Positions 1 through 64,000 of a DNA stretch of 64,000 nt are shown one piece after another. The notes under the pieces were generated by a model, which did not search any database, was not told where the DNA came from, and was given only the letters and a program-made list of their open reading frames with translations. Each line of letters starts with the position of its first letter. Positions within the stretch are counted from its first letter, which is position 1. The stretch spans positions 170,364 to 234,363 of the forward strand of contig JBAYUN010000001.1 in NCBI GenBank assembly GCA_041675085.1, given 5' to 3'. Position numbers and translations under genes: made by a program. The DNA comes from Minisyncoccota bacterium. Its GTDB lineage: Bacteria > Patescibacteriota > Minisyncoccia > Phycocordibacterales > UBA9973.

Positions 1-693
1 GAGTTCTGTTATCTCAGGATCCGGCATAAATTCTTTCTTGCGAACTCTATCATAAGCAATCTTGCGAGCTAGTCTCTCGGCTTCACGGACTGTGATTTTC
101 TTGTAAACAATTTCTTTAAATAATACGAGTTGTTCTTCGGGATGATCAGCGAGCATTAGTATCGGACGAGTATGACCTTCACTTATTTTACCTTCGGAAA
201 GAGCATTCAATACTTCTTCAGGTAAAGATAATATTCTCAAAGAGTTAGATACATACTCACGACTGCGACCCATTTTCTTTGCGACTTCAGCATGAGTGAA
301 TTTAAATTCACTAACTAAACGAAAAAAGGCTCGCGCGCGGTCAACAGCATTCAAATCTTCACGTTGCAAGTTCTCAAGGATAGCGAGTTCGAGCTTCATC
401 AAAGAACTATCACCTACGCGGATGATTACAGGCACTTGTAAGACTTGAGCAATCTTAGAAGCACGCAGACGTCTCTCTCCAGCAATGAGTTCGTATTCAG
501 TGACGAGTCCACCATCTGCTTTTTCTTTCTCCACACGAGATACAGTCAGAGGTTGAAGGACGCCATATTGTTTTATAGAGTCAGCTAATTCTAAAAGTCT
601 AGCTTCGTCGAATTCACGACGGGGTTGATAAGGGTTCGGTTTGATTTTATCAGTTTCGATCCAGAAAATTGAATTGGAATATAAATTAGACAT
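1..693 (-). CDS. parB: ParB-like chromosome partitioning protein (C-terminus runs off window start)
   Basis: Reverse-strand translation from ATG (rc of 691-693) reads MSNLYSNSIFWIETDKIKPNPYQPRREF...GERRLRA...; ParB box motifs recognisable; not in ORF track because it is open at the window edge. Confidence 0.75.
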   Translation of the reverse strand, partial: MSNLYSNSIFWIETDKIKPNPYQPRREFDEARLLELADSIKQYGVLQPLTVSRVEKEKADGGLVTEYELIAGERRLRASKIAQVLQVPVIIRVGDSSLMKLELAILENLQREDLNAVDRARAFFRLVSEFKFTHAEVAKKMGRSREYVSNSLRILSLPEEVLNALSEGKISEGHTRPILMLADHPEEQLVLFKEIVYKKITVREAERLARKIAYDRVRKKEFMPDPEITEL

Positions 694-798
694 AGATTGA
701 TTTTAGCATAAATATTTTATTTTTTATAATATGGCAATCTGTGAATAAAAAGTGTAAAAGTTGAATAAAAAATTAAAAAATAGTATTATAAACTCATT

Positions 799-880
799 GC
801 CCGGGTGGCGGAATTGGTAGACGCGCACGACTCAAAATCGTGTATCGTAAGGTGTGAGAGTTCGATTCTCTCCCCGGGCA
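799..880 (+). tRNA. tRNA-Leu (anticodon CAA)
   Basis: 82-nt cloverleaf: acceptor gcccggg/cccgggc, D-arm ggcggaattggtagacgc, anticodon loop cTCAAaa, long variable arm, T-arm gagagttcgattctctc. Confidence 0.85.
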
Positions 881-888
881 CAAATAAT

Positions 889-2217
889 ATGAAAAAAAAT
901 AACACATATAGTTCGATAGATTTCGAGGTAAATGGAGGTACTAAATTGTCTGGTAGTATTACAACTAATTTTTCTAAAAATGGTTCTGTGGGATTGCTAT
1001 GTGCTTCACTTTTGAACCGTGGCAATACTACACTCCACGGTATCGCTCGCATCGAAGAGGTTTATAGAGTTATAGAAATCCTAGAGAGCATAGGAGTCAA
1101 AGTAAAATGGATCAAACAAAATTCTGTAAGAATAACTCCTCCAGAAGTTTTTGATCTTAAAAATATCAACATAGAATCTGCTATCAAAACCCGTTCAGTT
1201 ATCATGTTGATAGGTCCAGTGATTCATTATTTAAAATCTTTCTCTCTACCTCACGCTTCTGGTTGCAATCTCGGTAAACGCACCATATCGGCTCATACAT
1301 ATGCATTAGAAGAAGTCGGTATCAAAATCAAAACTACAAACAATAGCTATGATGTAAGTGCAAAGAAATTAAAACCCGCTGACCTTGTCATGTATGAAGC
1401 TGGAGATACTGCTTGTGAGAATATCCTAACTGCTTGTGCTTTGATAGACGGAGTAAGTACTATCAGATTCGCTAGCGCCAACTACATGGTCCAAGAAATA
1501 TGTTTCTTCTTGGAAACTTTGGGAGTTAAAGTCGATGGTATTGGTTCGTCTACTTTAGTGGTACATGGTATCAAAGAAATAAATAAAGATATCGAATACA
1601 CAAACAGTGAAGACCCTATCGAATCTATGATGTTTATCTCTGCGGCTATTGTCACAGATTCAAAGCTCACCATCACTCGTGCTCCGATAGATTTCTTGTC
1701 TTTAGAATTAGAAAAATTAAAAAAGATGGGGCTCAAGTACAAAATCACTAAACAATATTTTTCATACAATGGACGCACTAAACTCGTTGATTTAGAAATA
1801 CTACCTTCTAAATTAATAGCCCTAGAAGACAAGATTCATGCAAATCCATACCCAGGCATAAATATGGACAATCTTCCCTTCTTTGCGCCGATAGCAGTCA
1901 AAGCCAAAGGGGCTACCATGATCCATGATTGGGTCTATGAGAACCGTGCAATATACTTTACCGAACTCAATCGCCTCGGTGCCAACGTCACATTAGCTGA
2001 TCCTCATCGTGTATATATCCAAGGAGGTACAGTCTTAAAACCTGCTCAAGTCGTCTGTCCGCCGGCATTACGCCCTTCTATGGTGATACTTATCGCTATG
2101 CTTGGAGCTAAAGGTGTCTCTATGCTTCGCAACGTTTATATGATCAATCGTGGCTATGAAGAAATAGCAGAAAGATTGAACTCAATAGGAGCTGATATAA
2201 AAATCATCAAGAATTAA
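889..2217 (+). CDS. murA: UDP-N-acetylglucosamine 1-carboxyvinyltransferase
   Basis: Track ORF 805..2217 trimmed to in-frame ATG at 889 because upstream part overlaps tRNA-Leu; MKKNNTYSSIDFEVNGGTKLSGSITTNFSKNGSVGLL... matches MurA N-terminus; about 443 aa. Confidence 0.8.
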   Translation: MKKNNTYSSIDFEVNGGTKLSGSITTNFSKNGSVGLLCASLLNRGNTTLHGIARIEEVYRVIEILESIGVKVKWIKQNSVRITPPEVFDLKNINIESAIKTRSVIMLIGPVIHYLKSFSLPHASGCNLGKRTISAHTYALEEVGIKIKTTNNSYDVSAKKLKPADLVMYEAGDTACENILTACALIDGVSTIRFASANYMVQEICFFLETLGVKVDGIGSSTLVVHGIKEINKDIEYTNSEDPIESMMFISAAIVTDSKLTITRAPIDFLSLELEKLKKMGLKYKITKQYFSYNGRTKLVDLEILPSKLIALEDKIHANPYPGINMDNLPFFAPIAVKAKGATMIHDWVYENRAIYFTELNRLGANVTLADPHRVYIQGGTVLKPAQVVCPPALRPSMVILIAMLGAKGVSMLRNVYMINRGYEEIAERLNSIGADIKIIKN

Positions 2218-2234
2218 TTTTAGAAATTCTACAA

Positions 2235-3101
2235 ATGAAAGAAAAAGTTATTGTAATACTAGGACCAACGGCTATTGGGAAAAGTTCTTTAGCTGTTAAA
2301 ATCGCTCATCTTTATAATGGCGAAGTTATTTCGGCTGATTCACGGCAAGTTTATAAATATCTAGATATTGGTACGGGGAAAATAAGCCCAAAAGAGATGA
2401 ACGGTATTCCCCATTATGGATTAGATTTAGTAAGTCCAAAGAAAACTTATAGTGTAGTTTTATATCAAAAATACGCTCTAAAGAAAATCAAAGATATACT
2501 CAAACGAGGCAAGACTCCTATCATCTGCGGAGGGACAGGATTCTATATTGATGCTGTTACTCAAAACCTCATCTTGCCTACCGTACCTGCGAATCTAATA
2601 TTAAGAAAAGAATTAAATAAAAATAGCACCGAAGAGAATTATAAAATCTTAGTATCTTTAGATAAAGAGCGAGCTAATAATATTGACGCCAAGAACAACG
2701 TACGACTTATCCGAGCGATAGAGATAGCCAAAGTCTTAGGTAAAGTCCCCTCCTTGGCGGTCGAACCGCCAAGTGAAAGTAAATATGAATTTATTAAAAT
2801 AGGTCTGACTCTACCTCAAGAAGATTTATATAAAAACATAGAAAAGCGAGTAAAGATAATGTTTAAGTCTGGACTACTAAGTGAGATAGAAACATTAAAA
2901 AAAATGAAGATAAGTACAGATAAACTCCGCGAATTTGGCTTTGAATATTTCAATCCTACTTTAGAATCTGTAACTTCAGGATCAAAAAAATACGCCAAAC
3001 GTCAGGTGACTTGGTTTAAAAGAGACAAAGAGATAAATTGGTTTGAACCCAAAAATTTAAAAGAAATTAAAAAATTAATAAATCAAAAACTAAAGTCTTA
3101 A
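2235..3101 (+). CDS. miaA: tRNA dimethylallyltransferase
   Basis: P-loop ILGPTAIGKSSLA followed by ISADSRQVYK..LDIGTGK, typical MiaA. Confidence 0.85.
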   Translation: MKEKVIVILGPTAIGKSSLAVKIAHLYNGEVISADSRQVYKYLDIGTGKISPKEMNGIPHYGLDLVSPKKTYSVVLYQKYALKKIKDILKRGKTPIICGGTGFYIDAVTQNLILPTVPANLILRKELNKNSTEENYKILVSLDKERANNIDAKNNVRLIRAIEIAKVLGKVPSLAVEPPSESKYEFIKIGLTLPQEDLYKNIEKRVKIMFKSGLLSEIETLKKMKISTDKLREFGFEYFNPTLESVTSGSKKYAKRQVTWFKRDKEINWFEPKNLKEIKKLINQKLKS

Positions 3102-3115
3102 CTCATTCTCATTTT

Positions 3116-3715
3116 TTATTTATTTTTTGCTTTTTTATTTTTAATTAATTCTACGAATATCGGAACGATAGACAACAAGACAACAACTATCACTACGACG
3201 TGCATATAATCTTTAATACCAGGGAAAACATGGCCAAAGAAATATCCTACCAAGGTTACAGTAGTAGACCAGAGTAAAGAACCAAAGAAACTATATTTCA
3301 AAAACAATAAATAATTCATACGCGCGACTCCAGCTCCAATAGGAGTAAAAGTTCTTACAATAGGCACAAAACGAGATAATACAATGGCCACACGCCCATA
3401 TTTTTCAAAAAAGACTCGAGCTTGCTCGATATTTTTTTCTTTTAAAACTAATCGAAAAAAACTATACTTTCGGAGGTTTGGTAAATATACACCTATCTCA
3501 TACCCTACTACTGCCCCAAAAAAAGTACTAATAAATATCAGAGCAATGACTACATAAATATCCAAAAATCCTGACGCTGCAAAAAGCCCTACAGTAAAGA
3601 GCAAAGAATCTCCAGGCAAAGCAAAGAATATTCCTGATTCTAGAAATACAACTGTAAAAATCCCTACATAACCGTAAGTCTCTAGCAGATAATTTATATT
3701 AAATAATTCAAGCAT
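3116..3715 (-). CDS. DedA/SNARE-associated family membrane protein
   Basis: Polytopic membrane protein with LPGDSLLFTVGLFAASG motif characteristic of DedA. Confidence 0.7.
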   Translation of the reverse strand: MLELFNINYLLETYGYVGIFTVVFLESGIFFALPGDSLLFTVGLFAASGFLDIYVVIALIFISTFFGAVVGYEIGVYLPNLRKYSFFRLVLKEKNIEQARVFFEKYGRVAIVLSRFVPIVRTFTPIGAGVARMNYLLFLKYSFFGSLLWSTTVTLVGYFFGHVFPGIKDYMHVVVIVVVLLSIVPIFVELIKNKKAKNK

Positions 3716-3717
3716 TG

Positions 3718-4386
3718 TTAAATTTTAAAAGGATTAAAATCTGTCTTTTCGTCATAATAATCCTCACTCTCAGTACGCTTGAGAAAAGCTACAACTTTAT
3801 AAGTGACTGGAGTAAACAATACCTCAATCAAAGTTTTAAAAATATAATTTGAAATTATTAGAGTCAAAAGAAGTGATGAAGGCAAAATACCAACGAAAGC
3901 TATAAGTATAAATAAACTACTATCGACTAATTCTCCGACTACTGTCGAACCGATAGTTCTCGCCCAGAGCTTTTTACCACCTGACCAGATTTTCATTTTA
4001 GCGAGCACAAAAGCATTTGAAAAAGAACCGAGAGTATAAGCCACTAGACTAGCGAGTACAATACGAGGAGTGAGTCCCAAGATCTTGTCGTAAGCTTCTT
4101 GATTGCCCCAGTCTGAAGCCGCAGGTAGAGCTCCCACGATTATAAATACCAAAGACATAAGTAAAGCCATAAAGAACCCAAGCCAGATAACTTGTTTGGA
4201 TTTCTTGTATCCATAAACTTCAGTCAAAATATCACCAAAAATATAAGAAAGAGGGAAAAGTAAAGTCCCAGCATCAAAAGTAAAAATCCCAAAATCTACT
4301 ATCTTTGTCGAAGCGACGTTGGATATCAAAAGCACCGACACAAAGAATACAGAAATAATTCCTAAATATTTATAATTTTTATCCAT
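3718..4386 (-). CDS. YhhQ/queuosine-precursor transporter family membrane protein
   Basis: About 220 aa multi-TM, FPLSYIFGDILTEVYGY region resembles YhhQ/DUF165 family. Confidence 0.55.
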   Translation of the reverse strand: MDKNYKYLGIISVFFVSVLLISNVASTKIVDFGIFTFDAGTLLFPLSYIFGDILTEVYGYKKSKQVIWLGFFMALLMSLVFIIVGALPAASDWGNQEAYDKILGLTPRIVLASLVAYTLGSFSNAFVLAKMKIWSGGKKLWARTIGSTVVGELVDSSLFILIAFVGILPSSLLLTLIISNYIFKTLIEVLFTPVTYKVVAFLKRTESEDYYDEKTDFNPFKI

Positions 4387-4397
4387 ATAAAATAGTT

Positions 4398-4970
4398 TTA
4401 TCTTCTACCTAATAAATAATCTGATAACTCACCTATCCCTATTTTTTCTTTTGAAGAATATGGAAAAACTCTATGACCGTAAAGCATATCTTCTATTTTC
4501 TTGAGCTGGTTTTTGTATTGGGAATTTTTAATTTTATCTACTTTGTTAGCTACTACGACTATCTCCCTACCTGCTTCTTCAAGAGATCGTATCATGCCGA
4601 GGTCGTCTTTGGTCGGACCTATCTCGCCATCAATAATAACCACAACGATAGGGTCATGATGTGAATCAAAAAGATACCAATACAAGAGCTTGTTGATACT
4701 TTTCCATTTTTCAAAAGAAGTCTTAGCGAAACCGTATCCAGGCAAATCAATAAAATACACAGAATTATTGATTTTAAAAATATTTAATTCTTGAGTTCTA
4801 CCTGGAGTACTACTAGTGCGAGCGAGATTTTTAACTCCAGTAAAAGAATTAATCAAGCTTGATTTACCAGCATTTGATCTCCCAATAAAAGCCACCTGAG
4901 GCACTCCGTCGTCTAGCATATCGTTGCTACCTTTGACTCCTCTTAAAAATACAGCTGATTTAATCTTCAT
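4398..4970 (-). CDS. engB: ribosome biogenesis GTPase EngB/YsxC
   Basis: G1 motif GRSNAGKSSLINSFTG, DLPGYGFAK, VVANKVDK. Confidence 0.8.
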   Translation of the reverse strand: MKIKSAVFLRGVKGSNDMLDDGVPQVAFIGRSNAGKSSLINSFTGVKNLARTSSTPGRTQELNIFKINNSVYFIDLPGYGFAKTSFEKWKSINKLLYWYLFDSHHDPIVVVIIDGEIGPTKDDLGMIRSLEEAGREIVVVANKVDKIKNSQYKNQLKKIEDMLYGHRVFPYSSKEKIGIGELSDYLLGRR

Positions 4971-4995
4971 ATAAATATCATAACAAAAAAGCGAC

Positions 4996-5020
4996 CTTTT
5001 GTCGCTTTTTTAAAAAATCT
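4996..5020. terminator. Rho-independent terminator hairpin
   Basis: aaaaagcgacc-tttt-ggtcgcttttt between engB start side and mscL stop. Confidence 0.5.
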
Positions 5021-5033
5021 TAATTGTTCCAGA

Positions 5034-5414
5034 TTATTTATTTTTTAATAAATCACGAATCTCTTGCAACAATTCTGTTTCTGTTGGACCCGTTGGCGCA
5101 TCGGCTGGTTTTTCTTTTTTCATTTTATTAATCAAAATATTCATAGGCTTAACAACAAAAAAGAATATTGCACCAGCAACCATAACAAAAGAAATTATTA
5201 CATTAATAAAATTTCCATATTTAAAAGTACTACCATTGATAGTAAAATTAAGACTGCTAAAGTCTGGCAATTTTGCAATTGCAGAAATTAAAGGAGTTAA
5301 TAAATCCGCGACCAAAGATGAAACTACCGCACCAAAAGCTGTACCAATAACAACACCCACAGCTAAATCTACAACATTACCTCTTAATAAGAATTGTTTA
5401 AAATCGTTCAACAT
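5034..5414 (-). CDS. mscL: large-conductance mechanosensitive channel
   Basis: MLNDFKQFLLRGNVVDLAVGVVIGTAFGAVVSSLV typical MscL N-terminus, 126 aa. Confidence 0.85.
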   Translation of the reverse strand: MLNDFKQFLLRGNVVDLAVGVVIGTAFGAVVSSLVADLLTPLISAIAKLPDFSSLNFTINGSTFKYGNFINVIISFVMVAGAIFFFVVKPMNILINKMKKEKPADAPTGPTETELLQEIRDLLKNK

Positions 5415-5540
5415 AAAGTTTTAAATTATTTATAATAAATACATTATACACTTTTTTATAAATAAAAAAAGCCCATATCACTTATAAAGTAATACGGGCT
5501 TCGGGGTCAAAACAAAAATTTAAAGAACTTTTTTTAAAAT

Positions 5541-5562
5541 CAGGTCCACCGGCGTGGACCTG
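5541..5562. terminator. GC-rich perfect palindrome, likely terminator of gene 5679..6413
   Basis: caggtccac-cggc-gtggacctg (9-bp stem) followed on minus strand by AUUUUAAAAAAA. Confidence 0.4.
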
Positions 5563-5678
5563 AACTCTTGTAAAAAGAGCGAAAAAAGAGCGATGGGTGC
5601 TTATGTATAAAATATATACTAAATGAAATTTAAAGTCAAGCTTTAGACTCAAAACCATTAATTTGACAAAAAGTATCT

Positions 5679-6413
5679 TTATTTAATTTTTAGATTGACT
5701 ACTTTATTTTCTACAACTTCATAACTAAAATCTCTTTTTTCTTGCACGTGTCCATCTTCATATACCAGAGACCCAGAGTTAATAGCTAAATCCAAATCCA
5801 TAGAGACTACGTAAAATTTCCCACCCAATACAGGAGATACAGGAGAAAGTTCATTGATATTTTTCCACAAGATTTCTTCGACTGCCTCTCTCTCGTCTAA
5901 ATCACTACATGAGTAATCACGCAAAGTAGTAGAATAATCCACCTTTGTTAAATCTTCATAAGAGTAAGATCCATCAGGATTTTCTTTCATAGCTCCAAAA
6001 CCAATACTTGCATCCCCTTCACCAAAGATAATTCTCAATTGAGATTTCTCTGTCCTACCCTCACCTTCACGAGTCCAGACTGAATCTATGGTTCTACTCA
6101 TAGAATACCTATCTACAGGGGTCACAGAACCTTCAAAACTACCCAAAGACGCGTCTTTCTCAGCTGGCAAGATCTTTAGGTATCCTGTCACAGTTTGATT
6201 TGTATTGTCCAAATTCATTCTTAGGGTAAATTTATCATAAAATCCACTTTCTTGTTTTTCTCCAAATTTTGCAAAACAAAGTGATATAGGTTCTACTACA
6301 GAGACTTCTTCTAAAGGCTCATCTGCTAAAGGAATATTTCCTTTATTTTGAAATACAAAAATAGCAACCAAAATTAACAATAAAGCGATAAGCAAATAAA
6401 ATATTTTTTTCAT
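5679..6413 (-). CDS. hypothetical secreted/lipoprotein-like protein
   Basis: N-terminal signal anchor MKKIFYLLIALLLILVAIFVF; no recognised domain. Confidence 0.5.
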   Translation of the reverse strand: MKKIFYLLIALLLILVAIFVFQNKGNIPLADEPLEEVSVVEPISLCFAKFGEKQESGFYDKFTLRMNLDNTNQTVTGYLKILPAEKDASLGSFEGSVTPVDRYSMSRTIDSVWTREGEGRTEKSQLRIIFGEGDASIGFGAMKENPDGSYSYEDLTKVDYSTTLRDYSCSDLDEREAVEEILWKNINELSPVSPVLGGKFYVVSMDLDLAINSGSLVYEDGHVQEKRDFSYEVVENKVVNLKIK

Positions 6414-6441
6414 ACTACTATTATAGTATAATTAGACCCAT

Positions 6442-6930
6442 ATGAAAACAAACAAAGGTTTTATGACAATAATCATAAGTATTATCGTCCTGACTAGTAT
6501 CGGAGGATTTCTATATTATCAAAATACGCAAAAAATAAATTCTACTGATGAGACAAATCTAGATTCAAACTCCACAATATTAATAGAGACTCAAAACTCA
6601 AATCTTGCACCGAAAGAGATTTTTATTAGAAGAATCACAGAGACAAATAATGCTAAAAATTTTGAAGAAGCTTTAGAAGTTATAAAAAAGTACGATACTA
6701 AAATCCAGATAGTGGAAAACAATTATGAAAATGCAAGCCCAGAAAAGAAACAAGCTCTATACACAATACTCCAAGGATTATTCCCTTCGATTGGAGATTT
6801 AAAAAATATTACTGAAGTTATCGAGAACGACAAAGCCAAAGTCACAGCCGAAACAAAAGACGGCGAAATAACTGCAGACTTTATCAAAGAAGAAGGTAAT
6901 TGGAAAATTTCTGACTTGTACGGATTTTAG
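6442..6930 (+). CDS. hypothetical membrane-anchored protein
   Basis: N-terminal TM, 162 aa, no recognised domain. Confidence 0.45.
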   Translation: MKTNKGFMTIIISIIVLTSIGGFLYYQNTQKINSTDETNLDSNSTILIETQNSNLAPKEIFIRRITETNNAKNFEEALEVIKKYDTKIQIVENNYENASPEKKQALYTILQGLFPSIGDLKNITEVIENDKAKVTAETKDGEITADFIKEEGNWKISDLYGF

Positions 6931-6952
6931 AATTTTTCAAAATTCATAAATA

Positions 6953-6992
6953 AAAAAGAGGTTTCGATTATAATTAATCGAAACCTCTTTTG
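6953..6992. terminator. bidirectional Rho-independent terminator
   Basis: aaaagaggtttcgatt-ataatt-aatcgaaacctctttt flanked by T/A runs. Confidence 0.55.
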
Positions 6993-6995
6993 TTT

Positions 6996-7475
6996 TTAGA
7001 TATATTCCTTGCCATTCCAAACAGCAAACCTATATCCTTTAGTGTCCAAGAACTCTTCAAATAAACTAATAGACTTATCCCCAACACCTCTAAAACCTTC
7101 AAATTTTTTACGTTGCCACAATAAAGCTTCTTTTAGTTTTAAGTTTTTATTATTAAAAAAAAGTTCCATTCTGTTACAGAACTGATTGACAGCTTTATAA
7201 CTATCTTTGTTAACATTTTTTACAGTCAACCTGAATTCATCGACAATATCAAGAAATTCTACTAAGCCTGCTCGCTCTAGCATAGAATTAAAATCTGCAG
7301 TTTTTTTCTTAGAAAGTTTTTTATAAAAATTAAAAGTTACCTTTATATGATTAGGTAAATTTGAGTTTGTAAAATATTCTTTCTTTATATCAGCTTTCTC
7401 ATCTAATATAGAAAGTAATTCATCTTTGCTAATACTCACCACGGTAGGCTTTCCTGCTTTCTTACTAACTTCCAT
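6996..7475 (-). CDS. hypothetical protein with helix-hairpin-helix-like C-terminus
   Basis: FEGFRGVGDKSISLFEEFLDTKGY resembles HhH (RpoA-CTD/PolX-like) motif; weak. Confidence 0.35.
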   Translation of the reverse strand: MEVSKKAGKPTVVSISKDELLSILDEKADIKKEYFTNSNLPNHIKVTFNFYKKLSKKKTADFNSMLERAGLVEFLDIVDEFRLTVKNVNKDSYKAVNQFCNRMELFFNNKNLKLKEALLWQRKKFEGFRGVGDKSISLFEEFLDTKGYRFAVWNGKEYI

Positions 7476-7655
7476 TATTTATTCTTTTTTAAAATGTGAC
7501 GAACAATTTATATCATCCACACCATAACACACATACTTATAAAAGTAAAATATGCTTGGATCTTAAGTGGCGAAAACAATACACAAATTTGACTTATAAT
7601 TTAATTATGGTATCATATAAAAGATATTTATTTTGTACCTCAAAACACACAAAAA

Positions 7656-8150
7656 ATGGGAGCAAGCCTAAAATTCAACAAAGACCAAGTGTCAATCGTA
7701 TTTAGCAATGGAAAAGAATCTATTTTCTTTGAAAGCAAAGAAGAAGCTTTAAATGCTTTAATCGATTGTCACCAAAAATCAAAAATCACAGAGCAAGAAT
7801 TGAACGCGATGGCAACAGAAATAATAAACAGTAGTTTAAAATCGGTACTATTAGAAGAAATGAAAAAAGCTCTTGATCAGATGACAATCATAGTTTCAGC
7901 AAAAAGAAACAAGTCTAATGATGTTTTTGCTAGTTTATGCGGTTGTCGAGGTGCAACGGGAGCCCCTCATGCTTATATATATGACGAAGAGGGAAACCAC
8001 ATAGCACCAACTCCATTTTATTCAAAAATGCAGGGATATGCACACTGTGAAGAGTTATTACAAGATGGCATTATCTCAGAAAAAGAATACATTTCTTTAA
8101 AAAGTGAAATAGATTTACTTAAAATTCCTGAATCACTTCAGGACAATTAA
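7656..8150 (+). CDS. hypothetical protein with SHOCT-like C-terminal motif
   Basis: C-terminus GIISEKEYISLKSEIDLLK resembles SHOCT short C-terminal domain. Confidence 0.4.
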   Translation: MGASLKFNKDQVSIVFSNGKESIFFESKEEALNALIDCHQKSKITEQELNAMATEIINSSLKSVLLEEMKKALDQMTIIVSAKRNKSNDVFASLCGCRGATGAPHAYIYDEEGNHIAPTPFYSKMQGYAHCEELLQDGIISEKEYISLKSEIDLLKIPESLQDN

Positions 8151-8164
8151 AACAAATAGCTTGA

Positions 8165-8200
8165 GTTGGAAATTCTACCGACTCAAGCTATTTTATTTAA
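8165..8200. terminator. bidirectional terminator hairpin
   Basis: atagcttgagttgg-aaattctac-cgactcaagctat then tttattt. Confidence 0.5.
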
Positions 8201-8219
8201 TGTGTTTATAAGATCGAAA

Positions 8220-8813
8220 TCACCTACCAGAAAACAATATTATATTCTTCATCAAAAATGCACCAAGCATAGCCAACAAAAGTAAAGTCAGATAAACAGA
8301 CAATATTTCCAAATAAGAGTACGGCACTGTTTTTAACATACCTAAAATAATAGTAGTCACCCAAGAAGTCATAGATATAGCTCCGCTAATCATGACAAAA
8401 CTAGATCTGTCTCTAAAAGTTTTAGATTTTGTAAATTCTATCTCTTGATGCTTTTTCAAATGAGGCAAATGAATAGTATGGAAAATAATACCATTGATAA
8501 AGATAATAACCACAATACTAACTTTTACTAGAAATTTTTGAGAATTAGCATAAAAAACAGGATCAGTATAAAAAAGCAAAATTCCAGATATAATCAATAC
8601 CAATAATCCAGTCCAAACAACACTACCTCCAAGTCTCATAAAACGCAGCTCTTCTTTATTAATAATTCCATCTTTCACTGTAGCAAAAAACATAATATCA
8701 CTCATAAAAGCTCCACCTGCACCTAAAATTGCCCCAAAAACATGCAAAATTAAATAGATAGTTTTGATATCCAAAAATTCGGGTAACATAAATTTATTAT
8801 AACATAAAATCAA
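8220..8813 (-). CDS. hypothetical polytopic membrane protein
   Basis: Several hydrophobic helices; overlaps dinB stop by 4 nt (ATGA). Confidence 0.5.
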   Translation of the reverse strand: MILCYNKFMLPEFLDIKTIYLILHVFGAILGAGGAFMSDIMFFATVKDGIINKEELRFMRLGGSVVWTGLLVLIISGILLFYTDPVFYANSQKFLVKVSIVVIIFINGIIFHTIHLPHLKKHQEIEFTKSKTFRDRSSFVMISGAISMTSWVTTIILGMLKTVPYSYLEILSVYLTLLLLAMLGAFLMKNIILFSGR

Positions 8814-10042
8814 AGCAATTCTAAAATGACGAACCCTTGACTATTTTCATTAGACCTCTTCCCTCCTAGTGAAGCTGCTCTTTTAATTATATTATTCCCG
8901 AACTTCTTCCTGATCTTGTCGGCGGTTGTCTCTATTGCTAGATTTTTAATTGTTTTCTCTTGTTTGCCAAATAGGTCGAGCGGGGCTTGTTCTTCGCGAA
9001 TTAAATTATGGAGCATGACTCCCGTAGAACGAATTCTCCCCTTTTTAGATACAAGTTTGGGGAGTTCAGTCTCAATCTCCCCCAAGATTTCTCCCGGATC
9101 ACTAGTATATTGTGCCAATTTTACTTCACCAAAATAATATTTGAATTCAGTATTTTTTACAAAGAATGAAACTTTATTGGAAAGAAGACGGAGAGCTCTC
9201 GCCTCTCTGCATGCATACTCAACATTCTCCGATATCTCCCTTTGTATTATTTTTATCTCCGAAGAAGGAGGACGAAAGGTCGCAGTAGATTGAATACTTT
9301 TTTGGTCGCGGGGATCCGTATGACTTTCAACTTTCAATATCGACTCTCCGCCAAGCTCTTTTTTTAAAACCAAAAGCGGTGCAAAGAAATCCCTTTCAAT
9401 TTTATTTTCTGAAAAATTCACAAAGTCATAAGCTGTTTGCATCCCTAACTGTCGTAGCTTAGGGACAGTCCTCCCGCCAATACCCCAAATATCGTCTATA
9501 GGAGTCGCCTTGAGCGCTCGAGCCTCGTCTTCTTTAGAAAGTAACATTACGAGCCCATTAGGCTTCTCGAGTTTAGAAGCGAGCTTAGAGAGGGCTTTGG
9601 TCCTACCGAGTCCTAGAGAATAGCTGACATTGAGTTTGGTTTGTATTTCTTTTTTTAACTCTATTAATAAGTCTCTCTCATTTTTAAAATATCCGACTTC
9701 CCAAGGTTGCACCAAAGCAAAACATTCATCGATACTGTACTCCTCGATTTCAGAAAAGTATGAGGAAAGTATCTCAAAGAGCCTTTTAGCAATATCCCGA
9801 TACAAGTCAAAATGGTGATCCAAGATTACGACTTCTGGGAAAAGTTTTTTAATCTTAAAAACCGGCATACCGCGAGTGATCCCTAGAGCTTTCGCTTCCA
9901 TACTCATAGCTACAGCAATACCTCTATCGGCGCCTACGATGACCGGCTTACCTCGGAGTTCGGGACGAGCCGTAAGTTCACAACTAACAAAGAAAGAATC
10001 TCCATCTATGTGCAGATATAGATTGTCTGATTGATTTTTCAC
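8810..10042 (-). CDS. dinB: DNA polymerase IV (Y-family)
   Basis: LHIDGDSFFVSCE...GKPVIVG catalytic N-terminus; 410 aa. Confidence 0.85.
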   Translation of the reverse strand: MKNQSDNLYLHIDGDSFFVSCELTARPELRGKPVIVGADRGIAVAMSMEAKALGITRGMPVFKIKKLFPEVVILDHHFDLYRDIAKRLFEILSSYFSEIEEYSIDECFALVQPWEVGYFKNERDLLIELKKEIQTKLNVSYSLGLGRTKALSKLASKLEKPNGLVMLLSKEDEARALKATPIDDIWGIGGRTVPKLRQLGMQTAYDFVNFSENKIERDFFAPLLVLKKELGGESILKVESHTDPRDQKSIQSTATFRPPSSEIKIIQREISENVEYACREARALRLLSNKVSFFVKNTEFKYYFGEVKLAQYTSDPGEILGEIETELPKLVSKKGRIRSTGVMLHNLIREEQAPLDLFGKQEKTIKNLAIETTADKIRKKFGNNIIKRAASLGGKRSNENSQGFVILELL

Positions 10043-10180
10043 CTAGTTATTCTACATCAAACGACTCAAATATGCTTGGTTGCAAAATAGGTTAAATACT
10101 TCATAGTAAATCGAATTAGCTTTATTATGGAGCATGTAAAAATAAAAAAGGTAACCTATAGAATAAGTTACCTTTTAGTT

Positions 10181-10375
10181 TTAAATATTTTTTTGAAAAT
10201 GCTTATAATTGTGAATTAAGCCTTTTCTTTTTGCTTCACGAATAGACATAGGTCTACCGCTCGGATAATTATGTTGAGAAACAACCCTTGCGTCAGGGTC
10301 TCTAATAAAAGCTATAGCATCCTCGAACATTTCATAAAATGTTACTCCAAATAAAAATATAATTAATTGTTTCAT
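10181..10375 (-). CDS. small hypothetical protein (64 aa)
   Basis: ORF preceded by promoter-bearing repeat copy 1; hydrophobic N-terminus. Confidence 0.3.
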   Translation of the reverse strand: MKQLIIFLFGVTFYEMFEDAIAFIRDPDARVVSQHNYPSGRPMSIREAKRKGLIHNYKHFQKNI

Positions 10376-10460
10376 GATTAAATATTAAATTGTTAAAAAA
10401 TATTTATTAAGTTCTCTTAATCTCCACTCCTCAAAAGACGGACAAAGAAGAAACTAAGAG

Positions 10461-10546
10461 AACCTAACAAAATTTAACAATTAAATACAGTATCAAAGAA
10501 CTCTACTATTTCAAGTAGAATAACATATTTTAGTATTTTGTCAACT
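10461..10546. repeat. direct repeat copy 1 (promoter/5'UTR module), weaker similarity extends to about 10395
   Basis: About 92% identical over about 85 nt to 13183..13267; contains on minus strand TTGACA-16nt-TATTCT and hairpin tctact-atttca-agtaga. Confidence 0.7.
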
Positions 10547-10648
10547 ATAGAAATGTTCGAATTAGCATTTAAGTGAAATAACAAAAGGCTGAACGTTTTC
10601 ACGAACAGCCTTAATAAATTCTATACTATTTTAACTACTATATAGTTA

Positions 10649-11110
10649 TTACTTTTTACCATTACGAGGTTCGAGTAGTATGTTTGGCGCATCCACCTCG
10701 CCAGTATATACTTTTGTATTACTTTTAGGGTTTTTTGAGAAAAGTTCTAACGTAAATATAGCAGATCCACGTGGCCCTAAAGTTACCATAATTCTAAAAC
10801 CAGTCCAATTATTTTTTTTATCTACATTAATAATATCAATTAAAAAATTAAATAACTTTTCAGTCTTTGTTTGACGAATAATAACTTCGATAGCATAATA
10901 TAATGGCCCTTGACCTAAGTATTCATTGAAACAAAAATAAACATGGTCAGGATTTAATCTATCATGGTCTACAGTGATAAGGAAATCATCTTCAGAGTAA
11001 GTATCTGGAAAATTAAATTGAACCAGAAACATATACCGGGCTTTACCGAATCCTCCAAGTTGTGACGGTCTATAAGGTTCAGCAGGATAAACCTTGGATA
11101 AGTTTTGCAT
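10649..11110 (-). CDS. hypothetical protein (153 aa)
   Basis: No recognisable domain; preceded by repeated element copy A. Confidence 0.45.
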   Translation of the reverse strand: MQNLSKVYPAEPYRPSQLGGFGKARYMFLVQFNFPDTYSEDDFLITVDHDRLNPDHVYFCFNEYLGQGPLYYAIEVIIRQTKTEKLFNFLIDIINVDKKNNWTGFRIMVTLGPRGSAIFTLELFSKNPKSNTKVYTGEVDAPNILLEPRNGKK

Positions 11111-11227
11111 TTTTTATATTTTTTAATTTAAAAAATATGTCTAAGGACAATATCAAATAATCTATACTATATTTTTAGAAAAATAGCAAGTTATTTAACA
11201 GAATAATTCTCACAGAGAGAACAATCA

Positions 11228-11320
11228 AGTTCACAACATTCACAAAGCATGCCCCGCACTAAGCTTTGCTTTAGTGCTAGGGTTCACGAGCGGGCTTGAT
11301 GTTTGGATTTCAGAACTTTT
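11228..11320. repeat. repeated intergenic element, copy A
   Basis: gttcacaacattcacaaagcatgccccgcactaagctttgctttagtgctagggttcacgagcgggcttgatgtttggatttcagaactttt; near-identical to copy B. Confidence 0.7.
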
Positions 11321-11363
11321 AAAGAATCCTGAATTAGTTTTAATTAGTATTAAATCAATTAAA

Positions 11364-12020
11364 TTATTTCCTATTAATCACAATTTCTGAGACTTCCATA
11401 TTTTTAGGTAAATCCAAAATCTGTTTTAATAAAACAGCCAAATCCTCAGGTTTCATCCATTCATCTCCTTTCTCTGTATTGTCTATACCCGTTGCTTTTT
11501 CAAAAAGTTTTGTTTTAAATCCTCCTGGACAAAAACTAATTATCCTATTTGGCTTGCCTTTGAATTCTTCTTGTAAATTTTTAGTGAATCCCCTAACAGC
11601 CCATTTTGAAGCTCCGTAAACAGCTTGATCTACATAAGCTTTCAATCCTATAGTAGATGCTACATTTACAATATCAGTTTTGTCTTCAATAATTTTTTTA
11701 TATAAATTTGATATTAATAATATTTGAGATTTAACATTAGTAGACATTAAACGTTTTATTTCATCTTCAGTAATTTCTCCTAATTTCTGCACAGACAAAA
11801 CACCCGCGCAATTGATTATTGATTCAATAGGTTCATTCATTTTAAGAATCTCATCCGATGCTTTTTTAATTTCTTCTCCTTCACGCAAAGAAACACAAAT
11901 ATTAATATCAGCGTACTCTGATTCTCTTCTAGAAATATTTACAACTTTTTTACCTGCTTCTTTGTATAATTTTGCGACTTGTTTTCCAAGCCCATCACTT
12001 GCTCCTGTTATTATTATCAT
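11364..12020 (-). CDS. short-chain dehydrogenase/reductase (SDR) family oxidoreductase
   Basis: Start set to MIIITGASDGLGKQ (TGxxxGxG Rossmann motif); track ORF extends 11 codons further upstream; YGASK catalytic motif. Confidence 0.75.
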   Translation of the reverse strand: MIIITGASDGLGKQVAKLYKEAGKKVVNISRRESEYADINICVSLREGEEIKKASDEILKMNEPIESIINCAGVLSVQKLGEITEDEIKRLMSTNVKSQILLISNLYKKIIEDKTDIVNVASTIGLKAYVDQAVYGASKWAVRGFTKNLQEEFKGKPNRIISFCPGGFKTKLFEKATGIDNTEKGDEWMKPEDLAVLLKQILDLPKNMEVSEIVINRK

Positions 12021-12063
12021 ATGAGTATTATACCAAAAATACCTTAAATACAAATTTTTTAAA

Positions 12064-12183
12064 GTTCACAACATTCACAAAGCATGCCCCGCACTAAGCT
12101 TGCTTTAGTGCTAGGGTTCACGAGCGGGCTTGATGTTTTGACCCAGTCATTTGAAAGTAACTGGTTAAAATTTCAGAACTATT
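12064..12183. repeat. repeated intergenic element, copy B (with about 31-nt hairpin insertion)
   Basis: Same 76-nt core as copy A, then inserted cagtcatttgaaagtaactgg hairpin, then shared tail tttcagaact. Confidence 0.7.
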
Positions 12184-12199
12184 AATTAGCAGTGACAGC

Positions 12200-12586
12200 C
12201 TAAATACCTTTTTTTATATATAAAGACAATAAATAAATAGGACCAGAGAAAGATAAAACTGCAGACAAAAATAATGAATTAATTCCCAAAACTACTAATA
12301 ATGGGCCTAAAATCATTGTTCCATTAAATAAAATTGTATAACCACTTTTACCAACATCATGAAGCCTACGAACGCTCAAAGCAATAATAGGAGTGATAAC
12401 TAATAAAAAGTAAATTGTACTTAAAATACCACGGCCAGGTATTATTTCAATACCTATAAAACTATCAATTAAACCAAGAATAAAAGTAATGATAAAATTA
12501 AAAAGAATAAAATACCAAAATTCAGGACGACTAGCCTTTCCACTAAAAACTGCATAATTCTTTAAACCGTTAAAATAATGTTCCAT
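12200..12586 (-). CDS. DUF805-family inner membrane protein
   Basis: GKASRPEFWYFILFN... and RRLHDVGKSG motifs typical of DUF805 (YhaH-like). Confidence 0.6.
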   Translation of the reverse strand: MEHYFNGLKNYAVFSGKASRPEFWYFILFNFIITFILGLIDSFIGIEIIPGRGILSTIYFLLVITPIIALSVRRLHDVGKSGYTILFNGTMILGPLLVVLGINSLFLSAVLSFSGPIYLLSLYIKKGI

Positions 12587-12666
12587 AAAATTAAAATAAA
12601 TATTAATACTATAAATTATATATCACAGTAAAAACTAAAACAAACTAAAATATTCTTAATAAATGT

Positions 12667-12707
12667 GCGAGCTTGAGGTTTGGATTTCAGAACTTTTGAG
12701 GAATCAG
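12667..12707. repeat. partial copy C of the repeated intergenic element (3' portion only)
   Basis: gcgagcttgaggtttggatttcagaacttttgaggaatc vs gcgggcttgatgtttggatttcagaacttttaaagaatc. Confidence 0.45.
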
Positions 12708-12804
12708 TTATTATTAAAATTTGTCTGAATGATTTTAGAACTAACTAAAAATAAAAAATCACCTACTAAATTTCGGTGATTTACTCTCTAAAAGAGTTTT
12801 GGAT

Positions 12805-13116
12805 TTAACTTACAAAAGTTGCCCAAAACTGCATTTGTGTTAAAAGTTCCTTCTTTTGTATTTCTACAGAATACAACCCTGGGATCATGCCATGTTTTTT
12901 AAAAAGTGTAAGAAAAGTAATTTTAAAAGTCTCTTCGTCAATTACTTTTACCTCTTTAATAAAAATTTCCTTATTCTCTGTATCTTCAAGTGAAGAATTA
13001 CCCATATTTTCAAAATTTATAATTTCGATACTAATAGGTATATTTTTAGCAAAAGATTCAACAAAACTATCTATAGTTTTGTTAGTTTTCTTAAAATTAA
13101 TAACTAAATTATTCAT
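12805..13116 (-). CDS. hypothetical protein (103 aa)
   Basis: ORF immediately downstream of promoter-bearing repeat copy 2. Confidence 0.4.
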   Translation of the reverse strand: MNNLVINFKKTNKTIDSFVESFAKNIPISIEIINFENMGNSSLEDTENKEIFIKEVKVIDEETFKITFLTLFKKHGMIPGLYSVEIQKKELLTQMQFWATFVS

Positions 13117-13182
13117 GAAAATGATTTTAATTGTTTTAAAAATATTATTGATTCACCTCTAACTCCGTAAAGAAATAGGGGT

Positions 13183-13267
13183 GAACCAACAACATTTAAC
13201 AATTAAATACAATATAAAAGAACTCTACTATTTCAAGTAGTATAACATATTTTAGCATTTTGTCAAC
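13183..13267. repeat. direct repeat copy 2 (promoter/5'UTR module), weaker similarity extends to about 13128
   Basis: On minus strand TTGACA-16nt-TATACT; abuts 3' end of tRNA-Trp. Confidence 0.7.
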
Positions 13268-13269
13268 TG

Positions 13270-13340
13270 CGGGCGATGAGAGAATCGAACTCCCGCCAAA
13301 GGTTTTGGAGACCTTCGTTCTACCACTAAACTAATCGCCC
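13270..13340 (-). tRNA. tRNA-Trp (anticodon CCA)
   Basis: rc reads gggcgat..aaggt-cTCCAaa-acctt..gggagttcgattctctc-atcgccc. Confidence 0.85.
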
Positions 13341-13509
13341 AAACACTCTCAAAGTATTTTTACCATAGGTAAAATCTTGGAGAGTTAAAACGCTAAATAA
13401 TAATATAAGCGTTTTGTAGAAAATACCGAAGTATCTCCTAAAAAGAACTAAACGGTAAGGTGAACCCTACCGTTTAGTTATTATAACAAATAATTTTAAA
13501 AACAAAAAA

Positions 13510-13665
13510 TTATTTTTTGATTTCTTTAAAGACTACAACTTTGCGGAGCTTTCTACTATACTTTTTAAGCTCAAGTTTCTTTACAGTCGTCTTCTTGTTC
13601 TTTCTTGTATAATAAATCTCCTTTGTGTCCTTATTTTGGATTTTTATCAATCTATCTTGTGACAT
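13510..13665 (-). CDS. rpmG: 50S ribosomal protein L33
   Basis: 51-aa ORF below track cut-off: MSQDRLIKIQNKDTKEIYYTRKNKKTTVKKLELKKYSRKLRKVVVFKEIKK; matches the L33 pattern. Confidence 0.75.
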   Translation of the reverse strand: MSQDRLIKIQNKDTKEIYYTRKNKKTTVKKLELKKYSRKLRKVVVFKEIKK

Positions 13666-13709
13666 TTGATTATAATAATATAAAAAGCTTTAAAAAGCAA
13701 CTATAAATC

Positions 13710-14846
13710 CTATTTGACAACCCTTGGCAAAAGAGGGCTCAATTTGGTGACTATTTCGTAGTTGATGGTACCTATAGTCTCGCCTATTTCTTCTGCAGAT
13801 ATAGCTTCTTTGCCCTGCGATCCGATAAATACAGCCTCATCCTCAACTTTGACATCTTTTACATAGTTCACGTCGACGACAGTCATATTCATAGAAATAC
13901 GTCCCAAGATTTTGCATCTCTCTCCACGTATCAAGACTTCCCCTTTATTAGACATACGCCTATCAAGTCCGTCTGCGTACCCTATAGGCAAGATAGCTAC
14001 CTTCGTCTCTTTGTGAGTCATAAAAGTAAGTCCGTAGCCTATAGTCGAGCCAGCCGGTAGAGTCTTGATCAGAGCGATTTTAGTTTTGAAAGATAATACA
14101 GGTTTGAGAACCATTTTCTTTTTATAAAGATACTCGATATGAGTCGAAGGCCAGAGACCGTAGGCTCCGATACCAATACGTACTATTTTATTTAAACCTA
14201 AATTCTTCTCGTAAACTAGTAGCCCTGAAGTCGCTGAGATATGAGTATCTAGATTTTTGTAGCCGTAAGTTTTCGCTAGATCAACAGCTTTTTTAAAAAG
14301 ATTAATCTGCTTTTTAGCATGAGTAAAATTATTGGTATCTTCTATATTTGCAAAGTGAGCATAAATCCCAATGACTTTAATATATTTGGTTTTCTTTAAT
14401 ATTTCAAAAAGTTTGGGTAAATCACTGTAAAGAAATCCCTCACGACCCAAATGAGCATCTATCGGTATGTGGACTTCTATTTTATTTTTTAATTTTGTAG
14501 TTATTAGGTCTAGCTCTTTTAATTGCTCAAAAGAAAATAAAGAAAGTATCGCATTAAGTTTAATAGCCTTACTCAAATCAGCTCGAGCAACGTATCCAAA
14601 AAGAAAGGTCTTTTTCTTGCTAACTTTACGAAGCTTGGATAATTCTTCGATACTATTCACAAAAAAATAATCTACGTAGGTTGCGGCAATTTTAGCAATC
14701 TCATTCTGCCCATGCCCATAAGCATTCCCTTTTATAGCAACAGCTATCTTAGTACCCTTTTTTACGATACGTTTAAATTGCTTGATATTGTGTATCAAAT
14801 TTTGACTCGAGATTTCTATATAAGAAGTAGGTAAATTTTTTGGCAT
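13710..14846 (-). CDS. alr: alanine racemase
   Basis: PLP-lysine motif AVIKGNAYGHG, 378 aa, adjacent to ddl. Confidence 0.85.
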   Translation of the reverse strand: MPKNLPTSYIEISSQNLIHNIKQFKRIVKKGTKIAVAIKGNAYGHGQNEIAKIAATYVDYFFVNSIEELSKLRKVSKKKTFLFGYVARADLSKAIKLNAILSLFSFEQLKELDLITTKLKNKIEVHIPIDAHLGREGFLYSDLPKLFEILKKTKYIKVIGIYAHFANIEDTNNFTHAKKQINLFKKAVDLAKTYGYKNLDTHISATSGLLVYEKNLGLNKIVRIGIGAYGLWPSTHIEYLYKKKMVLKPVLSFKTKIALIKTLPAGSTIGYGLTFMTHKETKVAILPIGYADGLDRRMSNKGEVLIRGERCKILGRISMNMTVVDVNYVKDVKVEDEAVFIGSQGKEAISAEEIGETIGTINYEIVTKLSPLLPRVVK

Positions 14847-14853
14847 TTATAAA

Positions 14854-15831
14854 TTAGGATACACTATTTTGTAATTGATTATCTCTTTCAAATCTCTCTA
14901 TGGCGAGCAAGACAAGCTTGTCTATTAATTCTGTTTTATTTATACCTTTCAATTCAAAAAGTTTAGGATACATACTAATATCAGTAAAACCAGGTAAAGT
15001 ATTTATTTCATTTACATATATCTCTCCTTTTTTAGTCAAAAACATATCAACTCTCGACAAACCTTCACAACATAAAGTTTGAAAAACTTTGATAGCAGTA
15101 TCTTGTAATTTTTTGATATCTGATTTAGATAAATTTTTAGCTGGAATTTCGGTGATAGCTCCGTCGGATTCTATATATTTTGCATCATAAGAATAGAACG
15201 AACTTGTATTCATTATGACTTCTCCTATTGGTGACGCGACTGGACGCTCATTACCTAAAACTGCGCATTCTAATTCTCGCCCGAGAATCATCTCTTCGAT
15301 TAATATTTTAGAATCATATTTAAAAGCTTCTGATAAAGCAGCCGTAAAATCTTTTTTAGATTGGACCTTAGACACTCCCACAGAAGAACCTAAATTTGCT
15401 GGCTTTACAAACATAGGCAAGCCTAAAACAGATTTAGCTTTTTCAAAAGTTAATTTTTGATTATATTTTAAAACTATACTTTTAGCGTTTTTGATCCCTG
15501 CTTCATTAAGTAGTCTCTTCATCACGTCTTTATCCATACCCACAGCACTACCTAAAACCGAAGGACCTACAAAAGGAATATCTAACATTTTCAAAACTCC
15601 CTGCAAAGATCCATCTTCGCCATATGGCCCGTGAATTATAGGAAAAGCTACGTCTAATTTCATAAGTTTATTAAAAGGAATCTTGCCGTCTTTACCTATT
15701 TTAATAGGTGCAACTTCGTATTTATCTTTAGATAAAGCATTGATTATGTTTTTGGCTGAATTTATAGAGACTTCATGCTCTGCGGATTTGCCTCCAAAGA
15801 TAACTCCAATTTTTATTTTTTTAGTAGTCAT
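14854..15831 (-). CDS. ddl: D-alanine--D-alanine ligase
   Basis: ATP-grasp; HGPYGEDGSLQG and EINTLPG motifs. Confidence 0.85.
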   Translation of the reverse strand: MTTKKIKIGVIFGGKSAEHEVSINSAKNIINALSKDKYEVAPIKIGKDGKIPFNKLMKLDVAFPIIHGPYGEDGSLQGVLKMLDIPFVGPSVLGSAVGMDKDVMKRLLNEAGIKNAKSIVLKYNQKLTFEKAKSVLGLPMFVKPANLGSSVGVSKVQSKKDFTAALSEAFKYDSKILIEEMILGRELECAVLGNERPVASPIGEVIMNTSSFYSYDAKYIESDGAITEIPAKNLSKSDIKKLQDTAIKVFQTLCCEGLSRVDMFLTKKGEIYVNEINTLPGFTDISMYPKLFELKGINKTELIDKLVLLAIERFERDNQLQNSVS

Positions 15832-15845
15832 ATAAGATATTATAA

Positions 15846-16577
15846 CTAAATTTTAATAATTACACTTTCTAAATCTTTCGGTACATTTGTGAGATTCTGA
15901 TATCCATTTTTAGTTATCAATATCATATCCTCGATACGCACTCCACCAAATCCTTCAAAATAAACTCCCGGCTCGATAGTCATGACGCAACCTGCAGGCA
16001 ATACGTCTTTAGAATGCGGTTTTAAGTTAGGCCATTCGTGAATCACCGTCCCGACTCCGTGCCCGAGTCCATGAGGAAAAGCATCCATGCCGAATTTCTT
16101 ATCTAGGTAGCTTCGAGCTTCTTTATCTATGACTCGAGCTCTCTTTTCACCTTTAGATATTTTTAGCATTGCTCGGTCCATAGCGTTTAATACTCCAAGA
16201 TAAACTTTCTTTTGCTCTTCTGTAGGTTCTCCGTAAAAATACGTACGAGTCATATCTGAGCAATAGTCGAGTATTGTAGTCCCAAAATCAAACATAATAG
16301 TATCACCTTTTTTTAATTTAGTTTTACCTGGTTCATGATGAATATTTGCAGTATTTTTCCCAAAGGCGACTATCGGCGAGAAAGATAGAACTGGTGCTTT
16401 GTGTTTTACAAAACTTTTCTTGATAAAATCTTGGACGAATATTTCTGTAATACCTAATTTTAGAATCTTTAAAGTATCAGATAAAACTTGCTCGCTTATT
16501 CTTTGAGCTTTGATAATATTATCTAATTCAGCTTTACTTTTCGGAGCTCTCTTTTCGTGGATTAATTTTGTAGTCAT
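15846..16577 (-). CDS. M24-family metallopeptidase (methionine/Xaa-Pro aminopeptidase-like)
   Basis: HGLGHGVGTVIHEWP and EPGVY pita-bread fold motifs; 243 aa. Confidence 0.7.
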   Translation of the reverse strand: MTTKLIHEKRAPKSKAELDNIIKAQRISEQVLSDTLKILKLGITEIFVQDFIKKSFVKHKAPVLSFSPIVAFGKNTANIHHEPGKTKLKKGDTIMFDFGTTILDYCSDMTRTYFYGEPTEEQKKVYLGVLNAMDRAMLKISKGEKRARVIDKEARSYLDKKFGMDAFPHGLGHGVGTVIHEWPNLKPHSKDVLPAGCVMTIEPGVYFEGFGGVRIEDMILITKNGYQNLTNVPKDLESVIIKI

Positions 16578-16628
16578 ATTTTTATTATAACACCTTGTTT
16601 AAAAACCATAAAATGCTAATATTTACGT

Positions 16629-17531
16629 ATGAAAAAAGTACAAGAAATCCAATCAATAATAAATGCAAAAAAGTCAGACGAAGCTGACGTTGTATTAGTC
16701 TCTGCAGCTTATGACAAGACAGCATCAAGTCATAAAGGTACAGTCAATGGACCAAAAAGTGTAATCAAAAATCTAGCTACGCAAATAGAATTCTTTGACC
16801 GCGAATACAAATTAAGTCCAACAGAATATATCAAAACTTCTCACATAGACCTCGGTAATCTAAACACCCTAAAACCAGAAGCCGTCTATCAAAAAATTCA
16901 CAAAGTTACAGACAAGCTCGTAAATGAAGCCAAATTTGTTTTTATTTTAGGTGGAGAGCATTCTGTACCTCTGGGCTTATATAAATCTTTAACCTCAAAA
17001 TACAATCCGAAAGATGTGACTATCCTACAAATTGATGCTCATTTAGATTTACGTAATGATGACTCAGATTATAGTACCAATCCTACTCATCTCGCTCATT
17101 CGACTATAATGCGTAGAGCCCATGAACTCGGATACAATATCTTAAACGTCGGAGCGCGCAGTTTCTCAAATGATGAATATGCATACGTAAATCAAAATAA
17201 AAATATTAAAATTTTTGAATTCGGATATCCAAATAAAATACCAAAAATCGAAGATATTTTAAAATCTATTAAAACTAAATACTTATATATCACTATCGAT
17301 GTAGACGGATTTGATCCTTCTGTGATGCCAGGGACTGGGACTCCTGTACCAGGAGGATTATCTTGGGATTATGGTATGGAGCTATTAGACAAAGCTATAT
17401 CTAAATTTGAATTAATAGGAGCGGATATAGTAGAAGTAAGTCCACAAAAAGAAACAGTCATAACCGAATATTCTTCTGCTCAATTAATATACTCAATAAT
17501 TACTAAGAAGTTTAGAACTAGGTTTAAATAA
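16629..17531 (+). CDS. arginase/agmatinase/formiminoglutamase-family ureohydrolase
   Basis: GGEHSV, DAHLDLR, ITIDVDGFDP, GTGTPVPGGLS metal-binding signatures. Confidence 0.75.
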   Translation: MKKVQEIQSIINAKKSDEADVVLVSAAYDKTASSHKGTVNGPKSVIKNLATQIEFFDREYKLSPTEYIKTSHIDLGNLNTLKPEAVYQKIHKVTDKLVNEAKFVFILGGEHSVPLGLYKSLTSKYNPKDVTILQIDAHLDLRNDDSDYSTNPTHLAHSTIMRRAHELGYNILNVGARSFSNDEYAYVNQNKNIKIFEFGYPNKIPKIEDILKSIKTKYLYITIDVDGFDPSVMPGTGTPVPGGLSWDYGMELLDKAISKFELIGADIVEVSPQKETVITEYSSAQLIYSIITKKFRTRFK

Positions 17532-17542
17532 AAATAATAAAA

Positions 17543-17577
17543 AGCCAAGTGAAATAAATTCAACTTGGCTTTTTTAT
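17543..17577. terminator. bidirectional terminator
   Basis: aagccaagtgaaataaattcaacttggctttttt. Confidence 0.55.
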
Positions 17578-17933
17578 TTTTTTTGTTTTTTATGGTTTTA
17601 ACAACATATTAACCCCCATAAAAGGTGCAAAACAACATATTGCAAATGCACATTTTAGGGTTAAATAAATTGACAGAATTAATCCGATCAAATCGGATAT
17701 TACAGGAAAATCAAATACTTTTTTAAACTCCCGATAAGTATTTAAGGGATTTAAAAAAAGGAAACAATCTTCCCAAACACCACAAAGACTCAGATTTCTT
17801 TTCATGATATAATAAATTTTAAAAAAAATTAAAAAATTTGTCCCTGAAAAAACTCTCAACGAACATTATCAATATTATTGTAGCATAATATATACCTATT
17901 TGTCAAGTTTTGTAGTAGCTTATTTTTCTTGCC

Positions 17934-19019
17934 CTATATCCCATCTTCTTTTAGTTTTTCTATATATTCTCTAGATTTTTTAGAGATTTTATTTGGCATT
18001 TTTATATTTAATTGAATCAAGATATCTCCTCTTTTACCTTTGTTCGGTACACCTTTGCCTTTCACTCTCAAGATTTCATTTATACCAACACCTTCAGGTA
18101 TAGTCACTTCGACTTTACCGTCGAGAGTCTCGAGTTCGTATTTCATACCGAGTAATGCATCCGAGAGTTTAATGTTTAAGTCTGTAGTGAGATCAAATCC
18201 TTCTCTTTTAAAAATAGGATGCCTAGAGACATTAATCTTGATATACAGATCTCCAGTAGTACCTTTTGATACAGCTTCACCCATGCCTGTCATACGGATC
18301 ATTTCGCCGTCGCGAATACCTGCGGGTACATTGATAGTGATTTCTTCTTCTTTGCGGAGGACTCCTTTACCGTGACATTTCTCACAAACTTCTTTTGGAA
18401 CTTGTCCAGATCCAGTACAAGTCTCACACATTTTTGTAGTAGAAATAGTTCCGAGTATTGTACGTTTTGCTTCGTGGATTTTACCTTGACCGTTACAAGT
18501 TTTACAAGTCTCCATCTTGGTCCCAGCTTTTGCTCCGGTCGCTTTACAAGTCTCACAACTAGAAGTCTTAGTGATCAAGACTTTGCGAGTAATGCCGAAT
18601 ACCGCCTCAGAGAAACTGATATTCATCTCAGTAGAGATATCTCGTCCGCGACGAGTTTGAGTGCGTCCTCCGCCTCCACCAAAGAAATCAGAAAAGATAT
18701 CATTCAAGTCGAATTCCATTCCACCATTTTGACCAAAGCCAGAAAAGTCGAAACCTTCAAAGCCGCCAAAACCGCCACCTTGAGGACCGTACCCTGCTCC
18801 GCCCATATTTGCATAGTTTGAGCCGAATTGATCGTATTTAGCGCGTTTTTGGTCATCAGAAAGAGTCTGGTAAGCTTCATTTACCTCTTTGAATTTCTTT
18901 TCATCTCCCTCTTTTTTGTCAGGATGATATTTATGAGCTAGTTTATAAAAAGCCTTTTTGATTTCGTCTTTTGAGGCACTTTTATTAACCCCTAATGTTT
19001 CATAATAATCTTTATTCAT
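17934..19019 (-). CDS. dnaJ: chaperone DnaJ
   Basis: J-domain [11 protein letters not shown]...HPDK, G/F-rich region, four CxxCxGxG zinc-finger repeats; start moved to MNKDYY (track ORF 13 codons longer). Confidence 0.85.
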
Positions 19020-19060
19020 AAAGGATATAATAGCAAATTTATTCAGTTTTTTCAACAAAC

Positions 19061-20563
19061 CTAAATCATAGGCTCAGCCTCGGTTTCTTTTGTTTCTTTT
19101 TGATTTGAGAGATTTTGTTTTTCTTCTTCTCTTTCTTTTCTGTCTCCTTCTTCTGTACGTCCGGCACCTTTTATCGCAGCTTTTTCTTCAGCACTACGAA
19201 TGATAGTAGACTCTTCTTCTTGGATCAATCTCTGAGCGTCACCTTTTGAGATAGCGTATTTACGACGTGAAGCGGCTAGTATCTCATCTCGATACGAAGT
19301 ATGAGTAGGAGGTAGTATACGTAAAGTCTCTGCTGAGAAAGGGTCATAACTCTCTCCGTCGATAGTCATCTTGATATAGAATTCTCCTACAGCAAGGTTA
19401 ATCATATCTTTGACTCCGAAAAGAGGATCGAATTCAGGTTTTAAACGAGTCGCGTCTTCTCCTCCTACACGGAAAGAAATAATAGATCCGACGTTACCTA
19501 GGATAGATTGATAAATCTTTGGTTGGATCTGACCTACGTATTGGTGAGCCATGGTGAGGTTCAATCCGTATTTACGAGCCTCTGATAGAATATTTTCAAA
19601 AGTTTGAGTCACGACGTTTTGGAACTCGTCGACATAAATATAAAAATCTTTACGATCTTTCTCTAGGATATGGGCGCGCTCCATACCGGCTTGCTTGATC
19701 TTGGTCAAGAACATAGATCCAAAGAAAGAAGAATTCTCTTCACCGATTTTACCCTTAGAAAGATTTATCAAAATAATTTTCTGCTCGTTCATCAAAGTAC
19801 TAATATCTATTTTATTTTCTTTTTGACCGAAAATATTGCGGAGCAGTGGGTCAGACAAGAATTGCCCGAGTTTATTCACGAGAGGGATGATCGCGTCAGT
19901 ATCAAATTTCTCAGACCAATCCGCGAATTCGATAGCGAAGAATCTTTTAACCATATCGTCTTGGATGTATTCCACGACTTTCTGACGATAATTTCTATCA
20001 GTAAGCATAGATATCATTCCACGCATCGTCGCATACGGATAGTCTAGAAGCGCCAAACAAGTAAAACGAAAAACGTGCTCCAAACGAGGAGTCCAGTTGG
20101 CACCGAATTGCTTTTGGAAAACTTCAATCAAACCTTGAGTTAATTGAAATTTGAACATAGGGTCGACGTTCGCCAGAGGATTGAAAGAAGCTGGGAAATT
20201 CACGTCAGACGGATCAATAATACAAACGTCTTCAATACGTTCTTTTGGAATATAATCTAGCATTGAGTCTATCACATCTCCGTGAGGATCGATAAGACAA
20301 AGCCCGTGCCCATAAGTGATATCTTGACGCAAGAAAAGCTCGAGGAGTTTAGTCTTACCTACTCCAGACTTCCCTATGATATACAAGTGACGACGACGGT
20401 CGACTCTCTTAAAACCAAAAATGAATTTCTTCTCTTCCAGAGATGCAACGTAATTAGTCCGCCCAATAAAAGAAACCTCCTCAGGTTTTACCTTTCCATA
20501 GACTGGAAGCTCTGGTGGTGGTGGACCGTATTTAATTATTTGAACTCGATTTGGTTTCACCAT
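19061..20563 (-). CDS. TrwB/TraD/VirD4-like (type IV coupling protein family) P-loop ATPase, 500 aa
   Basis: Walker [11 protein letters not shown] followed by CLIDPHGD (compare TrwB GATGTGKS...VIVDPNGD), Walker [10 protein letters not shown], then [13 protein letters not shown] block as in T4CP C-terminal half. Confidence 0.55.
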
Positions 20564-20707
20564 TATTATTTTGAATTTTTATAATTAAAGTATATCATAT
20601 AAAGATACTTGTCCCGTTAAATATAACAATATAATTGTATCATATTTAATAGTAAATGCGGGCAGAGTAAGATAGTCGAATATTTTATTATTTTATTTTT
20701 AACTGGG

Positions 20708-21406
20708 ATGAAGCTACATAGATTTATCGGGGAATTTGATTTATCTGGTGAAAACACAGAAATCACAAATCTTGAAAATATCAAGCAAATAAAGGGTGTT
20801 TTAAGGCTCGACGTCGGAGACTTTTTGATACTTTGCGACGGCAAAGGCACAGAAGCTAAAGTAGAAATAACAGAAATAGAAAAAACTCATATCACTACTA
20901 AAATAGTAGAAAAAACAAAAAAGGAAAATAACTCTAAAAAAGTAAGTCTATACCTAGCAATTCTTAAAAAAGAAAATTTTGAATTAGCTATACAAAAAGT
21001 CGTCGAAATCGGGGTGACTGAAATCATACCGATAATTACCGAACGAACTGTCAAAACCGGACTCAACACAGAGAGATTAAATAAAATCATCCGTGAAGCG
21101 AGTGAACAATCGGGTAGAACTATTTTGCCTATTCTGTACCCTACTTTAAAATTTATAGACGCAATACAAGACGGAAAGAAAAATGAAGGAAAGATATTTT
21201 TTGATTTTACTGAAGACAAAAATAACACGAAGAATACAAATTCAAAAAGTATTAGTATATTTATAGGTCCTGAAGGAGGGTTCACTGAAAAAGAAAATCA
21301 CATAGCTCTCGAAAATGGTTACAAAATAGAATCATTAGGAGAAAATACACTAAGAGCCGAAACCGCAGCTATCGTCGCTACTTATAAAGTAGTAAATAAT
21401 TTATGA
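20708..21406 (+). CDS. rsmE: 16S rRNA (uracil1498-N3)-methyltransferase
   Basis: MKLHRFIGEFDL...; C-terminal IGPEGGFTEKE and LGENTLRAETAAI motifs of RsmE. Confidence 0.8.
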   Translation: MKLHRFIGEFDLSGENTEITNLENIKQIKGVLRLDVGDFLILCDGKGTEAKVEITEIEKTHITTKIVEKTKKENNSKKVSLYLAILKKENFELAIQKVVEIGVTEIIPIITERTVKTGLNTERLNKIIREASEQSGRTILPILYPTLKFIDAIQDGKKNEGKIFFDFTEDKNNTKNTNSKSISIFIGPEGGFTEKENHIALENGYKIESLGENTLRAETAAIVATYKVVNNL

Positions 21407-21409
21407 AAA

Positions 21410-21703
21410 TTATTTACTTTTAGACTCAAGTTTTTCTACACGTGTAGTAAGATTATCAATTCTTCTTTCATAAGAAATACCATCGCCATTTAAAACAGTA
21501 ATACTATTTTTGAATTCTTTGTGTTGTTCGTTGTTATTTTTTATTTCTTTTAAAATTACATCTAAAACACCTTCAACTCTTTCGAAAGATTTAGCTACAG
21601 AACGCATATTGCTTTCAGAATTATTTTCAAAATTCTTTAAAGTTTCTAAAAATAATTTTTCAGTTACGTGTTTTTCAGTTGTTTTTGGAGTTATTTTCTT
21701 CAT
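21410..21703 (-). CDS. hypothetical coiled-coil protein (97 aa)
   Basis: Lys/Glu-rich, heptad-like; no domain recognised. Confidence 0.35.
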   Translation of the reverse strand: MKKITPKTTEKHVTEKLFLETLKNFENNSESNMRSVAKSFERVEGVLDVILKEIKNNNEQHKEFKNSITVLNGDGISYERRIDNLTTRVEKLESKSK

Positions 21704-21743
21704 ATATCAATTATAACAAAACCTAAAAGCTATGCAATATATC

Positions 21744-23450
21744 CTAATACACCTCACTCTGATAACATTTCTCACAATAAACTATCTCTGGTCTCTCTGG
21801 AGCATAACTTGTTTCAAATTCATTATTGCACCCTTCTTTCATGCAAGATCGATGCCAGAGTTTAAATGGATTTCTAAAAAATAGCCTTTCATTCAACCTG
21901 CAATAGAAACAACTTCTCGGTAAAGGTAAATTCATTATTTTATAAAATTTAAATTCGTCCGAAATAACTTTAAAATTTCTTTTACAGTCTATACACTCAA
22001 AAACATTATCAATAAAACTTTCATCTACATTTTCCAAAGAAATAGGGACACCTGTCGACTCAATGGTTTGCTTGCCTGTAGTTTTTTGAATATTGTATTG
22101 AAATTTATAATTTTTATCTAAAATTTCTTTTTCATTTAAAGGGAAAAAATAATTAGCTATAGTTTCATTATATCCAAAATAAGATAATTCAATAGGAAAA
22201 AATTCACCGTATCTATATACGTTTCCTTTTTTATCTACATAAGGCATCTCATTCATATGATTCTTTATCTTCTCCACCATCTCAAAATATTCTTCTTTTT
22301 TATACTGCTTGTTAAAAATACAATAACTTTTATTCTTTAAACCAACACAACCAAATACATACTTACAATTATGGCAATGCATATTGTATTCCAAAAATTG
22401 TGATTTAACTGAAAATAAACCAAATTTATTATTACTGGAATGATCTAGTACTATACCTTCATAACCAAGCTCATGCTCTCCAGAAGTTGTAATATCATAA
22501 CAATCTAAATTTTTACCTCCCTGTTGAATATATTTACAATTTTCTATCTTATCACCAATAAAACAATTTTGAGAATTTTTAGAATTACTTAATAGATCTC
22601 CTGTAACATTTAATGATTGAATTATATGAGCATATTTTCTTGGATATTTTAAAATAAATTCTTTAAATTCTTTCTTTGCTCTTTGCCTACCTTCATAAGT
22701 ATTAAGTTCATAAGTAGACAAAATTTTTTCATATTCTTCTTTAGTGTACTTTTTATTTTTAAAGCAATACTTCTCTCCTCGTAAACCTATACACATAAAA
22801 CAATCTGAACAATTACGACAATCATACAAAAAATCGGAATCTATACAAGATACACAAAAATATGAGCTTTTTAATTTATAACTATGTGAGCAATCTAAAC
22901 AATCATACATCCATTCTGAAGATTCTAAAATACAAGTACAATCTGTCATATTTTTACCGGCTAAAACCATATATCCATAAGAAACATTTTCTATATGCCA
23001 AGAACAAAAAGTCATATAACAGTTTTTAGAAAACCAAGTATCACCAGTATATTCACATTTAATGCTAGCTATGTTGTTATCGTTAACTAAAGCTATGTGA
23101 GGAATTTTATAAATTAATTTATTTAACTGAGAAAAGAAGTTTTCAGAAAAATTATAATCTTTTCCAGATTCAATTCCGTCCCATTTATCACTCCACCAAC
23201 ATTTATTACAATAAATAATTATATTAGATTCAGGAGAATACATTGATACTACGTTCATGTCACAAGAATCACATTTACGATTATATAAAGAAAAATCATT
23301 CCTCCAAGAAGCTCTTCTTTGGAACCTACATTCCGGACAAAAAGTTGGTGGTGGGACTTTTACCTTTTCATAGAAGGAAAAGTCATCACTTTCTATCGTA
23401 AAGTCATTTTGGCAATTCTGGCAGGTTTTCTTTTCGGATTTATATTCCAT
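21744..23450 (-). CDS. cysteine-rich multi-zinc-ribbon protein (568 aa), function unknown
   Basis: More than 50 Cys; N- and C-terminal modules of the form CxxC..F.I...F.FY.K....P..C..CR...R; internal repeats C..C.GL.G.KYC.FNK.Y.KEEY. Confidence 0.55.
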   Translation of the reverse strand: MEYKSEKKTCQNCQNDFTIESDDFSFYEKVKVPPPTFCPECRFQRRASWRNDFSLYNRKCDSCDMNVVSMYSPESNIIIYCNKCWWSDKWDGIESGKDYNFSENFFSQLNKLIYKIPHIALVNDNNIASIKCEYTGDTWFSKNCYMTFCSWHIENVSYGYMVLAGKNMTDCTCILESSEWMYDCLDCSHSYKLKSSYFCVSCIDSDFLYDCRNCSDCFMCIGLRGEKYCFKNKKYTKEEYEKILSTYELNTYEGRQRAKKEFKEFILKYPRKYAHIIQSLNVTGDLLSNSKNSQNCFIGDKIENCKYIQQGGKNLDCYDITTSGEHELGYEGIVLDHSSNNKFGLFSVKSQFLEYNMHCHNCKYVFGCVGLKNKSYCIFNKQYKKEEYFEMVEKIKNHMNEMPYVDKKGNVYRYGEFFPIELSYFGYNETIANYFFPLNEKEILDKNYKFQYNIQKTTGKQTIESTGVPISLENVDESFIDNVFECIDCKRNFKVISDEFKFYKIMNLPLPRSCFYCRLNERLFFRNPFKLWHRSCMKEGCNNEFETSYAPERPEIVYCEKCYQSEVY

Positions 23451-23454
23451 AATT

Positions 23455-25872
23455 CTACTCTCTATCTTCTAATAATCTACGCAAAACTTCTTCGGGAATT
23501 TCTTGTATGTTGCCTTCTGTTAATGGTGGTGGTGTGCCTGTTTTCTCTTTTACTGGTTCAGATTTTATTTCTTGCCCGCCTGCAACATTATGCATAGGAT
23601 TTCGGGCAAGTTTAATCTCTTCTTTTTTCTCTTCTCTTATTTCTTGCCTTGTTTCTATTTTTATTTCTTCTTTTATTTCTGACTTGATTGGTTCTGTTTT
23701 AATTTCAGGTTTTACTTGAGATTCTGTTTTGATTTGAGTATTTACGGGTGGATTTATTTTATTCCCGCCTGCAGAAGCTACTACTTCAGCATTTCGGGCA
23801 GGTTCTATTTTATCCCCGCCTGTAGCATTTCGGGCAGGGGTCACGATAATATCATCTACTTTTTCAGAAATCATATTCCTAAAACTATTCATTAAATCAG
23901 AACTCGCAGAGCGGTCTTTTGAATTTGTTGGATTTTCAATTTTGGCAACTTTTAAATCACTCAAAGAAATACCTTTGTTTATATCGTCATTATTTTTATC
24001 AGGAATGTTTAATCTAGGTTCGGGGATTTTTTCTTTAACTTCTTCTATATCCTTATTATGCAAGGCTATATCCAAGATTTCTTTTAGTCCTAAATTCAAA
24101 CCACTGATTTTAGGTTTTTCGGGTCTGATATGAATAGGGTTCTTTGGTATAACTTTCTCGACAATATTATTTACAAAATTTTTCTTCACAGGTGTAAAAT
24201 TATTTTTAGGAAAATCTGATTTATTTTGAGAATTAAAATTATTGTTTACAACAGGCTCAGATCTATTTTCTTTTTTTACATTAGAATTACTGTCTCCTCC
24301 AGCAAACTCTATACCTAAATCTGCAAGAGGTTTGAAAAATCTAGTCTCATCTTTTTTTAACTGATCAGGAGATACACGAATAGGTTTTATCTCGCCTGCT
24401 TTTATTTTTACAATACAGTCTTTACAGTACACAGCTCGTCCTGGTTCAGGCTTGAAAGGTACAGTAGTCATAGTGCCACAATTCGAACAAACAGTTTCAA
24501 ATTTCTCCCCGTTCGGATTGATAGCTTTGTTATTTTCGCGCGCATTACCGATATCACCGAGCGCCATACCACTCCAATCATTAATCTCTTTTTCGATGTC
24601 CTCTTTGGTACGACAATATAGCTCACGTGAGGATTCGACTACTCTTCTTTCAATATCAAGATTACCACCTTTGACCAAAGGCGCGATAGTCTTTGAAGAA
24701 AAAGGACGAGAAGTAATACCATCTATCATGAGTTTGAGATAAATCTTGTAGTTAGGTAAGTTCACGATATCCTCCGGAGTGAATTCAGGAGCAAATTCTT
24801 TTTCTAAGAAATCCGCATCGTCGGCTCCCACACGAAACACAATCATAGTCCCAACGTTACCGAAAATAGAGTCACGCATAGCACTAGACTCTTTGGTAAC
24901 CAATTGAGCTGTATATTGGTGAGCTACAGTTAGGTTCAAGCGGTATTTACGAGCCTCAGATAGAATCGAGGCAAAAGAGTCGGTGACGAAGTTTTGGAAC
25001 TCGTCGACATATAGATAAAAATCTTTACGTTCTTCTTCAGGAATACGCACACGCTCCATGGCAGCAAGCTGAATCTTGGTAATAATCATACCTCCGAGGA
25101 GCTTAGAGTTGTCTTCTCCAATACGTCCTTTGGATACGTTTACTAAGAAAATCTTGCCTTCATTCATCATGTCAAAAATATTGATAGTACTTTTTGACTG
25201 ACCAACAATATTACGAATAACAGAAGTCGAAAGGAATTGACCAACTTTGTTTTGAATCGGAGCGATAGCTTCATTACGGAATTTATCTTGCCAAGCTTCA
25301 TACTCATGAATCCAAAAAGCTTTGATCACAGGATCTTTCAAATTATTAATTATCTTTTGACGATAGTCTTTGTCTACCAACATACGAGGAATACCAAGGA
25401 GAGTAGTACCAGGAGTATCTAGCAAAGCTAGAATACAATTATTCAAAATATATTCCATACGAGCAGACCAAGCATTCGCCCAGATTTTCGTGAAAATACC
25501 CATAAGCCCCGACGCTACTAAGTGCTTGTATTTGGAATCTACAAGTTCAAGAACATTAAAACCAATATGATACTCAGTATCCGCCGGATTGAAATAAACT
25601 ACGTCTTTAAGTCTATGTTCTGGAATAGCTTGCAAAACTCCTTCGACGAGCTCACCGTGAGGGTCGACTACACACACACCTTCACCATTTAGAATATTCT
25701 GCATGATCATGTTGGACATGAGCACAGATTTACCAGTACCGGATTTTCCAAGAATATAAATATGCTGACGACGGTCGCGACGCTTGATACCAAAAAGAGT
25801 ATTCTTGTCTCTAAACGTAGAATACCCGATATAGGTCAAATCTTTATTTGGTGGCAATTGAGGCAAATCCAT
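23455..25872 (-). CDS. TrwB/VirD4-like P-loop ATPase with central zinc ribbon and long repetitive K/E/P-rich C-terminal tail (805 aa)
   Basis: YILGKSGTGKSVL...VCVVDPHGE, Walker B LYVDEFQNF, ARKYRLNLTVAHQ; zinc ribbon CSNCG...VPFKPEPGRAVYCKDC; tail with ARN-containing repeats. Confidence 0.55.
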   Translation of the reverse strand: MDLPQLPPNKDLTYIGYSTFRDKNTLFGIKRRDRRQHIYILGKSGTGKSVLMSNMIMQNILNGEGVCVVDPHGELVEGVLQAIPEHRLKDVVYFNPADTEYHIGFNVLELVDSKYKHLVASGLMGIFTKIWANAWSARMEYILNNCILALLDTPGTTLLGIPRMLVDKDYRQKIINNLKDPVIKAFWIHEYEAWQDKFRNEAIAPIQNKVGQFLSTSVIRNIVGQSKSTINIFDMMNEGKIFLVNVSKGRIGEDNSKLLGGMIITKIQLAAMERVRIPEEERKDFYLYVDEFQNFVTDSFASILSEARKYRLNLTVAHQYTAQLVTKESSAMRDSIFGNVGTMIVFRVGADDADFLEKEFAPEFTPEDIVNLPNYKIYLKLMIDGITSRPFSSKTIAPLVKGGNLDIERRVVESSRELYCRTKEDIEKEINDWSGMALGDIGNARENNKAINPNGEKFETVCSNCGTMTTVPFKPEPGRAVYCKDCIVKIKAGEIKPIRVSPDQLKKDETRFFKPLADLGIEFAGGDSNSNVKKENRSEPVVNNNFNSQNKSDFPKNNFTPVKKNFVNNIVEKVIPKNPIHIRPEKPKISGLNLGLKEILDIALHNKDIEEVKEKIPEPRLNIPDKNNDDINKGISLSDLKVAKIENPTNSKDRSASSDLMNSFRNMISEKVDDIIVTPARNATGGDKIEPARNAEVVASAGGNKINPPVNTQIKTESQVKPEIKTEPIKSEIKEEIKIETRQEIREEKKEEIKLARNPMHNVAGGQEIKSEPVKEKTGTPPPLTEGNIQEIPEEVLRRLLEDRE

Positions 25873-25944
25873 ACTCTCAATTATAGCAAAAAACCCATTG
25901 CATTTCTACAAGGGTTTTTTGTTAATTACTTTTCTAAAAATTTT

Positions 25945-25973
25945 GCCCTGTCAATCGCGACTGACGGGGTGAA
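25945..25973. repeat. GC-rich palindromic REP-like element, copy 1
   Basis: gccctgtcaatcgcgactgacggggtgaa just 3' of dnaK stop. Confidence 0.5.
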
Positions 25974-25979
25974 GACGAA

Positions 25980-27881
25980 TTATTTTTGTTCTCCTTCTGA
26001 TTCTGGAGTTGATTCTCCGTCTTTAACTTCAGTCGGTTGTTCTTCGACTGTACTACTTTCTTCTTTTGGAGCTTCAGGATTAGCTTTATTCATAGCTTCC
26101 CCAATCTTAGACATTTCACTAGATAATTCTTCTGTAGCTTTCTTGATACTTTCCATATCTGTACCATCTTTCACAGAACGTAGATTTGCAACTTTAGCAT
26201 CTACTTCTGTTTTTAACTCTGCTGGAATTTTACCTTCCGCGTCTTTTAGAGATTTCTCAGCTGTATAAATAATCATCTCGGCAGTATTTTTCACATCTAC
26301 TAATTCTTTTTTCTTTTTATCTTCTTCAGCATTAAGTTCTGCATCTGCTTGCATTTTCTTAATATCTTCATCTTTAAGTCCTGAACTTGCTTCGATACGA
26401 ATAGATTGAGTTTTACCTGAAGCTTTCTCCATAGCTTTCACATTTAGAATACCGTTTGCATCCACATCAAAAGTAACTTCAACTTGAGGAATACCACGAG
26501 GGCTTGGTGGGACTCCATCTAGGATAAATCTACCTAAAGATTTATTGTCACTTGCCATAGGGCGTTCACCTTGAACTATATGAATCTCGACTGAAGTTTG
26601 GTTGTCTGCAGCAGTAGAGAAAATCTGAGATTTAGAAGCCGGGATAGTAGTATTTCTCTCAACGAGTTTTGTGGCGACTCCTCCTAAAGTCTCGATACCG
26701 AGAGATAGAGGGATAACGTCGAGCAATAATACATCACGCACATCTCCAGCCAATACTCCAGCTTGAACCGCAGCTCCGAGAGCTACAACTTCGTCAGGAT
26801 TAATAGATAAGTTTGGAGATTTTCCAAAAACTTTCTTTACTTCTTCTACTATCTTTGGCATACGAGTCTGACCTCCAACCATTATGATTTCGTGAATATC
26901 ATTCATTGTAAATCCTGAAGCAGCTAAAGCCTTTTTAGTGATTTCTATAGAACGAGTTATATATTCGTCAGCAATAGATTCTAATTGAGCGCGAGACATT
27001 TTAAGTAGTAAGTGTTGAGGTCCTTCGGCTGTTGAGGTAATGAAAGGAATATTGATTTCTGTTTCTACGGCTGTAGAGAGTTCAATTTTTGCTTTTTCTG
27101 CAGCTTCATCTAGTCTTTGAAGAGCGAGCTTGTCATTGCGTACATCAACTCCAGAAGTCTTTTTAAATTCTTCTGCGATCCAAGATATAATCTTGTGATC
27201 TATATCACGTCCTCCTAAATGAGAATCTCCATCAGTAGACTTTACTTCGATAACATCGTCCCCAATCTCCAAAACAGATACGTCGAAAGTTCCTCCTCCA
27301 AAGTCATAAACTACAACTTTTTCATTTTTCTTTTTATTGAATCCATAAGCGAGGGCCGCAGCTGTCGGTTCATTGATAATTCTCTTTACATCTAGTCCAG
27401 CGATAACTCCAGCATCTTTAGTAGCTTTTCTTTGAGCATCATTGAAATAAGCAGGGACAGTGATCACAGCTTCGGTTATTTTCTCTCCAGTTTTTGCTTC
27501 GACGTCTGCTTTGATTTTAGATAAAATCATAGCAGAGACTTCCTCAGGGCGCATCCATTTATCTCCGATCATAACCTCGACTCCACCGTCAGTTCCTTTT
27601 TGAATCTTGAAAGACATATTTTTTAAATCTTTCTGAACTTCTGGATCTTCAAAATTGTGACCCATAAATCTCTTGATACCGTAGATAGTATTTTCTGGAT
27701 TTGTTACGGCTTGACGTTTTGCTAGAAGTCCTACAAGTCTATCTCCATTTTTTGCAATAGAAACAATAGACGGAGTAGTTCGAGCTCCTTCGATATTTTC
27801 TACAATCTTTGGATTTCCTCCTTCAATTATAGCGACTGCACTATTTGTTGTACCTAAATCTATACCTATTATTTTTGACAT
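25980..27881 (-). CDS. dnaK: chaperone DnaK (Hsp70)
   Basis: [18 protein letters not shown], 633 aa. Confidence 0.95.
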
Positions 27882-28020
27882 ATTTTTTATTTTAATTAAT
27901 TTATAATAATTTAAATTTATAATTTTTATAAAAAAAATTTTTCTAGAGCCTTATCTTTTATGACTTAACGACGAAAAATTTCTTTTTGTAAAAATTTAAA
28001 ATAATCTATATTTTACTTGT

Positions 28021-28036
28021 TTTTCGCGACCGCGAA
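28021..28036. promoter_or_regulatory. palindrome TTTCGCG-ACC-GCGAAA overlapping -35 region of a TTGTATAAT promoter
   Basis: tttcgcgaccgcgaaa followed 7 nt later by ttgtataat (extended -10) upstream of the PaaX-like gene; divergent from dnaK. Confidence 0.35.
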
Positions 28037-28121
28037 ATACTTGTATAATCTAGTATATATGATAAGATATATCTATGTCAACCCCACTTCGCTTAAGCTT
28101 CGCGGGGCAAAGCAAAAATAT

Positions 28122-28637
28122 ATGCAAAATCAAGACCATTCCAAAAAAATCCTTAAAAAACTAGCAGAAAAGAGAGCTATTTCTATAGAGTCATTAAAAG
28201 ACAAAGAAGACAAGAAAGAGAAATATGCCCTCTCTAGAAGCCTTAAAAACCTCGTAAACAGCGGTTTTGCTCGTATTCATGACTCAGGCAACCAAGACTA
28301 CATAAGCCTCACCAAAGAAGGCAAAAAGAAAGTGCACAGCCTTAACCTCGAGAACGAAAATACCCTAGTGAATACATCTTGGGACGGCTATTGGAGAATG
28401 GTACTTTTAGATCTACCAGAAACCAGAAAAAACGAACGTGAATCTCTACGCTATTTATTAAAAAAAGCAGGGTTTGTATGTCTGAAGAATTCAGTCTGGA
28501 TTTCTCCCCTACCATACGAATATTTATTTGAAAATATTAAAAAAGATTTAGGCTTAACTACTGAGATGATAATCCTAACCACAAACAAAATAGACGCAGA
28601 AACTCAAAAAACTATTTTTGAGAATTTTAAGAATTAA
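28122..28637 (+). CDS. PaaX-family-like transcriptional regulator (short form)
   Basis: Start moved to MQNQDHSKK because track N-terminus overlaps the promoter; wHTH YALSRSLKNLVNSGFARI..ISLTKEGKK then WDGYWRMVLLDLPE...GFVCLKNSVWISP (compare E. coli PaaX WDGKWLLLL...GFGALAPSLMASP). Confidence 0.55.
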   Translation: MQNQDHSKKILKKLAEKRAISIESLKDKEDKKEKYALSRSLKNLVNSGFARIHDSGNQDYISLTKEGKKKVHSLNLENENTLVNTSWDGYWRMVLLDLPETRKNERESLRYLLKKAGFVCLKNSVWISPLPYEYLFENIKKDLGLTTEMIILTTNKIDAETQKTIFENFKN

Positions 28638-28643
28638 TAAACC

Positions 28644-29267
28644 TTATTCCTTAAATTCAAAAACATTCACTCTCGCTGGACGGAGGACTCGGTCACCTAT
28701 TTTATAACCTTTTTGAATAACTTGCGCTATAGTATGATTTTTATCTTTTTCAGTAGTTTCTACCATCTCTAATGATTCATGAATATTCGGATCAAAATTC
28801 TCACCCTCTTGGCCTATCTCTTTGACTCCATATTCTTCAAAAACAGTATTCATTTGAGAGTGAATATACTCTACTCCTTTACGCCAATTCATGTCTACTT
28901 TCTCCCATGCCTCCTTGTTCGCAAAAGCCATATTGAAACTATCCATCACGCTTAAAAAGCGAGAAAGTATCCTCTCGCGCATAGATTCAGAGAACATAGT
29001 CTTTCTATCTTCTTCTTGTTTTTTGTAATTCGCAAAATCAGCTCTCTCTTTTTGCCAACCGTTTAGGTATTCGGTGCGTTCTTTGCGAGCTTGTTTTAAA
29101 TCAAGTCTTAATTTCTTTAATGTTTTATGCAGATCTGCCTCACCGTCATCATTGAATTCAAATTCAACTATTTCTTCGTCTTCTTTTGTATCTGTATTAT
29201 CTGGAATAGTTTTATCGTCGCCTAAATCTAAATCTTCTAATTTTATTTTTTTATCTTCTTCATTCAT
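28644..29267 (-). CDS. grpE: nucleotide exchange factor GrpE
   Basis: FANYKKQEEDRK, coiled-coil N-terminus, C-terminal beta domain GDRVLRPARV. Confidence 0.85.
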   Translation of the reverse strand: MNEEDKKIKLEDLDLGDDKTIPDNTDTKEDEEIVEFEFNDDGEADLHKTLKKLRLDLKQARKERTEYLNGWQKERADFANYKKQEEDRKTMFSESMRERILSRFLSVMDSFNMAFANKEAWEKVDMNWRKGVEYIHSQMNTVFEEYGVKEIGQEGENFDPNIHESLEMVETTEKDKNHTIAQVIQKGYKIGDRVLRPARVNVFEFKE

Positions 29268-29331
29268 ATAGGCATTCTATCACAAAAACACCCAACAAAA
29301 AAGACCTCTTTGAGGGAGATCTTTTTTTGGA

Positions 29332-29742
29332 TTAACGTTTAGACCATTGTGGTGCCTTACGAGCTTTCTTCAATCCGAATTTTCTTCTTTCTTTTGCTCT
29401 TGGGTCTCTCTTTAGATAACCTGGAAGTTTTAATTCTGTACGAATTTCAGGTTCAACTAAAAGTAATACACGAGCGAGTCCGTGGCGTACTGCTTCAGCT
29501 TGAGAATGAGTACCTCCTCCAGTCACACGAGCTTCGATAGACCATTTCATAGGTTTATCACTAGCTTCTAAAACAGTTAGAGGTTCTACTATCAATCTTC
29601 TCTCTTCTTCTGTCTTAAAGTAATCTTTCGCATTATCACCGTTTACGATAAAAGCAGATTTAGTCGCAGGAGTTAAACGCACTCTTGCAGTTGCTGTTTT
29701 TCTTCTACCGACGCTTTCAAAATATTGTTCTTTTTTCTCCAT
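29332..29742 (-). CDS. rpsI: 30S ribosomal protein S9
   Basis: YFESVGRRKTATARVRL and C-terminal KERRKFGLKKARKAPQWSKR. Confidence 0.9.
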   Translation of the reverse strand: MEKKEQYFESVGRRKTATARVRLTPATKSAFIVNGDNAKDYFKTEEERRLIVEPLTVLEASDKPMKWSIEARVTGGGTHSQAEAVRHGLARVLLLVEPEIRTELKLPGYLKRDPRAKERRKFGLKKARKAPQWSKR

Positions 29743-29755
29743 ATAACTTTATTAA

Positions 29756-30127
29756 TTAATCTTCAACTTGTAAATTCTTCATCATTGTTCTTCTAATCTT
29801 ATTATCTGGAAGCATTTTAAAAACAGCAAGACTTACTAATTCTTTCATGCCTTTTGTCGCTTTTGTATAAGTACCGGTTAGGATACGAAGACCACCTGGA
29901 TAACCTGAATATCTAGTATGATATAATTCCTCCAATTTTTTATTAGTTATTTTGATTTTAGAAGCATTCACAACATCCACAGGTGAACCTGAGTATTTAT
30001 GTCTTTGGAAAGATGCTTTGTCCTTGCCAAGCAATACAGCAGCAATTTCAGTTGCAACCCTTCCTAGTGTTTTACCACTCGCATCAATTATTTTTTTGTC
30101 TTCTGTTGTTTTTACTTCTTTTTTCAT
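29756..30127 (-). CDS. rplM: 50S ribosomal protein L13
   Basis: IDASGKTLGRVATEIAAVLLGK typical L13. Confidence 0.9.
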   Translation of the reverse strand: MKKEVKTTEDKKIIDASGKTLGRVATEIAAVLLGKDKASFQRHKYSGSPVDVVNASKIKITNKKLEELYHTRYSGYPGGLRILTGTYTKATKGMKELVSLAVFKMLPDNKIRRTMMKNLQVED

Positions 30128-30149
30128 TTTAGTAATAAATTATTTTTAA

Positions 30150-30503
30150 TTATACAAATTCGATATAAGCCATCTCTGCACTATCTGACTTTCTCGCTCC
30201 TAATTTCAAAACTCTTGTGTAACCTCCTTTTCTGTCTGTGTAATTTGGTGCAATCTTGTCAAAAAGTTTTTTAGTTTCAGCTTTTCTGTTTGCGATCTTA
30301 GACATAACTAGTCTACGCTTTGATAAAGTATCTATCTTAGCGTGAGTTACTAATTTTTCCATAAACGGTCTCAACTCTTTAGCTTTTGCCAAGGTGGTTT
30401 TGATCTTGCCTTTTATTATCAAATTACGAGCAAGAGATTGCATAAGCGCATTTCTTTGGTTTTTATCTCTGCCGAATTTTCTTTTGGTATTGTGGTGTCT
30501 CAT
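30150..30503 (-). CDS. rplQ: 50S ribosomal protein L17
   Basis: MRHHNTKRKFGRDKNQRNALMQSLARNL. Confidence 0.9.
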   Translation of the reverse strand: MRHHNTKRKFGRDKNQRNALMQSLARNLIIKGKIKTTLAKAKELRPFMEKLVTHAKIDTLSKRRLVMSKIANRKAETKKLFDKIAPNYTDRKGGYTRVLKLGARKSDSAEMAYIEFV

Positions 30504-30515
30504 AAAATTTTATTA

Positions 30516-31511
30516 TTATTCTTTCAAATTAAGACCGAACTTGGTCAAAACTTTTTTAATCTCGGTAATTCCTTTCTCGCCGATGCCTTCAACTTCTAAT
30601 AAATCTTCTCTTTTCTTACGAGCAAGACCTCCTAGAGTTCTGATATTTGCACCGTTTAATGCGTTCAAAGTTCTAGTAGATAAGTCCAAGCCATCGATTC
30701 TAGTCTTTAGTACATCAGTGAAGTCATCTCCTTTTTCATCTTCTTCTACAACTTTCTCTTCTTCTTTTTCTTCCTTCTTTGCAGTTTTCTTCTTAGCTTC
30801 CATAATCTCTTCAACTTCTTCTTCTTTGAAATCAACGATAGCCTTAAGTTGATTGATCATGATTACTATAGATTGAGAAAGAGCTTCACGAGGAGTCATA
30901 GTACCGTCAGTCTCGATAGAGATTCTTAGTCTGTTGTGGTTTGTATTGTCTCCTACGCGCATATTTTCTACTTCGTATGAAACTCTACGGATTGGAGTAA
31001 ATATTGCATCTACAGCAATTGTACCGATTTCTACTTTTTCTTTTTGCATCATTTCTTTTGAAATGAAACCTAGACCTTTTTCGATTTTAAGTTCGATGTC
31101 TAGATTGATTTTACCAGTAACGGTAGCAATGTATAATTCAGGATTAAGTATTTCTACTTGTCCACTTGTAGTTATAGATGAAGCAGTTACTTCTTGAGGG
31201 CCTTTTACAGAAAGATTAACAGTTTGAGGTTCGTCTGTATTCATCTTGAAACGAAGTTTCTTTAGGTTCAAAATAAGAACAATGATATCTTCTTTGATAC
31301 CTTCTACTGTTTGAAATTCATGACTAACACCGTCGATCTTTATAGATACAACACTAGCGCCAGGTAATGATGAAAGAATAATTCTTCTAAGAGAATTACC
31401 GAGCGTATGTCCATAACCAGGATATAAACCATCTATTTCAAAAACTCCTTTGTTCCCTTCTTCTAAAACAGCTTTTGGTTTTGAAGGCATAATTATTTTA
31501 TATTCAGGCAT
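30516..31511 (-). CDS. rpoA: DNA-directed RNA polymerase subunit alpha
   Basis: NTD [66 protein letters not shown]. Confidence 0.9.
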   Translation of the reverse strand: [331 protein letters not shown]

Positions 31512-31550
31512 ATTTTATAAAAAATTTAAATAATAATAAATTAAAAAAAA

Positions 31551-32153
31551 TTAACGACTATAGAATTCAAGCACGGCATTTAAATCAAGGAAAGTTTCTG
31601 TATTCTTCGGTTTAGAGACGATTTTTCCTTCCATTGTATTTTTATCAAAAGAAACCCAAGCTGGTGCAGTATAATCTTTAAGTCTAGCTTCTAAGTCAGC
31701 AAAAATCTTTTTTCCTTTTGAACCTTCACGAACTTTAATAACATCTCCAACTTTGATTTCATAAGAAGGCACAGTAACTTTGTGATTGTTTACGATAAAG
31801 TGACCATGAGATACCATTTGGCGAGTCGCACGGCGAGATCCACCTAACCCCATTCTGTAGATAATATTGTCTAAACGAGTCTCAAGTACTTCGTAGAATT
31901 TTTCTGCAGTTCCAGCACCTTTGATTTGTGAAGCTTTCTTAACATAGTTTGAAAGTTGCTTTTCTGAAATACCATAAGAGAATCTGATTTTTTGCTTTTC
32001 GATTAATTGAGTACCGTATTCAGAAAGAGCCTTTGGACGCTTTGTGTTTGGTCCAAAAGTAGCAGTAGTAGCAGAAAACTTTGAAGTTTGACATTTATCA
32101 TAAACTCCTGCTCCTAATCTTTTACAAATTTTAAACTTTGGTTTTGTTAACAT
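31551..32153 (-). CDS. rpsD: 30S ribosomal protein S4
   Basis: LDNIIYRMGLGGSRRATRQMVSHGHFIVNNHKVTVPSYEIKVGD. Confidence 0.9.
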   Translation of the reverse strand: MLTKPKFKICKRLGAGVYDKCQTSKFSATTATFGPNTKRPKALSEYGTQLIEKQKIRFSYGISEKQLSNYVKKASQIKGAGTAEKFYEVLETRLDNIIYRMGLGGSRRATRQMVSHGHFIVNNHKVTVPSYEIKVGDVIKVREGSKGKKIFADLEARLKDYTAPAWVSFDKNTMEGKIVSKPKNTETFLDLNAVLEFYSR

Positions 32154-32185
32154 AATTTTACTTTATAAATTTACTTAATAACTAA

Positions 32186-32617
32186 TTAAACTCTTCTAGG
32201 TTTCTTTGGTTTCGGACCATTGTGTGGTACTGGTGTAGCATCTTTAACTGAATTGATTTCTATGCCATAAGCCATAAAAGCTCTAACTGCTGGTTCACGT
32301 CCTGAACCAACTCCACGGATAACAACATCAGCTTCTTTCACTCCGATATTAGCAGCCTTACCTCCTACGATATCTCCTACTTTACCTGCTGCGAAAGGAG
32401 TACCTTTCTTAGCACCTCTAAAACCAAGACTTCCAGCAGAAGACCAAAATAACGCATTACCAGATTTATCAGCAAAAACAACTTTTGTATTGTTAAAAGT
32501 TGCTTCCACATTCAAAATACCTGAAGTTATTTTTTTCTTTGGTGCTTTCATTGTAGATGGAGCTTTTACTTCTCCTTCTACTTTTTCTTCTTCTTTTGTT
32601 TCGTTTGTTTTTGCCAT
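32186..32617 (-). CDS. rpsK: 30S ribosomal protein S11
   Basis: ATFNNTKVVFADKSGNALFWSSAGSLGFRGAKKGTPFAA. Confidence 0.9.
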   Translation of the reverse strand: MAKTNETKEEEKVEGEVKAPSTMKAPKKKITSGILNVEATFNNTKVVFADKSGNALFWSSAGSLGFRGAKKGTPFAAGKVGDIVGGKAANIGVKEADVVIRGVGSGREPAVRAFMAYGIEINSVKDATPVPHNGPKPKKPRRV

Positions 32618-32628
32618 ATTAGTTAAAA

Positions 32629-33009
32629 TTATGTTTTACTTTCTTTTCTCTTACCTGATGCCATAGTGTTTCTTACGTTGCCACGGACTGTTCTTGAATT
32701 TGTCTTTGTTCTTTGTCCTCTGACTGGTAGTCTCTTGATGTGACGGATACCTCTATGACTTTTAATATCTTTTAATCTTTTGATGTTTGAAGATATTTCT
32801 CTTTTTAGATTTCCTTCTATAGTGATACTTTCAACAATAGTACGGATTTGGTTTTCTTCATCTGGAGTTAAATCTTTAGATTTCTTGCCGTAATCAATGT
32901 TAACTTGATCTAATATTTTTCTTGCTTTAGAAATACCTATACCGTAAAGGCAAGTTAGTCCTATTTCAAGTCTTTTTTCATTTGGTACTGTGATTCCTAG
33001 AATTCTCAT
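32629..33009 (-). CDS. rpsM: 30S ribosomal protein S13
   Basis: MRILGITVPNEKRLEIGLTCLYGIG. Confidence 0.9.
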   Translation of the reverse strand: MRILGITVPNEKRLEIGLTCLYGIGISKARKILDQVNIDYGKKSKDLTPDEENQIRTIVESITIEGNLKREISSNIKRLKDIKSHRGIRHIKRLPVRGQRTKTNSRTVRGNVRNTMASGKRKESKT

Positions 33010-33013
33010 ATAA

Positions 33014-33124
33014 TTATTGTTTTTGCTTATGCTTAGGATTAATACAAATCACCAATAAATGGCGGTTACGTTTAACCATCTTACAATTATCACAAATTTT
33101 CTTTACTGATGCTTTTATTTTCAT
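33014..33124 (-). CDS. rpmJ: 50S ribosomal protein L36
   Basis: 36-aa ORF below track cut-off: [36 protein letters not shown]; canonical position between infA and rpsM. Confidence 0.8.
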
Positions 33125-33241
33125 AAATTTACTATTACTTATATATATTACAAAACAAAACAAATAAGGGATAAGCCTTATTTTTTAAATACTTTTACCT
33201 ATTTAAAACTATAAGTCCTATTATATACTATTTAAAAAAAA

Positions 33242-33463
33242 TTACAACCTTTTTATAATTCTTCCTTTACCACCATAAGGATCTAGCAGAACTTCCACCT
33301 GATCTCCTATTAAAACTTTAATTCTATGCAGTCTCATTTTTCCGCCAAGATATGCTAGAATTTCGTCACCTTCATCTATCTTTACACGAAATAAAGTAGA
33401 AGGTAAAGCTTCGGTTATAAATCCTCTTTTTGTTAGAGGTTTGTCATTTTTTATATCACTCAT
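33242..33463 (-). CDS. infA: translation initiation factor IF-1
   Basis: 73 aa S1-like OB fold, ...RLHRIKVLIGDQVEVLLDPYGGKGRIIKRL. Confidence 0.9.
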   Translation of the reverse strand: MSDIKNDKPLTKRGFITEALPSTLFRVKIDEGDEILAYLGGKMRLHRIKVLIGDQVEVLLDPYGGKGRIIKRL

Positions 33464-33514
33464 TGCAACTAGAATATCATACTAAAATAAATAAATTTAG
33501 TCAAATAATTTGAC

Positions 33515-34819
33515 TTATAACTCTTTAGGATAATTAATTTCTACTTTTATTGCATCGACTTTGTCTGGAATATCGCTCTCCCAGATAGGCTTGATAACTA
33601 GATCAGCTGAATCTATATTTTTATAAGCAGATAGTATGTTATTGAAATCTTTCTTCTTTTTACCTTTTAAATCAGAAAGAATTTTATTTTTTTCAACCAA
33701 AGAAACCACACTAACAGGTCCGACTAATTTGAAAGTAATACTCTTAGTGTCTACAAAAGAGATCTCTTTATCAGAGAGGGAAAAACTCAAATCTTCAAGA
33801 TTTTGAATATAAATATTTCTATCTTTTTCTGCTGGGAATTTAATATTCATAATCTCATTTATAAGATTAGTCTCTTTAAACAAGAAACCGTACAGAGTAC
33901 CTTTGACTGAAAAAGGGACTGTGCCTACTTCAGTACTAGCTTCTTCCAGGTTTGAAGCAAATTTAAAAAATGTAGCATCTTTAAATAAGATATATCCTTC
34001 AGGTAGTTGCTCTCTAGCTTTTTGTAATAGTGTAGTCTGAAGATTTGCCTCCAATTCTTTTCTAGCCAAATCTTGATCCTCTAGATTTACTATTTTCTTC
34101 AAACCTTTGAATCCCCCTGAAATTACAGAAGTTGATCTACCGTAAAATTTGCTAGCTTTTGAAGTATTTTTGAAAGCAGATACTACAAAATCTGTAAGTT
34201 CATCATTATAAGCTTCCCCACTTTCAAGTGCAGTCACACCCACTTCCACTGAACCAGGGATACCCAAATCAGACATTCCAGGGATGGATACTTTTGCATC
34301 AGTTTTATAAATTTTACCTTTTGAGGATTCGAGTCTAGTGTTAATATCGAGAGATTGAGGAGATGACGAATATGCATTATATAGTATGACTTTACCTTTA
34401 GCTTTTTCTTCTACGGCTTCTTCCCCGCCTCCTTGTATATTTTTCTTATCTTCGGCTTCTAGTATCATTAATTGATATGATAACCCTGTCTCATTTACAC
34501 TCAAATCTTTCTTGGCGATTATAGTCTCACTTAAGGTAGTACTGATAATTTTTGGATTTATTGATACATGTGCCCGTGCAAAAAAAGAAGAAAAAGTGAA
34601 AAATAAAAATACAATACAAACAATAGCCAAAATCCATAGACCATAGCTATTTGATTCTTTTGGCTCTCTTACCCTAATCCTAGTAACAACAACCTCTTCT
34701 TCTTTTTCAACTTCTGCAACAACTCTCTTCTTGGGTTTTATTTGTACGTCTTTTTGAATTAAGGTTTCTTTCTTTTGTTTTTTAACTGCTACCATATCCT
34801 GAAAGAAATTTTTGGGCAT
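33515..34819 (-). CDS. hypothetical bitopic membrane protein (434 aa)
   Basis: Single TM near residue 60 (LWILAIVCIVFLFF), large extracytoplasmic domain, no recognised motif. Confidence 0.45.
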   Translation of the reverse strand: MPKNFFQDMVAVKKQKKETLIQKDVQIKPKKRVVAEVEKEEEVVVTRIRVREPKESNSYGLWILAIVCIVFLFFTFSSFFARAHVSINPKIISTTLSETIIAKKDLSVNETGLSYQLMILEAEDKKNIQGGGEEAVEEKAKGKVILYNAYSSSPQSLDINTRLESSKGKIYKTDAKVSIPGMSDLGIPGSVEVGVTALESGEAYNDELTDFVVSAFKNTSKASKFYGRSTSVISGGFKGLKKIVNLEDQDLARKELEANLQTTLLQKAREQLPEGYILFKDATFFKFASNLEEASTEVGTVPFSVKGTLYGFLFKETNLINEIMNIKFPAEKDRNIYIQNLEDLSFSLSDKEISFVDTKSITFKLVGPVSVVSLVEKNKILSDLKGKKKKDFNNILSAYKNIDSADLVIKPIWESDIPDKVDAIKVEINYPKEL

Positions 34820-34828
34820 AATTTTATT

Positions 34829-36007
34829 TTATCTAAGAAAATGATTAATGTAAATTGACTCTATCACCAACAATGAATCTCTCATGGTTTTTTCATTTTC
34901 GAAAGATGCTATACCATGCAAAGCTTCAGTCCCGAGAAATATAATACGGAATTTGGACTCGGTCAGAGTGTATTGATTTAATTGTTCTTCTTTTATTATT
35001 TCAGAAAAGAATGGGGCTAGATTTTGGTCAACTGTAATAAAGATAGTAGCTGGGATAGAGATATCGTGAGATAGATTGTTCAAAGATTCTTGAAAAACTT
35101 TAAGCCAATCGTTTTTAAGAACTTTGATAGAATCATTCAATTTTCTGTTGGCGGATTCGGAGATGTGATTATCTTTATAAGCTTGCAAGAAAGAATTAGC
35201 TTCATCTAGGTGAATATCTAAATCTTTTGCTAATCCCCTTGTTATAAAATTGCATCCCACTGGAAAAGAAACAGAGTCTTTGACCACATTCTTTTTTATC
35301 ATTGAAATATCAGTGACTTCACCTCCAATATTGATCAACAAGAACTTGTCTTGATTGATAAACATATCACGTGCTACCACAAAAGAAGCCATTAAAAATG
35401 AGGAGAATTTAATACTATCTGTATGAAAATGCTGCCCAACTATCTCTTCTACCTTTTTTACAAAATCTTCTTCACTAAATGATATAAAGATAGACATATC
35501 CAGACTCTGAGCTTTTTTATCATTAGGATTATCCACTTCATAACCGTTTAAATTCACACTCATAGTCTTCATCTCTATCGGCAAAATCTTGGTTGTAGAC
35601 TCTCCGTGCTTCGACAAATAATCTTCCATCAATAGACTTATCTCTTTTTGAGTCAAAGTATCGGCTAACTTAGCATTGAAAACAAAAGGAGAATTCTTTT
35701 CGAGTTTGATTTCGCGAGTTTCTGAATGAAACCAAGGCGACGACAATACGCAAAAGACCCTCTCAGGCTTGCCTAGACCTTGTTTGCACATTTTTGCTAC
35801 AACTACCTTTAAAGACCTTAGAGTTAGATTCAAAAAATTCTCAACATTTAATTCTTTTTCGAGTAATACAGTCTCACGAGTTGCATAAATAATCCGAGGA
35901 GTACCTGATTCTTGCATCCATACTAGAGCTCCACCTACAGAAGAAGAACCAATATCAAAAACTAGAACAAGTTCGTCTTTCTTTTTTGTTTTTGAAAAAA
36001 ATCCCAT
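34829..36007 (-). CDS. actin-like ASKHA ATPase (PilM/FtsA-like)
   Basis: N-terminal phosphate-1 LVLVFDIGSSSVGGALV and phosphate-2 LLINIGGEVTDISMI motifs. Confidence 0.4.
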   Translation of the reverse strand: MGFFSKTKKKDELVLVFDIGSSSVGGALVWMQESGTPRIIYATRETVLLEKELNVENFLNLTLRSLKVVVAKMCKQGLGKPERVFCVLSSPWFHSETREIKLEKNSPFVFNAKLADTLTQKEISLLMEDYLSKHGESTTKILPIEMKTMSVNLNGYEVDNPNDKKAQSLDMSIFISFSEEDFVKKVEEIVGQHFHTDSIKFSSFLMASFVVARDMFINQDKFLLINIGGEVTDISMIKKNVVKDSVSFPVGCNFITRGLAKDLDIHLDEANSFLQAYKDNHISESANRKLNDSIKVLKNDWLKVFQESLNNLSHDISIPATIFITVDQNLAPFFSEIIKEEQLNQYTLTESKFRIIFLGTEALHGIASFENEKTMRDSLLVIESIYINHFLR

Positions 36008-36055
36008 AGAGATATTATAACCTTTATGAAATTTTTCTCAAAATAAAAATAAATT

Positions 36056-37813
36056 TTATTCCAAGATTGCTTTGATACGGCGAATACCTGAAGCCACAGC
36101 TTCTTCTTTTTGAATTTTGAATTTGCCTATTTCTTTTGTATTTTGTACATGGGGACCACCACAGAATTCTTTTGATACTGGATTGCCACTTTCGTCTTCT
36201 ATAAAATACAGAGACACAACGTCAGGATACTTTGCTCCGAATTCCATCTCGGCACCTATCTCTTCTGCCTCTTTTAGAGGCATTTCACGACGTATAACAT
36301 TAAGCCCAAGATTGATTTTCTCATTTACAAAATCTTCGACTTTCTTTTTTTCTTCATCGGTAAGCTTGTGATCACAAAGGAAATCGATACGTAAACGCTC
36401 TTCGGTAATATTACTACCTCTTTGTTTAATATTTTTATCTACGATTTGTTGCAACCCTGCTAAAAGCAAATGATGTGCGGTATGAAGACGAATAGTCTTT
36501 TCGTTATGATTAGCCAAACCACCTTTAAACATGCCTGCAGAAGCAGTAGCAGAAAGCTTTTGATGCTCTTCCATTTTCTTTTTGAAGTCTTCAATATCAA
36601 TCTTTACACCTTTCTCGCGAGCCAATTCTTCTGTAAGCTCTATCGGGAAACCATAAGTAGTAAATAAAGTAAAAGCGTCACGTCCTTTTTCGAATTCTTT
36701 CAAGCCATTCTCTAATGTTTCTCTAAATTTACTTTCTTCTTTATCTATTTCTTTTTGAATAATTTCTTGATTAGAAGACAGTTCAGGATAAAATTCTTTG
36801 TATTTTTCTATTACAACCTGAGCTATATAAAACAAAGAACCATGTTTAAAATTCAACATATCTCCGTATCGCACAGCTCTACGAAGTAGTCTACGCAAAA
36901 TATATCCCCTTTGATTATTAGAAGGTATTACTCCGTCCCCAATCATAAAAACACTAGTACGAATATGATCAGCTATTATTCTCTTTAATCTTAAATTCTC
37001 TGTACCATTATCTTTATCTGTAAAACTCTCAATTTTATTAAAAATCTCTATAAATAAATCTGAGTCGTAAGCGGTCTTTTTGCCTTGCATTACTGCAGTC
37101 ATTCTTTCTAATCCTGCACCTGTATCTACGTTTTTCTGAGCGAGCTTACCGACAACTTTACCGTCTTTTTTCTCGTATTCCATAAAGACATCATTCCATA
37201 TCTCGATTACTTTCTCGTCTTTAATAGCCTGTAAAAATTCTTCCTGATTTAAATCTCCCACATTACCCTCCATATCATAAAACATTTCAGAACAAGGGCC
37301 ACATGGACCGTTGTCTCCCGGACTCCACCAATTGTCCTCTCCAGGTAAAGCATATATTCTATTTTCTGGAATTCCTAAACTCATCCAAATATCTTTAGAC
37401 TCTTGGTCATAAGATGCATTCTCATCCCCTTGGAAAATAGTAAAATAAAGTCTATTCACATCGAGACCTAAACCTTCTTCTTTGGAGGTTAAAAATTCAT
37501 AAGACCATTTAATAGCTTCATCTTTAAAATAATCACCCAAAGACCAATTGCCCATCATTTCAAAAAATGAAAAGTGGCGATTGTCTCCGATATCATCCAA
37601 GTCTCCAGTACGGACACATTTCTGAACATCAGCAATCCTGTTACCCATAGGGTGAGCTTGCCCGAGTAGATACGGTACGAGTGGTTGCATACCTGCAGTA
37701 TTAAAAAGTACGGAAGGATCATTCTCGGGTACGAGCGAAGCCGAAGGAATTATTTTATGCCCTCTACTTTCAAAAAATTTTAAAAATCTATTTCGTATTT
37801 CTTCTGATTTCAT
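36056..37813 (-). CDS. alaS: alanine--tRNA ligase, compact 585-aa form
   Basis: Class II catalytic core (FNTAGMQPL...GNRIADVQKCVRTGD...GGPCGPCSE) fused to editing-type HTAHHLL...CGGPH zinc motif; lacks long C-terminal region. Confidence 0.85.
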   Translation of the reverse strand: MKSEEIRNRFLKFFESRGHKIIPSASLVPENDPSVLFNTAGMQPLVPYLLGQAHPMGNRIADVQKCVRTGDLDDIGDNRHFSFFEMMGNWSLGDYFKDEAIKWSYEFLTSKEEGLGLDVNRLYFTIFQGDENASYDQESKDIWMSLGIPENRIYALPGEDNWWSPGDNGPCGPCSEMFYDMEGNVGDLNQEEFLQAIKDEKVIEIWNDVFMEYEKKDGKVVGKLAQKNVDTGAGLERMTAVMQGKKTAYDSDLFIEIFNKIESFTDKDNGTENLRLKRIIADHIRTSVFMIGDGVIPSNNQRGYILRRLLRRAVRYGDMLNFKHGSLFYIAQVVIEKYKEFYPELSSNQEIIQKEIDKEESKFRETLENGLKEFEKGRDAFTLFTTYGFPIELTEELAREKGVKIDIEDFKKKMEEHQKLSATASAGMFKGGLANHNEKTIRLHTAHHLLLAGLQQIVDKNIKQRGSNITEERLRIDFLCDHKLTDEEKKKVEDFVNEKINLGLNVIRREMPLKEAEEIGAEMEFGAKYPDVVSLYFIEDESGNPVSKEFCGGPHVQNTKEIGKFKIQKEEAVASGIRRIKAILE

Positions 37814-37840
37814 ATCTTTAGTCGTGTTAATATATTTAAA

Positions 37841-38302
37841 TTAATTCTCTCCGTCGCCTATCATTTTCTTTAGAGGCTTTTCAAAAATTCCCATAAGCAC
37901 AAAAATCACTAATACAAGCAAAGTCGCCACAATAGCCAAACTATAAAAACCAAATCCAGCGGCCATACCAATACCTGCAGTCACCCAGAGTCCTGAAGCT
38001 GTAGTCAGTCCACTAATATAAGAACCTTTGAGCATAATAGATCCTGCTCCTAAGAAACCTATACCAACGATAATTTGTGAAGCCATACGTGATGCATCAA
38101 AACCCGCAACATTACCATATTTCAACACCAAGGCTTCAGATATAAGGATAAATAATGCTGAACCGAGAGAAACCAAGGCATGAGTCTTCATACCAGCTTC
38201 TTTGTGAACTATAAGCCTCTCGAGACCTATCAGAGCACCCAAAAACACAGCTAATAATAACTTTAAAAGCATTTCACTATTTTGTGCAAAAAATTGTTCC
38301 AT
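37841..38302 (-). CDS. MgtC/SapB-family membrane protein
   Basis: LLKLLLAVFLGALIGLERL...KEAGMKTHALV signature. Confidence 0.75.
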   Translation of the reverse strand: MEQFFAQNSEMLLKLLLAVFLGALIGLERLIVHKEAGMKTHALVSLGSALFILISEALVLKYGNVAGFDASRMASQIIVGIGFLGAGSIMLKGSYISGLTTASGLWVTAGIGMAAGFGFYSLAIVATLLVLVIFVLMGIFEKPLKKMIGDGEN

Positions 38303-38353
38303 TTATTTATTATAGCTTAAAATCAGAAAAAATACAGAAACAACAAAATCAAA

Positions 38354-39535
38354 TTAAACAACTACTCCTCCACCCAAAACTAGCTCAGAATCATAAAAAA
38401 CTACAGACTGACCAGAAGCTACTTTTACAGGTTTTTCAAATACAACTTCAAGCTGATTTTTATTTTTTTTATCATTAATAATTTTACAATTTAAAAATTC
38501 TCCATGATAGCGAATCTGGGCTGTGTAATTTTTATTTTCTTCTGGAGTCTTAGATATCCAGTTTATATTATTTAGTAAAATTTTGTTTTCTGTATTATCT
38601 TCTCCTGTATTTCTTTTTATAGAATAATCTTTATCAGTAGATACAACTAAAATATTTTTCTTAATATCTTTATCTACTACATAATATCTAGCATCGTTTG
38701 CTGTCTTTTTCGTAATATTAAATCCATGACGCTCACCTAAAGTATAAAATACAGCTCCATCATGAGTACCTATCACCTCACCCATAGTATTTAAAACATT
38801 TCCATTTTTAGCTTTAATATAATGTTTTAAAAAATCTTTCAAGTCCACCTGACCCAAGAAACAAATACCCTGACTATCCTTCTTTGCGGCTACAGGGAGT
38901 TTGAATTTTTTAGCCAAAACTCTGACTTGTTTCTTGGTTAAATTACCAATAGGAAATAGAATATTTTTTAACTGTTCTTGTTTTAAAGTCCACAAGAAAT
39001 AGCTTTGATCTTTTGTTGGATCAATACTTTTCCTTAAATAAAAATAGTTTTGGGAATGGTCTGGTTGAGCCGATACTTTTTTAAAATTATGAATCGGCGA
39101 CCCGAGGACCTTTCCAAAACTTTTTTTATTTATGTTCTGAACATAGTGCCCAGTCGCTACATAGTCCGCACCCATCTCTCGTGCTTTATTTAAAAACGCA
39201 CCAAACTTTACTTCGCGATTACACATAACATCAGGATTAGGAGTCCGTCCTGCCTTATACTCATTTATCATATAATCAGCCACTCCCTTTTTGTAAACAT
39301 CTTCAAAGTCAAAAGTAAGAAAAGGAATATCCAAATATGCCGCTACTCGCATAGCGTCGCGACGTTCTTCTTCTTCGTTGCATTCTATAAAATCTGGATG
39401 CCAGGTCTTAATAAAAACTCCTACCACTTCATAACCCTCTTCTTTCAAAAGGGCAGCAGAAACAGAGCTATCAACTCCACCTGACATACCAACGAAAACA
39501 GTCTTATTAAGTTTTTTAGACTTCTTTGTAGTCAT
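38354..39535 (-). CDS. mnmA: tRNA-specific 2-thiouridylase
   Basis: PP-loop VGMSGGVDSSVSA, 393 aa. Confidence 0.85.
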   Translation of the reverse strand: MTTKKSKKLNKTVFVGMSGGVDSSVSAALLKEEGYEVVGVFIKTWHPDFIECNEEEERRDAMRVAAYLDIPFLTFDFEDVYKKGVADYMINEYKAGRTPNPDVMCNREVKFGAFLNKAREMGADYVATGHYVQNINKKSFGKVLGSPIHNFKKVSAQPDHSQNYFYLRKSIDPTKDQSYFLWTLKQEQLKNILFPIGNLTKKQVRVLAKKFKLPVAAKKDSQGICFLGQVDLKDFLKHYIKAKNGNVLNTMGEVIGTHDGAVFYTLGERHGFNITKKTANDARYYVVDKDIKKNILVVSTDKDYSIKRNTGEDNTENKILLNNINWISKTPEENKNYTAQIRYHGEFLNCKIINDKKNKNQLEVVFEKPVKVASGQSVVFYDSELVLGGGVVV

Positions 39536-39549
39536 AGACTATTTATACA

Positions 39550-40488
39550 CTATTTTAAATATTTTTCTATATTATCTCTGTGTTCTTTGAAAGTTCTAGC
39601 AAAATAAGTATCTCCTTTTTTATCATGAATATAATAAAGATAAGGTGAAATTTTTGGATTCATAGCTGCAAGAATCGCTTTCAATCCTGGATTAGAGATA
39701 GGATCATCTGGCAAACCACGCTCTTCGTAAGTAATAGGAGCTACGTCGACTTGTAAAGGCATATTTATCTCTAATCTTTTCCACAAAATCCCAGAGATTG
39801 TCTCTCTATCATTGTCTCCACTAGCTTCACCTTCTATTAGTGAGGCCATAATTAAAATTTCTTTTATTCTCTCGTCTTTATTAGGAAGATTATCAAAAAT
39901 AGAGAAAATCTTTTCAGTTCTTTTGGCGAAATTATTATTCATCATTTTAATCACAACTTCTTCATTATCAGAGCTCAAGAAAAAATACGTGTCTGGAAAA
40001 AAATATCCTTCTTTATCGCGAGACTGATTGATAAAATTGTCTTTATTAAAATTATGCAACTTTACCGCAAAAGTTTCAGCAATTTCAGAGATACTGTAAC
40101 CCTCAGGAATAGTAACTCTAATAGGACTAATACCCTTTTCACCTTTGGCTATTCTATTAGCTAATTCTAAGACAGATAACTTTTCTTTAAATAAATAATC
40201 TCCACTAGAAATATTTTTCTCTCCTCCGAAAATTATAATAAAAGATTCAAAGAAAACTCTAGACTCAATAAAACCTTCATTTTTTAATTTTAAAGATACC
40301 GATCTAACACTAGAACCTTTTTCTATAACAAAAATCTGATCTGTCTTAAAAGAAGCTGGTGCTTGAAATAAGAAAAAATAAAAATAAGAAAACAATAAAA
40401 CTAAAAATACAAACACAGAAATAATAAAATATTTAATTTTATTATTTCTTGTACTTGTATTATTTTCTAAGTTTGGGAAATTCTCCAT
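39550..40488 (-). CDS. mltG: endolytic murein transglycosylase (YceG-like)
   Basis: N-terminal TM, YceG-like domain, C-terminal ISPYLYYIHDKKGDTYFARTFKEH. Confidence 0.7.
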   Translation of the reverse strand: MENFPNLENNTSTRNNKIKYFIISVFVFLVLLFSYFYFFLFQAPASFKTDQIFVIEKGSSVRSVSLKLKNEGFIESRVFFESFIIIFGGEKNISSGDYLFKEKLSVLELANRIAKGEKGISPIRVTIPEGYSISEIAETFAVKLHNFNKDNFINQSRDKEGYFFPDTYFFLSSDNEEVVIKMMNNNFAKRTEKIFSIFDNLPNKDERIKEILIMASLIEGEASGDNDRETISGILWKRLEINMPLQVDVAPITYEERGLPDDPISNPGLKAILAAMNPKISPYLYYIHDKKGDTYFARTFKEHRDNIEKYLK

Positions 40489-40491
40489 AAA

Positions 40492-41778
40492 TTATGTAGG
40501 TAGATTTGTAGGTGGAGAAGCTTCTTTACTTTCAACACGTTCCAAAGTAGGAATTTTCAAGATTTGACCAGGGAAATGCCACAGGGTCGCTATCTCTTCT
40601 ACATTTAATACAAAAGTCGGTTGAGGCTTGTATGCCTTAAAAAACATAGGTGAAATAGGCCAAGGTAAATGCTCCGTATCAAAAAGCTCTTGTCTTAATT
40701 GACCATGATAAAAAGACCGTCCTCGGTATTCACCCAGCATCCTATTTGATAGCTCCATGACCTGCTCTTGGTTTAAAACAGTTATCAATCCACCATACGC
40801 ATCAGCTTGAGTGCCATTTACACGAGTAAAGCTATTCAAAGCAGGATTCGCATATTGTCTAAAAACCAATCTTAAATTACGTCTATTATTAGCATCAAAA
40901 TTTTCTTTTTTAGCAACATAGCAAGTACGCAAACCAACATCAAAACCTATCTTCTGCATCTTTGTACTAATACCTTTCACTTCAGCTTCCACAGCAAAAG
41001 GTGGTCTGACTTTTGTGAGAGTTTCTCCTTCTATAACATTCATGCGTGCATATTTTTCAAAAAGTCTTTCTAATTCTTGTTTAGATTCTTCAACCCAGTC
41101 ATGCTTCTTACCATCTGGTCCAGTAAAAGTATTCTTAGAAGGCCTTATTACCATTTGAAACCACATTTGCTCTCCTTTACCCATAGAAGCAAAAAGTTCA
41201 ATCAAAGGAGAAAGTGGATCAATTTTTAAAGTCTCTTCATCTTGTTCATCAAGTCCAAAATCGGCATAAGTTTTAATAGGATAAGCGTCAGGTTTTTCTA
41301 ATTTCCATTCACAACCATATAAATTCCACTGACTATCTGGAGTTATCTCGTCTACACCAAAAGTATAATCATCAACAACTCTAACTTGAGATTGAGGATA
41401 CTGTGCATACATTTGAGTTTCGATCAATCCTTTAATACGGCTCGGTGTACGAATATAAAAACGTACCTGCCCTTCAATAGATACAATTTCCAAAGAATAC
41501 CAAAACCATACTGCTCCTTGCCAGTATTCCTCACGTCCACCTTTCATACTCCAATGATAAAGAGCATTAGTAAAAAATAATTCCATAGCACGAGGACTAC
41601 GTAAAACCTCACGAGGTGGAATAACTTCCAATAATACATAATCAATACCAGAAATAAAACTCTGCTGGATATAATGCATCCACATAGCCCAAGCCATGCG
41701 ACCCAAAAAATATGTCAGGAATAAAATCCAAACAATATCTGGTATCCAATTAAAAATTTTAATCACAGCATCAAACAT
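40492..41778 (-). CDS. hypothetical membrane-anchored protein (428 aa)
   Basis: N-terminal TM, Trp-rich soluble domain; no recognised family. Confidence 0.45.
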   Translation of the reverse strand: MFDAVIKIFNWIPDIVWILFLTYFLGRMAWAMWMHYIQQSFISGIDYVLLEVIPPREVLRSPRAMELFFTNALYHWSMKGGREEYWQGAVWFWYSLEIVSIEGQVRFYIRTPSRIKGLIETQMYAQYPQSQVRVVDDYTFGVDEITPDSQWNLYGCEWKLEKPDAYPIKTYADFGLDEQDEETLKIDPLSPLIELFASMGKGEQMWFQMVIRPSKNTFTGPDGKKHDWVEESKQELERLFEKYARMNVIEGETLTKVRPPFAVEAEVKGISTKMQKIGFDVGLRTCYVAKKENFDANNRRNLRLVFRQYANPALNSFTRVNGTQADAYGGLITVLNQEQVMELSNRMLGEYRGRSFYHGQLRQELFDTEHLPWPISPMFFKAYKPQPTFVLNVEEIATLWHFPGQILKIPTLERVESKEASPPTNLPT

Positions 41779-41845
41779 AGTATTATTTTATCTTAAATAG
41801 ATAATAAAGTAAAAGAACCTCACTGTTTAGTGAGGTTCTTTTACT

Positions 41846-42880
41846 TTAAACTACGTTATAGAGTCCGTCTTTATTCTTTTTGAAATATTTTGAGTTAGCA
41901 AGATTTACTAAAATTGTATTTTTCTTAAAGTATCTCTCTTTCATAACTTTCTCAACAACATCTTCTTTAGTCATTGGACCTTCTTTTTTGATGATATCTT
42001 TTATCACATCACGAGCGATACCAGTCTTGTATCCCCACTCAGAAAGTGCATAAAGTCCACGTCCCACAAGCACAAATCTACTATCTTTGATAAGCTCATT
42101 GTGAGTCGTTGCGTAATGAGATTTTCTGCCGAAAGTTTTAGAGATAGAATCAGTTACTTCCTTGAAGTGCATTGGAGATCCATGTTTCCTCATAACAAGA
42201 AAAGCATAATCTTTCACTCCTCTAGTGTGTACGTTTTGAGAATTTGATTTACCCCAATCTCCTAGTGGATTCTTGGAAACTGTTTTTGATACAGCGAGCC
42301 ATCTCTTTGCCATTTCATCATTTTTGTAATGATCAGCTACGTCTTTCATTTGGTCGAAAAATCTCTTGATCATTTCTGTTTCAGGGATAAGGTCTTCGTC
42401 TTTTAGTGAAGCATAAAGTTTTTTCAAAGACTCATGAACCTTGTCTGCCATTTCGTCATCCACACTCCAGCGAGTTTTGAAATGATCATCTTCTTTGTGT
42501 TTTTTAAAAACATCTCCTAAAACTAGATAAAAATGAATATGATTTTGAACCGATTTATCTTTAGAGATATGATTCAAGAAATCGTGCTCAGATACTATCG
42601 AACCTAGAGAGTGAATAAGAGTTTTAATTTCTTCAAATAGAGCTTGTTCTGCTTTGAAGGCAGGAGATTTTTTGATTAAATTAATACTATTTTCTTTGAT
42701 TTGTCTAACTCTTTCTCTTGTTATGTTGTATTTTTTACCTATTTCTTCGAGAGTTTTGCGTTCTAGGTCGTTTGGATTTAATCCGAAACGGTTCATAATA
42801 ACATCACTTGCACGTTCTGGTAAGTGAGAGATTATTCTTTTTGTAACTTGTTTTGGCTTAAATGATATTGTGGATGACAT
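41846..42880 (-). CDS. sigma-70 region 4-like HTH plus C-terminal HARE-HTH-like domain protein
   Basis: N-terminus VIMNRFGL...KTLEEIGKKYNITRERVRQIKENSINLIKK (region 4.2-like); C-terminus AFLVMRKHGSPMHFKEVTDSI...DSRFVLVGRGLYALSEWGY (HARE-HTH-like). Confidence 0.5.
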   Translation of the reverse strand: MSSTISFKPKQVTKRIISHLPERASDVIMNRFGLNPNDLERKTLEEIGKKYNITRERVRQIKENSINLIKKSPAFKAEQALFEEIKTLIHSLGSIVSEHDFLNHISKDKSVQNHIHFYLVLGDVFKKHKEDDHFKTRWSVDDEMADKVHESLKKLYASLKDEDLIPETEMIKRFFDQMKDVADHYKNDEMAKRWLAVSKTVSKNPLGDWGKSNSQNVHTRGVKDYAFLVMRKHGSPMHFKEVTDSISKTFGRKSHYATTHNELIKDSRFVLVGRGLYALSEWGYKTGIARDVIKDIIKKEGPMTKEDVVEKVMKERYFKKNTILVNLANSKYFKKNKDGLYNVV

Positions 42881-42960
42881 AATTTTATTTGTTAATTATT
42901 TCTTAATATTAGTATACATTAGATTTAAATTCTGTCAAACTAACTGGTATGTTTTTAAAT

Positions 42961-44772
42961 CTATTTATTTCTATTAGCTTTGATTCTATCCATTTCAGTC
43001 AAAAACTTCTTGCGGAGTCTTACAGACTTTGGAGTAATTTCTAGATATTCATCATTACTCATAACTTCAAGTCCTCTTTCGATACTTAATGTGAAAGCTG
43101 GTTTCAAAACGATCATATCATCAGTACCTGAAGCACGCATGTTTGTAAGTTGTTTACCTTTTACTGGGTTGACTGCCATGTCTTCACCCTTTAAAACGTT
43201 ACCTATAACCATACCTTCATATACCTCTGTACCGTGATCTATATATAATATACCACGTTCTTGTAAATTTGCAAGTGCAAAAGCCACAGCCTTACCAGCA
43301 ATCATAGAAGACATAGATCCATACTCTCTTTTCTTGATTTCTCCAGCATAGTCTTTAAAGCCAATAACACGAGAAGACATGATTCCCTCTCCTTTTGTAT
43401 CTATAATAAATTCTCCTCTATATCCCAATAGTCCACGAGTTGGTATTTCAAAAACAATACGAGCTACGCCATCTTTGTCTTGCATGTCTTTCATAATACC
43501 TTTTCTTTTTCCAATCTTTTCGATAACACCTCCAGAAGACTCTGTCGGTACGTCTATTACCAATTCTTCGTAAGGTTCAGATTTGTGACCAGTTTCATCT
43601 GTCTTGACGATAACCTCTGGTTGAGATACTTGCATTTCAAATCCTTCACGGCGCATGTTTTCGAGTAAAACTGCTACATGCAATTCTCCACGTCCATAAA
43701 CTTTAAAGAAACTCGGACCTGATTTTACTTCACCTTGATCCGGAGAAAAATCTACACGCAATCCTACGTTGATTTCCAATTCTTTTTCCAATCTTTCTTT
43801 GATTTGTCTTGAAGTTACGAATTTACCTTCTTTACCTGCAAAAGGAGAATCGTTCACCAAAAAGTTAAGTGACAAAGTCGGCTCGTCGATAGCTATGTGA
43901 GGAAGCGCTTCTACACTCTCATCAGCACACAAAGTCTCTCCGATATAAATATCAGGAATACCAGCTAGCAATACAATGTCTCCAGATTCTGCCATGCTTA
44001 CGTCTTTACGAGCAATACCTTCGAAAGTAAATAATTTAGTGATTTTACCTACACGTGTACCATTTTCTCCTTTGACAAATATTTGCCCAGCAGAAGAAAG
44101 TTTACCTTTATAGATACGAGCTACAGCCATTCTACCCAAGAAGTTATCATATCCAAGGTTGAAAACTTGTGCTTGCATTTTTTCATCTCCATCTACAGAA
44201 GCTACTGGAACTGTCTCTAAGATCAATTCCAAAAGCGGTGAAAGGTCGGTTGACTCATCACCAATATTTTTAAATGCTTTACCGTCACGTCCGATAGCAT
44301 AGATAGTTTTGAAATCTGCTTGGTCTTCATTAGCACCGAGTTCAAAGAAAAGTTCTAAAACTTCGTCATGAACGCGAGCGATATCAGCTGCTGGTTTATC
44401 TATTTTATTAATAACAACGATAGGCTTTAATCCAAGCTCTAGAGATTTCTTTAATACGAAACGAGTTTGAGGCATAGGGCCTTCTACAGCATCCACCAAG
44501 AGCAATACAGAATCGATAGCACGCAACACACGTTCTACTTCAGAACCGAAGTCGGCGTGACCTGGAGTATCTACGATATTTATCTTTGTACCTTTATAAG
44601 TGATAGAAGTATTTTTTGAATAAATAGTAATACCACGCTCTTTTTCTATTGCATTCGAGTCCATAGAAAGACCTTCGTCTTGAAGTCCTCCGTTTTGCTT
44701 CATTAAAGCATCTGTTAAAGTTGTCTTACCATGGTCCACGTGAGCGATAATCGCAATATTCCTAATATCCAT
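42961..44772 (-). CDS. typA: translational GTPase TypA/BipA
   Basis: IRNIAIIAHVDHGKTTL, 603 aa EF-G-like domains. Confidence 0.9.
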   Translation of the reverse strand: MDIRNIAIIAHVDHGKTTLTDALMKQNGGLQDEGLSMDSNAIEKERGITIYSKNTSITYKGTKINIVDTPGHADFGSEVERVLRAIDSVLLLVDAVEGPMPQTRFVLKKSLELGLKPIVVINKIDKPAADIARVHDEVLELFFELGANEDQADFKTIYAIGRDGKAFKNIGDESTDLSPLLELILETVPVASVDGDEKMQAQVFNLGYDNFLGRMAVARIYKGKLSSAGQIFVKGENGTRVGKITKLFTFEGIARKDVSMAESGDIVLLAGIPDIYIGETLCADESVEALPHIAIDEPTLSLNFLVNDSPFAGKEGKFVTSRQIKERLEKELEINVGLRVDFSPDQGEVKSGPSFFKVYGRGELHVAVLLENMRREGFEMQVSQPEVIVKTDETGHKSEPYEELVIDVPTESSGGVIEKIGKRKGIMKDMQDKDGVARIVFEIPTRGLLGYRGEFIIDTKGEGIMSSRVIGFKDYAGEIKKREYGSMSSMIAGKAVAFALANLQERGILYIDHGTEVYEGMVIGNVLKGEDMAVNPVKGKQLTNMRASGTDDMIVLKPAFTLSIERGLEVMSNDEYLEITPKSVRLRKKFLTEMDRIKANRNK

Positions 44773-44893
44773 AAAATAATATTTCTAAGTTAATTATAAG
44801 TTAATAATTTAATAAGTTTGTATTAAATAAAAAAAGCCCAAAGGCTTAAAATTCAACATATTTATAATAGCACACTTTTTGAAAATAACAAAC

Positions 44894-44920
44894 CATGTCA
44901 GTCGCGACTAACGTGGTAAA
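44894..44920. repeat. REP-like palindrome, copy 3 (degenerate)
   Basis: catgtcagtcgcgactaacgtggtaaa. Confidence 0.45.
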
Positions 44921-44924
44921 TAAA

Positions 44925-44955
44925 TAGCCTGGTAAGCAAAGCTTACCAGGCTATT
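44925..44955. terminator. terminator hairpin for gene 44981..45649
   Basis: atagcctggtaagc-aaa-gcttaccaggctat, 14-bp perfect stem. Confidence 0.55.
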
Positions 44956-44980
44956 TGAAGGATTAATTTTAATCTTCGTT

Positions 44981-45649
44981 TTAAATTTCAAACAACAATC
45001 TTACATCAATAGGATCCTGGATTGAAATTTTTTTCACAATAAGTGAAGCAAGATTATTTTGAGAATTTAATATATTCCAATAATAATCAAAAACTTCTTC
45101 TATACTTTTTTGTAAAGGAACCAAGTATGGTTCACCTTTAAACGCAGGCAAAGGATTACCACTACCACTGTAAGTATTAAGGCAATAACCATATCCATCT
45201 ATGTCTTTTAAATTCCAAAAAGCAAACAATGGTTTTTTACCATGATCACTTTTTCTAATTATAGCTAGTTGATTTTTTAAAGTGCTATTTTCAGAAATAA
45301 TAGTGAGCCCAGCAATTCTGGGCGTATAATTTGGAGCATCTGGTTTATAAGACCATTCGTTTTTAAAATCAATAATTAGATTTTTCCCAAGTAAAGTTTT
45401 TGTATGAGTCCCGTTGCTAACAGCAAAGATATTCTCTATTGAAGGCATTGCATATGTTTCTTGTCGCATAGCCTCATAGACTACCTCATCTGCATTCGTC
45501 TTCATCATCCAAAAAATTTGAACAACAAATTTATTTATAACTCCAATTATTATACCATCTCCTGGATAAGGATTCTGACCTAGTTTGATTGCATTTGTCG
45601 CGGCTGTTTCCGCAGCTTGTAATTTTTGAAAATTTATATCATTTGTCAT
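44981..45649 (-). CDS. hypothetical protein (222 aa)
   Basis: No recognised domain. Confidence 0.45.
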   Translation of the reverse strand: MTNDINFQKLQAAETAATNAIKLGQNPYPGDGIIIGVINKFVVQIFWMMKTNADEVVYEAMRQETYAMPSIENIFAVSNGTHTKTLLGKNLIIDFKNEWSYKPDAPNYTPRIAGLTIISENSTLKNQLAIIRKSDHGKKPLFAFWNLKDIDGYGYCLNTYSGSGNPLPAFKGEPYLVPLQKSIEEVFDYYWNILNSQNNLASLIVKKISIQDPIDVRLLFEI

Positions 45650-45795
45650 GATGAAAAATTTAGTATGTTAAAGAAATATATTCAGATATACAGTACCACA
45701 TTTTACCAAAAAAAGCAAAGCTTCACAAACTTAAATACTAAAGTAACTGAAAAGATGCAAAAAAAATAAAAATATGTTATTTTATATATTGTAAA

Positions 45796-45857
45796 TGCGT
45801 CGGTGGTAGAGCTTGCCCCGTCAGTCGCGACTGACAGGGTGAATCAATTACAACAGA
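45796..45857 (+). other. duplicated 5' half of tRNA-Tyr (acceptor/D-arm and anticodon-stem 5' strand) with REP-like palindrome replacing the D-loop
   Basis: gcgtcggtggtagag + cttgccccgtcagtcgcgactgacagggtgaa + tcaattacaacagac; the same two 15-mers occur in intact tRNA-Tyr 22 nt downstream, separated there by tgg. Confidence 0.5.
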
Positions 45858-45879
45858 CATGTTTAGTCAAATTTAATAC

Positions 45880-45962
45880 GCGTCGGTGGTAGAGTGGTCA
45901 ATTACAACAGACTGTAAATCTGTCGCCTTCGGGCTACGAAGGTTCGAATCCTTCCCGGCGCA
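45880..45962 (+). tRNA. tRNA-Tyr (anticodon GTA)
   Basis: gcgtcgg..acaga-cTGTAaa-tctgt, long variable arm cgccttcgggcta, T-arm gaaggttcgaatccttc, acceptor ccggcgc. Confidence 0.85.
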
Positions 45963-45968
45963 CAACAA

Positions 45969-45990
45969 AATCCCGAAAGGGATTTTTTGC
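45969..45990 (+). terminator. terminator hairpin after tRNA-Tyr
   Basis: aaaatcccgaaagggatttttt. Confidence 0.55.
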
Positions 45991-46173
45991 GTCGGAGCGA
46001 GCCAACTGCTTGGCTCGTGAGAAGGATTCGAAAAGCTTTTCTGTATTTTTAAAAATCTTTGATTTTAAAAAATTAGAAAAGGTATACTGCTCCTGTAAGG
46101 AGAGAAATTCCTTCCCTGTATAATTACTTTTTTTCAACTTGCTGTTTAAATATAAAATAATATAATAAATCAT

Positions 46174-46947
46174 ATGAAAAACTATTATGAGATATTGGGT
46201 GTATCTAAAGACGCCTCGCAAGAAGATATTAAAAAAGCTTACTATGCATTAGCGCATAAATTCCACCCTGACAAAAATAATAGTGATAGCAGAATATTTA
46301 AAAATATAAACGAAGCATACGAGACCCTCTCTAACAAAGAAACAAAAGAAAAATATGATACAACGGTAAATCAGTCAAATAATGACGAAGAGATAATCCA
46401 CACGAACAACTTTGCATCGCTAAAGATTATAGTACTAATAATATTAATATTATTTTTTATTGGGAATTGGTTTAGTAGTCAAAATGATGAAACAAAAAAA
46501 GAAGAAAACAAAGATGCAATTAATTCAGAAACCCTGACAGTTAATGATTTTAAATTTATTAATTTAGGCAAAGATTCAATTACTCAAGATGGTTTAAAAT
46601 TTTCATCAGAAATTGTTGAAAATTTTGGAAATACTATTAACGATAATTTTTGGGGATATGAATATTTAAACAAAAAAACAGAAGGAAATTTTGTTAAATA
46701 TCAATTGAAAATTGAAAATACAGGTTCTTATGAATCAAATATTTTATTAAACATAAATAGTGTAAATGATGAGAAAAATAGAGTATTCAAAACTGAAACA
46801 ATAACAACAACTTGTGGAGAAAAATCAAGCATAAACAATTTGATAGTTAATTTAAAACCAGCAATACCATGTACTATTAACATACTTTTTGAGACATCAA
46901 AAGAATCTGAAGGATTTTTTCTAAATCTTTCATATAGAAAAAATTAA
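46174..46947 (+). CDS. J-domain (DnaJ-like) membrane-anchored protein
   Basis: MKNYYEILGVSKDASQEDIKKAYYALAHKFHPDKN then TM (IIVLIILILFFIGNWF) and a 160-aa extracytoplasmic domain. Confidence 0.7.
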   Translation: MKNYYEILGVSKDASQEDIKKAYYALAHKFHPDKNNSDSRIFKNINEAYETLSNKETKEKYDTTVNQSNNDEEIIHTNNFASLKIIVLIILILFFIGNWFSSQNDETKKEENKDAINSETLTVNDFKFINLGKDSITQDGLKFSSEIVENFGNTINDNFWGYEYLNKKTEGNFVKYQLKIENTGSYESNILLNINSVNDEKNRVFKTETITTTCGEKSSINNLIVNLKPAIPCTINILFETSKESEGFFLNLSYRKN

Positions 46948-46950
46948 TAA

Positions 46951-46988
46951 TTAAAAAATCCCTTATTATTTAATAAGGGATTTTTTAA
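46951..46988. terminator. bidirectional terminator
   Basis: aaaaatccctta-ttatttaa-taagggatttttt. Confidence 0.55.
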
Positions 46989-46989
46989 T

Positions 46990-49680
46990 TTAAACTTTTA
47001 TTTTACTTTTGATCTTAAGATTACTTTTAACCTTACCCTTTTTGATAGTTATGACTAGTTCATTGTTTTTCTCAGTGACTAATATAGTATCTCCTTTTTT
47101 TGCTCCATTTGAAATAATAAAACTAGCGACAGGATTCAAGATTTTAGTTTGAATAAGTCTGTTGAGTGGTCTCGCTCCATAATGCGGATCATACCCTTCT
47201 TTGGCCAAGTAGCTTAAAGCTTCTTCGGTAATATCAAGATTAATACCTTTAACATGAAGTCTTTCTCTCACAACACCAACGCGGATATTGACGATATCTT
47301 TTATAGCTTCTGGAGAGAGTATATCAAACAATACAATCTCATCAATACGATTCAAGAATTCTGGGCGAAAATGGTCTTTGAGAGACCCCATAACTTTTTC
47401 TTTTACTTCTTCATAATTTTGTTTTTCAGAATTATTTGAAAATCCAATAGATTCCATTTTCTCAATAAATTGAGAACCAATATTAGAAGTCATGATGATA
47501 ATAGTATTTTTAAAATTCACTACTCTACCCTTACCATCAGTCATGCGACCTTCGTCTAGCACAGATAACAACATATTGAAAACTTCAGGATGAGCCTTTT
47601 CTATTTCATCAAACAAGACTATCGCATACGGACGATGGCGGACCGCTTCGGTGAGTTGCCCTGCTTCATCGTGACCTACGTATCCTGGAGGTGAACCAAT
47701 AAGCTTAGAGACACTATGACGTTCCATGTATTCCGACATATCAACGCGTATGATAGCCTTCTCATCATTGAACATAAATTCACCAAGGGCTTTAGTGAGT
47801 TCAGTCTTACCTACTCCAGTCGGACCTAAGAAAATAAATGAACCAATAGGTTTATTTGGGTCACTTATACCAGCACGAGAACGACGTATCACATCAGAAA
47901 CACGCACCAAAGCATTATCTTGACCCATAACTCTAGAGCGGAGTTGGTCCTCCATTTTTTCCAATTTATCTCTCTCTTCTTCTAACATTTTAGAAACAGG
48001 AATACCTGTCCAGCGGGCGACAACTTCGGCTATATCCTCTTCGGTTATTTCTTCTTTCAAGATTCGGCGAGTCTTTTGCAATTTCTTTAGACGGATTAGT
48101 TTATTGTCCAATTCTTTTTTCAGAGTTGGTATCTTGCCGTAGCGAATCTCCGCCGCTAGAGATAGGTCTGAACTCATCTCAGCATTTTCCGCATCAACAC
48201 GAAGAGATTCTAAATCTTTTTTAATTGAGCGAATCTCTACTACTATGTTTCTTTCATTTTGCCACTTGAGTTCTAACTCTTTAGTTTTCTCGTAGAGATT
48301 ACCTATTTCAAGATCGATAACTTTAATTCTATTTTTTATTTCTTTGATTTTTTCTTTATCTATCTCAGATAGAGTGACTTCTTTTTTTAGAGCTTCTTTT
48401 TCTATTTCAAAACGCATGATTTTACGATGCGCATCTTCTAAAATTGGAGGTTTATTTTCCAAAGAAATTTTCAAAGAAGAAGAAGCCTCGTCGATAAGAT
48501 CGACAGCTTTGTCTGGTAGAAATCTATTGGTAATATATCGAGAAGATAAATTTACAGCCGAGATAATAGAGTCATCAGTAATACGAACACCATGGAAAAG
48601 CTCATACTTTTCTTTCAAACCTCGTAGTATAGCAATAGCGTCTTCAATACTAGGCTCATCAATATATACAGGTTGAAAACGTCTCGCTAGAGCTGGATCC
48701 TTTTCTATATGTTTTTGATATTCTTTCAAAGTTGTAGCACCTATCGCACGCAATTCTCCACGAGCGAGCGCCGGTTTCAACATATTAGAAGCGTCTAGAG
48801 TTCCTTCAGAACCACCAGCGCCTACGATAGTATGAATCTCATCAATAAAGAGGATTATTTTCCCGTCAGCTTTCTCTATCTCTTTCATGATCCCCTTTAA
48901 TCTCTCTTCAAATTCTCCTCTGTATTTTGTACCTGCGATAAGAGAACCTAGATCTAGAGATACTAATTCTTTATCTTTTAATGACTCAGGAACGTTGCCT
49001 TTTACGATACGCACAGCCAATCCTTCTACCACAGCAGTCTTACCAGTCCCCGCTTCACCTATCAATATCGGATTGTTTTTAGTACGACGAGACAAGATCT
49101 GCATAATACGCATAATCTCATTATCACGACCTATCACAGGATCGAGTTTGTCTTCACGAGCAAGCTTGGTCAGGTTGCGAGTGTATTTTAAAATCATTTT
49201 AAAAGGCTTGCCTGGTGAGACATCAGTAATATTTTGAGTACGTAATTCGTTTACAACTTTTATCACATCATCTTTGATGATTCTAAATTTTGATAAAGTC
49301 TCCCTAGCCTCTCCCGCAACATCAAGCATAGCTAAAAATAAATGCTCCGTCGAAACGAAATCATCTTTCATGAATTCTGCAACTTTTACAGAATATTCTA
49401 TAACTTGCGCCAAATCAGGATTCAAATAAATCTGATAAGCTGGCGATAAAGTTTGTTGCCCTTCAGGATTTTCAATAGCATCTAACACAGAATCAGATAA
49501 CAGTATTGTATCTACTTCTAATTTATCGAGTATAGAATTCACCATACTTTCTTCTTGTAAAATCAAAGCAGTTAAAAGATGCAAAGACGATACATGATTT
49601 TGACCGCGTTCGATAGCGAGCTCATGAGCCTTCTTGATTGCATCTTTTGCTTTGGTTGTAAATTTATTTAATGGTGGCAT
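46990..49680 (-). CDS. clpB: ClpB-type AAA+ disaggregase (Hsp100)
   Basis: Two AAA+ modules (GEAGTGKT; GPTGVGKTE), long middle coiled-coil, 896 aa. Confidence 0.85.
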
Positions 49681-49705
49681 ATGAGTTTAAAGTTAAATTA
49701 TAAAT

Positions 49706-50071
49706 TTATGATGTTGGATTTTCTGGCACTGTAGGGTCTTCTGTTGGTGTTTCTTCGCTCGGTACCTCTACTGGAGGTGGTGGCACTACGACTGGCGTTT
49801 CTTTTACTTCGTTTAGTTTATCTATTAATGGTTTTAAAGCTTTTAAATCGGCAAGTAATTTCTGTTCGTCTTCATTTAGATTACCTGTAGTTTCTACTTC
49901 GACGATTCTCTCTACGGTTTTTTGAACAACTTGAGTTATCGGGTTTTTAATACGGTCTGGAGTTTCGGCTAAAAGAGAATATGTAGTAATACTAGTCGCA
50001 ATAGACACAATAAAACATACCAATATTATAAGTAATATAAATTGCCCTTTGTTTAAATCTTTTATATCCAT
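49706..50071 (-). CDS. hypothetical membrane-anchored Pro-rich protein
   Basis: TM then coiled-coil then VVVPPPPVEVPSEETPTEDPTVPENP tail. Confidence 0.4.
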   Translation of the reverse strand: MDIKDLNKGQFILLIILVCFIVSIATSITTYSLLAETPDRIKNPITQVVQKTVERIVEVETTGNLNEDEQKLLADLKALKPLIDKLNEVKETPVVVPPPPVEVPSEETPTEDPTVPENPTS

Positions 50072-50135
50072 ACATCATTTATAGCACAAAACGAGATAAA
50101 AATTAAGTAAATTTTTCAAACCACAACTTAATAAA

Positions 50136-50172
50136 AAATCTCTAAATATTTATTTTAGAGATTTTTTTTCAA
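50136..50172. terminator. bidirectional terminator
   Basis: aaaaaatctctaaatatttattttagagatttttttt. Confidence 0.5.
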
Positions 50173-50175
50173 ATT

Positions 50176-50571
50176 TTAATTTTTATCTTTTTCTTGCCTG
50201 CCAGTGTCTTTATCGAATTTCATCGTTTCCTCTTCTGAATGAATACCAGTCATATCTCTCAATAAAGTTAATTGTTGTAAAATAGCTTGATAAGATAAAT
50301 CCAAAGATTCATTAGACTTACTTTGAAGATTATCATAAGTCCCTCGATATTCAACAGTTTGATCTAAAGCTGGCAAGTGATTCGAATCAACTACCCCTTC
50401 ATCTGCAATATTTTTATATCCATGAGGTACTTTTTGCAATTTTTCAATTTGGTCAATCATACTACTCAAATTAGCTATTTTAGATCTCATTGTTTCAATA
50501 CCAATCTCAAGACCTCCTTCTTTTACGCTAATTCTTTCTTCTTTCTTAATTTGCATATTTTCCATATTCAT
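50176..50571 (-). CDS. hypothetical protein (131 aa)
   Basis: No recognised domain. Confidence 0.4.
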   Translation of the reverse strand: MNMENMQIKKEERISVKEGGLEIGIETMRSKIANLSSMIDQIEKLQKVPHGYKNIADEGVVDSNHLPALDQTVEYRGTYDNLQSKSNESLDLSYQAILQQLTLLRDMTGIHSEEETMKFDKDTGRQEKDKN

Positions 50572-50676
50572 AAAATGATTATACTACTTTAAAGAAATTT
50601 TTGTCTAGTATTGACATTTTATTAAAGATATAGTAATGTACTAAAAAGGTAACGTTACTTCCTTATAATTTGTAAC

Positions 50677-50728
50677 TATGGGGTGAATTGAACAACATCC
50701 TGAACGCTAAATTGAAACAAATATTCTC
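50677..50728. repeat. 52-bp direct repeat, left copy, flanking cassette gene
   Basis: tatggggtgaattgaacaacatcctgaacgctaaattgaaacaaatattctc. Confidence 0.65.
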
Positions 50729-50757
50729 GGCAATCCTCCGTGTTTGGATAAAATTCT

Positions 50758-51174
50758 TTGAAAATGAAAAATTGGTTCAAATCCAGTAAGACGGTAAAAA
50801 ATCCCGCTCAAGCTGGTGACACGGCACTTGCCTTCTATTATGAAGAAATTGCCAAAAAATTAGGTAACAACAAACAAGGGGCGCCTCATTTTGAGTATGA
50901 GATCCATACGCAAGAACGGGCACCGCTTGATAGTTCTACCGCACAGTTTGCAGTAACGTTATGGGGAGTATCACAAGGATTCAAAATTATAGAATCCAAA
51001 AACGAACCCTCTCTGAAGAAAGCACTACAAAAAGTCGGATTCTCTCATGATGAAATAGTACTCTATTCGCACTGTATCGTAGAATCAGGCACGTTCGCTA
51101 GTGGATATCAGAAAAACGATGTGTATCGTCTGCATTATCAGGATTACAGCGAAATCGTGACAGGTTACTTCTAA
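50758..51174 (+). CDS. hypothetical protein (138 aa) with locally elevated GC
   Basis: ORF sits exactly between the two direct repeats; GC visibly higher than surroundings. Confidence 0.5.
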   Translation: MKMKNWFKSSKTVKNPAQAGDTALAFYYEEIAKKLGNNKQGAPHFEYEIHTQERAPLDSSTAQFAVTLWGVSQGFKIIESKNEPSLKKALQKVGFSHDEIVLYSHCIVESGTFASGYQKNDVYRLHYQDYSEIVTGYF

Positions 51175-51190
51175 ACCTTTAATTATGAAG

Positions 51191-51241
51191 TATGGGTGAA
51201 TTGAATAACATCCTTAACGCTAAATTGAAACAAATATTCTC
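51191..51241. repeat. direct repeat, right copy
   Basis: tatgggtgaattgaataacatccttaacgctaaattgaaacaaatattctc (about 94% identical to left copy). Confidence 0.65.
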
Positions 51242-51307
51242 AGTTGCTTGTTCTGTCAATAAGCTAGTCCTGTATAGTGTTGGGACAATAAATACACACT
51301 TTAGAAT

Positions 51308-51796
51308 ATGAATACTAGCACCAGATTACTATGTATTGCCTCAATACTAACAATTATCTATTTTGTGGTCTTGTATGACCTTTTACAGGTTCCATACGAT
51401 AGAGACATAAATTATCTTGATCAAATTTCTGTAAAGCACTTCGAAACAGAAAAAAATATAGGCATAGTAAAAACAAAATTTTTTGGAGATATTAAAACCG
51501 TTAAGGGAAAATACTCGTTTATGGTAAGTTCCATAGTAACTAGACCAGAAGATGGGAGTATGTGGATACTCCATTCTCTGAAATGGTTTGAAATACTATT
51601 AACCGTGGGATTAATTTGTCTGTTATTACTTGAAAGAAAAGGAGAAGATTTCACGCCTGCTTTTCTAATTTTATGTTTAACAATAACTTTTATTTCATGC
51701 TTATCTTCATCATCATTAAAACCAGATTTTGGTTTTAATGAAATTCTTTTGCTAATATTATTATTAATAAATTTTACTATTAGTAGAAAAAAATAA
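51308..51796 (+). CDS. hypothetical polytopic membrane protein
   Basis: Multiple hydrophobic helices. Confidence 0.4.
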   Translation: MNTSTRLLCIASILTIIYFVVLYDLLQVPYDRDINYLDQISVKHFETEKNIGIVKTKFFGDIKTVKGKYSFMVSSIVTRPEDGSMWILHSLKWFEILLTVGLICLLLLERKGEDFTPAFLILCLTITFISCLSSSSLKPDFGFNEILLLILLLINFTISRKK

Positions 51797-51871
51797 ATCT
51801 TTAAAGCATAGTTTGTGAAAACAAGCTGTGCTTTTTTATTTAACTTTAATTTTGATTACAAGTTTATTATA

Positions 51872-52288
51872 TTATTTTTGAATCATCATTTTCCTGACCA
51901 CTCTTTCCACTTCATAAGGATTTTTAATTGAATCAAAATGTATTTCAAATAAATCTGAGCCCGGAGTATCAAACTTGATAGAACCAACACCTAAAATTTT
52001 CTGAATAAAAGTTTGAGTTACTTCTATATTTTGAATTTTTTCATATTCTGCAAATTTTCTAGAAGTGGATAAGAAATTATATTCGCGAGCTATACCAGTG
52101 TGTAATAGATAATAACTATGAACTTTACGAAAGACTTCTGTTCCTATAATTAAAAGTATTCCAAAAATCAAAAATTGCCAGTAAAAAAATATCCCAGCAA
52201 CAACAGCCAATAGTCCAAAAAAATAAAAATCAAGATATAAAAAACGATGCGGATAAAATTTTTCTAAAACATCTGGTTGGTTATTCAT
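51872..52288 (-). CDS. bacterial PH-domain (bPH_2/DUF304-like) membrane protein
   Basis: Two N-terminal TMs followed by about 80-aa domain, YdbS/YdbT-like arrangement. Confidence 0.5.
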   Translation of the reverse strand: MNNQPDVLEKFYPHRFLYLDFYFFGLLAVVAGIFFYWQFLIFGILLIIGTEVFRKVHSYYLLHTGIAREYNFLSTSRKFAEYEKIQNIEVTQTFIQKILGVGSIKFDTPGSDLFEIHFDSIKNPYEVERVVRKMMIQK

Positions 52289-52291
52289 ATC

Positions 52292-53557
52292 TTATATATA
52301 CCATTTTTTAGTTTTTTTTAAAATCTCAGACATAGATGTGATGACGTAATTCAAACCTTCTTTTGTTGTATCTCTACCGAGAGAAAAACGCAAACTATGG
52401 ATAATCTTGCCTCCGTCTACATGAATAGCTTCTAATACATGAGAATTCTTTTGGTCTCCCGACTTACAAGCACTCTTTTCAGAAATATGAATACCTCGAG
52501 TAGATAATTCTATCAACAATAAATCGCTAGGAATTTGCGGTATGGTAAAGTTTACGTTATTGGGCAGGCGCATAACACTGTCGCCGTTTAAGATTATGTT
52601 TATCTCATATTTCTTAAAAAGATTTTGCATTTTTGCGATGAAGTAATCCCGCAAAGTGACAAGTCTTTTGTTTTCTTTGATTTTCATCTTTTCTGTTAAG
52701 ATCAGAGCTTGCTCTAGTCCTACCACTAGAGGGAGATTTTCTGTACCAGGGCGTATTTGAAATTCTTGATCGCCACCATGATTTACAGGAGACAACTCTA
52801 CACCTCGTTTTTTAAATAAAACTCCTACACCTTTCGGTCCATAAATCTTGCCTGCATTAAATGACAACAAATCTACACCCAAACGCAACACATTAATATC
52901 TAAATAATTTATTGCTTGTGTAGCGTCGGTATGAAAGACTGGATAAAGCTCATGATTATTATTTTTCTTATAGTGACGAATAACTTTAGCTATTTCTCTA
53001 ATCGGCTGAATAGTACCTATTTCATTGTTTGCATACATTACAGAGACAAGTACTGTATTTTCTTTTATTAGCTTTTTTAATTTAGAAGGATCTACTATCC
53101 CATCCTGTTCTACAGGCAGATAGTCCAATTCTATTTTTTTTTCACTCTCCAAAAACTTACATACTTCTAGAATAGACGCATGTTCGATATTACTAATAAT
53201 CACATGAGGAGTTTTAAATTTTTTGGAAGCTAGAGAGACAGTCCCTAAGACTGCAAGATTGTTAGATTCAGTAGCTCCACTAGTAAAAACTATTTCGTCC
53301 ATATGAGCACCCAAAATCGCCCCCACAGAATTCCGAGCCTGAGTCAAGACTTTCATAGACTCAACACCGAGGTTATGAATAGCACTAGGGTTTGCAAAAT
53401 ACTTCTTGAAAGCTTGGTTCATTTTTGACAAAACAACACCATCTAAAAAAGTAGCTGAGGCATTATCTAAATATACTAGCTTTTTTGACTTTGTTTTATT
53501 TAGCTCCTTTTTATTTTTGCTTTTGTTTTGATTTGTATTTTTGTTTGATTTAACCAT
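52292..53557 (-). CDS. cysteine desulfurase (class V aminotransferase, IscS/NifS-like)
   Basis: Lys-rich N-terminal extension then VYLDNASAT...; PLP fold; SxHK-like region NAGKIYGPKGVG. Confidence 0.8.
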   Translation of the reverse strand: MVKSNKNTNQNKSKNKKELNKTKSKKLVYLDNASATFLDGVVLSKMNQAFKKYFANPSAIHNLGVESMKVLTQARNSVGAILGAHMDEIVFTSGATESNNLAVLGTVSLASKKFKTPHVIISNIEHASILEVCKFLESEKKIELDYLPVEQDGIVDPSKLKKLIKENTVLVSVMYANNEIGTIQPIREIAKVIRHYKKNNNHELYPVFHTDATQAINYLDINVLRLGVDLLSFNAGKIYGPKGVGVLFKKRGVELSPVNHGGDQEFQIRPGTENLPLVVGLEQALILTEKMKIKENKRLVTLRDYFIAKMQNLFKKYEINIILNGDSVMRLPNNVNFTIPQIPSDLLLIELSTRGIHISEKSACKSGDQKNSHVLEAIHVDGGKIIHSLRFSLGRDTTKEGLNYVITSMSEILKKTKKWYI

Positions 53558-53581
53558 GAAAATAGTATATATTGAAATTGT

Positions 53582-54037
53582 ATGAATATAAAGCTCGAAA
53601 TTGCTTTTTTTGTTTTTACCCTAATTGCAATCTTTGCAAATTTTTTTTGGATTAAGAAAACAGAAAAAAGATTGAAGAGATTTTTTATGGGCAAAAAAGC
53701 AAAAGACCTTGAAGAAACCTTAATTCATCTAGAAGCAGAACTAGCAGTTTTACAAAAAGCGAAAGAGCAAACAGAGAAAGATTTGATAGTTGTAAACCAA
53801 AAACTTAAAAAGAGTATTAGAGGTTTAGAGACTATCCGATTCAATCCTTTCCCTGACCAAGGTGGCACTCAGAGTTTTGCTATTGGTTTACAAAATGAAG
53901 AAGGAGATGGTGTTGTAATTTCTAGTCTATACAGCAGAGAAAGAATGAGTGTTTTTGCAAAGCCTATCAAAAAAGGTGTATCTGAATATGAATTAACGGA
54001 AGAAGAAAAAGAAGTTGTTTTGAGAGCTAAAGTTTAA
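53582..54037 (+). CDS. hypothetical membrane-anchored coiled-coil protein (possibly DUF4446-like)
   Basis: TM, coiled-coil, then FNPFPDQGGTQSFAIGLQNEEGDGVVISSLYSRE. Confidence 0.35.
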   Translation: MNIKLEIAFFVFTLIAIFANFFWIKKTEKRLKRFFMGKKAKDLEETLIHLEAELAVLQKAKEQTEKDLIVVNQKLKKSIRGLETIRFNPFPDQGGTQSFAIGLQNEEGDGVVISSLYSRERMSVFAKPIKKGVSEYELTEEEKEVVLRAKV

Positions 54038-54043
54038 TTAAAT

Positions 54044-55558
54044 ATGAAAAAAGAAAAAGAAATAATCTCATACGATCCTGAAATAATACGCCCACCTGTG
54101 GTAGTTATTATGGGGCACGTCGACCACGGCAAGTCGACTCTTTTAGACTACCTCAGGAATACAAATATAGTAGATGGTGAAGCGGGAGGTATTACTCAAC
54201 ACATATCTGCTTATGAAGTAACTCATAAAGACGAAAAAAATATTGAAAAGAAGATAACTTTCTTAGACACTCCCGGACATGCTGCGTTTTCTAAAATGCG
54301 TGCACGTGGAGCAAATATAGCGGACATAGCTATCCTTATCGTTTCCGCTGAAGACGGAGTTAAAACTCAAACTATAGAAGCTTGGAAAACCATAGAGGAA
54401 ACTAAAATCCCAGTCATAGTCGCTATTAACAAAATAGACAAACCTCAGGCAAATCTAGAAAAAACCAAAACTGAATTATCAGAAAACGGTATTTATCTAG
54501 AAGACTACGGAGGCACAATACCCTATGCTGCTATCTCAGCTAAAACAGGAGAAGGTGTACCGGATTTATTGTCTTTGATAAACATCGTAGCCGAATTGGA
54601 AGAATTAAAAGCAGACGATGAAAAACTCGCTACTGGTTTTATAATTGAAGCAAACTTGGATCAAAAACGTGGAATAGAAGCTACCATGATAATAAAAGAT
54701 GGTACTCTACGTAAAGGTATGTGGGTGGCATCTAATGATAGTGCTTGTCCTGTAAGAATATTCTTAGATTTTAGAGGCAAAGCTATAGACGAAGCTACTT
54801 TCTCATCCCCTGTGAAGCTTGTAGGATTTGATAAAATGCCAAAAGTAGGTAGTAGATTCTATTCTTTTTCAAAGAAAGAGGACGCCCTTAAACATAAAGA
54901 AGGAGACAAGAATACTTTAGTCCCAGACAAAAAAGATAGAGATTTACCAACCAATAAAAAGATAATCCCTATCATAATCAAAACCGATACTTCAGGCTCA
55001 ATAGAAGCACTAGAAAAAGAAATCGAGAAAATCGAAAACGATAGTGCTATGTTTAAAATCATCCAAAAAGGTGAAGGTATTATCGGAGAGAACGATATCA
55101 AAAACGCTATGGGAACCGAAAACGGTATAGTTTTAGGATTCAATGTAAAGGTAGACAACAATGCTCTAAACCTAGCCGAGAGAATGGGAGTTACTGTACT
55201 TACTTTTGATATAATCTACAAAATGACTGAATGGCTCGAACTTGAAATGGAAAAAAGAAGACCACGAGTCGAGACAACTGAAATCACAGGTAGAGCTAAG
55301 ATCTTGAAAGCTTTTAGTAGAACCAAAGAAAGACAAATCTTAGGCGGTAAAGTACTCGAAGGAAATATCTTGTTAGGTACAGTTAGAATAATGAGAAGAG
55401 ATAATGAGATAGGAAAAGGAAAATTAGTAAACTTAGAAAAAGGAAAAAACAAAACTAGCTCTGTCGAAGAAGGAGCTGAGTTTGGCATGATGATAGAATC
55501 AAAATTAGAAATAGTTGCAGGTGATGTAATAGAAACTTTTTCTATTGTACAAAAATAA
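54044..55558 (+). CDS. infB: translation initiation factor IF-2 (short form lacking N-terminal extension)
   Basis: G-domain [25 protein letters not shown]. Confidence 0.9.
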
Positions 55559-55562
55559 ATTT

Positions 55563-55886
55563 ATGACAGACAGACAAGAAAAAATCGGTGCATTATTAAA
55601 AGAATTAGTAGCCAACTTTTTATTAAGAGAGAATAACAATTCTTCTCTTATTACTGTTACAAGTACTACTGTTTCTTCAGACTTTAAAAAAGCTACTATA
55701 TTTATCACTGTGCTACCTAACGAAAAAGAACACACTGCTCTAGAATTCGCCAAAAGGAAAAGAGGTGAAATGCGAGACTTTATCAAAAAGAATATGGAGA
55801 CCAAAGTTATTCCTTTTATAGACATAGAAATAGACAAAGGCGAGAAAAACAGACAAAGAATTGACGAATTGCTCCGAGAAAAGTAA
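55563..55886 (+). CDS. rbfA: ribosome-binding factor A
   Basis: Immediately after infB; start taken at MTDRQEKIGALLKE (track ORF starts 6 codons earlier). Confidence 0.75.
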   Translation: MTDRQEKIGALLKELVANFLLRENNNSSLITVTSTTVSSDFKKATIFITVLPNEKEHTALEFAKRKRGEMRDFIKKNMETKVIPFIDIEIDKGEKNRQRIDELLREK

Positions 55887-55901
55887 GATTAGTATTTGTA
55901 A

Positions 55902-55973
55902 GGCCTAGTCGCCAAGTGGTAAGGCAAAGATCTGCAAAATCTTTATACGCCGGTTCGATTCCGGCCTAGGCCT
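55902..55973 (+). tRNA. tRNA-Cys (anticodon GCA)
   Basis: ggcctag..aagat-cTGCAaa-atctt..gccggttcgattccggc-ctaggcc. Confidence 0.85.
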
Positions 55974-56040
55974 CATATAGATTGTATTTTTATAAAAAAA
56001 TAGTTAGAATAAGATTTATATAAATATATATTTATAAATT

Positions 56041-56109
56041 GCCCGGATGGATGAAAAGTAAACTGCTTTACTTTTCATCCGAGTAAAACGAGGAGGCCGA
56101 CATCCGGGT
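56041..56109 (+). pseudogene. tRNA-Leu-derived structured element (tRNA-like remnant or small RNA)
   Basis: First 10 nt plus 7 upstream nt identical to tRNA-Leu(TAA) start (taaattgcccggatgg); 8-bp outer stem gcccggat/atccgggt enclosing a perfect 14-bp hairpin (56049..56080) and a 21-nt strand containing aggagg. Confidence 0.35.
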
Positions 56110-56157
56110 AATGGTTTTGTTTACAAAATAAAAAATATGTAATATATTTTTTAAATT

Positions 56158-56239
56158 GCCCGGATGGCGGAACTGGTATACGCGCACGACTTAAAATCGT
56201 GTCTCGCAAGGGATGTGGGTTCGACCCCCACTCCGGGCA
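56158..56239 (+). tRNA. tRNA-Leu (anticodon TAA)
   Basis: gcccgga..cacga-cTTAAaa-tcgtg, long variable arm, gtgggttcgacccccac, tccgggc. Confidence 0.85.
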
Positions 56240-56268
56240 CACAGCAAAATTATAATTTTTGCTAAAAA

Positions 56269-56341
56269 GCGTCCTTAGCTCAGCTGGTAGAGCAGATCCC
56301 TCTTAAGGATAAGGTCGAAGGTTCGATCCCTTCAGGACGCA
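56269..56341 (+). tRNA. tRNA-Lys (anticodon CTT)
   Basis: gcgtcct-ta-gctcagctggtagagc-a-gatcc-cTCTTaa-ggata..gaaggttcgatcccttc-aggacgc. Confidence 0.85.
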
Positions 56342-56365
56342 CAAAGTGCAAATATTGCACTTAAG

Positions 56366-56465
56366 AATGAAAGTTGTTTTTAAAAAACATTGCGCAGGCT
56401 GACGAGCCGAGCATAGCAAATTTTTAGCAAAAAATTATGTGCGTTTTTTAAAAACAACTTTCATT
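56366..56465. repeat. perfect 23-bp inverted repeat with 54-nt GC-rich spacer
   Basis: aatgaaagttgtttttaaaaaac ... gttttttaaaaacaactttcatt; spacer attgcgcaggctgacgagccgagcatagc... Confidence 0.6.
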
Positions 56466-56475
56466 ATAATAAAAT

Positions 56476-56559
56476 TGGGCAAGTGGCGGAATTGGTATAC
56501 GCGTTAGTCTTAGGAACTAATGCCGCAAGGCTTGAGGGTTCGAGTCCCTCCTTGCCCAC
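56476..56559 (+). tRNA. tRNA-Leu (anticodon TAG)
   Basis: tgggcaa..ttagt-cTTAGga-actaa, long variable arm, gagggttcgagtccctc, ttgccca. Confidence 0.85.
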
Positions 56560-56624
56560 ACAGATAAAACATAAAAGCACCTTTATTTAAGGTGTTTTTA
56601 TGTTTATGTAACCTATACATATTA

Positions 56625-56650
56625 CCCCTAGGTCGCGACTCAGGGCTTGA
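56625..56650. repeat. REP-like palindrome, copy 4 (shortened)
   Basis: cccctaggtcgcgactcagggcttga. Confidence 0.4.
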
Positions 56651-56681
56651 CATTTACTCTTGAGTATGCTATACTATAGGT

Positions 56682-57461
56682 ATGAAAAATGTAAACAACA
56701 ATTTAATATTTGCCTTAGGAATCTTAGCTGTTGTGGCTTTCAATATTCTATTCTTATCCCCTACTACTACAAATGCTTATGTAACTCAAGGAGCTTATAA
56801 CACAACTGGAGCATACACTTATTGTGACGGATGTGGAGGAGTTAATAGTAATGCAAACAATAACAGCAACTCTACAATAGCAACTCCAGTCTTGTATTCA
56901 CTATCCCCTACAAACACTACAGTCAATGCAAATACAAAAACTGTGACTATCTTGGGTACAGGCTTCCGCCCAGACTCTATAGCTAGATGGGGCAGCTTCG
57001 ATCGCCCTACTTCATACGTAAACTCAAGAAAACTTATCATGGAGCTAAACGAAGGAGACTTAAAGGCAAAAGGTCAATACTTGGTAACAGTAGTAAACCC
57101 TAGTCCAGACGGTGGAAAGTTCTCAAACTCAAAAGTTTTCACTGTAAATAATACTACAACAGGAGCAGTAGCAGGAGCGAGCACAAAAAACACAACAAAG
57201 AAAGTATCTACAAGTAATACAACAGTAAAGACAGTCGGAGTAGAACTTGATACAGATTCCTCTTTAAACGGCTCTACAGGCTCAATAGACGGTGACAATG
57301 ATAATCTATCAGCAAATGCATCAAGTAGTAATTTCAACTTCATGCCGAGCACTATATTAGGATGGTTAGTACTATTTATCCTAATCTATCTATCAATACT
57401 ATTATTTAGAAAACTTTGGGTCACAGAAGACGACAAAAACAAGCCCTTAAAGCACGCATAA
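56682..57461 (+). CDS. surface protein with IPT/TIG-like domain and C-terminal TM anchor
   Basis: Signal peptide; PVLYSLSPTNTTVNANTKTVTILGTGF...LVTVVNPSPDGGKFS; Thr/Asn-rich linker; C-terminal TM ILGWLVLFILIYLSILLF. Confidence 0.5.
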   Translation: MKNVNNNLIFALGILAVVAFNILFLSPTTTNAYVTQGAYNTTGAYTYCDGCGGVNSNANNNSNSTIATPVLYSLSPTNTTVNANTKTVTILGTGFRPDSIARWGSFDRPTSYVNSRKLIMELNEGDLKAKGQYLVTVVNPSPDGGKFSNSKVFTVNNTTTGAVAGASTKNTTKKVSTSNTTVKTVGVELDTDSSLNGSTGSIDGDNDNLSANASSSNFNFMPSTILGWLVLFILIYLSILLFRKLWVTEDDKNKPLKHA

Positions 57462-57563
57462 AAATTATAAATATATACAAAAAAGTCAGCCTTAAAAGGT
57501 TGACTTTTTTGTTGTTTTATGCTATAGTTTATATGTAATTTGCTCGTTGAAAAATAAGATTTT

Positions 57564-57632
57564 TTGTTAATAAATAGTTTCGACGGAATGATTCTACTCC
57601 TCCCCTATTCTTTCAAAACTATTTATTAACAA
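57564..57632. promoter_or_regulatory. perfect 17-bp inverted repeat (35-nt spacer) ending 16 nt before the ATG of gene 57649
   Basis: ttgttaataaatagttt ... aaactatttattaacaa. Confidence 0.45.
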
Positions 57633-57648
57633 TCAAAATTTTTAAATA

Positions 57649-58575
57649 ATGGAAATATTAATTATTTTAGGATTAATTATTGGAATAGCCTTAGTGCTAT
57701 TTATAAATTTCACTACAGTCGAATCAGGTAACTATAAATTTATAGTTATTGGAGAGACCTACAGTAAAACACTTGATCCTTATACTAGCTTTAGTTTCTT
57801 TGGGTGGTATTGGATTGGTATCAGTTTTTTGTATAAAGTTCATAACTTTCCAATCAACAAATACAAGGTAAATCCAGACCGAAAACCAGATGAGGCGAAA
57901 AGTTGGGTTGTCCATGAAGATGGTGTCATAGTAGACACATTACGCAAAGTGGTAACTCTTCCTATTTTAATGGAAGATGTTGAACTTAAAGACAGAACAA
58001 AGATAAATCTATTACTTAACGTGATACTAGAGTATCGAAATCCTTATATTTTTGTATTTGACCTCAAAGGAAACCCTAGGCCGATTATCAGTATAATTGC
58101 CTCTAAGATAACAAACGAAGTCAACAAGGTAGCAAACTTAACAGCTTTTATTGATTTAGATACAAGCGAGAGCGCAGATTTTTTTAAAGGCTTACTAGAC
58201 GAAAATCCTGCGAACGATGACAATTTGAGCGATTTTAACACATTGCTTTTAAATAAAACTGGCTCAATTGCTAATAGCTTCAATATTAGCGAATTCAATG
58301 CCGACAGAGCTATCTTAGACGCAGCAAACAAAAAAGCGATAGCTGTACTGAATGCTGAAGCTCTAGGTATAGATGCAGAAGCTAATGCCAACTACAAAAG
58401 GCAAGACGCAGTTGCGGAGATTGATTCTTTGATTGAAAGATTAGAGAAAACTGGAGCAAACCCATCAGAAATACTAAAAGCAGTGTCAGATTTAAAACGT
58501 AGCCAAGCCATTGAAAAAACCAAAACTACGACTCTTGTACTAGGTGGAAGTACTGGCACAAATATCAGTACTTAA
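57649..58575 (+). CDS. SPFH/band-7-like membrane protein
   Basis: N-terminal TM, SPFH-like core, C-terminal Ala-rich coiled coil AIAVLNAEALGIDAEANANYKRQDAVAEI. Confidence 0.45.
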   Translation: MEILIILGLIIGIALVLFINFTTVESGNYKFIVIGETYSKTLDPYTSFSFFGWYWIGISFLYKVHNFPINKYKVNPDRKPDEAKSWVVHEDGVIVDTLRKVVTLPILMEDVELKDRTKINLLLNVILEYRNPYIFVFDLKGNPRPIISIIASKITNEVNKVANLTAFIDLDTSESADFFKGLLDENPANDDNLSDFNTLLLNKTGSIANSFNISEFNADRAILDAANKKAIAVLNAEALGIDAEANANYKRQDAVAEIDSLIERLEKTGANPSEILKAVSDLKRSQAIEKTKTTTLVLGGSTGTNIST

Positions 58576-58601
58576 ATTTTTTAATTTTAAAAATTTCAAA
58601 A

Positions 58602-59207
58602 ATGAATGTGTTATATTGGATTATTGGAATTCTAGCTTCTTTTTTTTTGATTTTGATTTATTTCAAATTCATGAAAAATAGAAAAAACCCAAACCTAAAC
58701 ATAAACCTCATCCCAATCCTATACATAGTGGGTTTGGCTGGAGTAGTTTGGTTTATCGCCTCATATTTCTATCCAAATTTTTGGGCCAGATACTATGGAT
58801 CGGATTTATTCTGGCCTAGCATTGTAGCCATGGGAATATGTTTGTTTTTTTCGAGTCACTCATATACAGAAGCAAAAATTGCATTTGTTATAATTATTGG
58901 GTTGATTTTGTATCAATTTGGTGACTACCCTTTTTTAAGAGGAAAACCAAAAAAACCTGAAACTGTCTGGGTTTGGCATGTTAAAATTCCAAAAGTGGAT
59001 AGTGTTCTGATTTACGAAGGTAAACCAACGGGTAGAAAAATTTTTTTACCGAACGATGGTTGGACGCGTATATCTCCAGAATGCGGACTGTCAGTTTCTT
59101 GCAAATCAAAAAACTGGAGCACATCAGAAAATCTGGTTGGTTGCAGCGGAGGAGAGGCAAGTCTGCCTCCTTTTAATGAATGGGTAAAAATATCCATCAT
59201 AGAATAA
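58602..59207 (+). CDS. hypothetical 4-TM membrane protein with Cys-containing C-terminal domain
   Basis: Hydropathy only. Confidence 0.4.
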   Translation: MNVLYWIIGILASFFLILIYFKFMKNRKNPNLNINLIPILYIVGLAGVVWFIASYFYPNFWARYYGSDLFWPSIVAMGICLFFSSHSYTEAKIAFVIIIGLILYQFGDYPFLRGKPKKPETVWVWHVKIPKVDSVLIYEGKPTGRKIFLPNDGWTRISPECGLSVSCKSKNWSTSENLVGCSGGEASLPPFNEWVKISIIE

Positions 59208-59214
59208 AATCAAA

Positions 59215-59250
59215 AAGGCAAAGAATTTTTAATTCTTTGCCTTTTTTTAT
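59215..59250. terminator. bidirectional terminator between convergent gene sets
   Basis: aaaggcaaagaatt-ttta-attctttgccttttttt. Confidence 0.5.
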
Positions 59251-59267
59251 TTTCTTTATTTTAACTT

Positions 59268-59981
59268 TTATATCGAGTTATTTTCTCCTAATACAGATTG
59301 ACTAGAATTTGTATTAGAAGTTGAACCATTATTGGGTGGCAAACTAGGGTCAGTATTTGTACTAGGAGTACTATTTACAGAAGGATTTATTATAGGATCA
59401 AAACCAGAAGTAGTATTGGTATTTGTCGTATTAGGAGGAGGTATAAAAGGATCTGAAGTCTCAATAGGATCTAGATTGTCGTCAATGGGTGTAACTCCTA
59501 TCGGATCAACCTCTACAGGATCAAATTGAGTGCCTGTACCAGTTGTTGTACCTGTAGTAGTTCCAGTACCTGTTCCCGCTCCTGAACCCGTCCCTGTATT
59601 TGTCCCCGTACCAGGAGGATTGAAAGGAATCGTAGGATTGTAATCATTTAGTTGTACAGTCCCCGCTTCTGGATCAATCCCCGTGATATTTAAAGTATTT
59701 AAAACTAAGTTTAGAATACCCCAAACACCCATCATAACAGTCAAACCAATAACTCCATAAAGCATATGATTCTTGCCATTAGTGCGCTCTGTTTCATTAT
59801 CAGCATTTGTTAAGAAAACAAAAACTCCATAAAGAAAATAAGCTATACCAATAGCAAAAAGCAATCGAATCAAAGGATTCACTATCACAGAATTAAAATT
59901 ACCTAAAAAGGAATTAAAATCTGCGTATGCTATATTGGGTAAAAATATTGAAAATAAATCCATAATTTTTATTGTGGACAA
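59268..59981 (-). CDS. TrbC/VirB2-like pilin paralog 6 with Gly/Thr/Pro-rich C-terminal tail
   Basis: Shared two-helix core AYFLYGVFVFL...ERTNGKNHMLYGVIGLTVMMGVWGILN; tail GTGTNTGTGSGAGTGTGTTTG. Confidence 0.45.
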   Translation of the reverse strand: MSTIKIMDLFSIFLPNIAYADFNSFLGNFNSVIVNPLIRLLFAIGIAYFLYGVFVFLTNADNETERTNGKNHMLYGVIGLTVMMGVWGILNLVLNTLNITGIDPEAGTVQLNDYNPTIPFNPPGTGTNTGTGSGAGTGTGTTTGTTTGTGTQFDPVEVDPIGVTPIDDNLDPIETSDPFIPPPNTTNTNTTSGFDPIINPSVNSTPSTNTDPSLPPNNGSTSNTNSSQSVLGENNSI

Positions 59982-60388
59982 TCTACACCAGGAGATTCAA
60001 TACAAGGAATAGAGATTTCAGTATCAGCAACATCTAATCCAACGAAGTTTTTGATGAAGTTAACCAATCCCCAAACAGATACGATAACCATCAACGCAAT
60101 AAGACCGTTGATCATAGCACCCCTTCCTTCAGTCTTTGCATCTTCATCACGAGCAATAGCATAGTGAATAACACCCCAGATAAAGTAGATAACTGCAAGA
60201 GTTATTAATACTGGAATAACATTATTTAAAATTGTAGCAATTCTACAAAGTAGAACGTTGAAAGCGTTCGGGTCTGGAATAGCGAAACAACCAGTTGCTT
60301 GCGCAGAAGCTAGTTGAGGAGCAAGAAAAGTAGCGAACATAAACACAGAACTAACAATCAAACCTAAACTCATTAATTTTTTCTTCAT
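59969..60388 (-). CDS. TrbC/VirB2-like pilin paralog 5
   Basis: Signal peptide ...LASAQA; core AVIYFIWGVIHYAIARDEDAKTEGRGAMINGLIALMVIVSVWGLVNF. Confidence 0.5.
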   Translation of the reverse strand: MKKKLMSLGLIVSSVFMFATFLAPQLASAQATGCFAIPDPNAFNVLLCRIATILNNVIPVLITLAVIYFIWGVIHYAIARDEDAKTEGRGAMINGLIALMVIVSVWGLVNFIKNFVGLDVADTEISIPCIESPGVDCPQ

Positions 60389-60530
60389 ATTTATATTTTT
60401 ATTTATTATTCTGTATTTTGTAATACAGAAAGTTATTTTTAATAATTTATAATTTCTATTTGATTCGACCTTTTTATATTCCTAAAGATTAGGTTAATTA
60501 AATTATATCATACCTATATGTGAAATAAAG

Positions 60531-60920
60531 CTAATTTGTGAATACCTGTGGAATAATACTTATATTTAATCCAAAAGTTCCCCCGAGAATAGCTACCAAC
60601 CCCCAAACAGATACCATCACAGTCAGAGCAATAATCCCCCAAACCATGAATTGCTTGCCCTTTTCACGTTTACCTTCGTCGGCTTCGTTTAGGACGTATT
60701 GCATGACTCCATACAGAAATAGTACGAGAGCTAAAGCAAAAATAAAAGGTACTACAGCCGTATTAATAATACAGATCACATAGTCTACTAGATTATTAAA
60801 TTTAGGGTTTGCAGACAGATTACAACCACCTCCTGTACCTTGCGCATTAGCTAAATAGGGACTGAAAACAATCAGTGTAAAGAAGAGTACAAGGAATAAA
60901 TTTTTAAAAATATTTTTCAT
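60531..60920 (-). CDS. TrbC/VirB2-like pilin paralog 4
   Basis: Signal peptide ...LANAQG; YVICIINTAVVPFIFALALVLFLYGVMQYVLNEADEGKREKGKQFMVWGIIALTVMVSVWGLV (compare VirB2 VNNICTFILGPFGQSLAVLGIVAIGISWMFG). Confidence 0.5.
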   Translation of the reverse strand: MKNIFKNLFLVLFFTLIVFSPYLANAQGTGGGCNLSANPKFNNLVDYVICIINTAVVPFIFALALVLFLYGVMQYVLNEADEGKREKGKQFMVWGIIALTVMVSVWGLVAILGGTFGLNISIIPQVFTN

Positions 60921-60923
60921 AAA

Positions 60924-61454
60924 TTAATTTGGTGTTACTGAGGGTATTATCCTAGTATTGATACCAAAGGTCCCGCCAAGGAGATTTACCAACCCCCAAA
61001 CAGATACCATCACAGTCAGAGCAATAATCCCCCAAACCATGAATTGCTTTCCCTTTTCACGTTTACCTTCGTCGGCTTCGTTTAGGACGTATTGCATGAC
61101 TCCGTACACAAACATGACTAATGCTAGAGAGAATATCAAAGGAACTACTGACAGGTTTAAAATACAACTCGTATAGCTTATAACATCTTGGATTTTAGGA
61201 TTAGTAGCTAAAGAACAACCTACACCACCTCCTCCAGACCCAGACCCACTGCCTCCACCAGCACCTCCTCCTCCATTACCACTCCCGTTATCTCCTCCAT
61301 AATCACAACCTTGTGCTAACCACTGAGCACTACCTACTTCTAAATCAGCACATTGAGCTTGTGCAATATTTGGAGTTGTAGTTAGAAAGACTGAAAAAGA
61401 AAGGACGAACAACATTAACAAAGGTAACAAATTTTTTTTAAATATATTCTTCAT
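60924..61454 (-). CDS. TrbC/VirB2-like pilin paralog 3 with Gly-rich insert
   Basis: Core about 120 nt near-identical to paralog 4; N-domain GGDNGSGNGGGGAGGGSGSGSGGGGVGC with 4 Cys. Confidence 0.5.
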   Translation of the reverse strand: MKNIFKKNLLPLLMLFVLSFSVFLTTTPNIAQAQCADLEVGSAQWLAQGCDYGGDNGSGNGGGGAGGGSGSGSGGGGVGCSLATNPKIQDVISYTSCILNLSVVPLIFSLALVMFVYGVMQYVLNEADEGKREKGKQFMVWGIIALTVMVSVWGLVNLLGGTFGINTRIIPSVTPN

Positions 61455-61466
61455 AAATTTTAATTT

Positions 61467-61868
61467 TTATAATGATAAAACTGTCTCTGATATTAATTGT
61501 GCAATAGCCCAAGAACCCAAGAGTATAGCAGCTCCGATAACGGTATAAAGTAAAGCGTCCTTGGCTTCTTTGATCTTATCAGGCTTGCCTATAGCAGTCA
61601 CAAAAAGGAAACCAGAATATATAATAGCTATAGCTACTAGAGGGATACCTATTTTGATAATACCTTCGAGAATAGTCTTTACAAAATCTTGTACATTATT
61701 TGCCTTAATAGGATTATCAATAGTAACAGCAGCTGTAGGAGTATTAGGTCCAGATCCAGTTGATTGAGCTAAAGAAATAACAGGAGAGAAAACAATCAAA
61801 CCAAAAACCAAAACTAATAATATGCTTGCTAGATAATTCTTTTTAAAATTCATATTAATATTATACAT
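61467..61868 (-). CDS. TrbC/VirB2-like pilin paralog 2
   Basis: Signal peptide ...ISLAQS; IGIPLVAIAIIYSGFLFVTAIGKPDKIKEAKDALLYTVIGAAILLGSWAI. Confidence 0.5.
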   Translation of the reverse strand: MYNINMNFKKNYLASILLVLVFGLIVFSPVISLAQSTGSGPNTPTAAVTIDNPIKANNVQDFVKTILEGIIKIGIPLVAIAIIYSGFLFVTAIGKPDKIKEAKDALLYTVIGAAILLGSWAIAQLISETVLSL

Positions 61869-61871
61869 TAT

Positions 61872-62318
61872 TTAAAATCCAATCCAAGCACCATCATAAC
61901 CCAACACAGATAAAATAGTACTAATTATCAACCAACAAGCGGCTATGATGATAAGCCCCTTGGCTGTATTCCAAAATATACTTTTTGCTTTTTCTCTTTG
62001 GGAAGACTGACCTCCAGAAAAAAGAAGCAAGAATCCCGCATACGCGAAAGCAATAGCTGCCAGGGGTAAAGCAAGCACAGTAAGAATAAAATTGATAATT
62101 TTATTTATCATAAATAAAAAATAATTGAAATCGCAAGGATTAATAATTGCCCCATCTTTATCTTTGTCATTACCACAAGGAACTAACCCACCCAAAGAAC
62201 GACTAGTTGATGAAGTAGATTCGTCTTTTAGAGTACTTTGAGCAAATGCTAAAAATGGATTCATTAATAAAAATCCTACTACATACAAAGACACAAAAGT
62301 TTTTAAAAAAGTTTTCAT
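61872..62318 (-). CDS. TrbC/VirB2-like pilin paralog 1
   Basis: Signal peptide ...LAFAQS; Cys pair PCGNDKDKDGAIINPCDF; core LALPLAAIAFAYAGFLLLFSGGQSSQREKAKSIFWNTAKGLIIIAACWLI. Confidence 0.5.
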   Translation of the reverse strand: MKTFLKTFVSLYVVGFLLMNPFLAFAQSTLKDESTSSTSRSLGGLVPCGNDKDKDGAIINPCDFNYFLFMINKIINFILTVLALPLAAIAFAYAGFLLLFSGGQSSQREKAKSIFWNTAKGLIIIAACWLIISTILSVLGYDGAWIGF

Positions 62319-62325
62319 ATTTCTA

Positions 62326-63624
62326 TTATCTTGTATTAAATATTAAAGTATTAAGGCGATTATTGGCTGAAAATATAGCGTCTTGAGGCTTCTTTGCATT
62401 AGACAAGACTTCTTCTACCATAGCTCTAAAGACATTAGACGAATCAGAAGGTGAAGGATCTAACCAACTACGAGCAAACAAACTTGAAGAATAAAATACT
62501 GGGAAATAAGAATCTTTTCGAGCTTCTGCTAATAGATCACGACGTGCTGGAGGTACAAATTGAGAATTACTATACTCTTTTGCAAAATCACCAGAAGATA
62601 ATGCAGTCACAGCTGCTAGAGAGGCCGATAAATTTTTAGTAAATGATGATACTGCTATACCTGTCACTCTCGCAGAAGTGACTTTGTTATTAGTATTTCT
62701 TATTTGAGGTATGGTCGTTACTTGAAAATCTTGATTTGGATTTTTGTCTAACAAAGTTTTAAGGTCACTAGCAAAACCAAAATAGAAAACTAAATCTTCT
62801 TTGCTAAAAGCATCAATAGACATAGGCAAAGAACGGTTCCAAGAATAATTTGGTTTTAACGGGTTAGAGAAACTAGTATAAAAATCCAAGGACGAAGCTG
62901 TATTAGTATTGCTCTCGAGAGAGTTATCTAAACTTGACCTCAGTAATCCATTCTGCTCCCCTGTTATGGTACTTCCTGTTTGCATAAATAATGTAGCTAA
63001 AATATCTTTGGCATACGAAACATTGGCATATTGACCTAAAGCAAAAGCACTTTGAGTTATTTGTTGTGAGTCATCTTTCTTGGTGAAAGTATTTGAAAAA
63101 TCGTAAAATTCATCCCAATAAACAGGAGGATAGACTACATTATTTGAATCCAGCATAGACCTATTGTAATACATAACCATTGGATCGATAGAAATAGGAA
63201 AAGCTAATACACCCTTAACATTTAAGAAAACTTCACCAGCACCAACAAAAGTATTTTTGAAATTTATCAAAGGATAACTAGTATAGGGTATTGGATAAAT
63301 TTTATTCTGATATTTAAAAGCAAGATTATCAGGCAAAAAGAATAAATCTGGACCCTTACCTACAGCCATAGCTTCTAGTAATTCTTGATCAAAATTTTGA
63401 GGAATGATACTAACGTATTTTACATTGTAACTCTTGCCTTGATTAAATTTAATTAGTAAAGGATTTACAACGCTCGATGGCGCTGTACCCCACATAGTCA
63501 CAGTCCCAGTAGGACCGGTATTAACAGCTTTATTTTCAAGGTCGATAAATCCAGCAAAAACGAAAACACCCAAGACCCCTCCGAAACCCAACAAAGCTAT
63601 AATCACAAGTTTAAAATTATTCAT
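62326..63624 (-). CDS. extracellular solute-binding-protein-like (SBP_bac_1 fold) membrane-anchored protein
   Basis: Signal anchor; GTVTMWGTAPSS...NVKYVSIIPQNF..GKGPDLFFLPDN...LAFPISIDPMVMYYNRSML..PPVYWDEF parallels the MBP-type SBP N-lobe. Confidence 0.5.
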   Translation of the reverse strand: MNNFKLVIIALLGFGGVLGVFVFAGFIDLENKAVNTGPTGTVTMWGTAPSSVVNPLLIKFNQGKSYNVKYVSIIPQNFDQELLEAMAVGKGPDLFFLPDNLAFKYQNKIYPIPYTSYPLINFKNTFVGAGEVFLNVKGVLAFPISIDPMVMYYNRSMLDSNNVVYPPVYWDEFYDFSNTFTKKDDSQQITQSAFALGQYANVSYAKDILATLFMQTGSTITGEQNGLLRSSLDNSLESNTNTASSLDFYTSFSNPLKPNYSWNRSLPMSIDAFSKEDLVFYFGFASDLKTLLDKNPNQDFQVTTIPQIRNTNNKVTSARVTGIAVSSFTKNLSASLAAVTALSSGDFAKEYSNSQFVPPARRDLLAEARKDSYFPVFYSSSLFARSWLDPSPSDSSNVFRAMVEEVLSNAKKPQDAIFSANNRLNTLIFNTR

Positions 63625-63625
63625 A

Positions 63626-64000
63626 TTATTTATTTTCTTTTATATCTTTAATAAAAATCATACCATAGTGATGATTTCCTGCTAAAATATCTCGCTCCCA
63701 CACAAGTCCTTTTTGCTCAAGCATTTTATGAGCATCATCTCTTTTGATAACTCTATGTTTATGCTTACCAAGTACAAGCGAGTCCATTTGTGGATCTATC
63801 AATAATAATTTTCCTCCAGGTTTTAAAATACGATAAGCCTCTTCTAAAAAATTATGCTTGTCTTCAATTTGAAAAAGTATATTAGAAGCTATAACCCTAT
63901 CGGCAATATTAGCACCCAGCTTGGTGCCATGTTTCTTTTCTATATCTCCATGAAAGCATTCTAGATTTGATAGATACGCGTCTTTAGCTTTATGACGAAT
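63626..64000 (-). CDS. class I SAM-dependent methyltransferase (N-terminus beyond window end)
   Basis: rc translation ...ILKPGGKLLLIDPQMDSLVLGKHKHRVIKRDDAHKMLEQKGLVWERDILAGNHHYGMIFIKDIKENK*. Confidence 0.55.
   Translation of the reverse strand: MRHKAKDAYLSNLECFHGDIEKKHGTKLGANIADRVIASNILFQIEDKHNFLEEAYRILKPGGKLLLIDPQMDSLVLGKHKHRVIKRDDAHKMLEQKGLVWERDILAGNHHYGMIFIKDIKENK

Follow-up and report, generated by a model that had tools for sequence, protein, structure and literature searches.

What is the cysteine-rich protein that is encoded between two translocase-like ATPases in the 64,000-nt stretch of Minisyncoccota DNA analysed here (the window), and what might it do there? The initial annotation had marked a Cys-rich ORF of 568 aa at 21744-23450, which we confirm on the minus strand. 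The encoded protein contains 37 Cys and 10 His residues, with 12 CxxC motifs, and is a 100% match to the NCBI entry 'hypothetical protein WC011_01170, Candidatus Paceibacterota'. The gene is real and its protein is strongly conserved. The order of domains along the chain is finger 1 and finger 2, solenoid B1, helices, solenoid B2, a conserved core, and finger 3 and finger 4, encoded as follows:

21744..23450, minus strand: gene of the Cys-rich protein (whole); ORF with ATG start, stop codon included, 568 aa
23295..23438, minus strand: Zn1, first predicted treble-clef finger, aa 5-52; ligands C10, C13, C38 and C41; PF13451 (zf_Tbcl)-like
23175..23294, minus strand: Zn2, second finger, aa 53-92; C60-x2-C63-x17-C81-x2-C84, a GATA-like spacing; PF23477/TIGR04272-like
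22740..23066, minus strand: B1, first solenoid unit, aa 129-237; about nine 12-residue coils with the motif x-[KSE]-N-x-x-[CS]-[YF]
22587..22739, minus strand: helical linker between the solenoid units, aa 238-288; AF2 helices at 237-247 and 252-266
22296..22586, minus strand: B2, second solenoid unit and homologue of B1, aa 289-385; ends with C359, C362, C368, C377 and GLKNKSYCIFNKQY
22131..22295, minus strand: helix and conserved core, aa 386-440; family-wide motif MPYxDxxGxxYxYGEFFPxELSPFxYNETxAxxxFP
22011..22130, minus strand: acidic variable segment, aa 441-480; mean net charge -4.4, acidic fraction 0.24
21870..22010, minus strand: Zn3, third finger and homologue of Zn1, aa 481-527; ligands C486, C489, C514 and C517
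21747..21869, minus strand: Zn4, fourth finger, aa 528-568; C536-x4-C541-x17-C559-x2-C562; homologue of Zn2 and of the finger of the neighbouring ATPase

The protein belongs to a family of at least 6,835 clusters at 90% identity (4,439 representatives at 50%), in which every named match comes from Patescibacteria of the Paceibacteria/Parcubacteria type. Titles at 78 of the 80 best genome loci are Patescibacteria-type or denote an unspecified bacterium, and the other two loci look mis-binned. Thousands of relatives carry an intact, full-length ORF, whereas the initial annotation had allowed for its absence or pseudogenisation. Two or more tandem copies occur at 57/86 loci (up to nine copies), with several paralogues co-encoded on the same strand; the window holds a single copy. 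Nine tandem copies of 1.7 kb each take up approximately 15 kb in a genome no larger than about 1 Mb. For nearly all copies (130/135), the nearest relative is a copy from another genome, and best identities have a median of 43% inside the array as compared with 60% outside; the paralogue subfamilies diversified long ago and have been kept side by side in the arrays. Recent expansion, or use as a variable-effector repertoire, was rejected as an explanation of the arrays on the basis of these cross-genome closest copies. Conservation between orthologues is 55-60%, comparable with that of RsmE at the same loci (56-58%). Promoter and terminator scans at the gene gave uninformative output.

The initial annotation had not recognised the architecture and had proposed a Pfam search; we found no match in Pfam, NCBIfam or the PDB. 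Searching Pfam, NCBIfam, PADLOC and PHROGs with the whole protein and with four sub-segments gave nothing above threshold, so that no anti-phage defence family (PADLOC) or phage family (PHROGs) was assigned to the protein. The PDB held no match by sequence, either with the single sequence or with a 138-sequence profile, and no Foldseek match with E<1 to the model of pTM 0.89. A single marginal edge match was found among 2.9 million viral contigs, and a literature search by domain identifiers and for Cys-rich, zinc-ribbon and paralogous proteins of Parcubacteria/Patescibacteria returned no description of the family. The protein is soluble, without signal peptide or TM segment (maximal Kyte-Doolittle 19-residue window, 0.69), and the hydropathy maximum stays at or below 1.6 in all 166 family members. 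Because it has neither signal peptide nor TM segment, and carries Cys4 sites, it is probably cytoplasmic.

Repeated zinc-ribbon modules of about 37 aa had been proposed at the two termini. Both of the strings quoted for them are present as written, at aa 10-46 and aa 486-522. That length was, however, too short: residues 5-85 and 481-563 are homologous, and the extent of both the BLASTP alignment (aa 1-101 versus aa 471-568; 36% identity over 83 aa, E 3e-19) and the profile-profile alignment (hhalign probability 98.9, E 2.8e-17) defines a module of about 81 aa with two Cys4 sites. Each of the four fingers thus has a Cys4 site, and a chain is therefore expected to hold no fewer than four structural Zn. 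When the conservation of Cys spacing was checked, as had been recommended, all 16 terminal Cys proved invariant in 39 orthologues; their conservation across 165 family members ranges from 64 to 100%, with all-or-none loss at the weakest site. Proteins of the family contain 23-45 Cys each. The four Cys of Zn1 are 100% conserved in the 165 members and are followed by an Arg-rich helix (CPECRxQRR), while Zn3 retains CCCC in 149/165 and shows DCA couplings between C489 and both C517 and C514. At Zn2, 106 members have CCCC versus 58 that miss three or more ligands, and the top DCA couplings are C63-C84, C63-C81 and C60-C81. The ligands of Zn4 are 99-100% conserved, with the last Cys six residues from the protein end. 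Metal binding, which the initial annotation had suggested, is well supported for these four terminal sites by ligand invariance, by co-evolution of the ligands in Zn2 and Zn3, which are the only sites with any variation, and by the all-or-none loss of Zn2.

The AlphaFold modelling that had been recommended predicts four terminal Cys4 sites with treble-clef topology. In the AF2 model the second CxxC lies at the N-terminus of a helix in all four sites, which points to a treble-clef fold; in Zn1, C10xxC13 is placed between strands 6-9 and 16-19, which form a hairpin, and C38xxC41 at the start of helix 39-48, with the same layout in Zn3. On the same modelled feature, seen in 4/4 sites, we rejected the classical zinc ribbon. 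What stands of the original description is therefore the repetition of Cys4 modules at both ends, with fingers that would be treble clefs and not ribbons. PF13451 matched Zn1 (aa 9-48) with 15.9 bits (E 0.012), not reaching the gathering cutoff of 24 bits; it matched at E<0.01 in 13 of the 39 orthologues (best 3.7e-4), and a precomputed PF13451 assignment exists for two family members. Judged by these scores, the window protein appears to be a distant relative of PF13451, not a scored member.

Zn2 and Zn4 are related to the finger of the neighbouring ATPase. Aligned by hhalign with 15 ATPase fingers, which are bona fide in that they pass curated thresholds, Zn2 gave a probability of 96.4 (E 1.2e-9) and Zn4 of 93 (E 3.3e-7), as compared with <7 for Zn1 and Zn3 as controls. 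The CxxC-x17-CxxC spacing is exact in Zn2 and takes the variant form Cx4C-x17-CxxC in Zn4. Their PF23477 scores (14.4 and 14.3 bits) are below the 27-bit Pfam cutoff, the NCBIfam search gave no TIGR04272 match in the 568-aa protein, and the LIM domain scored 22.6 bits against the C-terminal module (Zn4), just under its 22.9-bit cutoff. Outside the family, HMMs of Zn2 and Zn4 matched only VirD4/TraD-like ATPases in approximately 1.1 Mb of sequence. A finger shared by two proteins does not prove that they interact.

The interior of the protein is a duplication. The internal motif C..C.GL.G.KYC.FNK.Y.KEEY, of which at least two copies had been reported, occurs in exactly two (aa 217-240 and 365-388), each ending a repeat of about 105 aa. 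These repeat units (aa 140-244 versus 289-392) share 38% identity by BLASTP (E 9e-14), and B1 and B2 align by hhalign with probability 99 (E 2e-18). Autocorrelation at lag 12 is 0.59 in B1 and 0.55 in B2; the mean DCA coupling at separation 12 is 0.55 and 0.43, respectively, as compared with <=0.1 in controls for B1, and this separation accounts for 27 of the 60 top interior couplings, a signal at the repeat period that slips in alignment register could partly inflate. Strands in the interior of the AF2 model recur approximately every 6 residues. Sequence periodicity, co-evolution couplings and the AlphaFold strand pattern all support a solenoid: B1 and B2 each wind into a narrow solenoid, one turn per 12 residues, in which the Cys residues form mostly a buried Cys/Ser ladder.

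At most interior Cys positions, Cys is kept in 30-70% of sequences and otherwise replaced mainly by Ser, Val or Leu, with no correlation between partners; these are therefore structural ladder positions and not zinc sites. The many interior CxxC/DC pairs that had been noted do reflect a duplicated, Cys-rich interior, but they are mostly part of the 12-residue-repeat solenoid. B1 ends in the run C211-x2-C214-x2-C217-x2-C220, followed by GLRxxxYxFKNxxY; C211, C214 and C217 are 89-96% conserved and C220 80%, and Cys loss in this run is piecemeal, as opposed to all-or-none at Zn2. Three familiar families were considered and rejected. A 4Fe-4S ferredoxin type does not fit, since the 211-220 run is a CxxCxxCxxC without xxxCP, there is no Fer4 match and loss is piecemeal; a DnaJ-type Cys-rich domain does not fit, with CxxCxGxG absent from the sequence and no DnaJ_CXXCXGXG match; and a hexapeptide transferase or left-handed beta-helix does not fit, with no Hexapep match and a dominant period of 12, not 6/18.

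Outside the fingers, conservation is highest in the core (2.76 bits), where Y404, G415, P419, Y427 and N428 are invariant in 138 sequences, E416, S423 and E429 are at >=90%, and pLDDT is 91-98; the linker is the least conserved block (1.73 bits) and is coupled in DCA with B1, with Zn3 and with the variable segment. Long-range couplings tie the N-module to the core and B2, and 16 of the 60 strongest join Zn1, Zn2 or the linker to the core, which suggests that the core is a docking surface for the N-terminal fingers. The chain forms one compact body, with these fingers packing on the conserved core and B2. The first AF2 model, built on a 39-sequence alignment, had a pLDDT of 77 (<60 in the interior); the final model, for which a second search with the family profile supplied diverse homologues, reached pLDDT 87.9 and pTM 0.89. 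We discarded the weak Foldseek matches of the first model to left-handed beta-helix proteins (LpxA, GlmU and gamma-carbonic anhydrase; E>1), since only GlmU 2v0h (E 6.6) persisted with the better model. We are highly confident of this structural and evolutionary description of the family, which is far more secure than the functional model to which the neighbouring genes lead. These genes are:

23455..25872, minus strand: upstream VirD4/TraD-like P-loop ATPase, 805 aa, 4 nt from the Cys-rich gene and on the same strand
24412-24504, minus strand: C-terminal CxxC-x17-CxxC finger of the 805-aa ATPase, aa 457-487; a long low-complexity tail is also present
21410..21703, minus strand: 97-aa coiled-coil ORF directly downstream; not a conserved partner
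19061..20563, minus strand: second VirD4/TraD-like soluble ATPase, 500 aa, without the finger; downstream, past the 97-aa ORF and a convergent rsmE
17934-19058: dnaJ (a true DnaJ)

The placement between two translocase-like ATPases holds: both flanking proteins are VirD4/TraD-type P-loop ATPases above Pfam thresholds. The 805-aa ATPase scores 48.3 bits with TrwB_AAD_bind (cutoff 20.5) and 42.3 with T4SS-DNA_transf (20.1), and its finger 47.5 bits with zf_Tbcl_2 (27) and 52.4 with TIGR04272 (36). The 500-aa ATPase scores 30 bits with TrwB_AAD_bind, 25.8 with T4SS-DNA_transf and 24.9 with TraG-D_C, and is 79-86% identical between genomes. Neither contains a TM segment (maximal hydropathy windows, 1.13 and 0.92). 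The 97-aa ORF gave no family match above threshold and no tblastn match in any of the 86 loci. Searched against PDB sequences, the ATPase finger gave weak matches to GATA-1/AreA (E 0.02-0.03); its matches to WRAP-T repeat proteins were set aside as an artefact of summed repeats.

The partnership that had been read from this placement is upheld in part: the neighbourhood is recurrent but not universal, with an ATPase within 6 kb at 22/80 family loci and none within 6 kb at 58/80. By our own estimate from T4CP homologue counts (PMC12102498), chance would give about 3-4% for approximately two such genes per genome. When 167 adjacent ORFs were clustered, the ATPase was the only recurrent direct neighbour (14/80 loci), and the next clusters (a ~260-aa protein, a polytopic membrane protein and others) occurred at <=6 loci each. 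A link specific to the orthologue group of the window gene was rejected, as the adjacent partners are 30-56% identical to the window protein; the 19 family-ATPase adjacencies involve different paralogue subfamilies. Viewed from the ATPase side, a family member is present at 9/11 loci of close orthologues and at 0/13 loci of distant ones (<60% identity), and the finger is kept in 39/41 ATPase homologues below 60% identity. Since distant ATPases keep the finger with no family member nearby, the ATPase does not need the Cys-rich family. The linkage is confined to a single clade, and the synteny could reflect a gene order passed down by descent. Of 5,713 T4CP homologues in Patescibacteria, only 148 have virB4 nearby, and the homologues may be exapted (PMC12102498).

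Our working model, which we offer tentatively and to which we give appreciably less than even chances, is that the Cys-rich protein would act as a zinc-stabilised recognition or adaptor subunit together with VirD4/TraD-like ATPases. A paralogue-specific solenoid surface would pick a protein or nucleic-acid client; the partner in this lineage would be the adjacent soluble, apparently exapted VirD4/TraD-like ring ATPases; and the CxxC-x17-CxxC finger common to both proteins may serve as a docking or ligand-binding element. We infer the adaptor role from gene context and the shared finger, the protein having no characterised homologue or structure match. A bolder version seems unlikely: a new Paceibacteria-specific cytoplasmic machine component of previously undescribed fold (four treble-clef fingers and two 12-residue-per-turn solenoids, possibly with metal in the last coil via CxxCxxCxxC), whose members would be interchangeable specificity subunits of exapted VirD4/TraD-like ring ATPases, soluble and encoded within the dnaK-dnaJ operon, and would take part in lineage-specific remodelling or translocation of proteins or nucleic acids.

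The same features could be read differently. The Arg-rich finger helices (CPECRxQRRxxWRN and CxxCRxxxRxxxRN) and the GATA-like spacing might contact nucleic acid, making the protein a stand-alone RNA/DNA-binding factor whose paralogues serve different RNAs or sites, independently of the ATPase. We hold this to be a doubtful reading, although R42, R45, R46, R518 and R522 are conserved, Zn3 is basic (mean net charge +4.8), the ATPase finger weakly resembles the DNA-binding fingers of GATA-1/AreA, and ancient, stably kept paralogues suit distinct fixed targets. Charge does not favour the nucleic-acid binding that the initial annotation had also suggested, Zn3 being the sole clearly basic block, with Zn1, Zn2 and Zn4 neutral to acidic and the protein acidic overall (mean net charge -4.6, pI 6.3); Zn2 and Zn4 lack the GATA basic tail, the chain stopping six residues past the last Cys; DCA places the N-terminal fingers against the core and not free; and the GATA similarity is not significant. 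That same packing bears on a second reading, in which the near-invariant, loop-rich core (aa 403-437, YGEFFPxExSxFxYNE) and the solenoid would form the active site of an enzyme, with paralogues differing in substrate. It draws on the core being the most conserved non-finger block, with its invariant residues, and on orthologue conservation at the level of the housekeeping RsmE; but neither Pfam, NCBIfam nor the PDB offers a likeness to an enzyme family, no catalytic motif is recognisable, and, if the core is a packing surface for Zn1/Zn2 as DCA suggests, its conservation would have a structural explanation. We regard an enzyme as rather improbable.

A structural protein or polymer, in which homologous head and tail finger modules would join head-to-tail into homo- or hetero-filaments with paralogues as alternative subunits, could account for the homologous modules at the two ends, the beta-solenoid body and the co-encoding of several same-strand paralogues; it is nevertheless a distant prospect, as DCA and AF2 indicate that the terminal modules pack back on their own chain and there is no similarity to bactofilin or other cytoskeletal families. 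Least credible are two further readings. Proximity to VirD4-like genes and tandem arrays in host-dependent bacteria recall a secreted effector or a substrate of the T4CP-like ATPases, delivered to a host cell, with the arrays acting as effector repertoire; we consider this very improbable, given that the ATPases lack the membrane anchor of coupling proteins, that the Patescibacteria homologues are rarely near virB4 (PMC12102498), that the paralogues are ancient and, far from evolving fast, are constrained much like housekeeping genes, and that a compact multi-zinc fold would probably be a poor secretion substrate. A metal-storage, redox or Fe-S protein using interior Cys, for example the CxxCxxCxxC run at 211-220, is just as implausible: the abundance of Cys and the conservation of C211, C214 and C217 speak for it, against which stand the modest conservation of the interior Cys and their uncorrelated exchange with Ser/Val/Leu, the lack of a match to Fer4 or any other Fe-S family, and the piecemeal losses in the run.

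Much of bacterial diversity lies in the Patescibacteria, whose small genomes (about 1 Mb or less) are rich in unexplained genes. The present family is conspicuous among these, with thousands of members, housekeeping-level conservation and up to nine tandem copies, and it is new to curated libraries, solved structures and the literature as searched. An anonymous 'hypothetical protein' now has a defined domain map with predicted metal sites, in which co-evolution provides evidence independent of AlphaFold for an unusual narrow solenoid, and it has a candidate partner in the orphan VirD4-like ATPases of Patescibacteria. If the ATPase link is true, both gene families would be explained at once; if it is false, the family would still merit a solved structure and a Pfam entry of its own.

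Several known systems invite comparison. The flanking ATPases resemble type IV coupling proteins (VirD4/TraD/TrwB) in passing the TrwB_AAD_bind and T4SS-DNA_transf thresholds, and differ from canonical ones in lacking an N-terminal membrane anchor. Coupling proteins are often encoded beside their own substrates; as compared with T4CP substrates and adaptors, the Cys-rich protein is without a relaxase domain or any known effector domain. Zn2 and Zn4 are homologous to the PF23477/TIGR04272 finger of the neighbouring ATPase by profile-profile comparison, and have no counterpart to the basic tail found after that finger. GATA fingers share the C-x2-C-x17-C-x2-C spacing, a similarity that is not significant and serves as a lead only, and they use a basic tail missing from Zn2 and Zn4, whose context is bacterial and cytoplasmic; the near-cutoff LIM score, likewise not significant, is also a lead only. 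Zn1 and Zn3 are akin to PF13451 in their two CxxC pairs, the F/Y-rich helix between them and the CR..R helix after the second pair, and Foldseek local matches of 42-66 aa connect them to viral 'putative zinc-ribbon domain proteins' (rmsd 1.5 A over 42 aa). PF13451 is a 'probable treble clef domain' whose database members are named 'zinc-ribbon domain protein', and to our knowledge it has no known function; in the window protein, it is one part of a 568-aa architecture of four fingers and two solenoids that Pfam does not describe. LpxA and GlmU differ in having a period of 6 or 18, as opposed to 12 in the window protein, which has no hexapeptide Pfam match. The Tenebrio antifreeze protein is a narrow beta-solenoid with 12 residues per turn, and although the window protein is without its TCT motif and paired disulfide Cys, B1 and B2 share with narrow beta-solenoids the 12-residue repeat, one conserved small residue (Cys/Ser) and short strands.

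The minus-strand ORF at 21744-23450 begins with ATG and encodes a protein of 568 aa, as initially called, and both terminal module strings described at the outset are found in this product, which holds 37 Cys, 10 His and 12 CxxC motifs. The two termini are alike (aa 1-101 versus aa 471-568, 36% identity over 83 aa, BLASTP E 3e-19), and profile-profile comparison of the N- and C-terminal ends, using 39 orthologues, extends over 81 columns (probability 98.9, E 2.8e-17), so that the terminal module measures about 81 aa and contains two Cys4 sites rather than one. The interior motif C..C.GL...YC.FNK.Y.KEEY, for which at least two copies had been claimed, occurs exactly twice, each time closing a repeat of ~105 aa (aa 140-244 and aa 289-392; 38% identity, BLASTP E 9e-14, hhalign probability 99).

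All 16 terminal cysteines are invariant among the 39 orthologues, and the suspicion that they might be unconserved is thereby removed. In a second AlphaFold model (138 input sequences; mean pLDDT 87.9, pTM 0.89), each of the four sites carries its first Cys pair in the turn of a beta-hairpin, and a helix begins at the second pair. The Cys4 modules proposed in the initial annotation thus stand, while their fold, as modelled, is a treble-clef arrangement and not the classical zinc ribbon. Across 165 non-identical family members, cysteine conservation was 100% in Zn1 (aa 5-52), 99-100% in Zn4 (aa 528-568), 90-99% in Zn3 (aa 481-527) and 64-86% in Zn2 (aa 53-92). Loss of Zn2 is all-or-none (CCCC in 106 members, at least three ligands gone in 58), which marks it as a true metal site. 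On a Nomurabacteria contig, a 582-aa paralogue directly upstream of the orthologue (L001:6245-7993) lacks the third-finger cysteines (ECEITGKPF...PLPTIHPTVR) and retains the F.I..SE.EFY..M.IPLP motif; the helix and proline motif of this finger may therefore be important independently of zinc.

Between the fingers, the sequence follows a strong 12-residue period (lag-12 autocorrelation of 0.55-0.59 for conservation and 0.42-0.45 for hydropathy). Mean-field direct-coupling analysis of 547 family sequences (effective number 500) ranked zinc ligands highest (C63-C84, C63-C81, C60-C81, C489-C517, C489-C514), followed by interior pairs, 27/60 of the top ones lying exactly 12 residues apart within the units B1 (aa 129-237) and B2 (aa 289-385). 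Mean coupling at this separation was 0.55 in B1 and 0.43 in B2 versus at most 0.1 in control regions, which appears to support the period independently. Together with the short strand that AlphaFold places about every 6 residues, these data define two narrow solenoids of ~8-9 turns each, with 12 residues per turn. Each turn has one ladder position for the interior cysteines, which show 30-70% conservation, are replaced mainly by Ser, Val or Leu, and are therefore structural rather than ligands; the duplicated motif is upheld, and a reading of the many CxxC/DC pairs as ligands is not. C211/C214/C217/C220 (80-96% conserved) and C359/C368/C377 are possible additional sites, left as unproven because their losses are piecemeal. 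Long-range couplings connect the N-terminal fingers and linker both to B2 and to a core that is near-invariant (aa 386-440), which, in agreement with the high pTM, indicates a single compact fold and not a row of separate domains. No hydrophobic segment was found in any of 166 family members. We regard as secure that this is a cytoplasmic, compact, multi-zinc protein with four treble clefs and a double solenoid.

An identical protein is listed at NCBI as 'hypothetical protein WC011_01170, Candidatus Paceibacterota'. Among 5.8 billion proteins searched there are at least 6,835 relatives, nearly all full length (550-620 aa), and a profile run against representatives clustered at 50% identity matched 4,439 clusters (1,885 with E<1e-30); all source names are 'hypothetical' or 'uncharacterized'. 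In a genome set that represents each GTDB species once, 583 stretches were confirmed as matches, and 78 of the 80 best loci bear titles of Patescibacteria type or of unnamed bacteria (Nomura-, Lipton-, Brenner-, Staskawicz-, Giovannoni-, Moraniibacteria, Paceibacterota, Minisyncoccia). The remaining loci, in a Bacteroidales MAG (L040, 1.8-kb contig) and a Burkholderiales MAG (L076, 268-kb contig), seem to reflect mis-binning and not horizontal transfer, since the latter holds a typical Paceibacteria rsmE-ATPase-dnaJ block.

The focal gene is the single family copy in the 64-kb window. Profile searches of the fetched loci found at least two full-length copies in 57/86, mostly in head-to-tail order on the same strand, the largest arrays having nine copies on one Brennerbacteria contig and eight on another contig. 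Head-to-tail arrays of 5-9 full-length paralogues over ~13.7 kb were seen in L055:1-13731 and L080:1-13677, and also in L016, L017, L058 and L081; paralogues inside such arrays are 29-54% identical, each nearer a copy in another genome. A fast-evolving repertoire was rejected, as 130/135 copies have their nearest relative in another genome (median best identity 60%, versus 43% within the array). The copies are, by these identities, old and long maintained, and are presumably sub-functionalised. That the family is ancient, paralogous and Paceibacteria-wide we consider secure.

The minus-strand gene order is grpE - (paaX-like, +) - dnaK - 805-aa ATPase - focal gene - 97-aa ORF - (rsmE, +) - 500-aa ATPase - dnaJ, with these features:

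23455-25872, minus strand: 805-aa VirD4/TraD-like ATPase, passing VirD4/TrwB/TraD Pfam thresholds
19061-20563, minus strand: 500-aa VirD4/TraD-like ATPase, passing VirD4/TrwB/TraD Pfam thresholds
28017-28637, plus strand: 206-aa PaaX_M-domain protein (PaaX_M 76.8 bits, winged-helix region)
23575-23607, 23764-23799 and ~23815-23840: copies of a GC-rich element within the tail of the 805-aa ATPase gene

Both ATPases lack a membrane anchor, and these soluble proteins are inserted in a grpE-dnaK-dnaJ-rsmE block. At the same loci, the 500-aa ATPase is 79-86% identical between genomes and DnaK 79-82% (full-length matches); being conserved at least as well as DnaK, it suggests an essential, highly constrained ATPase role unrelated to conjugation. 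The phage family phrog_5156, of unknown function, matches both very strongly (E 3.5e-64 for the 805-aa and 3e-52 for the 500-aa ATPase) over the C-terminal half of its 824-position profile; PADLOC mad8 also matches both (1e-16 and 6e-13). The ~35-45-nt element CCCGCCTGYA...ATTTCGGGC has three in-frame copies in the low-complexity tail, encoding ARNATGG / ARNAEVVASAGG / ARNPMHNVAGG, the first able to form a TTGCCCG/CGGGCAA stem, and no further copy in the window. The divergent PaaX_M gene lies between grpE and dnaK, where Bacillus-type operons carry hrcA, and may encode a regulator of the chaperone block.

The 167 ORFs that directly flank family members across 80 genomes include only one recurrent family, the ATPase (14 loci); an ATPase lies within 6 kb in 22/80 family loci, its partners belonging to different paralogue subfamilies. 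The 805-aa ATPase carries a bona fide CxxC-x17-CxxC finger homologous to Zn2 (hhalign probability 96.4) and Zn4 (93; negative controls <7), and when the models of Zn2 and Zn4 were run over six-frame translations of ~1.1 Mb, their only matches outside the family were these ATPases. The reverse test set out from 80 metagenomic ATPase loci: with an ATPase of at least 60% identity to that of the window, 9/11 loci had a family member nearby, and with more distant ATPases 0/13; of those distant ATPases, 39/41 retain the finger. The linkage is thus real and confined to one clade, and could be inherited gene order; the partnership first suggested by placement between two ATPases keeps its recurrent adjacency and calls for a more cautious statement. 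According to a published survey, the VirD4-like genes of Patescibacteria mostly lie away from virB4 and may have been exapted (PMC12102498).

We tentatively propose a recognition or adaptor subunit, in which the variable solenoid face would select a client, cooperating in this lineage with the soluble VirD4-like ring ATPases, and the finger common to both proteins would serve as a docking or ligand-binding element. A nucleic-acid binder acting independently of the ATPases is unlikely: the protein is mildly acidic, and Zn3 is its sole basic finger. The near-invariant core could hold the active centre of an enzyme, a reading that we consider distinctly unlikely, and the solenoids could belong to a structural, polymer-forming protein, to which we give little credence. 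Secretion as an effector is very improbable. Equally improbable is metal storage or redox activity based on the interior cysteines.

The initial description was largely right, and is to be amended in three respects: the kind of finger, what the interior cysteines are, and how strongly a link to the ATPases can be inferred. Its verdict of an unrecognised architecture is borne out: Pfam, NCBIfam, PADLOC and PHROGs gave no match above threshold, the PDB none by sequence or profile and, with the confident model as Foldseek query, none with E<1, and the searched literature nowhere describes the family. Against viral models, Foldseek matched only 42-66 residues, all in small proteins labelled 'zinc-ribbon domain'. 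The Pfam family that Zn1 and Zn3 resemble is PF13451 (zf_Tbcl): the focal protein scores below its threshold, 13/39 orthologues match it with E<0.01, and a precomputed assignment exists for two family members. The Cys spacing of Zn2 and Zn4, CxxC-x17-CxxC, is that of PF23477/TIGR04272. This is a genuine finding, of wider interest than a single odd ORF, and we rate the family as falling outside all described kinds, with two small domains distantly related to named, uncharacterised zinc-finger families.

Follow-up and report, generated by a model that had tools for sequence, protein, structure and literature searches.

The window, by which we mean the whole 64,000-nt stretch of DNA analysed here, derives from a Patescibacteria (CPR) genome labelled Candidatus Paceibacterota. 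It has a GC content of 33.8%, not the 30% given in an earlier note on this DNA, and carries the four short GC-rich palindromic sequences to which that note had drawn attention. All four were confirmed in sequence and position (Table 1). They had been described as intergenic, which is correct with respect to protein-coding genes, all four lying outside them; copy 2, however, sits inside a 5' fragment of tRNA-Tyr.

Table 1. Palindrome copies and associated tRNA-Tyr features, in window coordinates
Feature	Position	Strand	Sequence and context
Copy 1	25942..25973		32-nt unit tTTGCCCTGTCAATCGCGACTGACGGGGTGAA, between dnaK stop and stem-loop with T run
Copy 2	45812..45843		32-nt unit CTTGCCCCGTCAGTCGCGACTGACAGGGTGAA, replaces TGG of the D-loop of the tRNA-Tyr fragment
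Copy 3	44890..44917		28-nt indel, ACCACGTTAGTCGCGACTGACATGGTTT on the minus strand
Copy 4	56625..56645		Decayed and shortened, CCCCTAGGTCGCGACTCAGGG; abuts -35 TTGACA in the promoter of ORF 56682-57461
Duplicated 5' piece of tRNA-Tyr with spacer	45797..45879	+	83 nt in all; by direct reading
Intact tRNA-Tyr (GTA)	45880..45963	+	ARAGORN; Rfam tRNA, 60.3 bits; empty-site reference for copy 2

The dnaK stop near copy 1 is at 25980 on the minus strand, and a stem-loop with a T run at 25890-25922 is read by eye as the dnaK terminator, the terminator scan having made no call there. Copy 3, which consists of a 26-nt imperfect palindrome plus TT, lies directly upstream of a -35-like TTGTTA in the typA promoter and between two terminator-like hairpins. 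One of these hairpins was called by the scan; otherwise, the stem-loops with T runs beside copies 1 and 3 were recognised by eye only.

Several other features of the window deserve mention. Genes for two VirD4/TrwB-like ATPases, of which one has a CxxC zinc finger, are interleaved with dnaK and dnaJ at 17934-25872. A PaaX-like (Cas2-like domain) winged-helix gene at 28017-28637 lies between grpE and dnaK, the usual place of hrcA, and in its promoter region (28015-28036) an inverted repeat, TTTTCGCGACCGCGAAA, precedes a TATAAT -10-like hexamer as a putative operator. An array of paralogous T4SS-pilin-like genes occupies 59268-62318. There are also longer direct repeats: 80-nt repeats at 11227-11307 and 12062-12141 (98-100% identical, 835 nt apart), each with a hairpin, lie upstream of two minus-strand genes and have no Rfam match at the gathering threshold; an 81-nt repeat at 10466-10546 and 13188-13268 (94% identical) carries a promoter (TTGACA/TATACT) together with a leader hairpin, and one of its copies comes directly after tRNA-Trp; and a 48-nt repeat at 50681-50728 and 51194-51241 (96% identical), starting GGGTGAATTGAA, precedes the adjacent ORFs 50758-51174 and 51308-51796. 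Across the window only tRNAs reach the gathering threshold of Rfam 15, and nothing credible at E<=1 was obtained around copies 2 and 3.

The palindromes form one family

The pattern GTCRRTCGCGACTRAC matches the window three times (at 25950, 44897 and 45820), against 0.03 matches expected from shuffles. When its two covarying positions were freed (GTYNNTCGCGANNRAC), the same three sites were returned against an expectation of 0.22, and a repeat search of the window likewise grouped the three strong copies into one family, D13. Copy 4 folds no better than its shuffles, and it is accepted as a member only because a sister strain has a fuller copy, TTGCCCTGTCAGTCGCAACAGATAGGG, at the same place. 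The tally is three strong copies and one decayed copy, i.e. four per 64 kb or about one per 16 kb, a density that extrapolates to only tens of copies per genome.

Two of the copies had been noted to share a flanking GGGTGAA. They do, and the likeness goes further, since copies 1 and 2 share the full 32-nt unit CTTGCCCCGTCAGTCGCGACTGACGGGGTGAA. This common unit, CTTGCCCC...GGGGTGAA, is asymmetric and idiosyncratic, and copy 1 of the sister strain differs from copy 2 by 1 nt. Both facts point to copying from one master sequence rather than to convergent hairpins. An assembly artefact was rejected, since assemblies made independently (ENA, Logan, NCBI and JGI) contain these sequences too.

Presence, absence and decay among relatives

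Relatives were traced by way of proteins that cluster with TypA or with the TrwB-like protein; a search with ribosomal protein S9 returned none. By typA nucleotide identity to the window, the closest is the sister strain L134 (97.1%), followed by L137, L135/136 and L140-142 (about 92%) and by L143/144 (90%). The variation in presence that the earlier note had proposed to look for was found at all four sites.

At the site of copy 3 the window and L137 are filled with the identical 28 nt (...GGCTATTTATTT-ACCACGTTAGTCGCGACTGACATGGTTT-GTTATTTTC...), whereas the sister L134, L140-142, L135/136 and L143/144 are empty (...GGCTATTTATTT|GTTATTTTCAAAAAGTG..., the empty genomes reading ...TATTTATTT-GT(T/A)ATTTTTC...). 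The site is thus a base-precise 28-nt indel with a TT(T) duplication, and L134, which has no palindrome there, keeps identical flanks and both flanking terminators. Because the filled state occurs in two non-sister lineages and the empty state in four, this distribution needs several losses, allelic recombination or site-specific re-insertion; the indels could also be precise deletions of an old insert.

At the other solo sites the palindrome itself has changed. Copy 1 of the window carries two substitutions that break pairing, while the sister L145/146 has the perfect palindrome TTCACCCCGTCAGTCGCGACTGACGGGGCAAG, and in L151, a more distant relative, dnaK is followed by a terminator with no palindrome. 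Copy 4 is shortened in the window; its counterpart in the sister L138/139 is a 24-nt version with three substitutions, and the outgroup L120 has the same promoter without a palindrome. Judged from these sequences, copies 1 and 4 are decaying, and the decay of copy 4 has taken a different course in each of the two strains.

As a separate observation at the copy 4 locus, the sister strain (L138/L139:60-260, orthologous to window position 56559) has an insert of about 190 nt directly after tRNA-Leu(tag). Both of its ends are marked by a 20-nt direct repeat, CGAGTCCCTCCTTGCCCACA, which corresponds to the 3' end of the tRNA. The insert looks like the scar of an integrative element.

Copy 2 and the tRNA-Tyr fragment

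Copy 2 has its own internal reference. Positions 1-15 of tRNA-Tyr are repeated at 45797-45811 and positions 19-33 at 45844-45858, so that 15 nt on each side of the palindrome are identical to the intact gene, and the GTAG adjoining copy 2 is part of the tRNA D-stem. The interrupted fragment lies between the promoter and the intact tRNA-Tyr, whose start is 37 nt further on. A 21-nt spacer (45859-45879) follows the fragment; it starts with ATGTTT and may be the relic of a lost ORF.

Fragment and palindrome are present in the window, L134 and the outgroup L120, and absent from L137, L140 and L143/144, where the entire 83 nt (fragment, copy 2 and spacer) are missing. In L137 and L143/144 the promoter end, TTGTAAAT, was read directly as joined straight to the intact tRNA-Tyr; for L140 the same junction was deduced from overlapping BLAST coordinates. 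Where present, copy 2 is invariant, being 100% identical in L134 and identical in L120. Indeed, copy 2 and the fragment match L120 at 64/64 positions, despite a clpB identity of just 75.7% and a divergent spacer next to them. Such a match could stem from selection, from concerted evolution, or from a recently shared cassette that lost an ORF independently in the two lineages.

The surroundings of tRNA-Tyr are themselves variable. Past its terminator, at 45990-46045, lies a possible second pseudo-tRNA-Tyr remnant, GCGTCGG plus the hairpin GAGCCAACTGCTTGGCTC plus GAAGGATTCGAA, of which L137 has a longer version with extra hairpins. On the other side, window 44981-45750 compared with L134:160-1906 is a gene-replacement hot spot, where the IMP-cyclohydrolase-like gene encodes 222 aa in the window and 261 aa in the 97% sister strain; a 261-aa homologue (P0004 in the protein search) is 44% identical to the window protein, and the sister strain has an additional 254-aa ORF. 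In L120 and L143 the tRNA-Tyr module has yet other neighbourhoods.

Unit structure and distribution in Patescibacteria

The earlier note would have taken a want of further copies as evidence of coincidental hairpins; further copies were found in many related and unrelated Patescibacteria genomes. In a scan of one genome per species, the 18-mer YGTCARTCGCGACTRACR occurs in at least 117 stretches, and exact matches include at least 44 loci from at least 24 Patescibacteria-labelled MAGs, with up to six contigs per MAG among the matches listed. The labels comprise Moranbacteria, Uhrbacteria, Magasanikbacteria, Paceibacterota, Peregrinibacteria, Saccharibacteria and Patescibacteria. A metagenome scan with a lineage-specific 27-mer gave 0 matches. 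Nine viral-contig matches of the 16-mer are treated as chance, all being without the extended palindrome and mostly of high GC.

In an in-register alignment of fifty copies, the four base pairs beyond the 18-mer used for searching are formed in 46-47 of the 50 (AU/GC/CG/UA). Pairing stops abruptly past 26 nt, the next two positions being unpaired, and shuffled and slid controls all fall far short of this, which makes the unit a palindrome of 26 nt. Together with the variant cores found later (GTCGCTCGCGAGCGAC, GTCACTCGCGAGTGAC and GTCGTTCGCGAACGAC), this gives the formula N4-CGTC-N2-TCGCGA-N2-GACG-N4, in which an N position changes only together with its pairing partner, so that the element can always fold as a hairpin or cruciform. 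Such fixed blocks with covarying positions have the look of a protein-recognised hairpin. The T..G / C..A asymmetry showed no significant strand polarity relative to transcription (9 versus 3), because some of the loci are orthologous.

The identical 18-mer also occurs outside CPR: in Pseudoxanthomonas (L016, L033, L053, L058, L062, L101) as the tip of a 38-nt GTAG...CTAC REP, in Akkermansia (L024, L030, L046) within a 26-nt palindrome, and in Bacteroidales (L015, L019, L047, L108, L110) near ATGCA(A/C)AAA... motifs that are possibly ORF starts.

Most copies across the MAGs are intergenic, none was seen in coding DNA, and their positions relative to genes are varied, namely after stops, before -35 boxes and inside pseudo-tRNAs, with no theme shared among the neighbouring genes. 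Arrays or doublets occur (L092, L055, L067, L081), and palindromes of about 70 nt in MAG JAHISE01 have the core at their tip. Just one ORF has a copy placed neatly on either side; it is in L099 and reads as rmlC, a dTDP-4-dehydrorhamnose epimerase by its sequence. A REPtron-like arrangement was accordingly rejected, this ORF being no mobilising gene.

These data bear on three rival readings. First, ordinary intrinsic terminators or chance hairpins would be GC-rich stem-loops in AT-rich spacers, as these are, and many Moranbacteria copies are indeed flanked by T runs. Nevertheless, an expectation of 0.03 speaks against chance, and an identical 18-mer in at least 24 MAGs is unexpected for terminators. 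The window copies themselves have no adjoining T run and none was called by the terminator scan; canonical terminators are adjacent instead, and at copy 3 both are retained where the palindrome is missing. We regard this reading as scarcely credible.

Second, the palindrome could be the operator of a dimeric transcription factor with a regulon, e.g. for heat shock. In its favour are a core of 16-18 bp that is perfectly palindromic and has invariant blocks, the -35 hexamers abutted by copies 3 and 4 and by the palindrome of L044, and the proximity of dnaK, clpB and a DnaJ-domain gene to copies 1 and 2. Copy 1, however, follows dnaK and is outside its promoter, and copy 2 is downstream of the tRNA-Tyr promoter; a heat-shock operator was rejected on this mismatch between palindrome and promoter positions. 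Moreover, the outer stem covaries without its sequence being conserved, whole sites look like one-step 28-nt insertions and are absent at the same promoters in close relatives, and the neighbouring genes across MAGs (rmlC, for example) have nothing in common. An operator is thus very unlikely.

Third, the half-sites might be DNA uptake sequences in inverted pairs, serving a competence or pilus machinery of these bacteria, which scavenge DNA. In Neisseria, inverted pairs of such sequences double as terminators. The intergenic location, often after genes, the inverted half-sites, and the T4SS-pilin array and VirD4-like ATPases of the window would fit, and allelic spread of copy 3 between lineages is what biased uptake with recombination would yield. 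Yet about one copy per 16 kb is far below the density of known uptake sequences, and coding DNA was seen to have none; one core shared by very divergent CPR classes is unlike lineage-specific dialects; and covariation in the stem is not expected. We therefore hold uptake pairs to be highly improbable.

A tRNA-Trp cassette with a GIY-YIG gene

At 5 GTDB and 8 JGI metagenome loci a 5' fragment of tRNA-Trp carries the palindrome in its anticodon loop (GGTCTC-ACCCGTCAGTCGCGACTGACGGGT-GTCTCCAAAACC). The fragment with its palindrome is followed by an ORF of about 83 aa with a Pfam GIY-YIG match and, 3-13 nt later, by an intact tRNA-Trp. In the fragment the 24-nt palindrome is flanked by a duplicated GTCTC, of which the adjoining intact tRNA-Trp has a single one; from the sequences, this looks like an insertion seen against an internal reference. 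Across 11 distinct orthologous loci the cassette hairpin is 97.5% paired, and 5 of its 11 pairs show compensatory changes. At two additional JGI loci, L161 and L163, the nuclease gene is kept and the tRNA fragment lost, with two palindromes just upstream of the ORF, and L020 is the only tRNA-Trp locus with palindromes on both sides of the GIY-YIG-tRNA pair.

The tRNA-Trp loci are L020, L029, L063, L115, L103 and L152-L163. More generally, a tRNA follows no further than 120 nt downstream at 23 of 80 GIY-YIG loci. GIY-YIG genes also precede other tRNAs, some with the 5' fragment of that tRNA and unrelated GC-rich hairpins (tRNA-Thr at L115:1840-2700; tRNA-Glu at L109:6200-6800), and some CPR cassettes have a hairpin-riddled pseudo-tRNA after the intact tRNA.

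The arrangement raises a further possibility, that the palindrome is the cis partner of the approximately 83-aa GIY-YIG nucleases. These would recognise the CGTC/TCGCGA hairpin, or its cruciform, within a tRNA-gene-targeting cassette made of tRNA 5' fragment plus hairpin, nuclease gene and restored tRNA; the solo hairpins would have been scattered by the same enzyme, and copy 2 would be a relic. If true, this would be a GIY-YIG counterpart of RAYT-REP. By its layout copy 2 does look like the relic of a fragment-hairpin-GIY-YIG cassette in tRNA-Tyr, the ATGTTT of its spacer being as in ORF starts. More distant GIY-YIG genes are mostly without palindromes, and a local HMM search over six-frame ORFs found no GIY-YIG gene in the window. 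We consider the partnership, as a whole, distinctly unlikely. Even so, the recurrent order of tRNA fragment, hairpin, GIY-YIG gene and tRNA offers a starting point for tracing what may be a tRNA-gene-associated mobile cassette of a new kind.

The cassette also bears on the reading of the palindrome as a selected structural hairpin in RNA or ssDNA, i.e. a 5' or 3' stabiliser of mRNA or tRNA precursor, a processing site or a protein-bound regulatory stem-loop, retained wherever it is of use and spread by recombination and not by transposition. The paired and compensated stem of the cassette hairpin argues for it, as do the palindromes retained upstream of the ORF in L161 and L163 and the invariance of copy 2 and its fragment in L120 amid diverged surroundings. 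Nevertheless, copies 1 and 4 show decay, the 97% sister strain does without copy 3 between identical flanks, the positions relative to genes are heterogeneous, and processes at the DNA level can also keep a palindrome symmetric. We consider this reading unlikely, though it deserves to be kept in mind; it also overlaps in part with a mobile origin, as mobile REPs can be co-opted.

Discussion

We propose that the four sequences belong to one family of 26-32 bp GC-rich palindromic, non-autonomous, REP-like mobile insertion elements that is widespread in Patescibacteria, and we regard this as probably correct. Among the options listed in the earlier note, it retains the mobile miniature palindrome and the REP-like element; a terminator role is not supported, nor, from the window ORFs scanned, is a RAYT partner. 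The behaviour of the family is to insert in AT-rich spacers and in non-essential leftovers of tRNA genes, with base-precise presence and absence, after which most copies decay.

How the element moves can be outlined only conditionally. A protein encoded elsewhere in the genome would recognise the hairpin, with the fixed CGTC/TCGCGA bases as its probable contacts, and would copy it into new sites, and copies may be lost again through slippage between short flanking repeats. The fixed core across genomes labelled Moranbacteria, Uhrbacteria, Magasanikbacteria, Paceibacteria and Saccharibacteria implies that an activity able to recognise the hairpin is conserved. Forty window ORFs scanned against Pfam (10 next to the copies and 30 others; about 16-42 kb of the window was covered by precomputed Pfam calls instead) gave no transposase, recombinase or GIY-YIG match. 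The window copies would be passengers, of which the two abutting -35 boxes could alter promoter strength.

Having favoured a mobile element, we would note what counts against it. No transposition event was seen. The target duplications are inconsistent (5 nt GTCTC in the tRNA-Trp fragment, 2-3 nt of T at copy 3, none at the tRNA-Tyr D-loop), which is atypical for a single transposase, and four copies per 64 kb is a low density for a REP family. Furthermore, the conserved cassette hairpin and the 64/64 identity of copy 2 suggest that at least some copies are selected rather than selfish. The cassette-linked copies look selected; the solo copies look neutral.

Few known genomes are as small and compact as those of CPR/Patescibacteria, and in the literature searched we found no report of palindromic repeats or REP-like elements for Patescibacteria, nor the 16-mer. 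Since the elements mark recent change near tRNA genes, promoters and a gene-replacement hot spot, they would be useful strain-level markers in uncultured bacteria.

Comparison with known systems

There is a close likeness to the GTAG REP/REPIN elements of Proteobacteria, which are mobilised by RAYT and are also short (20-40 bp) imperfect GC-rich palindromes, extragenic and multi-copy, in some cases arranged in arrays or as parts of larger hairpins, with gain and loss at strain level and with fixed bases in a covarying stem; the GTAG-REP of Pseudoxanthomonas even has the same 18-mer at its tip (GTAGGAGCGACGTCAGTCGCGACTGACGTCGCTCCTAC). The present family differs in its Patescibacteria host, in having no gene consistently flanked by copies, and in its much lower density, REP/REPIN copies typically numbering hundreds per genome. 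No GTAG tag was found in the flanks of the 50 aligned copies. The RAYT/Y1 transposase that the earlier note had suggested as an associate was sought in the window ORFs scanned, which cover 64 kb of a genome of at least 529 kb, and no Y1_Tnp match was obtained.

The GC clusters of yeast and fungal mitochondria offer an analogy only, being unrelated in sequence and residing in a eukaryotic organelle. They too are GC-rich palindromic inserts in an AT-rich compact genome, with short target duplications and presence or absence among strains, and they insert in non-essential gene parts and encode no transposase. A MITE (50-500 bp, terminal inverted repeats, duplications of fixed length) was rejected, as the unit here is a single palindrome of 26-32 nt with duplications of 5, 2-3 or 0 nt.

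The CGTC-tagged REPs (Di Nocera et al. 2013, PMC3733652), which include Rickettsia RPE-4/6 and Neisseria dRS3, resemble the family in containing CGTC, in occurring in small AT-rich genomes too, and in that they can sit inside genes or RNA genes; that paper reports no dedicated transposase for them. Their architecture is different: an unpaired CGTC at one end, an 8-9 bp stem starting AT, a 4-5 nt loop and a CCA tail (PMC3733652), whereas in all copies of the present family CGTC is paired with GACG inside the stem, which reaches 11-13 bp around a CGCG/TCGCGA centre, and there is no tail.

Finally, the cassette recalls SegB of phage T4, a free-standing GIY-YIG homing endonuclease in a tRNA gene cluster (PMC2330249). 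In both, a small GIY-YIG gene has tRNA genes as neighbours, and duplication or rearrangement has affected the tRNA region. Unlike SegB, the CPR proteins are predicted nucleases of about 83 aa with the catalytic domain only, and they are chromosomal and come with a conserved palindrome that occupies the anticodon loop of a tRNA fragment.

Follow-up and report, generated by a model that had tools for sequence, protein, structure and literature searches.

The window analysed here, a 64,000-nt stretch of DNA from a Minisyncoccota bacterium, contains an intact tRNA-Tyr(GUA) gene with no encoded CCA at 45880..45963 (this and the other features of the locus lie on the + strand), which was called by ARAGORN, scores 60.3 bits against Rfam RF00005 and is 100% identical in three close relatives (L005, L006 and L007). 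Upstream of this gene lies an interrupted duplicate of its 5′ half, which we call the decoy, a term used here for a duplicate of the target tRNA that extends from its first nucleotide to the anticodon loop. In repeat search and blastn-short, tRNA-Tyr nt 1-15, comprising the acceptor 5′ strand and the beginning of the D arm, recur exactly at 45797..45811, and nt 19-33 (rest of the D arm, 5′ strand of the anticodon stem and first loop base) do so at 45844..45858. Both copies match at 15/15 positions and stand in the right order, with E values for each of 0.004 when searched in the 64-kb window and 1e-4 in the 1.6-kb neighbourhood. The duplication reported in a first-pass annotation of this DNA is therefore real, with its start one base later than the 45796 given there and a gap to the tRNA of 21 rather than 22 nt. 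Where the tRNA D-loop has TGG, the decoy carries a 32-nt palindrome-bearing insert (45812..45843), an inverted repeat reading c-TTGCCCC-GTCAGTCGCGACTGAC-AGGGTGAA with its palindrome at 45816-45839. Inspection of this hairpin as a K-turn, promoter or terminator gave no convincing match, and consensus scans made no call. The 21-nt spacer between decoy and tRNA, ATG TTT AGT CAA ATT TAA tac (45859..45879), was compared in a junction table with the ORF ends of the cassettes described below and probably represents the joined ends of a deleted GIY-YIG ORF, the similarity being short. The conserved upstream region of tRNA-Tyr, gatgcaaaaaaaa...tattttatatattgtaaat (45754..45796), abuts nt 1 of the intact tRNA in L005, L006 and L007 (alignment A1) and abuts the half-tRNA copy in the window and in cassette-bearing L109, L130 and L133; it is the probable promoter of tRNA-Tyr, and a simple consensus promoter scan made no call within it. 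The tRNA is followed by a terminator-like hairpin read from the sequence, aaaatccc-gaaa-gggatttttt (45964..45988), at which a simple terminator scan made no call. The 3′ end of the tRNA and the 5′ arm of a downstream element together make a long palindrome centred on this hairpin, and equivalent palindromes were measured in L021 and L030. No such flanking copies were found at the other six tRNA genes in the window. The half-tRNA locus has the same sequence in the independent Logan assembly SRR6484325 and is thus not an artefact of one assembly.

The 24-nt palindrome CCCCGTCAGTCGCGACTGACAGGG inside the D-loop insert belongs to a dispersed family. Its core recurs at 25950-25965 and 44897-44912, giving 6 strand-matches in the window against 0.01 expected, so that the description of the palindrome as REP-like in the first-pass annotation is justified. 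The second copy, TTGCCCTGTCAATCGCGACTGACGGGGTGAA (25943..25973), has the same flanks; the third and more diverged copy, CCATGTCAGTCGCGACTAACGTGG (44890..44917), lies between purO and bipA, shows a compensatory C-G to A-T change at 44897-44912, and is kept in L005/L006 and cleanly missing in L007 as a 28-bp indel (alignment A2). All three copies are intergenic, and the apex GTCAGTCGCGACTGAC of the decoy hairpin is the part that falls within this family. As in REP/BIME palindromes, these are 24-31-nt imperfect palindromes with several intergenic copies and indel polymorphism between relatives; unlike them, one copy here occupies a hairpin position that is conserved in cassette decoys.

Alignment with relatives, reached via exact-protein look-ups, revealed an empty site of the kind the first-pass annotation had suggested looking for. 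L005/L006 and L007 read ...tatatattgtaaat and then directly the identical tRNA-Tyr, and the window has exactly 83 bp extra. These relatives share with the window the order clpB ... tRNA-Tyr - purO - bipA at ~82-86% nucleotide identity, with BipA 97% identical, and a 9-kb block at 41065-50072 aligns with L005. The called genes of L005 encode ClpB, a small ORF, PurO, BipA, a sigma-like protein and a DUF8128 protein, with no integrase or other recombinase among them. The 222-aa neighbour previously listed as unknown is IMP cyclohydrolase (PurO, PF07826) within this syntenic block; it is unusually diverged, at 45% identity versus 95-97% for its neighbours, and a search for close relatives in GTDB genomes with this protein returned nothing. 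Both purO and the J-domain gene vary among relatives, and the two may or may not be cargo remnants as the first-pass annotation proposed. We discarded the impression of an unusually conserved intergenic region, which arose only from comparison with the 45% of PurO; genome-wide identity to L005 is ~85% at the nucleotide level. The 83-bp insert is present in the window, absent in the nearest relatives and present in relatives of 75% identity, a phyletic pattern that fits either gain or loss. The locus does not have tRNA direct repeats bracketing an island of foreign genes: its repeats stand 21 nt apart, and in intact homologues they bracket only a GIY-YIG ORF of ~240 nt.

Those intact homologues occur in other Patescibacteria, where the same interrupted half-tRNA precedes a GIY-YIG ORF of 78-80 aa, with an intact tRNA-Tyr 1-8 nt beyond the end of the ORF. 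Intact tRNA-Tyr cassettes were found in L054, L026 (=L128), L069, L130, L133 and L156-L164, with a second tRNA-Tyr type in L146. Their order is a decoy with a GC-rich hairpin of the CCCCGCC..GGCGGGG type, the ORF and then the intact tRNA gene, and the cassette separates the tRNA from its own conserved upstream region. Cassette ORFs encode 78-90 aa, with the ATG 1-4 nt past the anticodon-loop remnant and the tRNA 1-8 nt after the stop codon or overlapping it; intact versions begin with ATGTGG after the decoy and end in ...TTATTAAATAAGTAAT just before the tRNA. The junction in the anticodon loop noted in the first pass recurs in intact versions of the element, which show ...acagacTGTAAAAacaATG in L130 and L133. 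The hairpin base cTTGCCCC...GGGGTGAA stands at the same D-loop position in the window and the tRNA-Tyr cassettes; the base CTTGCCCC/GGGTGAA and its position are common to the window and L026, L054, L069, L130, L133 and L156; and a GC hairpin with the same base at the same position is found in cassettes of at least nine other assemblies and also in tRNA-Ser cassettes. This recurrence argues against an independent REP strike on a pre-existing duplicate, as had been suggested. ORF-less forms of 70 bp (L109, L129 and L131) keep TTATCAAATAATTAT, and their spacers resemble ORF ends in the junction table. The 64-kb window holds no GIY-YIG homologue, and because the locus carries no such ORF, the window copy is filed as a relic and not as a member of the cassette set.

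The cassette ORFs of L054, L026 and L069 match the GIY-YIG family PF01541 with E values of 1e-15 to 1e-17, and the domain covers residues 1-67, leaving a catalytic domain only and no separate DNA-binding domain in the 78-90-aa ORFs. Their nearest solved relatives are UPF0213 proteins (96-107 aa) and SLX1, and alignment A3 shows invariant motif tyrosines and invariant Arg, His and Glu columns, which we take to be the active-site residues of the GIY-YIG fold. The family comprises 2349 proteins at E <= 1e-8. Across ~1 Mb of loci examined, every family ORF lies in or beside a tRNA cassette, with an intact tRNA at most 400 nt away or closing an array, and 8/8 contexts picked by protein alone are at tRNA genes. 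The same design occurs at tRNA-Ser(GGA) (L141, L170), tRNA-Ser(UGA) (L137) and tRNA-Lys (L144), a 3′-side form exists at tRNA-Ser(GGA), and tRNA-Ser(CGA) carries a tandem array of at least six units with a 339-bp period (L134-L136), whose A-B-A-B pattern suggests growth by unequal recombination and not repeated invasion. Occupied and empty alleles coexist among relatives, with cassettes at the same tRNA-Tyr point in many assemblies and the empty site in L005-L007, and decoys decay in some loci (L137, L156). The intact tRNA beside cassettes is identical to that of cassette-free alleles, so the invaded allele appears to have no obvious immunity, which would be unusual for homing endonucleases. 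Carriage of the cassette by phages was considered and set aside; viral relatives of the ORF are 36-40% identical and do not lie beside tRNAs.

Downstream of the terminator-like hairpin is a second element, here termed X (134 nt, 45989..46122), which matches covariance model R1 with 130.9 bits (this copy being in the training set) and has an RNAfold z of -3.4. It consists of a 5′ arm gcgtcgg (45989-45995) equal to the tRNA's 5′ acceptor strand, hairpin 1 (45997-46018), a mirrored T arm GAAGGATTCGAA / gaaggattcgaa (46021-46032), stem-loop 2 (46034-46083) followed by GTATACTG, hairpin 3 (46090-46102) with an invariant GTA loop (46095-46097), and a 3′ arm TCCTTC (46109-46114); the window copy lacks the final GGCGCA of complete copies. 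The first-pass annotation had read a tRNA-like fragment with a T-arm-like sequence at 45989..46032, and while its gcgtcgg start stands, the T arm does not, since gaaggattcgaa is the exact reverse complement of the tRNA T loop and 3′ T stem (12/12) and not a T arm carrying one extra base. X is a structured unit of 116-158 nt located right after the terminator of tRNA-Tyr, tRNA-Leu and tRNA-Trp genes; it follows about a quarter of sampled tRNA-Tyr genes, and the covariance model, run over the window and 97 loci, returns 29 matches. The 5′ arm of X mirrors the 3′ end of the tRNA beside it, whereas the 3′ arm repeats that end directly, and copies at tRNA-Leu and tRNA-Trp have ends matched to those tRNAs. 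A MITE would encode its own terminal inverted repeats and be flanked by a short target-site duplication; X has inverted termini of ~13-20 nt, but they are copied from whichever tRNA (Tyr, Leu or Trp) lies upstream and so are not element-encoded. In alignment A4, 90.3% of cells are paired versus 42-55% in slid controls, and the covariation score is 0.509 versus at most 0.149 in controls, with 0/500 shuffles reaching the observed value. The covariation includes G-U pairs on the + strand, and the pairing constraints could act on DNA rather than RNA. In L107, the only ORF-bearing version seen, a GIY-YIG ORF occupies the hairpin-3 position, and X may therefore be an ORF-less, non-autonomous form of a 3′-side cassette. 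The proposal that the downstream piece is a scar of the same event as the decoy does not hold: X is a separate conserved element that also occurs in relatives without the upstream insert and, judged from this comparison, it is older than the 83-bp insertion.

We consider it likely, at a probability of roughly 0.78, that the 83 bp at 45797-45879 are what remains, without its ORF, of a small mobile cassette distributed across Patescibacteria and that the downstream fragment is the unrelated element X. The idea of a scar left by a mobile element aimed at a tRNA gene is in this sense borne out. What links relic and cassette is their shared decoy-plus-hairpin architecture together with a spacer that, at 21 nt, is too short for statistical evaluation, and the apex of the window hairpin differs from that of all intact cassettes. 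As the cassette lies between the tRNA upstream region and the tRNA, its nuclease gene should be transcribed from the tRNA promoter, and RNase P would free the tRNA from the co-transcript. The most likely route of spread would be homing, in which the nuclease breaks cassette-free tRNA genes, repair from a cassette-bearing copy installs the ORF, and the duplicated 5′ half keeps the tRNA whole. The hairpin may persist because it splits the 38-nt direct repeat, through which the cassette would otherwise be deleted; alternatively, the nuclease or the mRNA may need its structure. In the window lineage, an internal deletion would later have removed the ORF, leaving ATG...TAA with 5 sense codons, and the hairpin apex would now bear a copy of the palindrome that is dispersed in this genome. 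The relic is presumably inert save as an 83-nt leader on the tRNA-Tyr precursor; the gene itself is intact and probably transcribed with that leader. More speculatively, and with the likelihood weighing against it, decoy, hairpin and X might be working parts of undescribed minimal tRNA-gene parasites, in which an 80-aa SLX1/UPF0213-like structure-specific nuclease would be guided by nucleic-acid structure or by the transcribed half-tRNA plus hairpin and expressed via the tRNA promoter and RNase P, with X as a non-autonomous partner that rebuilds its ends (mirror and direct copy) from each target tRNA by break-repair or fold-back and is maybe excised as a tRNA-like RNA.

Other origins for the 83 bp account for parts of these observations. 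Slippage or unequal exchange could have duplicated the tRNA 5′ half in situ, with a REP-like palindrome entering the spare copy later and no nuclease cassette ever present, an unlikely course that draws on the apex GTCAGTCGCGACTGAC being a dispersed, indel-polymorphic repeat of this genus, on the copy at 25943 having the same TTGCCC/GGGGTGAA flanks without any tRNA sequence, and on the lack of a GIY-YIG gene in the window. However, a simple tandem duplication cannot create a 21-nt spacer of non-tRNA sequence, the insert position, the extra c and the 8-nt plus 7-nt hairpin base are the same as in GIY-YIG cassettes of many unrelated assemblies, and other lineages have ORF-less forms whose spacer is similar. 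Chance similarity is scarcely credible: the region is AT-rich and stems make tRNAs self-similar, yet two ordered exact 15-mers each reach E = 1e-4 locally, and comparison with relatives resolves a discrete 83-bp indel.

The exchange between attB and attP by a tyrosine integrase favoured in the first-pass annotation would have an element enter at an anticodon-loop attB with a replacement 5′ half and then lose nearly all of its length, leaving attL and attR 21 nt apart and the downstream fragment as a further att remnant. Identity does stop at the anticodon loop, att sites are classically located in tRNA genes, and the flanking purO and J-domain genes vary among relatives, but we regard this history as very improbable. 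The sole insert relative to the empty site is 83 bp, it is the 5′ half that is duplicated, the aligned 9-kb block has no recombinase among the L005 genes, and every intact homologue is a ~300-bp cassette encoding only a GIY-YIG nuclease; viral contigs scanned for the half-tRNA, with or without the D-loop insert, gave 0 matches, and the downstream piece is older than the upstream insert and of a family found at other tRNAs. Finally, decoy and hairpin could be kept as a functional leader that regulates tRNA-Tyr maturation, perhaps through competition with the true 5′ strand for pairing to the 3′ acceptor strand, with X as a tRNA-like regulatory RNA, a role compatible with a mobile origin. In its favour, both 15-mers are still 100% identical to the tRNA, the RNAfold minimum-energy structure pairs decoy GCGUCGG with the tRNA 3′ acceptor strand, and X covaries with G-U pairs on the + strand. 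The closest relatives nevertheless have an identical tRNA without the decoy, decoys elsewhere are decaying and the distribution is patchy, which makes such a function decidedly unlikely.

Islands carried by integrases classically land in tRNA genes, and the cassettes, of which the window locus would be a relic, would constitute a different and much smaller tRNA-gene parasite made of one nuclease domain and a duplicated half-tRNA. Cassettes and relic resemble tyrosine-integrase att sites in having a partial tRNA copy beside an intact tRNA, with a boundary in the anticodon loop or T loop, but differ in duplicating the 5′ half, in lacking integrase or island and in total size (83-314 bp). Mitochondrial free-standing endonuclease ORFs, for example at Allomyces atp6, insert with a replacement gene part while the displaced part becomes a pseudogene. 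There, as here, an ORF plus duplicate segment keeps the host gene whole and a decaying partial copy lies beside it; the cassettes differ in targeting a tRNA gene in bacteria, in duplicating the 5′ half and in a hairpin that systematically breaks up the displaced copy. Both Seg proteins and I-TevI exceed 200 aa and have a DNA-binding domain. The phage T4 Seg proteins are free-standing GIY-YIG homing endonucleases, with SegB located in the T4 tRNA gene cluster (PMC2330249). They share with the cassettes a GIY-YIG gene that lies outside any intron and amid or next to tRNA genes, a presence or absence that differs between relatives, and a presumed spread by break repair, whereas the cassette ORFs, for which cleavage is putative, are 78-90 aa with the catalytic domain only and chromosomal in Patescibacteria, and the cassettes contain a conserved GC hairpin and a second copy of one half of the target tRNA. 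GIY-YIG ORFs are also found in non-intron insertion sequences of CPR rRNA genes (PMC11270868). Hosts are the same at the phylum level, and in both cases GIY-YIG ORFs reside in stable-RNA genes without a recognisable group I or II intron; in contrast, the rRNA insertions lie within the rRNA and must be removed or tolerated, and that paper mentions neither tRNA genes nor target duplication (PMC11270868). Full-text literature searches brought up no account of element X or of GIY-YIG cassettes located at tRNA genes in bacteria.

The message of the window itself is modest, as the locus would be a dead relic beside an intact tRNA-Tyr gene. The family it points to has thousands of GIY-YIG members in the ultra-small, reduced genomes of Patescibacteria, would account for a class of puzzling 'half-tRNA' and 'tRNA-like fragment' signals, which annotation pipelines and att-site predictors would take for scars of integration, and provides naturally occurring occupied, empty and decayed alleles with which to test how a GIY-YIG enzyme with only a catalytic domain finds its target. 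The termini of X, re-derived from each neighbouring tRNA, are predicted by no standard mechanism of transposition or integration.

X also invites comparison with tRNA-like RNAs, including tmRNA with its permuted two-piece genes, YrlA and viral TLS, in that it stacks an acceptor-like terminal helix on a T-stem-like helix. In tmRNA, a GGAUUCGA motif follows the 5′ strand, and X likewise has GGAUUCGA after its 5′ strand. Unlike these RNAs, X has no Rfam match, even at E <= 10, no G3:U70, no tag frame and no complete T arm, and its ends change with the neighbouring tRNA. We rejected X as a small or permuted tmRNA or other known RNA at permissive ARAGORN and Rfam thresholds; ARAGORN calls no tmRNA, and the acceptor of X has G3-C70, as in tRNA-Tyr. 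Hairpin 3 was likewise rejected as a mimic of the Tyr anticodon: its GTA loop is invariant, but X copies after tRNA-Leu and tRNA-Trp keep TGTAA. In L005/L006, the homologous copy of X is broken by another 20-nt palindrome.

The intact tRNA-Tyr(GUA) gene of this Patescibacteria genome (45880–45962/3, ARAGORN and Rfam; window GC ~33%; NCBI name on a neighbouring protein 'Candidatus Paceibacterota bacterium') is preceded by a decoy, a partial tRNA copy running from nt 1 to the anticodon loop. Repeat search and blastn-short place tRNA-Tyr nt 1–15 at 45797–45811 and nt 19–33 at 45844–45858, two 15/15 matches in tRNA order (each with E = 1e-4 in a search of the surrounding 1.6 kb), and the intervening D-loop TGG is exchanged for 32 nt bearing the 24-nt palindrome CCCCGTCAGTCGCGACTGACAGGG. 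The half-tRNA duplication described in the first-pass annotation is confirmed, since the repeats are exact, an independent Logan assembly contains the same locus sequence, and none of the window's six other tRNA genes has flanking partial copies; the repeat structure holds with a start at 45797 and a spacer of 21 nt, each one nucleotide off the initial description. Past a hairpin and T-run, gcgtcgg (45989–45995) repeats the tRNA-Tyr 5′ acceptor strand as had been noticed, and the sequence taken for a T-arm-like part is a mirror copy of the T arm, with gaaggattcgaa (46021–46032) the exact reverse complement of the tRNA-Tyr T loop and 3′ T stem.

Exact-protein look-ups, starting from homologues of the neighbouring 222-aa protein, identified three contigs from relatives (L005, L006 and L007) that match the gene order of the window, with identities of 97% for BipA, 95% for ClpB and ~82–86% overall at the nucleotide level. 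In all three, the conserved upstream block ...gatgcaaaaaaaa...tattttatatattgtaaat abuts the first nucleotide of a tRNA-Tyr with 100% identity to that of the window, and the window surplus is exactly 83 bp (alignment A1). With the site empty in these relatives, the upstream structure is a discrete, lineage-specific indel.

Scanning one genome per species for a half-tRNA with a 3–33-nt D-loop gap yielded >120 tRNA-Tyr loci; the pattern occurred twice at locus L054, and motif and tblastn scans of fetched loci added L026 and L069. These loci carry cassettes composed of a decoy, a GC hairpin, a small GIY-YIG ORF and an intact tRNA gene. The first half-tRNA copy reads gcgtcggtggtagag-cTTGCCCCgccaaggcGGGGTGAAg-tcaattacaacagac, the hairpin shares both base and position with that of the window, and after the decoy come an ATG and a 78–80-aa ORF that stops 1–7 nt ahead of the intact tRNA-Tyr. 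The ORFs match PF01541 (GIY-YIG) over residues 1–67 at E = 1e-15 to 1e-17, and alignment A3 reveals invariant motif tyrosines and invariant columns of Arg, His and Glu, which we take to be the active-site residues of the GIY-YIG fold. Scanning metagenomes for the junction of decoy and hairpin recovered L130 and L133, in which the decoy extends through the anticodon loop (...acagacTGTAAAAacaATGTGG), and L129 and L131, which together with L109 are ORF-less 70-bp forms with the spacer TTATCAAATAATTAT. In a table of junctions this spacer resembles the ORF 3′ end alone, and the window spacer ATGT-TTAGTCAAATTTAATAC looks like a fusion of the ORF start (ATGTGG) with the ORF 3′ end (...TTATTAAATAAGTAAT). 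Because of this likeness to ORF ends, we read 45797–45879 as a cassette that probably lost its ORF by internal deletion, as judged from short sequence. No GIY-YIG homologue occurs anywhere in the 64-kb window and, having no ORF, the locus is a dead relic rather than an active cassette. For decoy plus tRNA (45797–45963), the minimum-energy structure from RNAfold pairs the decoy 5′ strand, not that of the tRNA, with the 3′ acceptor strand, a thermodynamic hint that decoy GCGUCGG competes for this strand in the precursor with its 83-nt leader; the relic could thereby disturb folding of the precursor.

The cassette ORFs define a wider family associated with tRNA genes. A profile built from six ORFs retrieved 2349 proteins at E ≤ 1e-8, and the best 120 are nearly all ~80–120 aa and, where a source is named, from Patescibacteria. 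The closest relatives of solved structure are EF2693 and BH0048, both UPF0213 proteins, and SLX1, and the cassette ORFs belong to the small, structure-specific branch of the GIY-YIG superfamily. Contexts fetched by protein alone lay at tRNA genes in 8/8 cases, and a profile scan of all collected loci found no family ORF outside a tRNA cassette. Upstream of a tRNA-Ser(CGA) gene (L134–L136; ENA ERZ25039459 contig_57369), at least six units of tRNA nt 1–36, hairpin region and ORF form a tandem array with a 339-bp period and the intact tRNA last; two ORF variants alternate in an A-B-A-B order that suggests growth by unequal recombination, and a 3′-side form follows a divergent tRNA-Ser(GGA) on the other strand. 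Further cassettes occur at tRNA-Ser(GGA) (L141, decoy ggagggttcgcatag[cccccgccaagcggggtaaag]gtctag...; L170, from Moranbacteria), at tRNA-Ser(UGA), where the decoy holds two hairpins and additional ORF-less decoy units occur (L137), and at tRNA-Tyr as a second type with an anticodon-stem strand exchanged for the hairpin (L146) and another found in 24 contigs (L155–L164); a 3′-side form also follows tRNA-Lys (L144). As a rule, the decoy starts at tRNA nt 1 and reaches the anticodon loop, the ATG lies 1–4 nt past the decoy, and a GC hairpin of the type CCCCGCC..GGCGGGG breaks up the decoy at a point that varies. This architecture recurs at several tRNAs, inserted between the conserved upstream block and the tRNA, as occupied, empty and decayed alleles (decayed decoys or ORFs in L137, L156, L109 and the window). 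An upstream duplicate of another kind is found in L018 (reverse strand, 934–1098 of the reverse complement), where tRNA-Tyr nt 1–18 with D-loop TGG intact precede 147 nt of unrelated GC-rich sequence and the intact tRNA, with two tandem X-like units (described below) downstream.

The initial interpretation of the window locus was a scar of integrase-mediated site-specific integration or excision, or alternatively a REP-mediated rearrangement. The reading as a scar left by a mobile element at a tRNA, with its junction at the anticodon loop, stands; the kind of element proposed does not. No integrase accompanies the scar in the inserted DNA or the flanking syntenic block, and the REP did not act independently, its base and position being shared with the cassette hairpins. 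Every membership test for an integrase scar came out negative at the window locus. The cassette family is a variant of free-standing homing-type nuclease genes. Mitochondrial endonuclease ORFs bring a replacement gene segment and are among the nearest described systems. The others are free-standing GIY-YIG homing endonuclease genes such as T4 SegB, located in a tRNA cluster (PMC2330249), and the GIY-YIG ORFs in non-intron insertions of CPR rRNA genes (PMC11270868). Among matches to a full-text literature search, neither GIY-YIG cassettes duplicating tRNA halves nor element X was described.

As a mechanism, we propose that the tRNA promoter would drive the ORF and RNase P would free the tRNA, that the nuclease would cut cassette-free tRNA genes for repair to copy the cassette in, and that the 5′-half duplication would keep the essential tRNA gene whole. 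A difficulty for homing is that the cassette enzymes lack a recognition domain, in contrast to I-TevI and Seg enzymes with their DNA-binding domains, and immunity is not evident, since the intact tRNA at cassettes is identical to empty alleles. The alternation of ORF variants in the tRNA-Ser array, with its hint of unequal recombination, is a further difficulty. The hairpin may guard the cassette against deletion between direct repeats, stabilise the 5′ end of the mRNA or be a structure recognised by the nuclease.

The downstream fragment belongs to X, a structured element recognised as a recurrent unit on inspection of the sequence behind 109 tRNA-Tyr genes (window copy 45989–46122). X comprises a 5′ strand complementary to the tRNA 3′ acceptor strand, hairpin 1, a mirrored T arm (GGATTCGAA), a variable stem-loop, GTRTACTG, a small hairpin with invariant GTA in its loop, and AGAAATTCCTTCCCGGCGCA, a direct copy of the tRNA 3′ end. 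Alignment A4 of 16 copies has 24 consensus pairs, 16 with compensatory changes; paired cells reach 90.3% versus 42–55% with slid partners, and the covariation score is 0.509 versus ≤0.149 in the control, and 0/500 shuffles attain the observed value. A covariance model detects 29 copies across the window and 97 loci taken together, no Rfam family matches X, and copies also follow tRNA-Leu(CAA), tRNA-Leu(CAG) and tRNA-Trp with arms fitting those tRNAs around a constant core including TGTAA. The ends of tRNAs and X share exact direct repeats of 15–19 nt and inverted repeats of 16–22 nt, so that a single long palindrome, with the terminator loop at its centre, runs from the tRNA 3′ end through the 'terminator' into the X 5′ arm. 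The final GGCGCA is missing from the window copy and from L005, L059, L103 and L127. In L107, a GIY-YIG ORF 36% identical to the 5′-type lies directly after GTACTTGTAA and ahead of ...ggagaaattcctacccggcgca, the hairpin-3 position of X; from this one locus, X may be the ORF-less form of a 3′-side cassette. X is a companion element with ends matched to its target. Contig L030 (JBAXSP010000002.1) holds four X-like copies in 8 kb (1036–1145, 2668–2798, 6507–6664 and 7077–7208), which follow tRNA-Leu, tRNA-Trp and tRNA-Tyr, with one lacking an adjoining tRNA.

The apex of the window cassette hairpin has been swapped for the genome's own palindrome. The core of this family, GTCAGTCGCGACTGAC, recurs in the window at 25950–25965 and 44897–44912 (6 strand-matches versus 0.01 expected), within copies at 25943–25973 and 44890–44917; the latter is present in L005 and L006 and corresponds to a clean 28-bp gap in L007 (alignment A2). 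The copy at 25943–25973 has the TTGCCC/GGGGTGAA flanks of the cassette hairpin and no tRNA sequence around it. L005 and L006 keep the downstream fragment without the upstream insert; there a 20-nt palindrome of another sequence, cctgcctgccggtaggcagg, breaks X precisely between GAAG and GATTCGAA (3678–3697 in L005). GC hairpins seem to build up in tRNA-derived, non-essential sequence.

Gene content differs to either side of the unit of tRNA-Tyr and X, within an otherwise conserved bipA...clpB frame. The 222-aa neighbour (44981–45649, minus strand) is an IMP cyclohydrolase (PF07826) only 45% identical to its 260-aa positional counterparts in L005 and L007, compared with 95–97% for flanking BipA/ClpB; L005 and L007 differ from one another by 35% in this protein, and the gene is missing between bipA and tRNA-Tyr in the more distant syntenic relatives L129, L049 and L082. 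The gene seems either to evolve fast or to have been replaced repeatedly, in a variable slot beside the tRNA. Between X and clpB, the window encodes a J-domain membrane protein (46174–46947, plus strand), and L005 has an unrelated 85-aa ORF instead (3139–3581). The clpB gene, a single 896-aa ORF in the window, is split in L005 into two ORFs of 479 and 424 aa (434–3123), possibly through a frameshift or assembly error.
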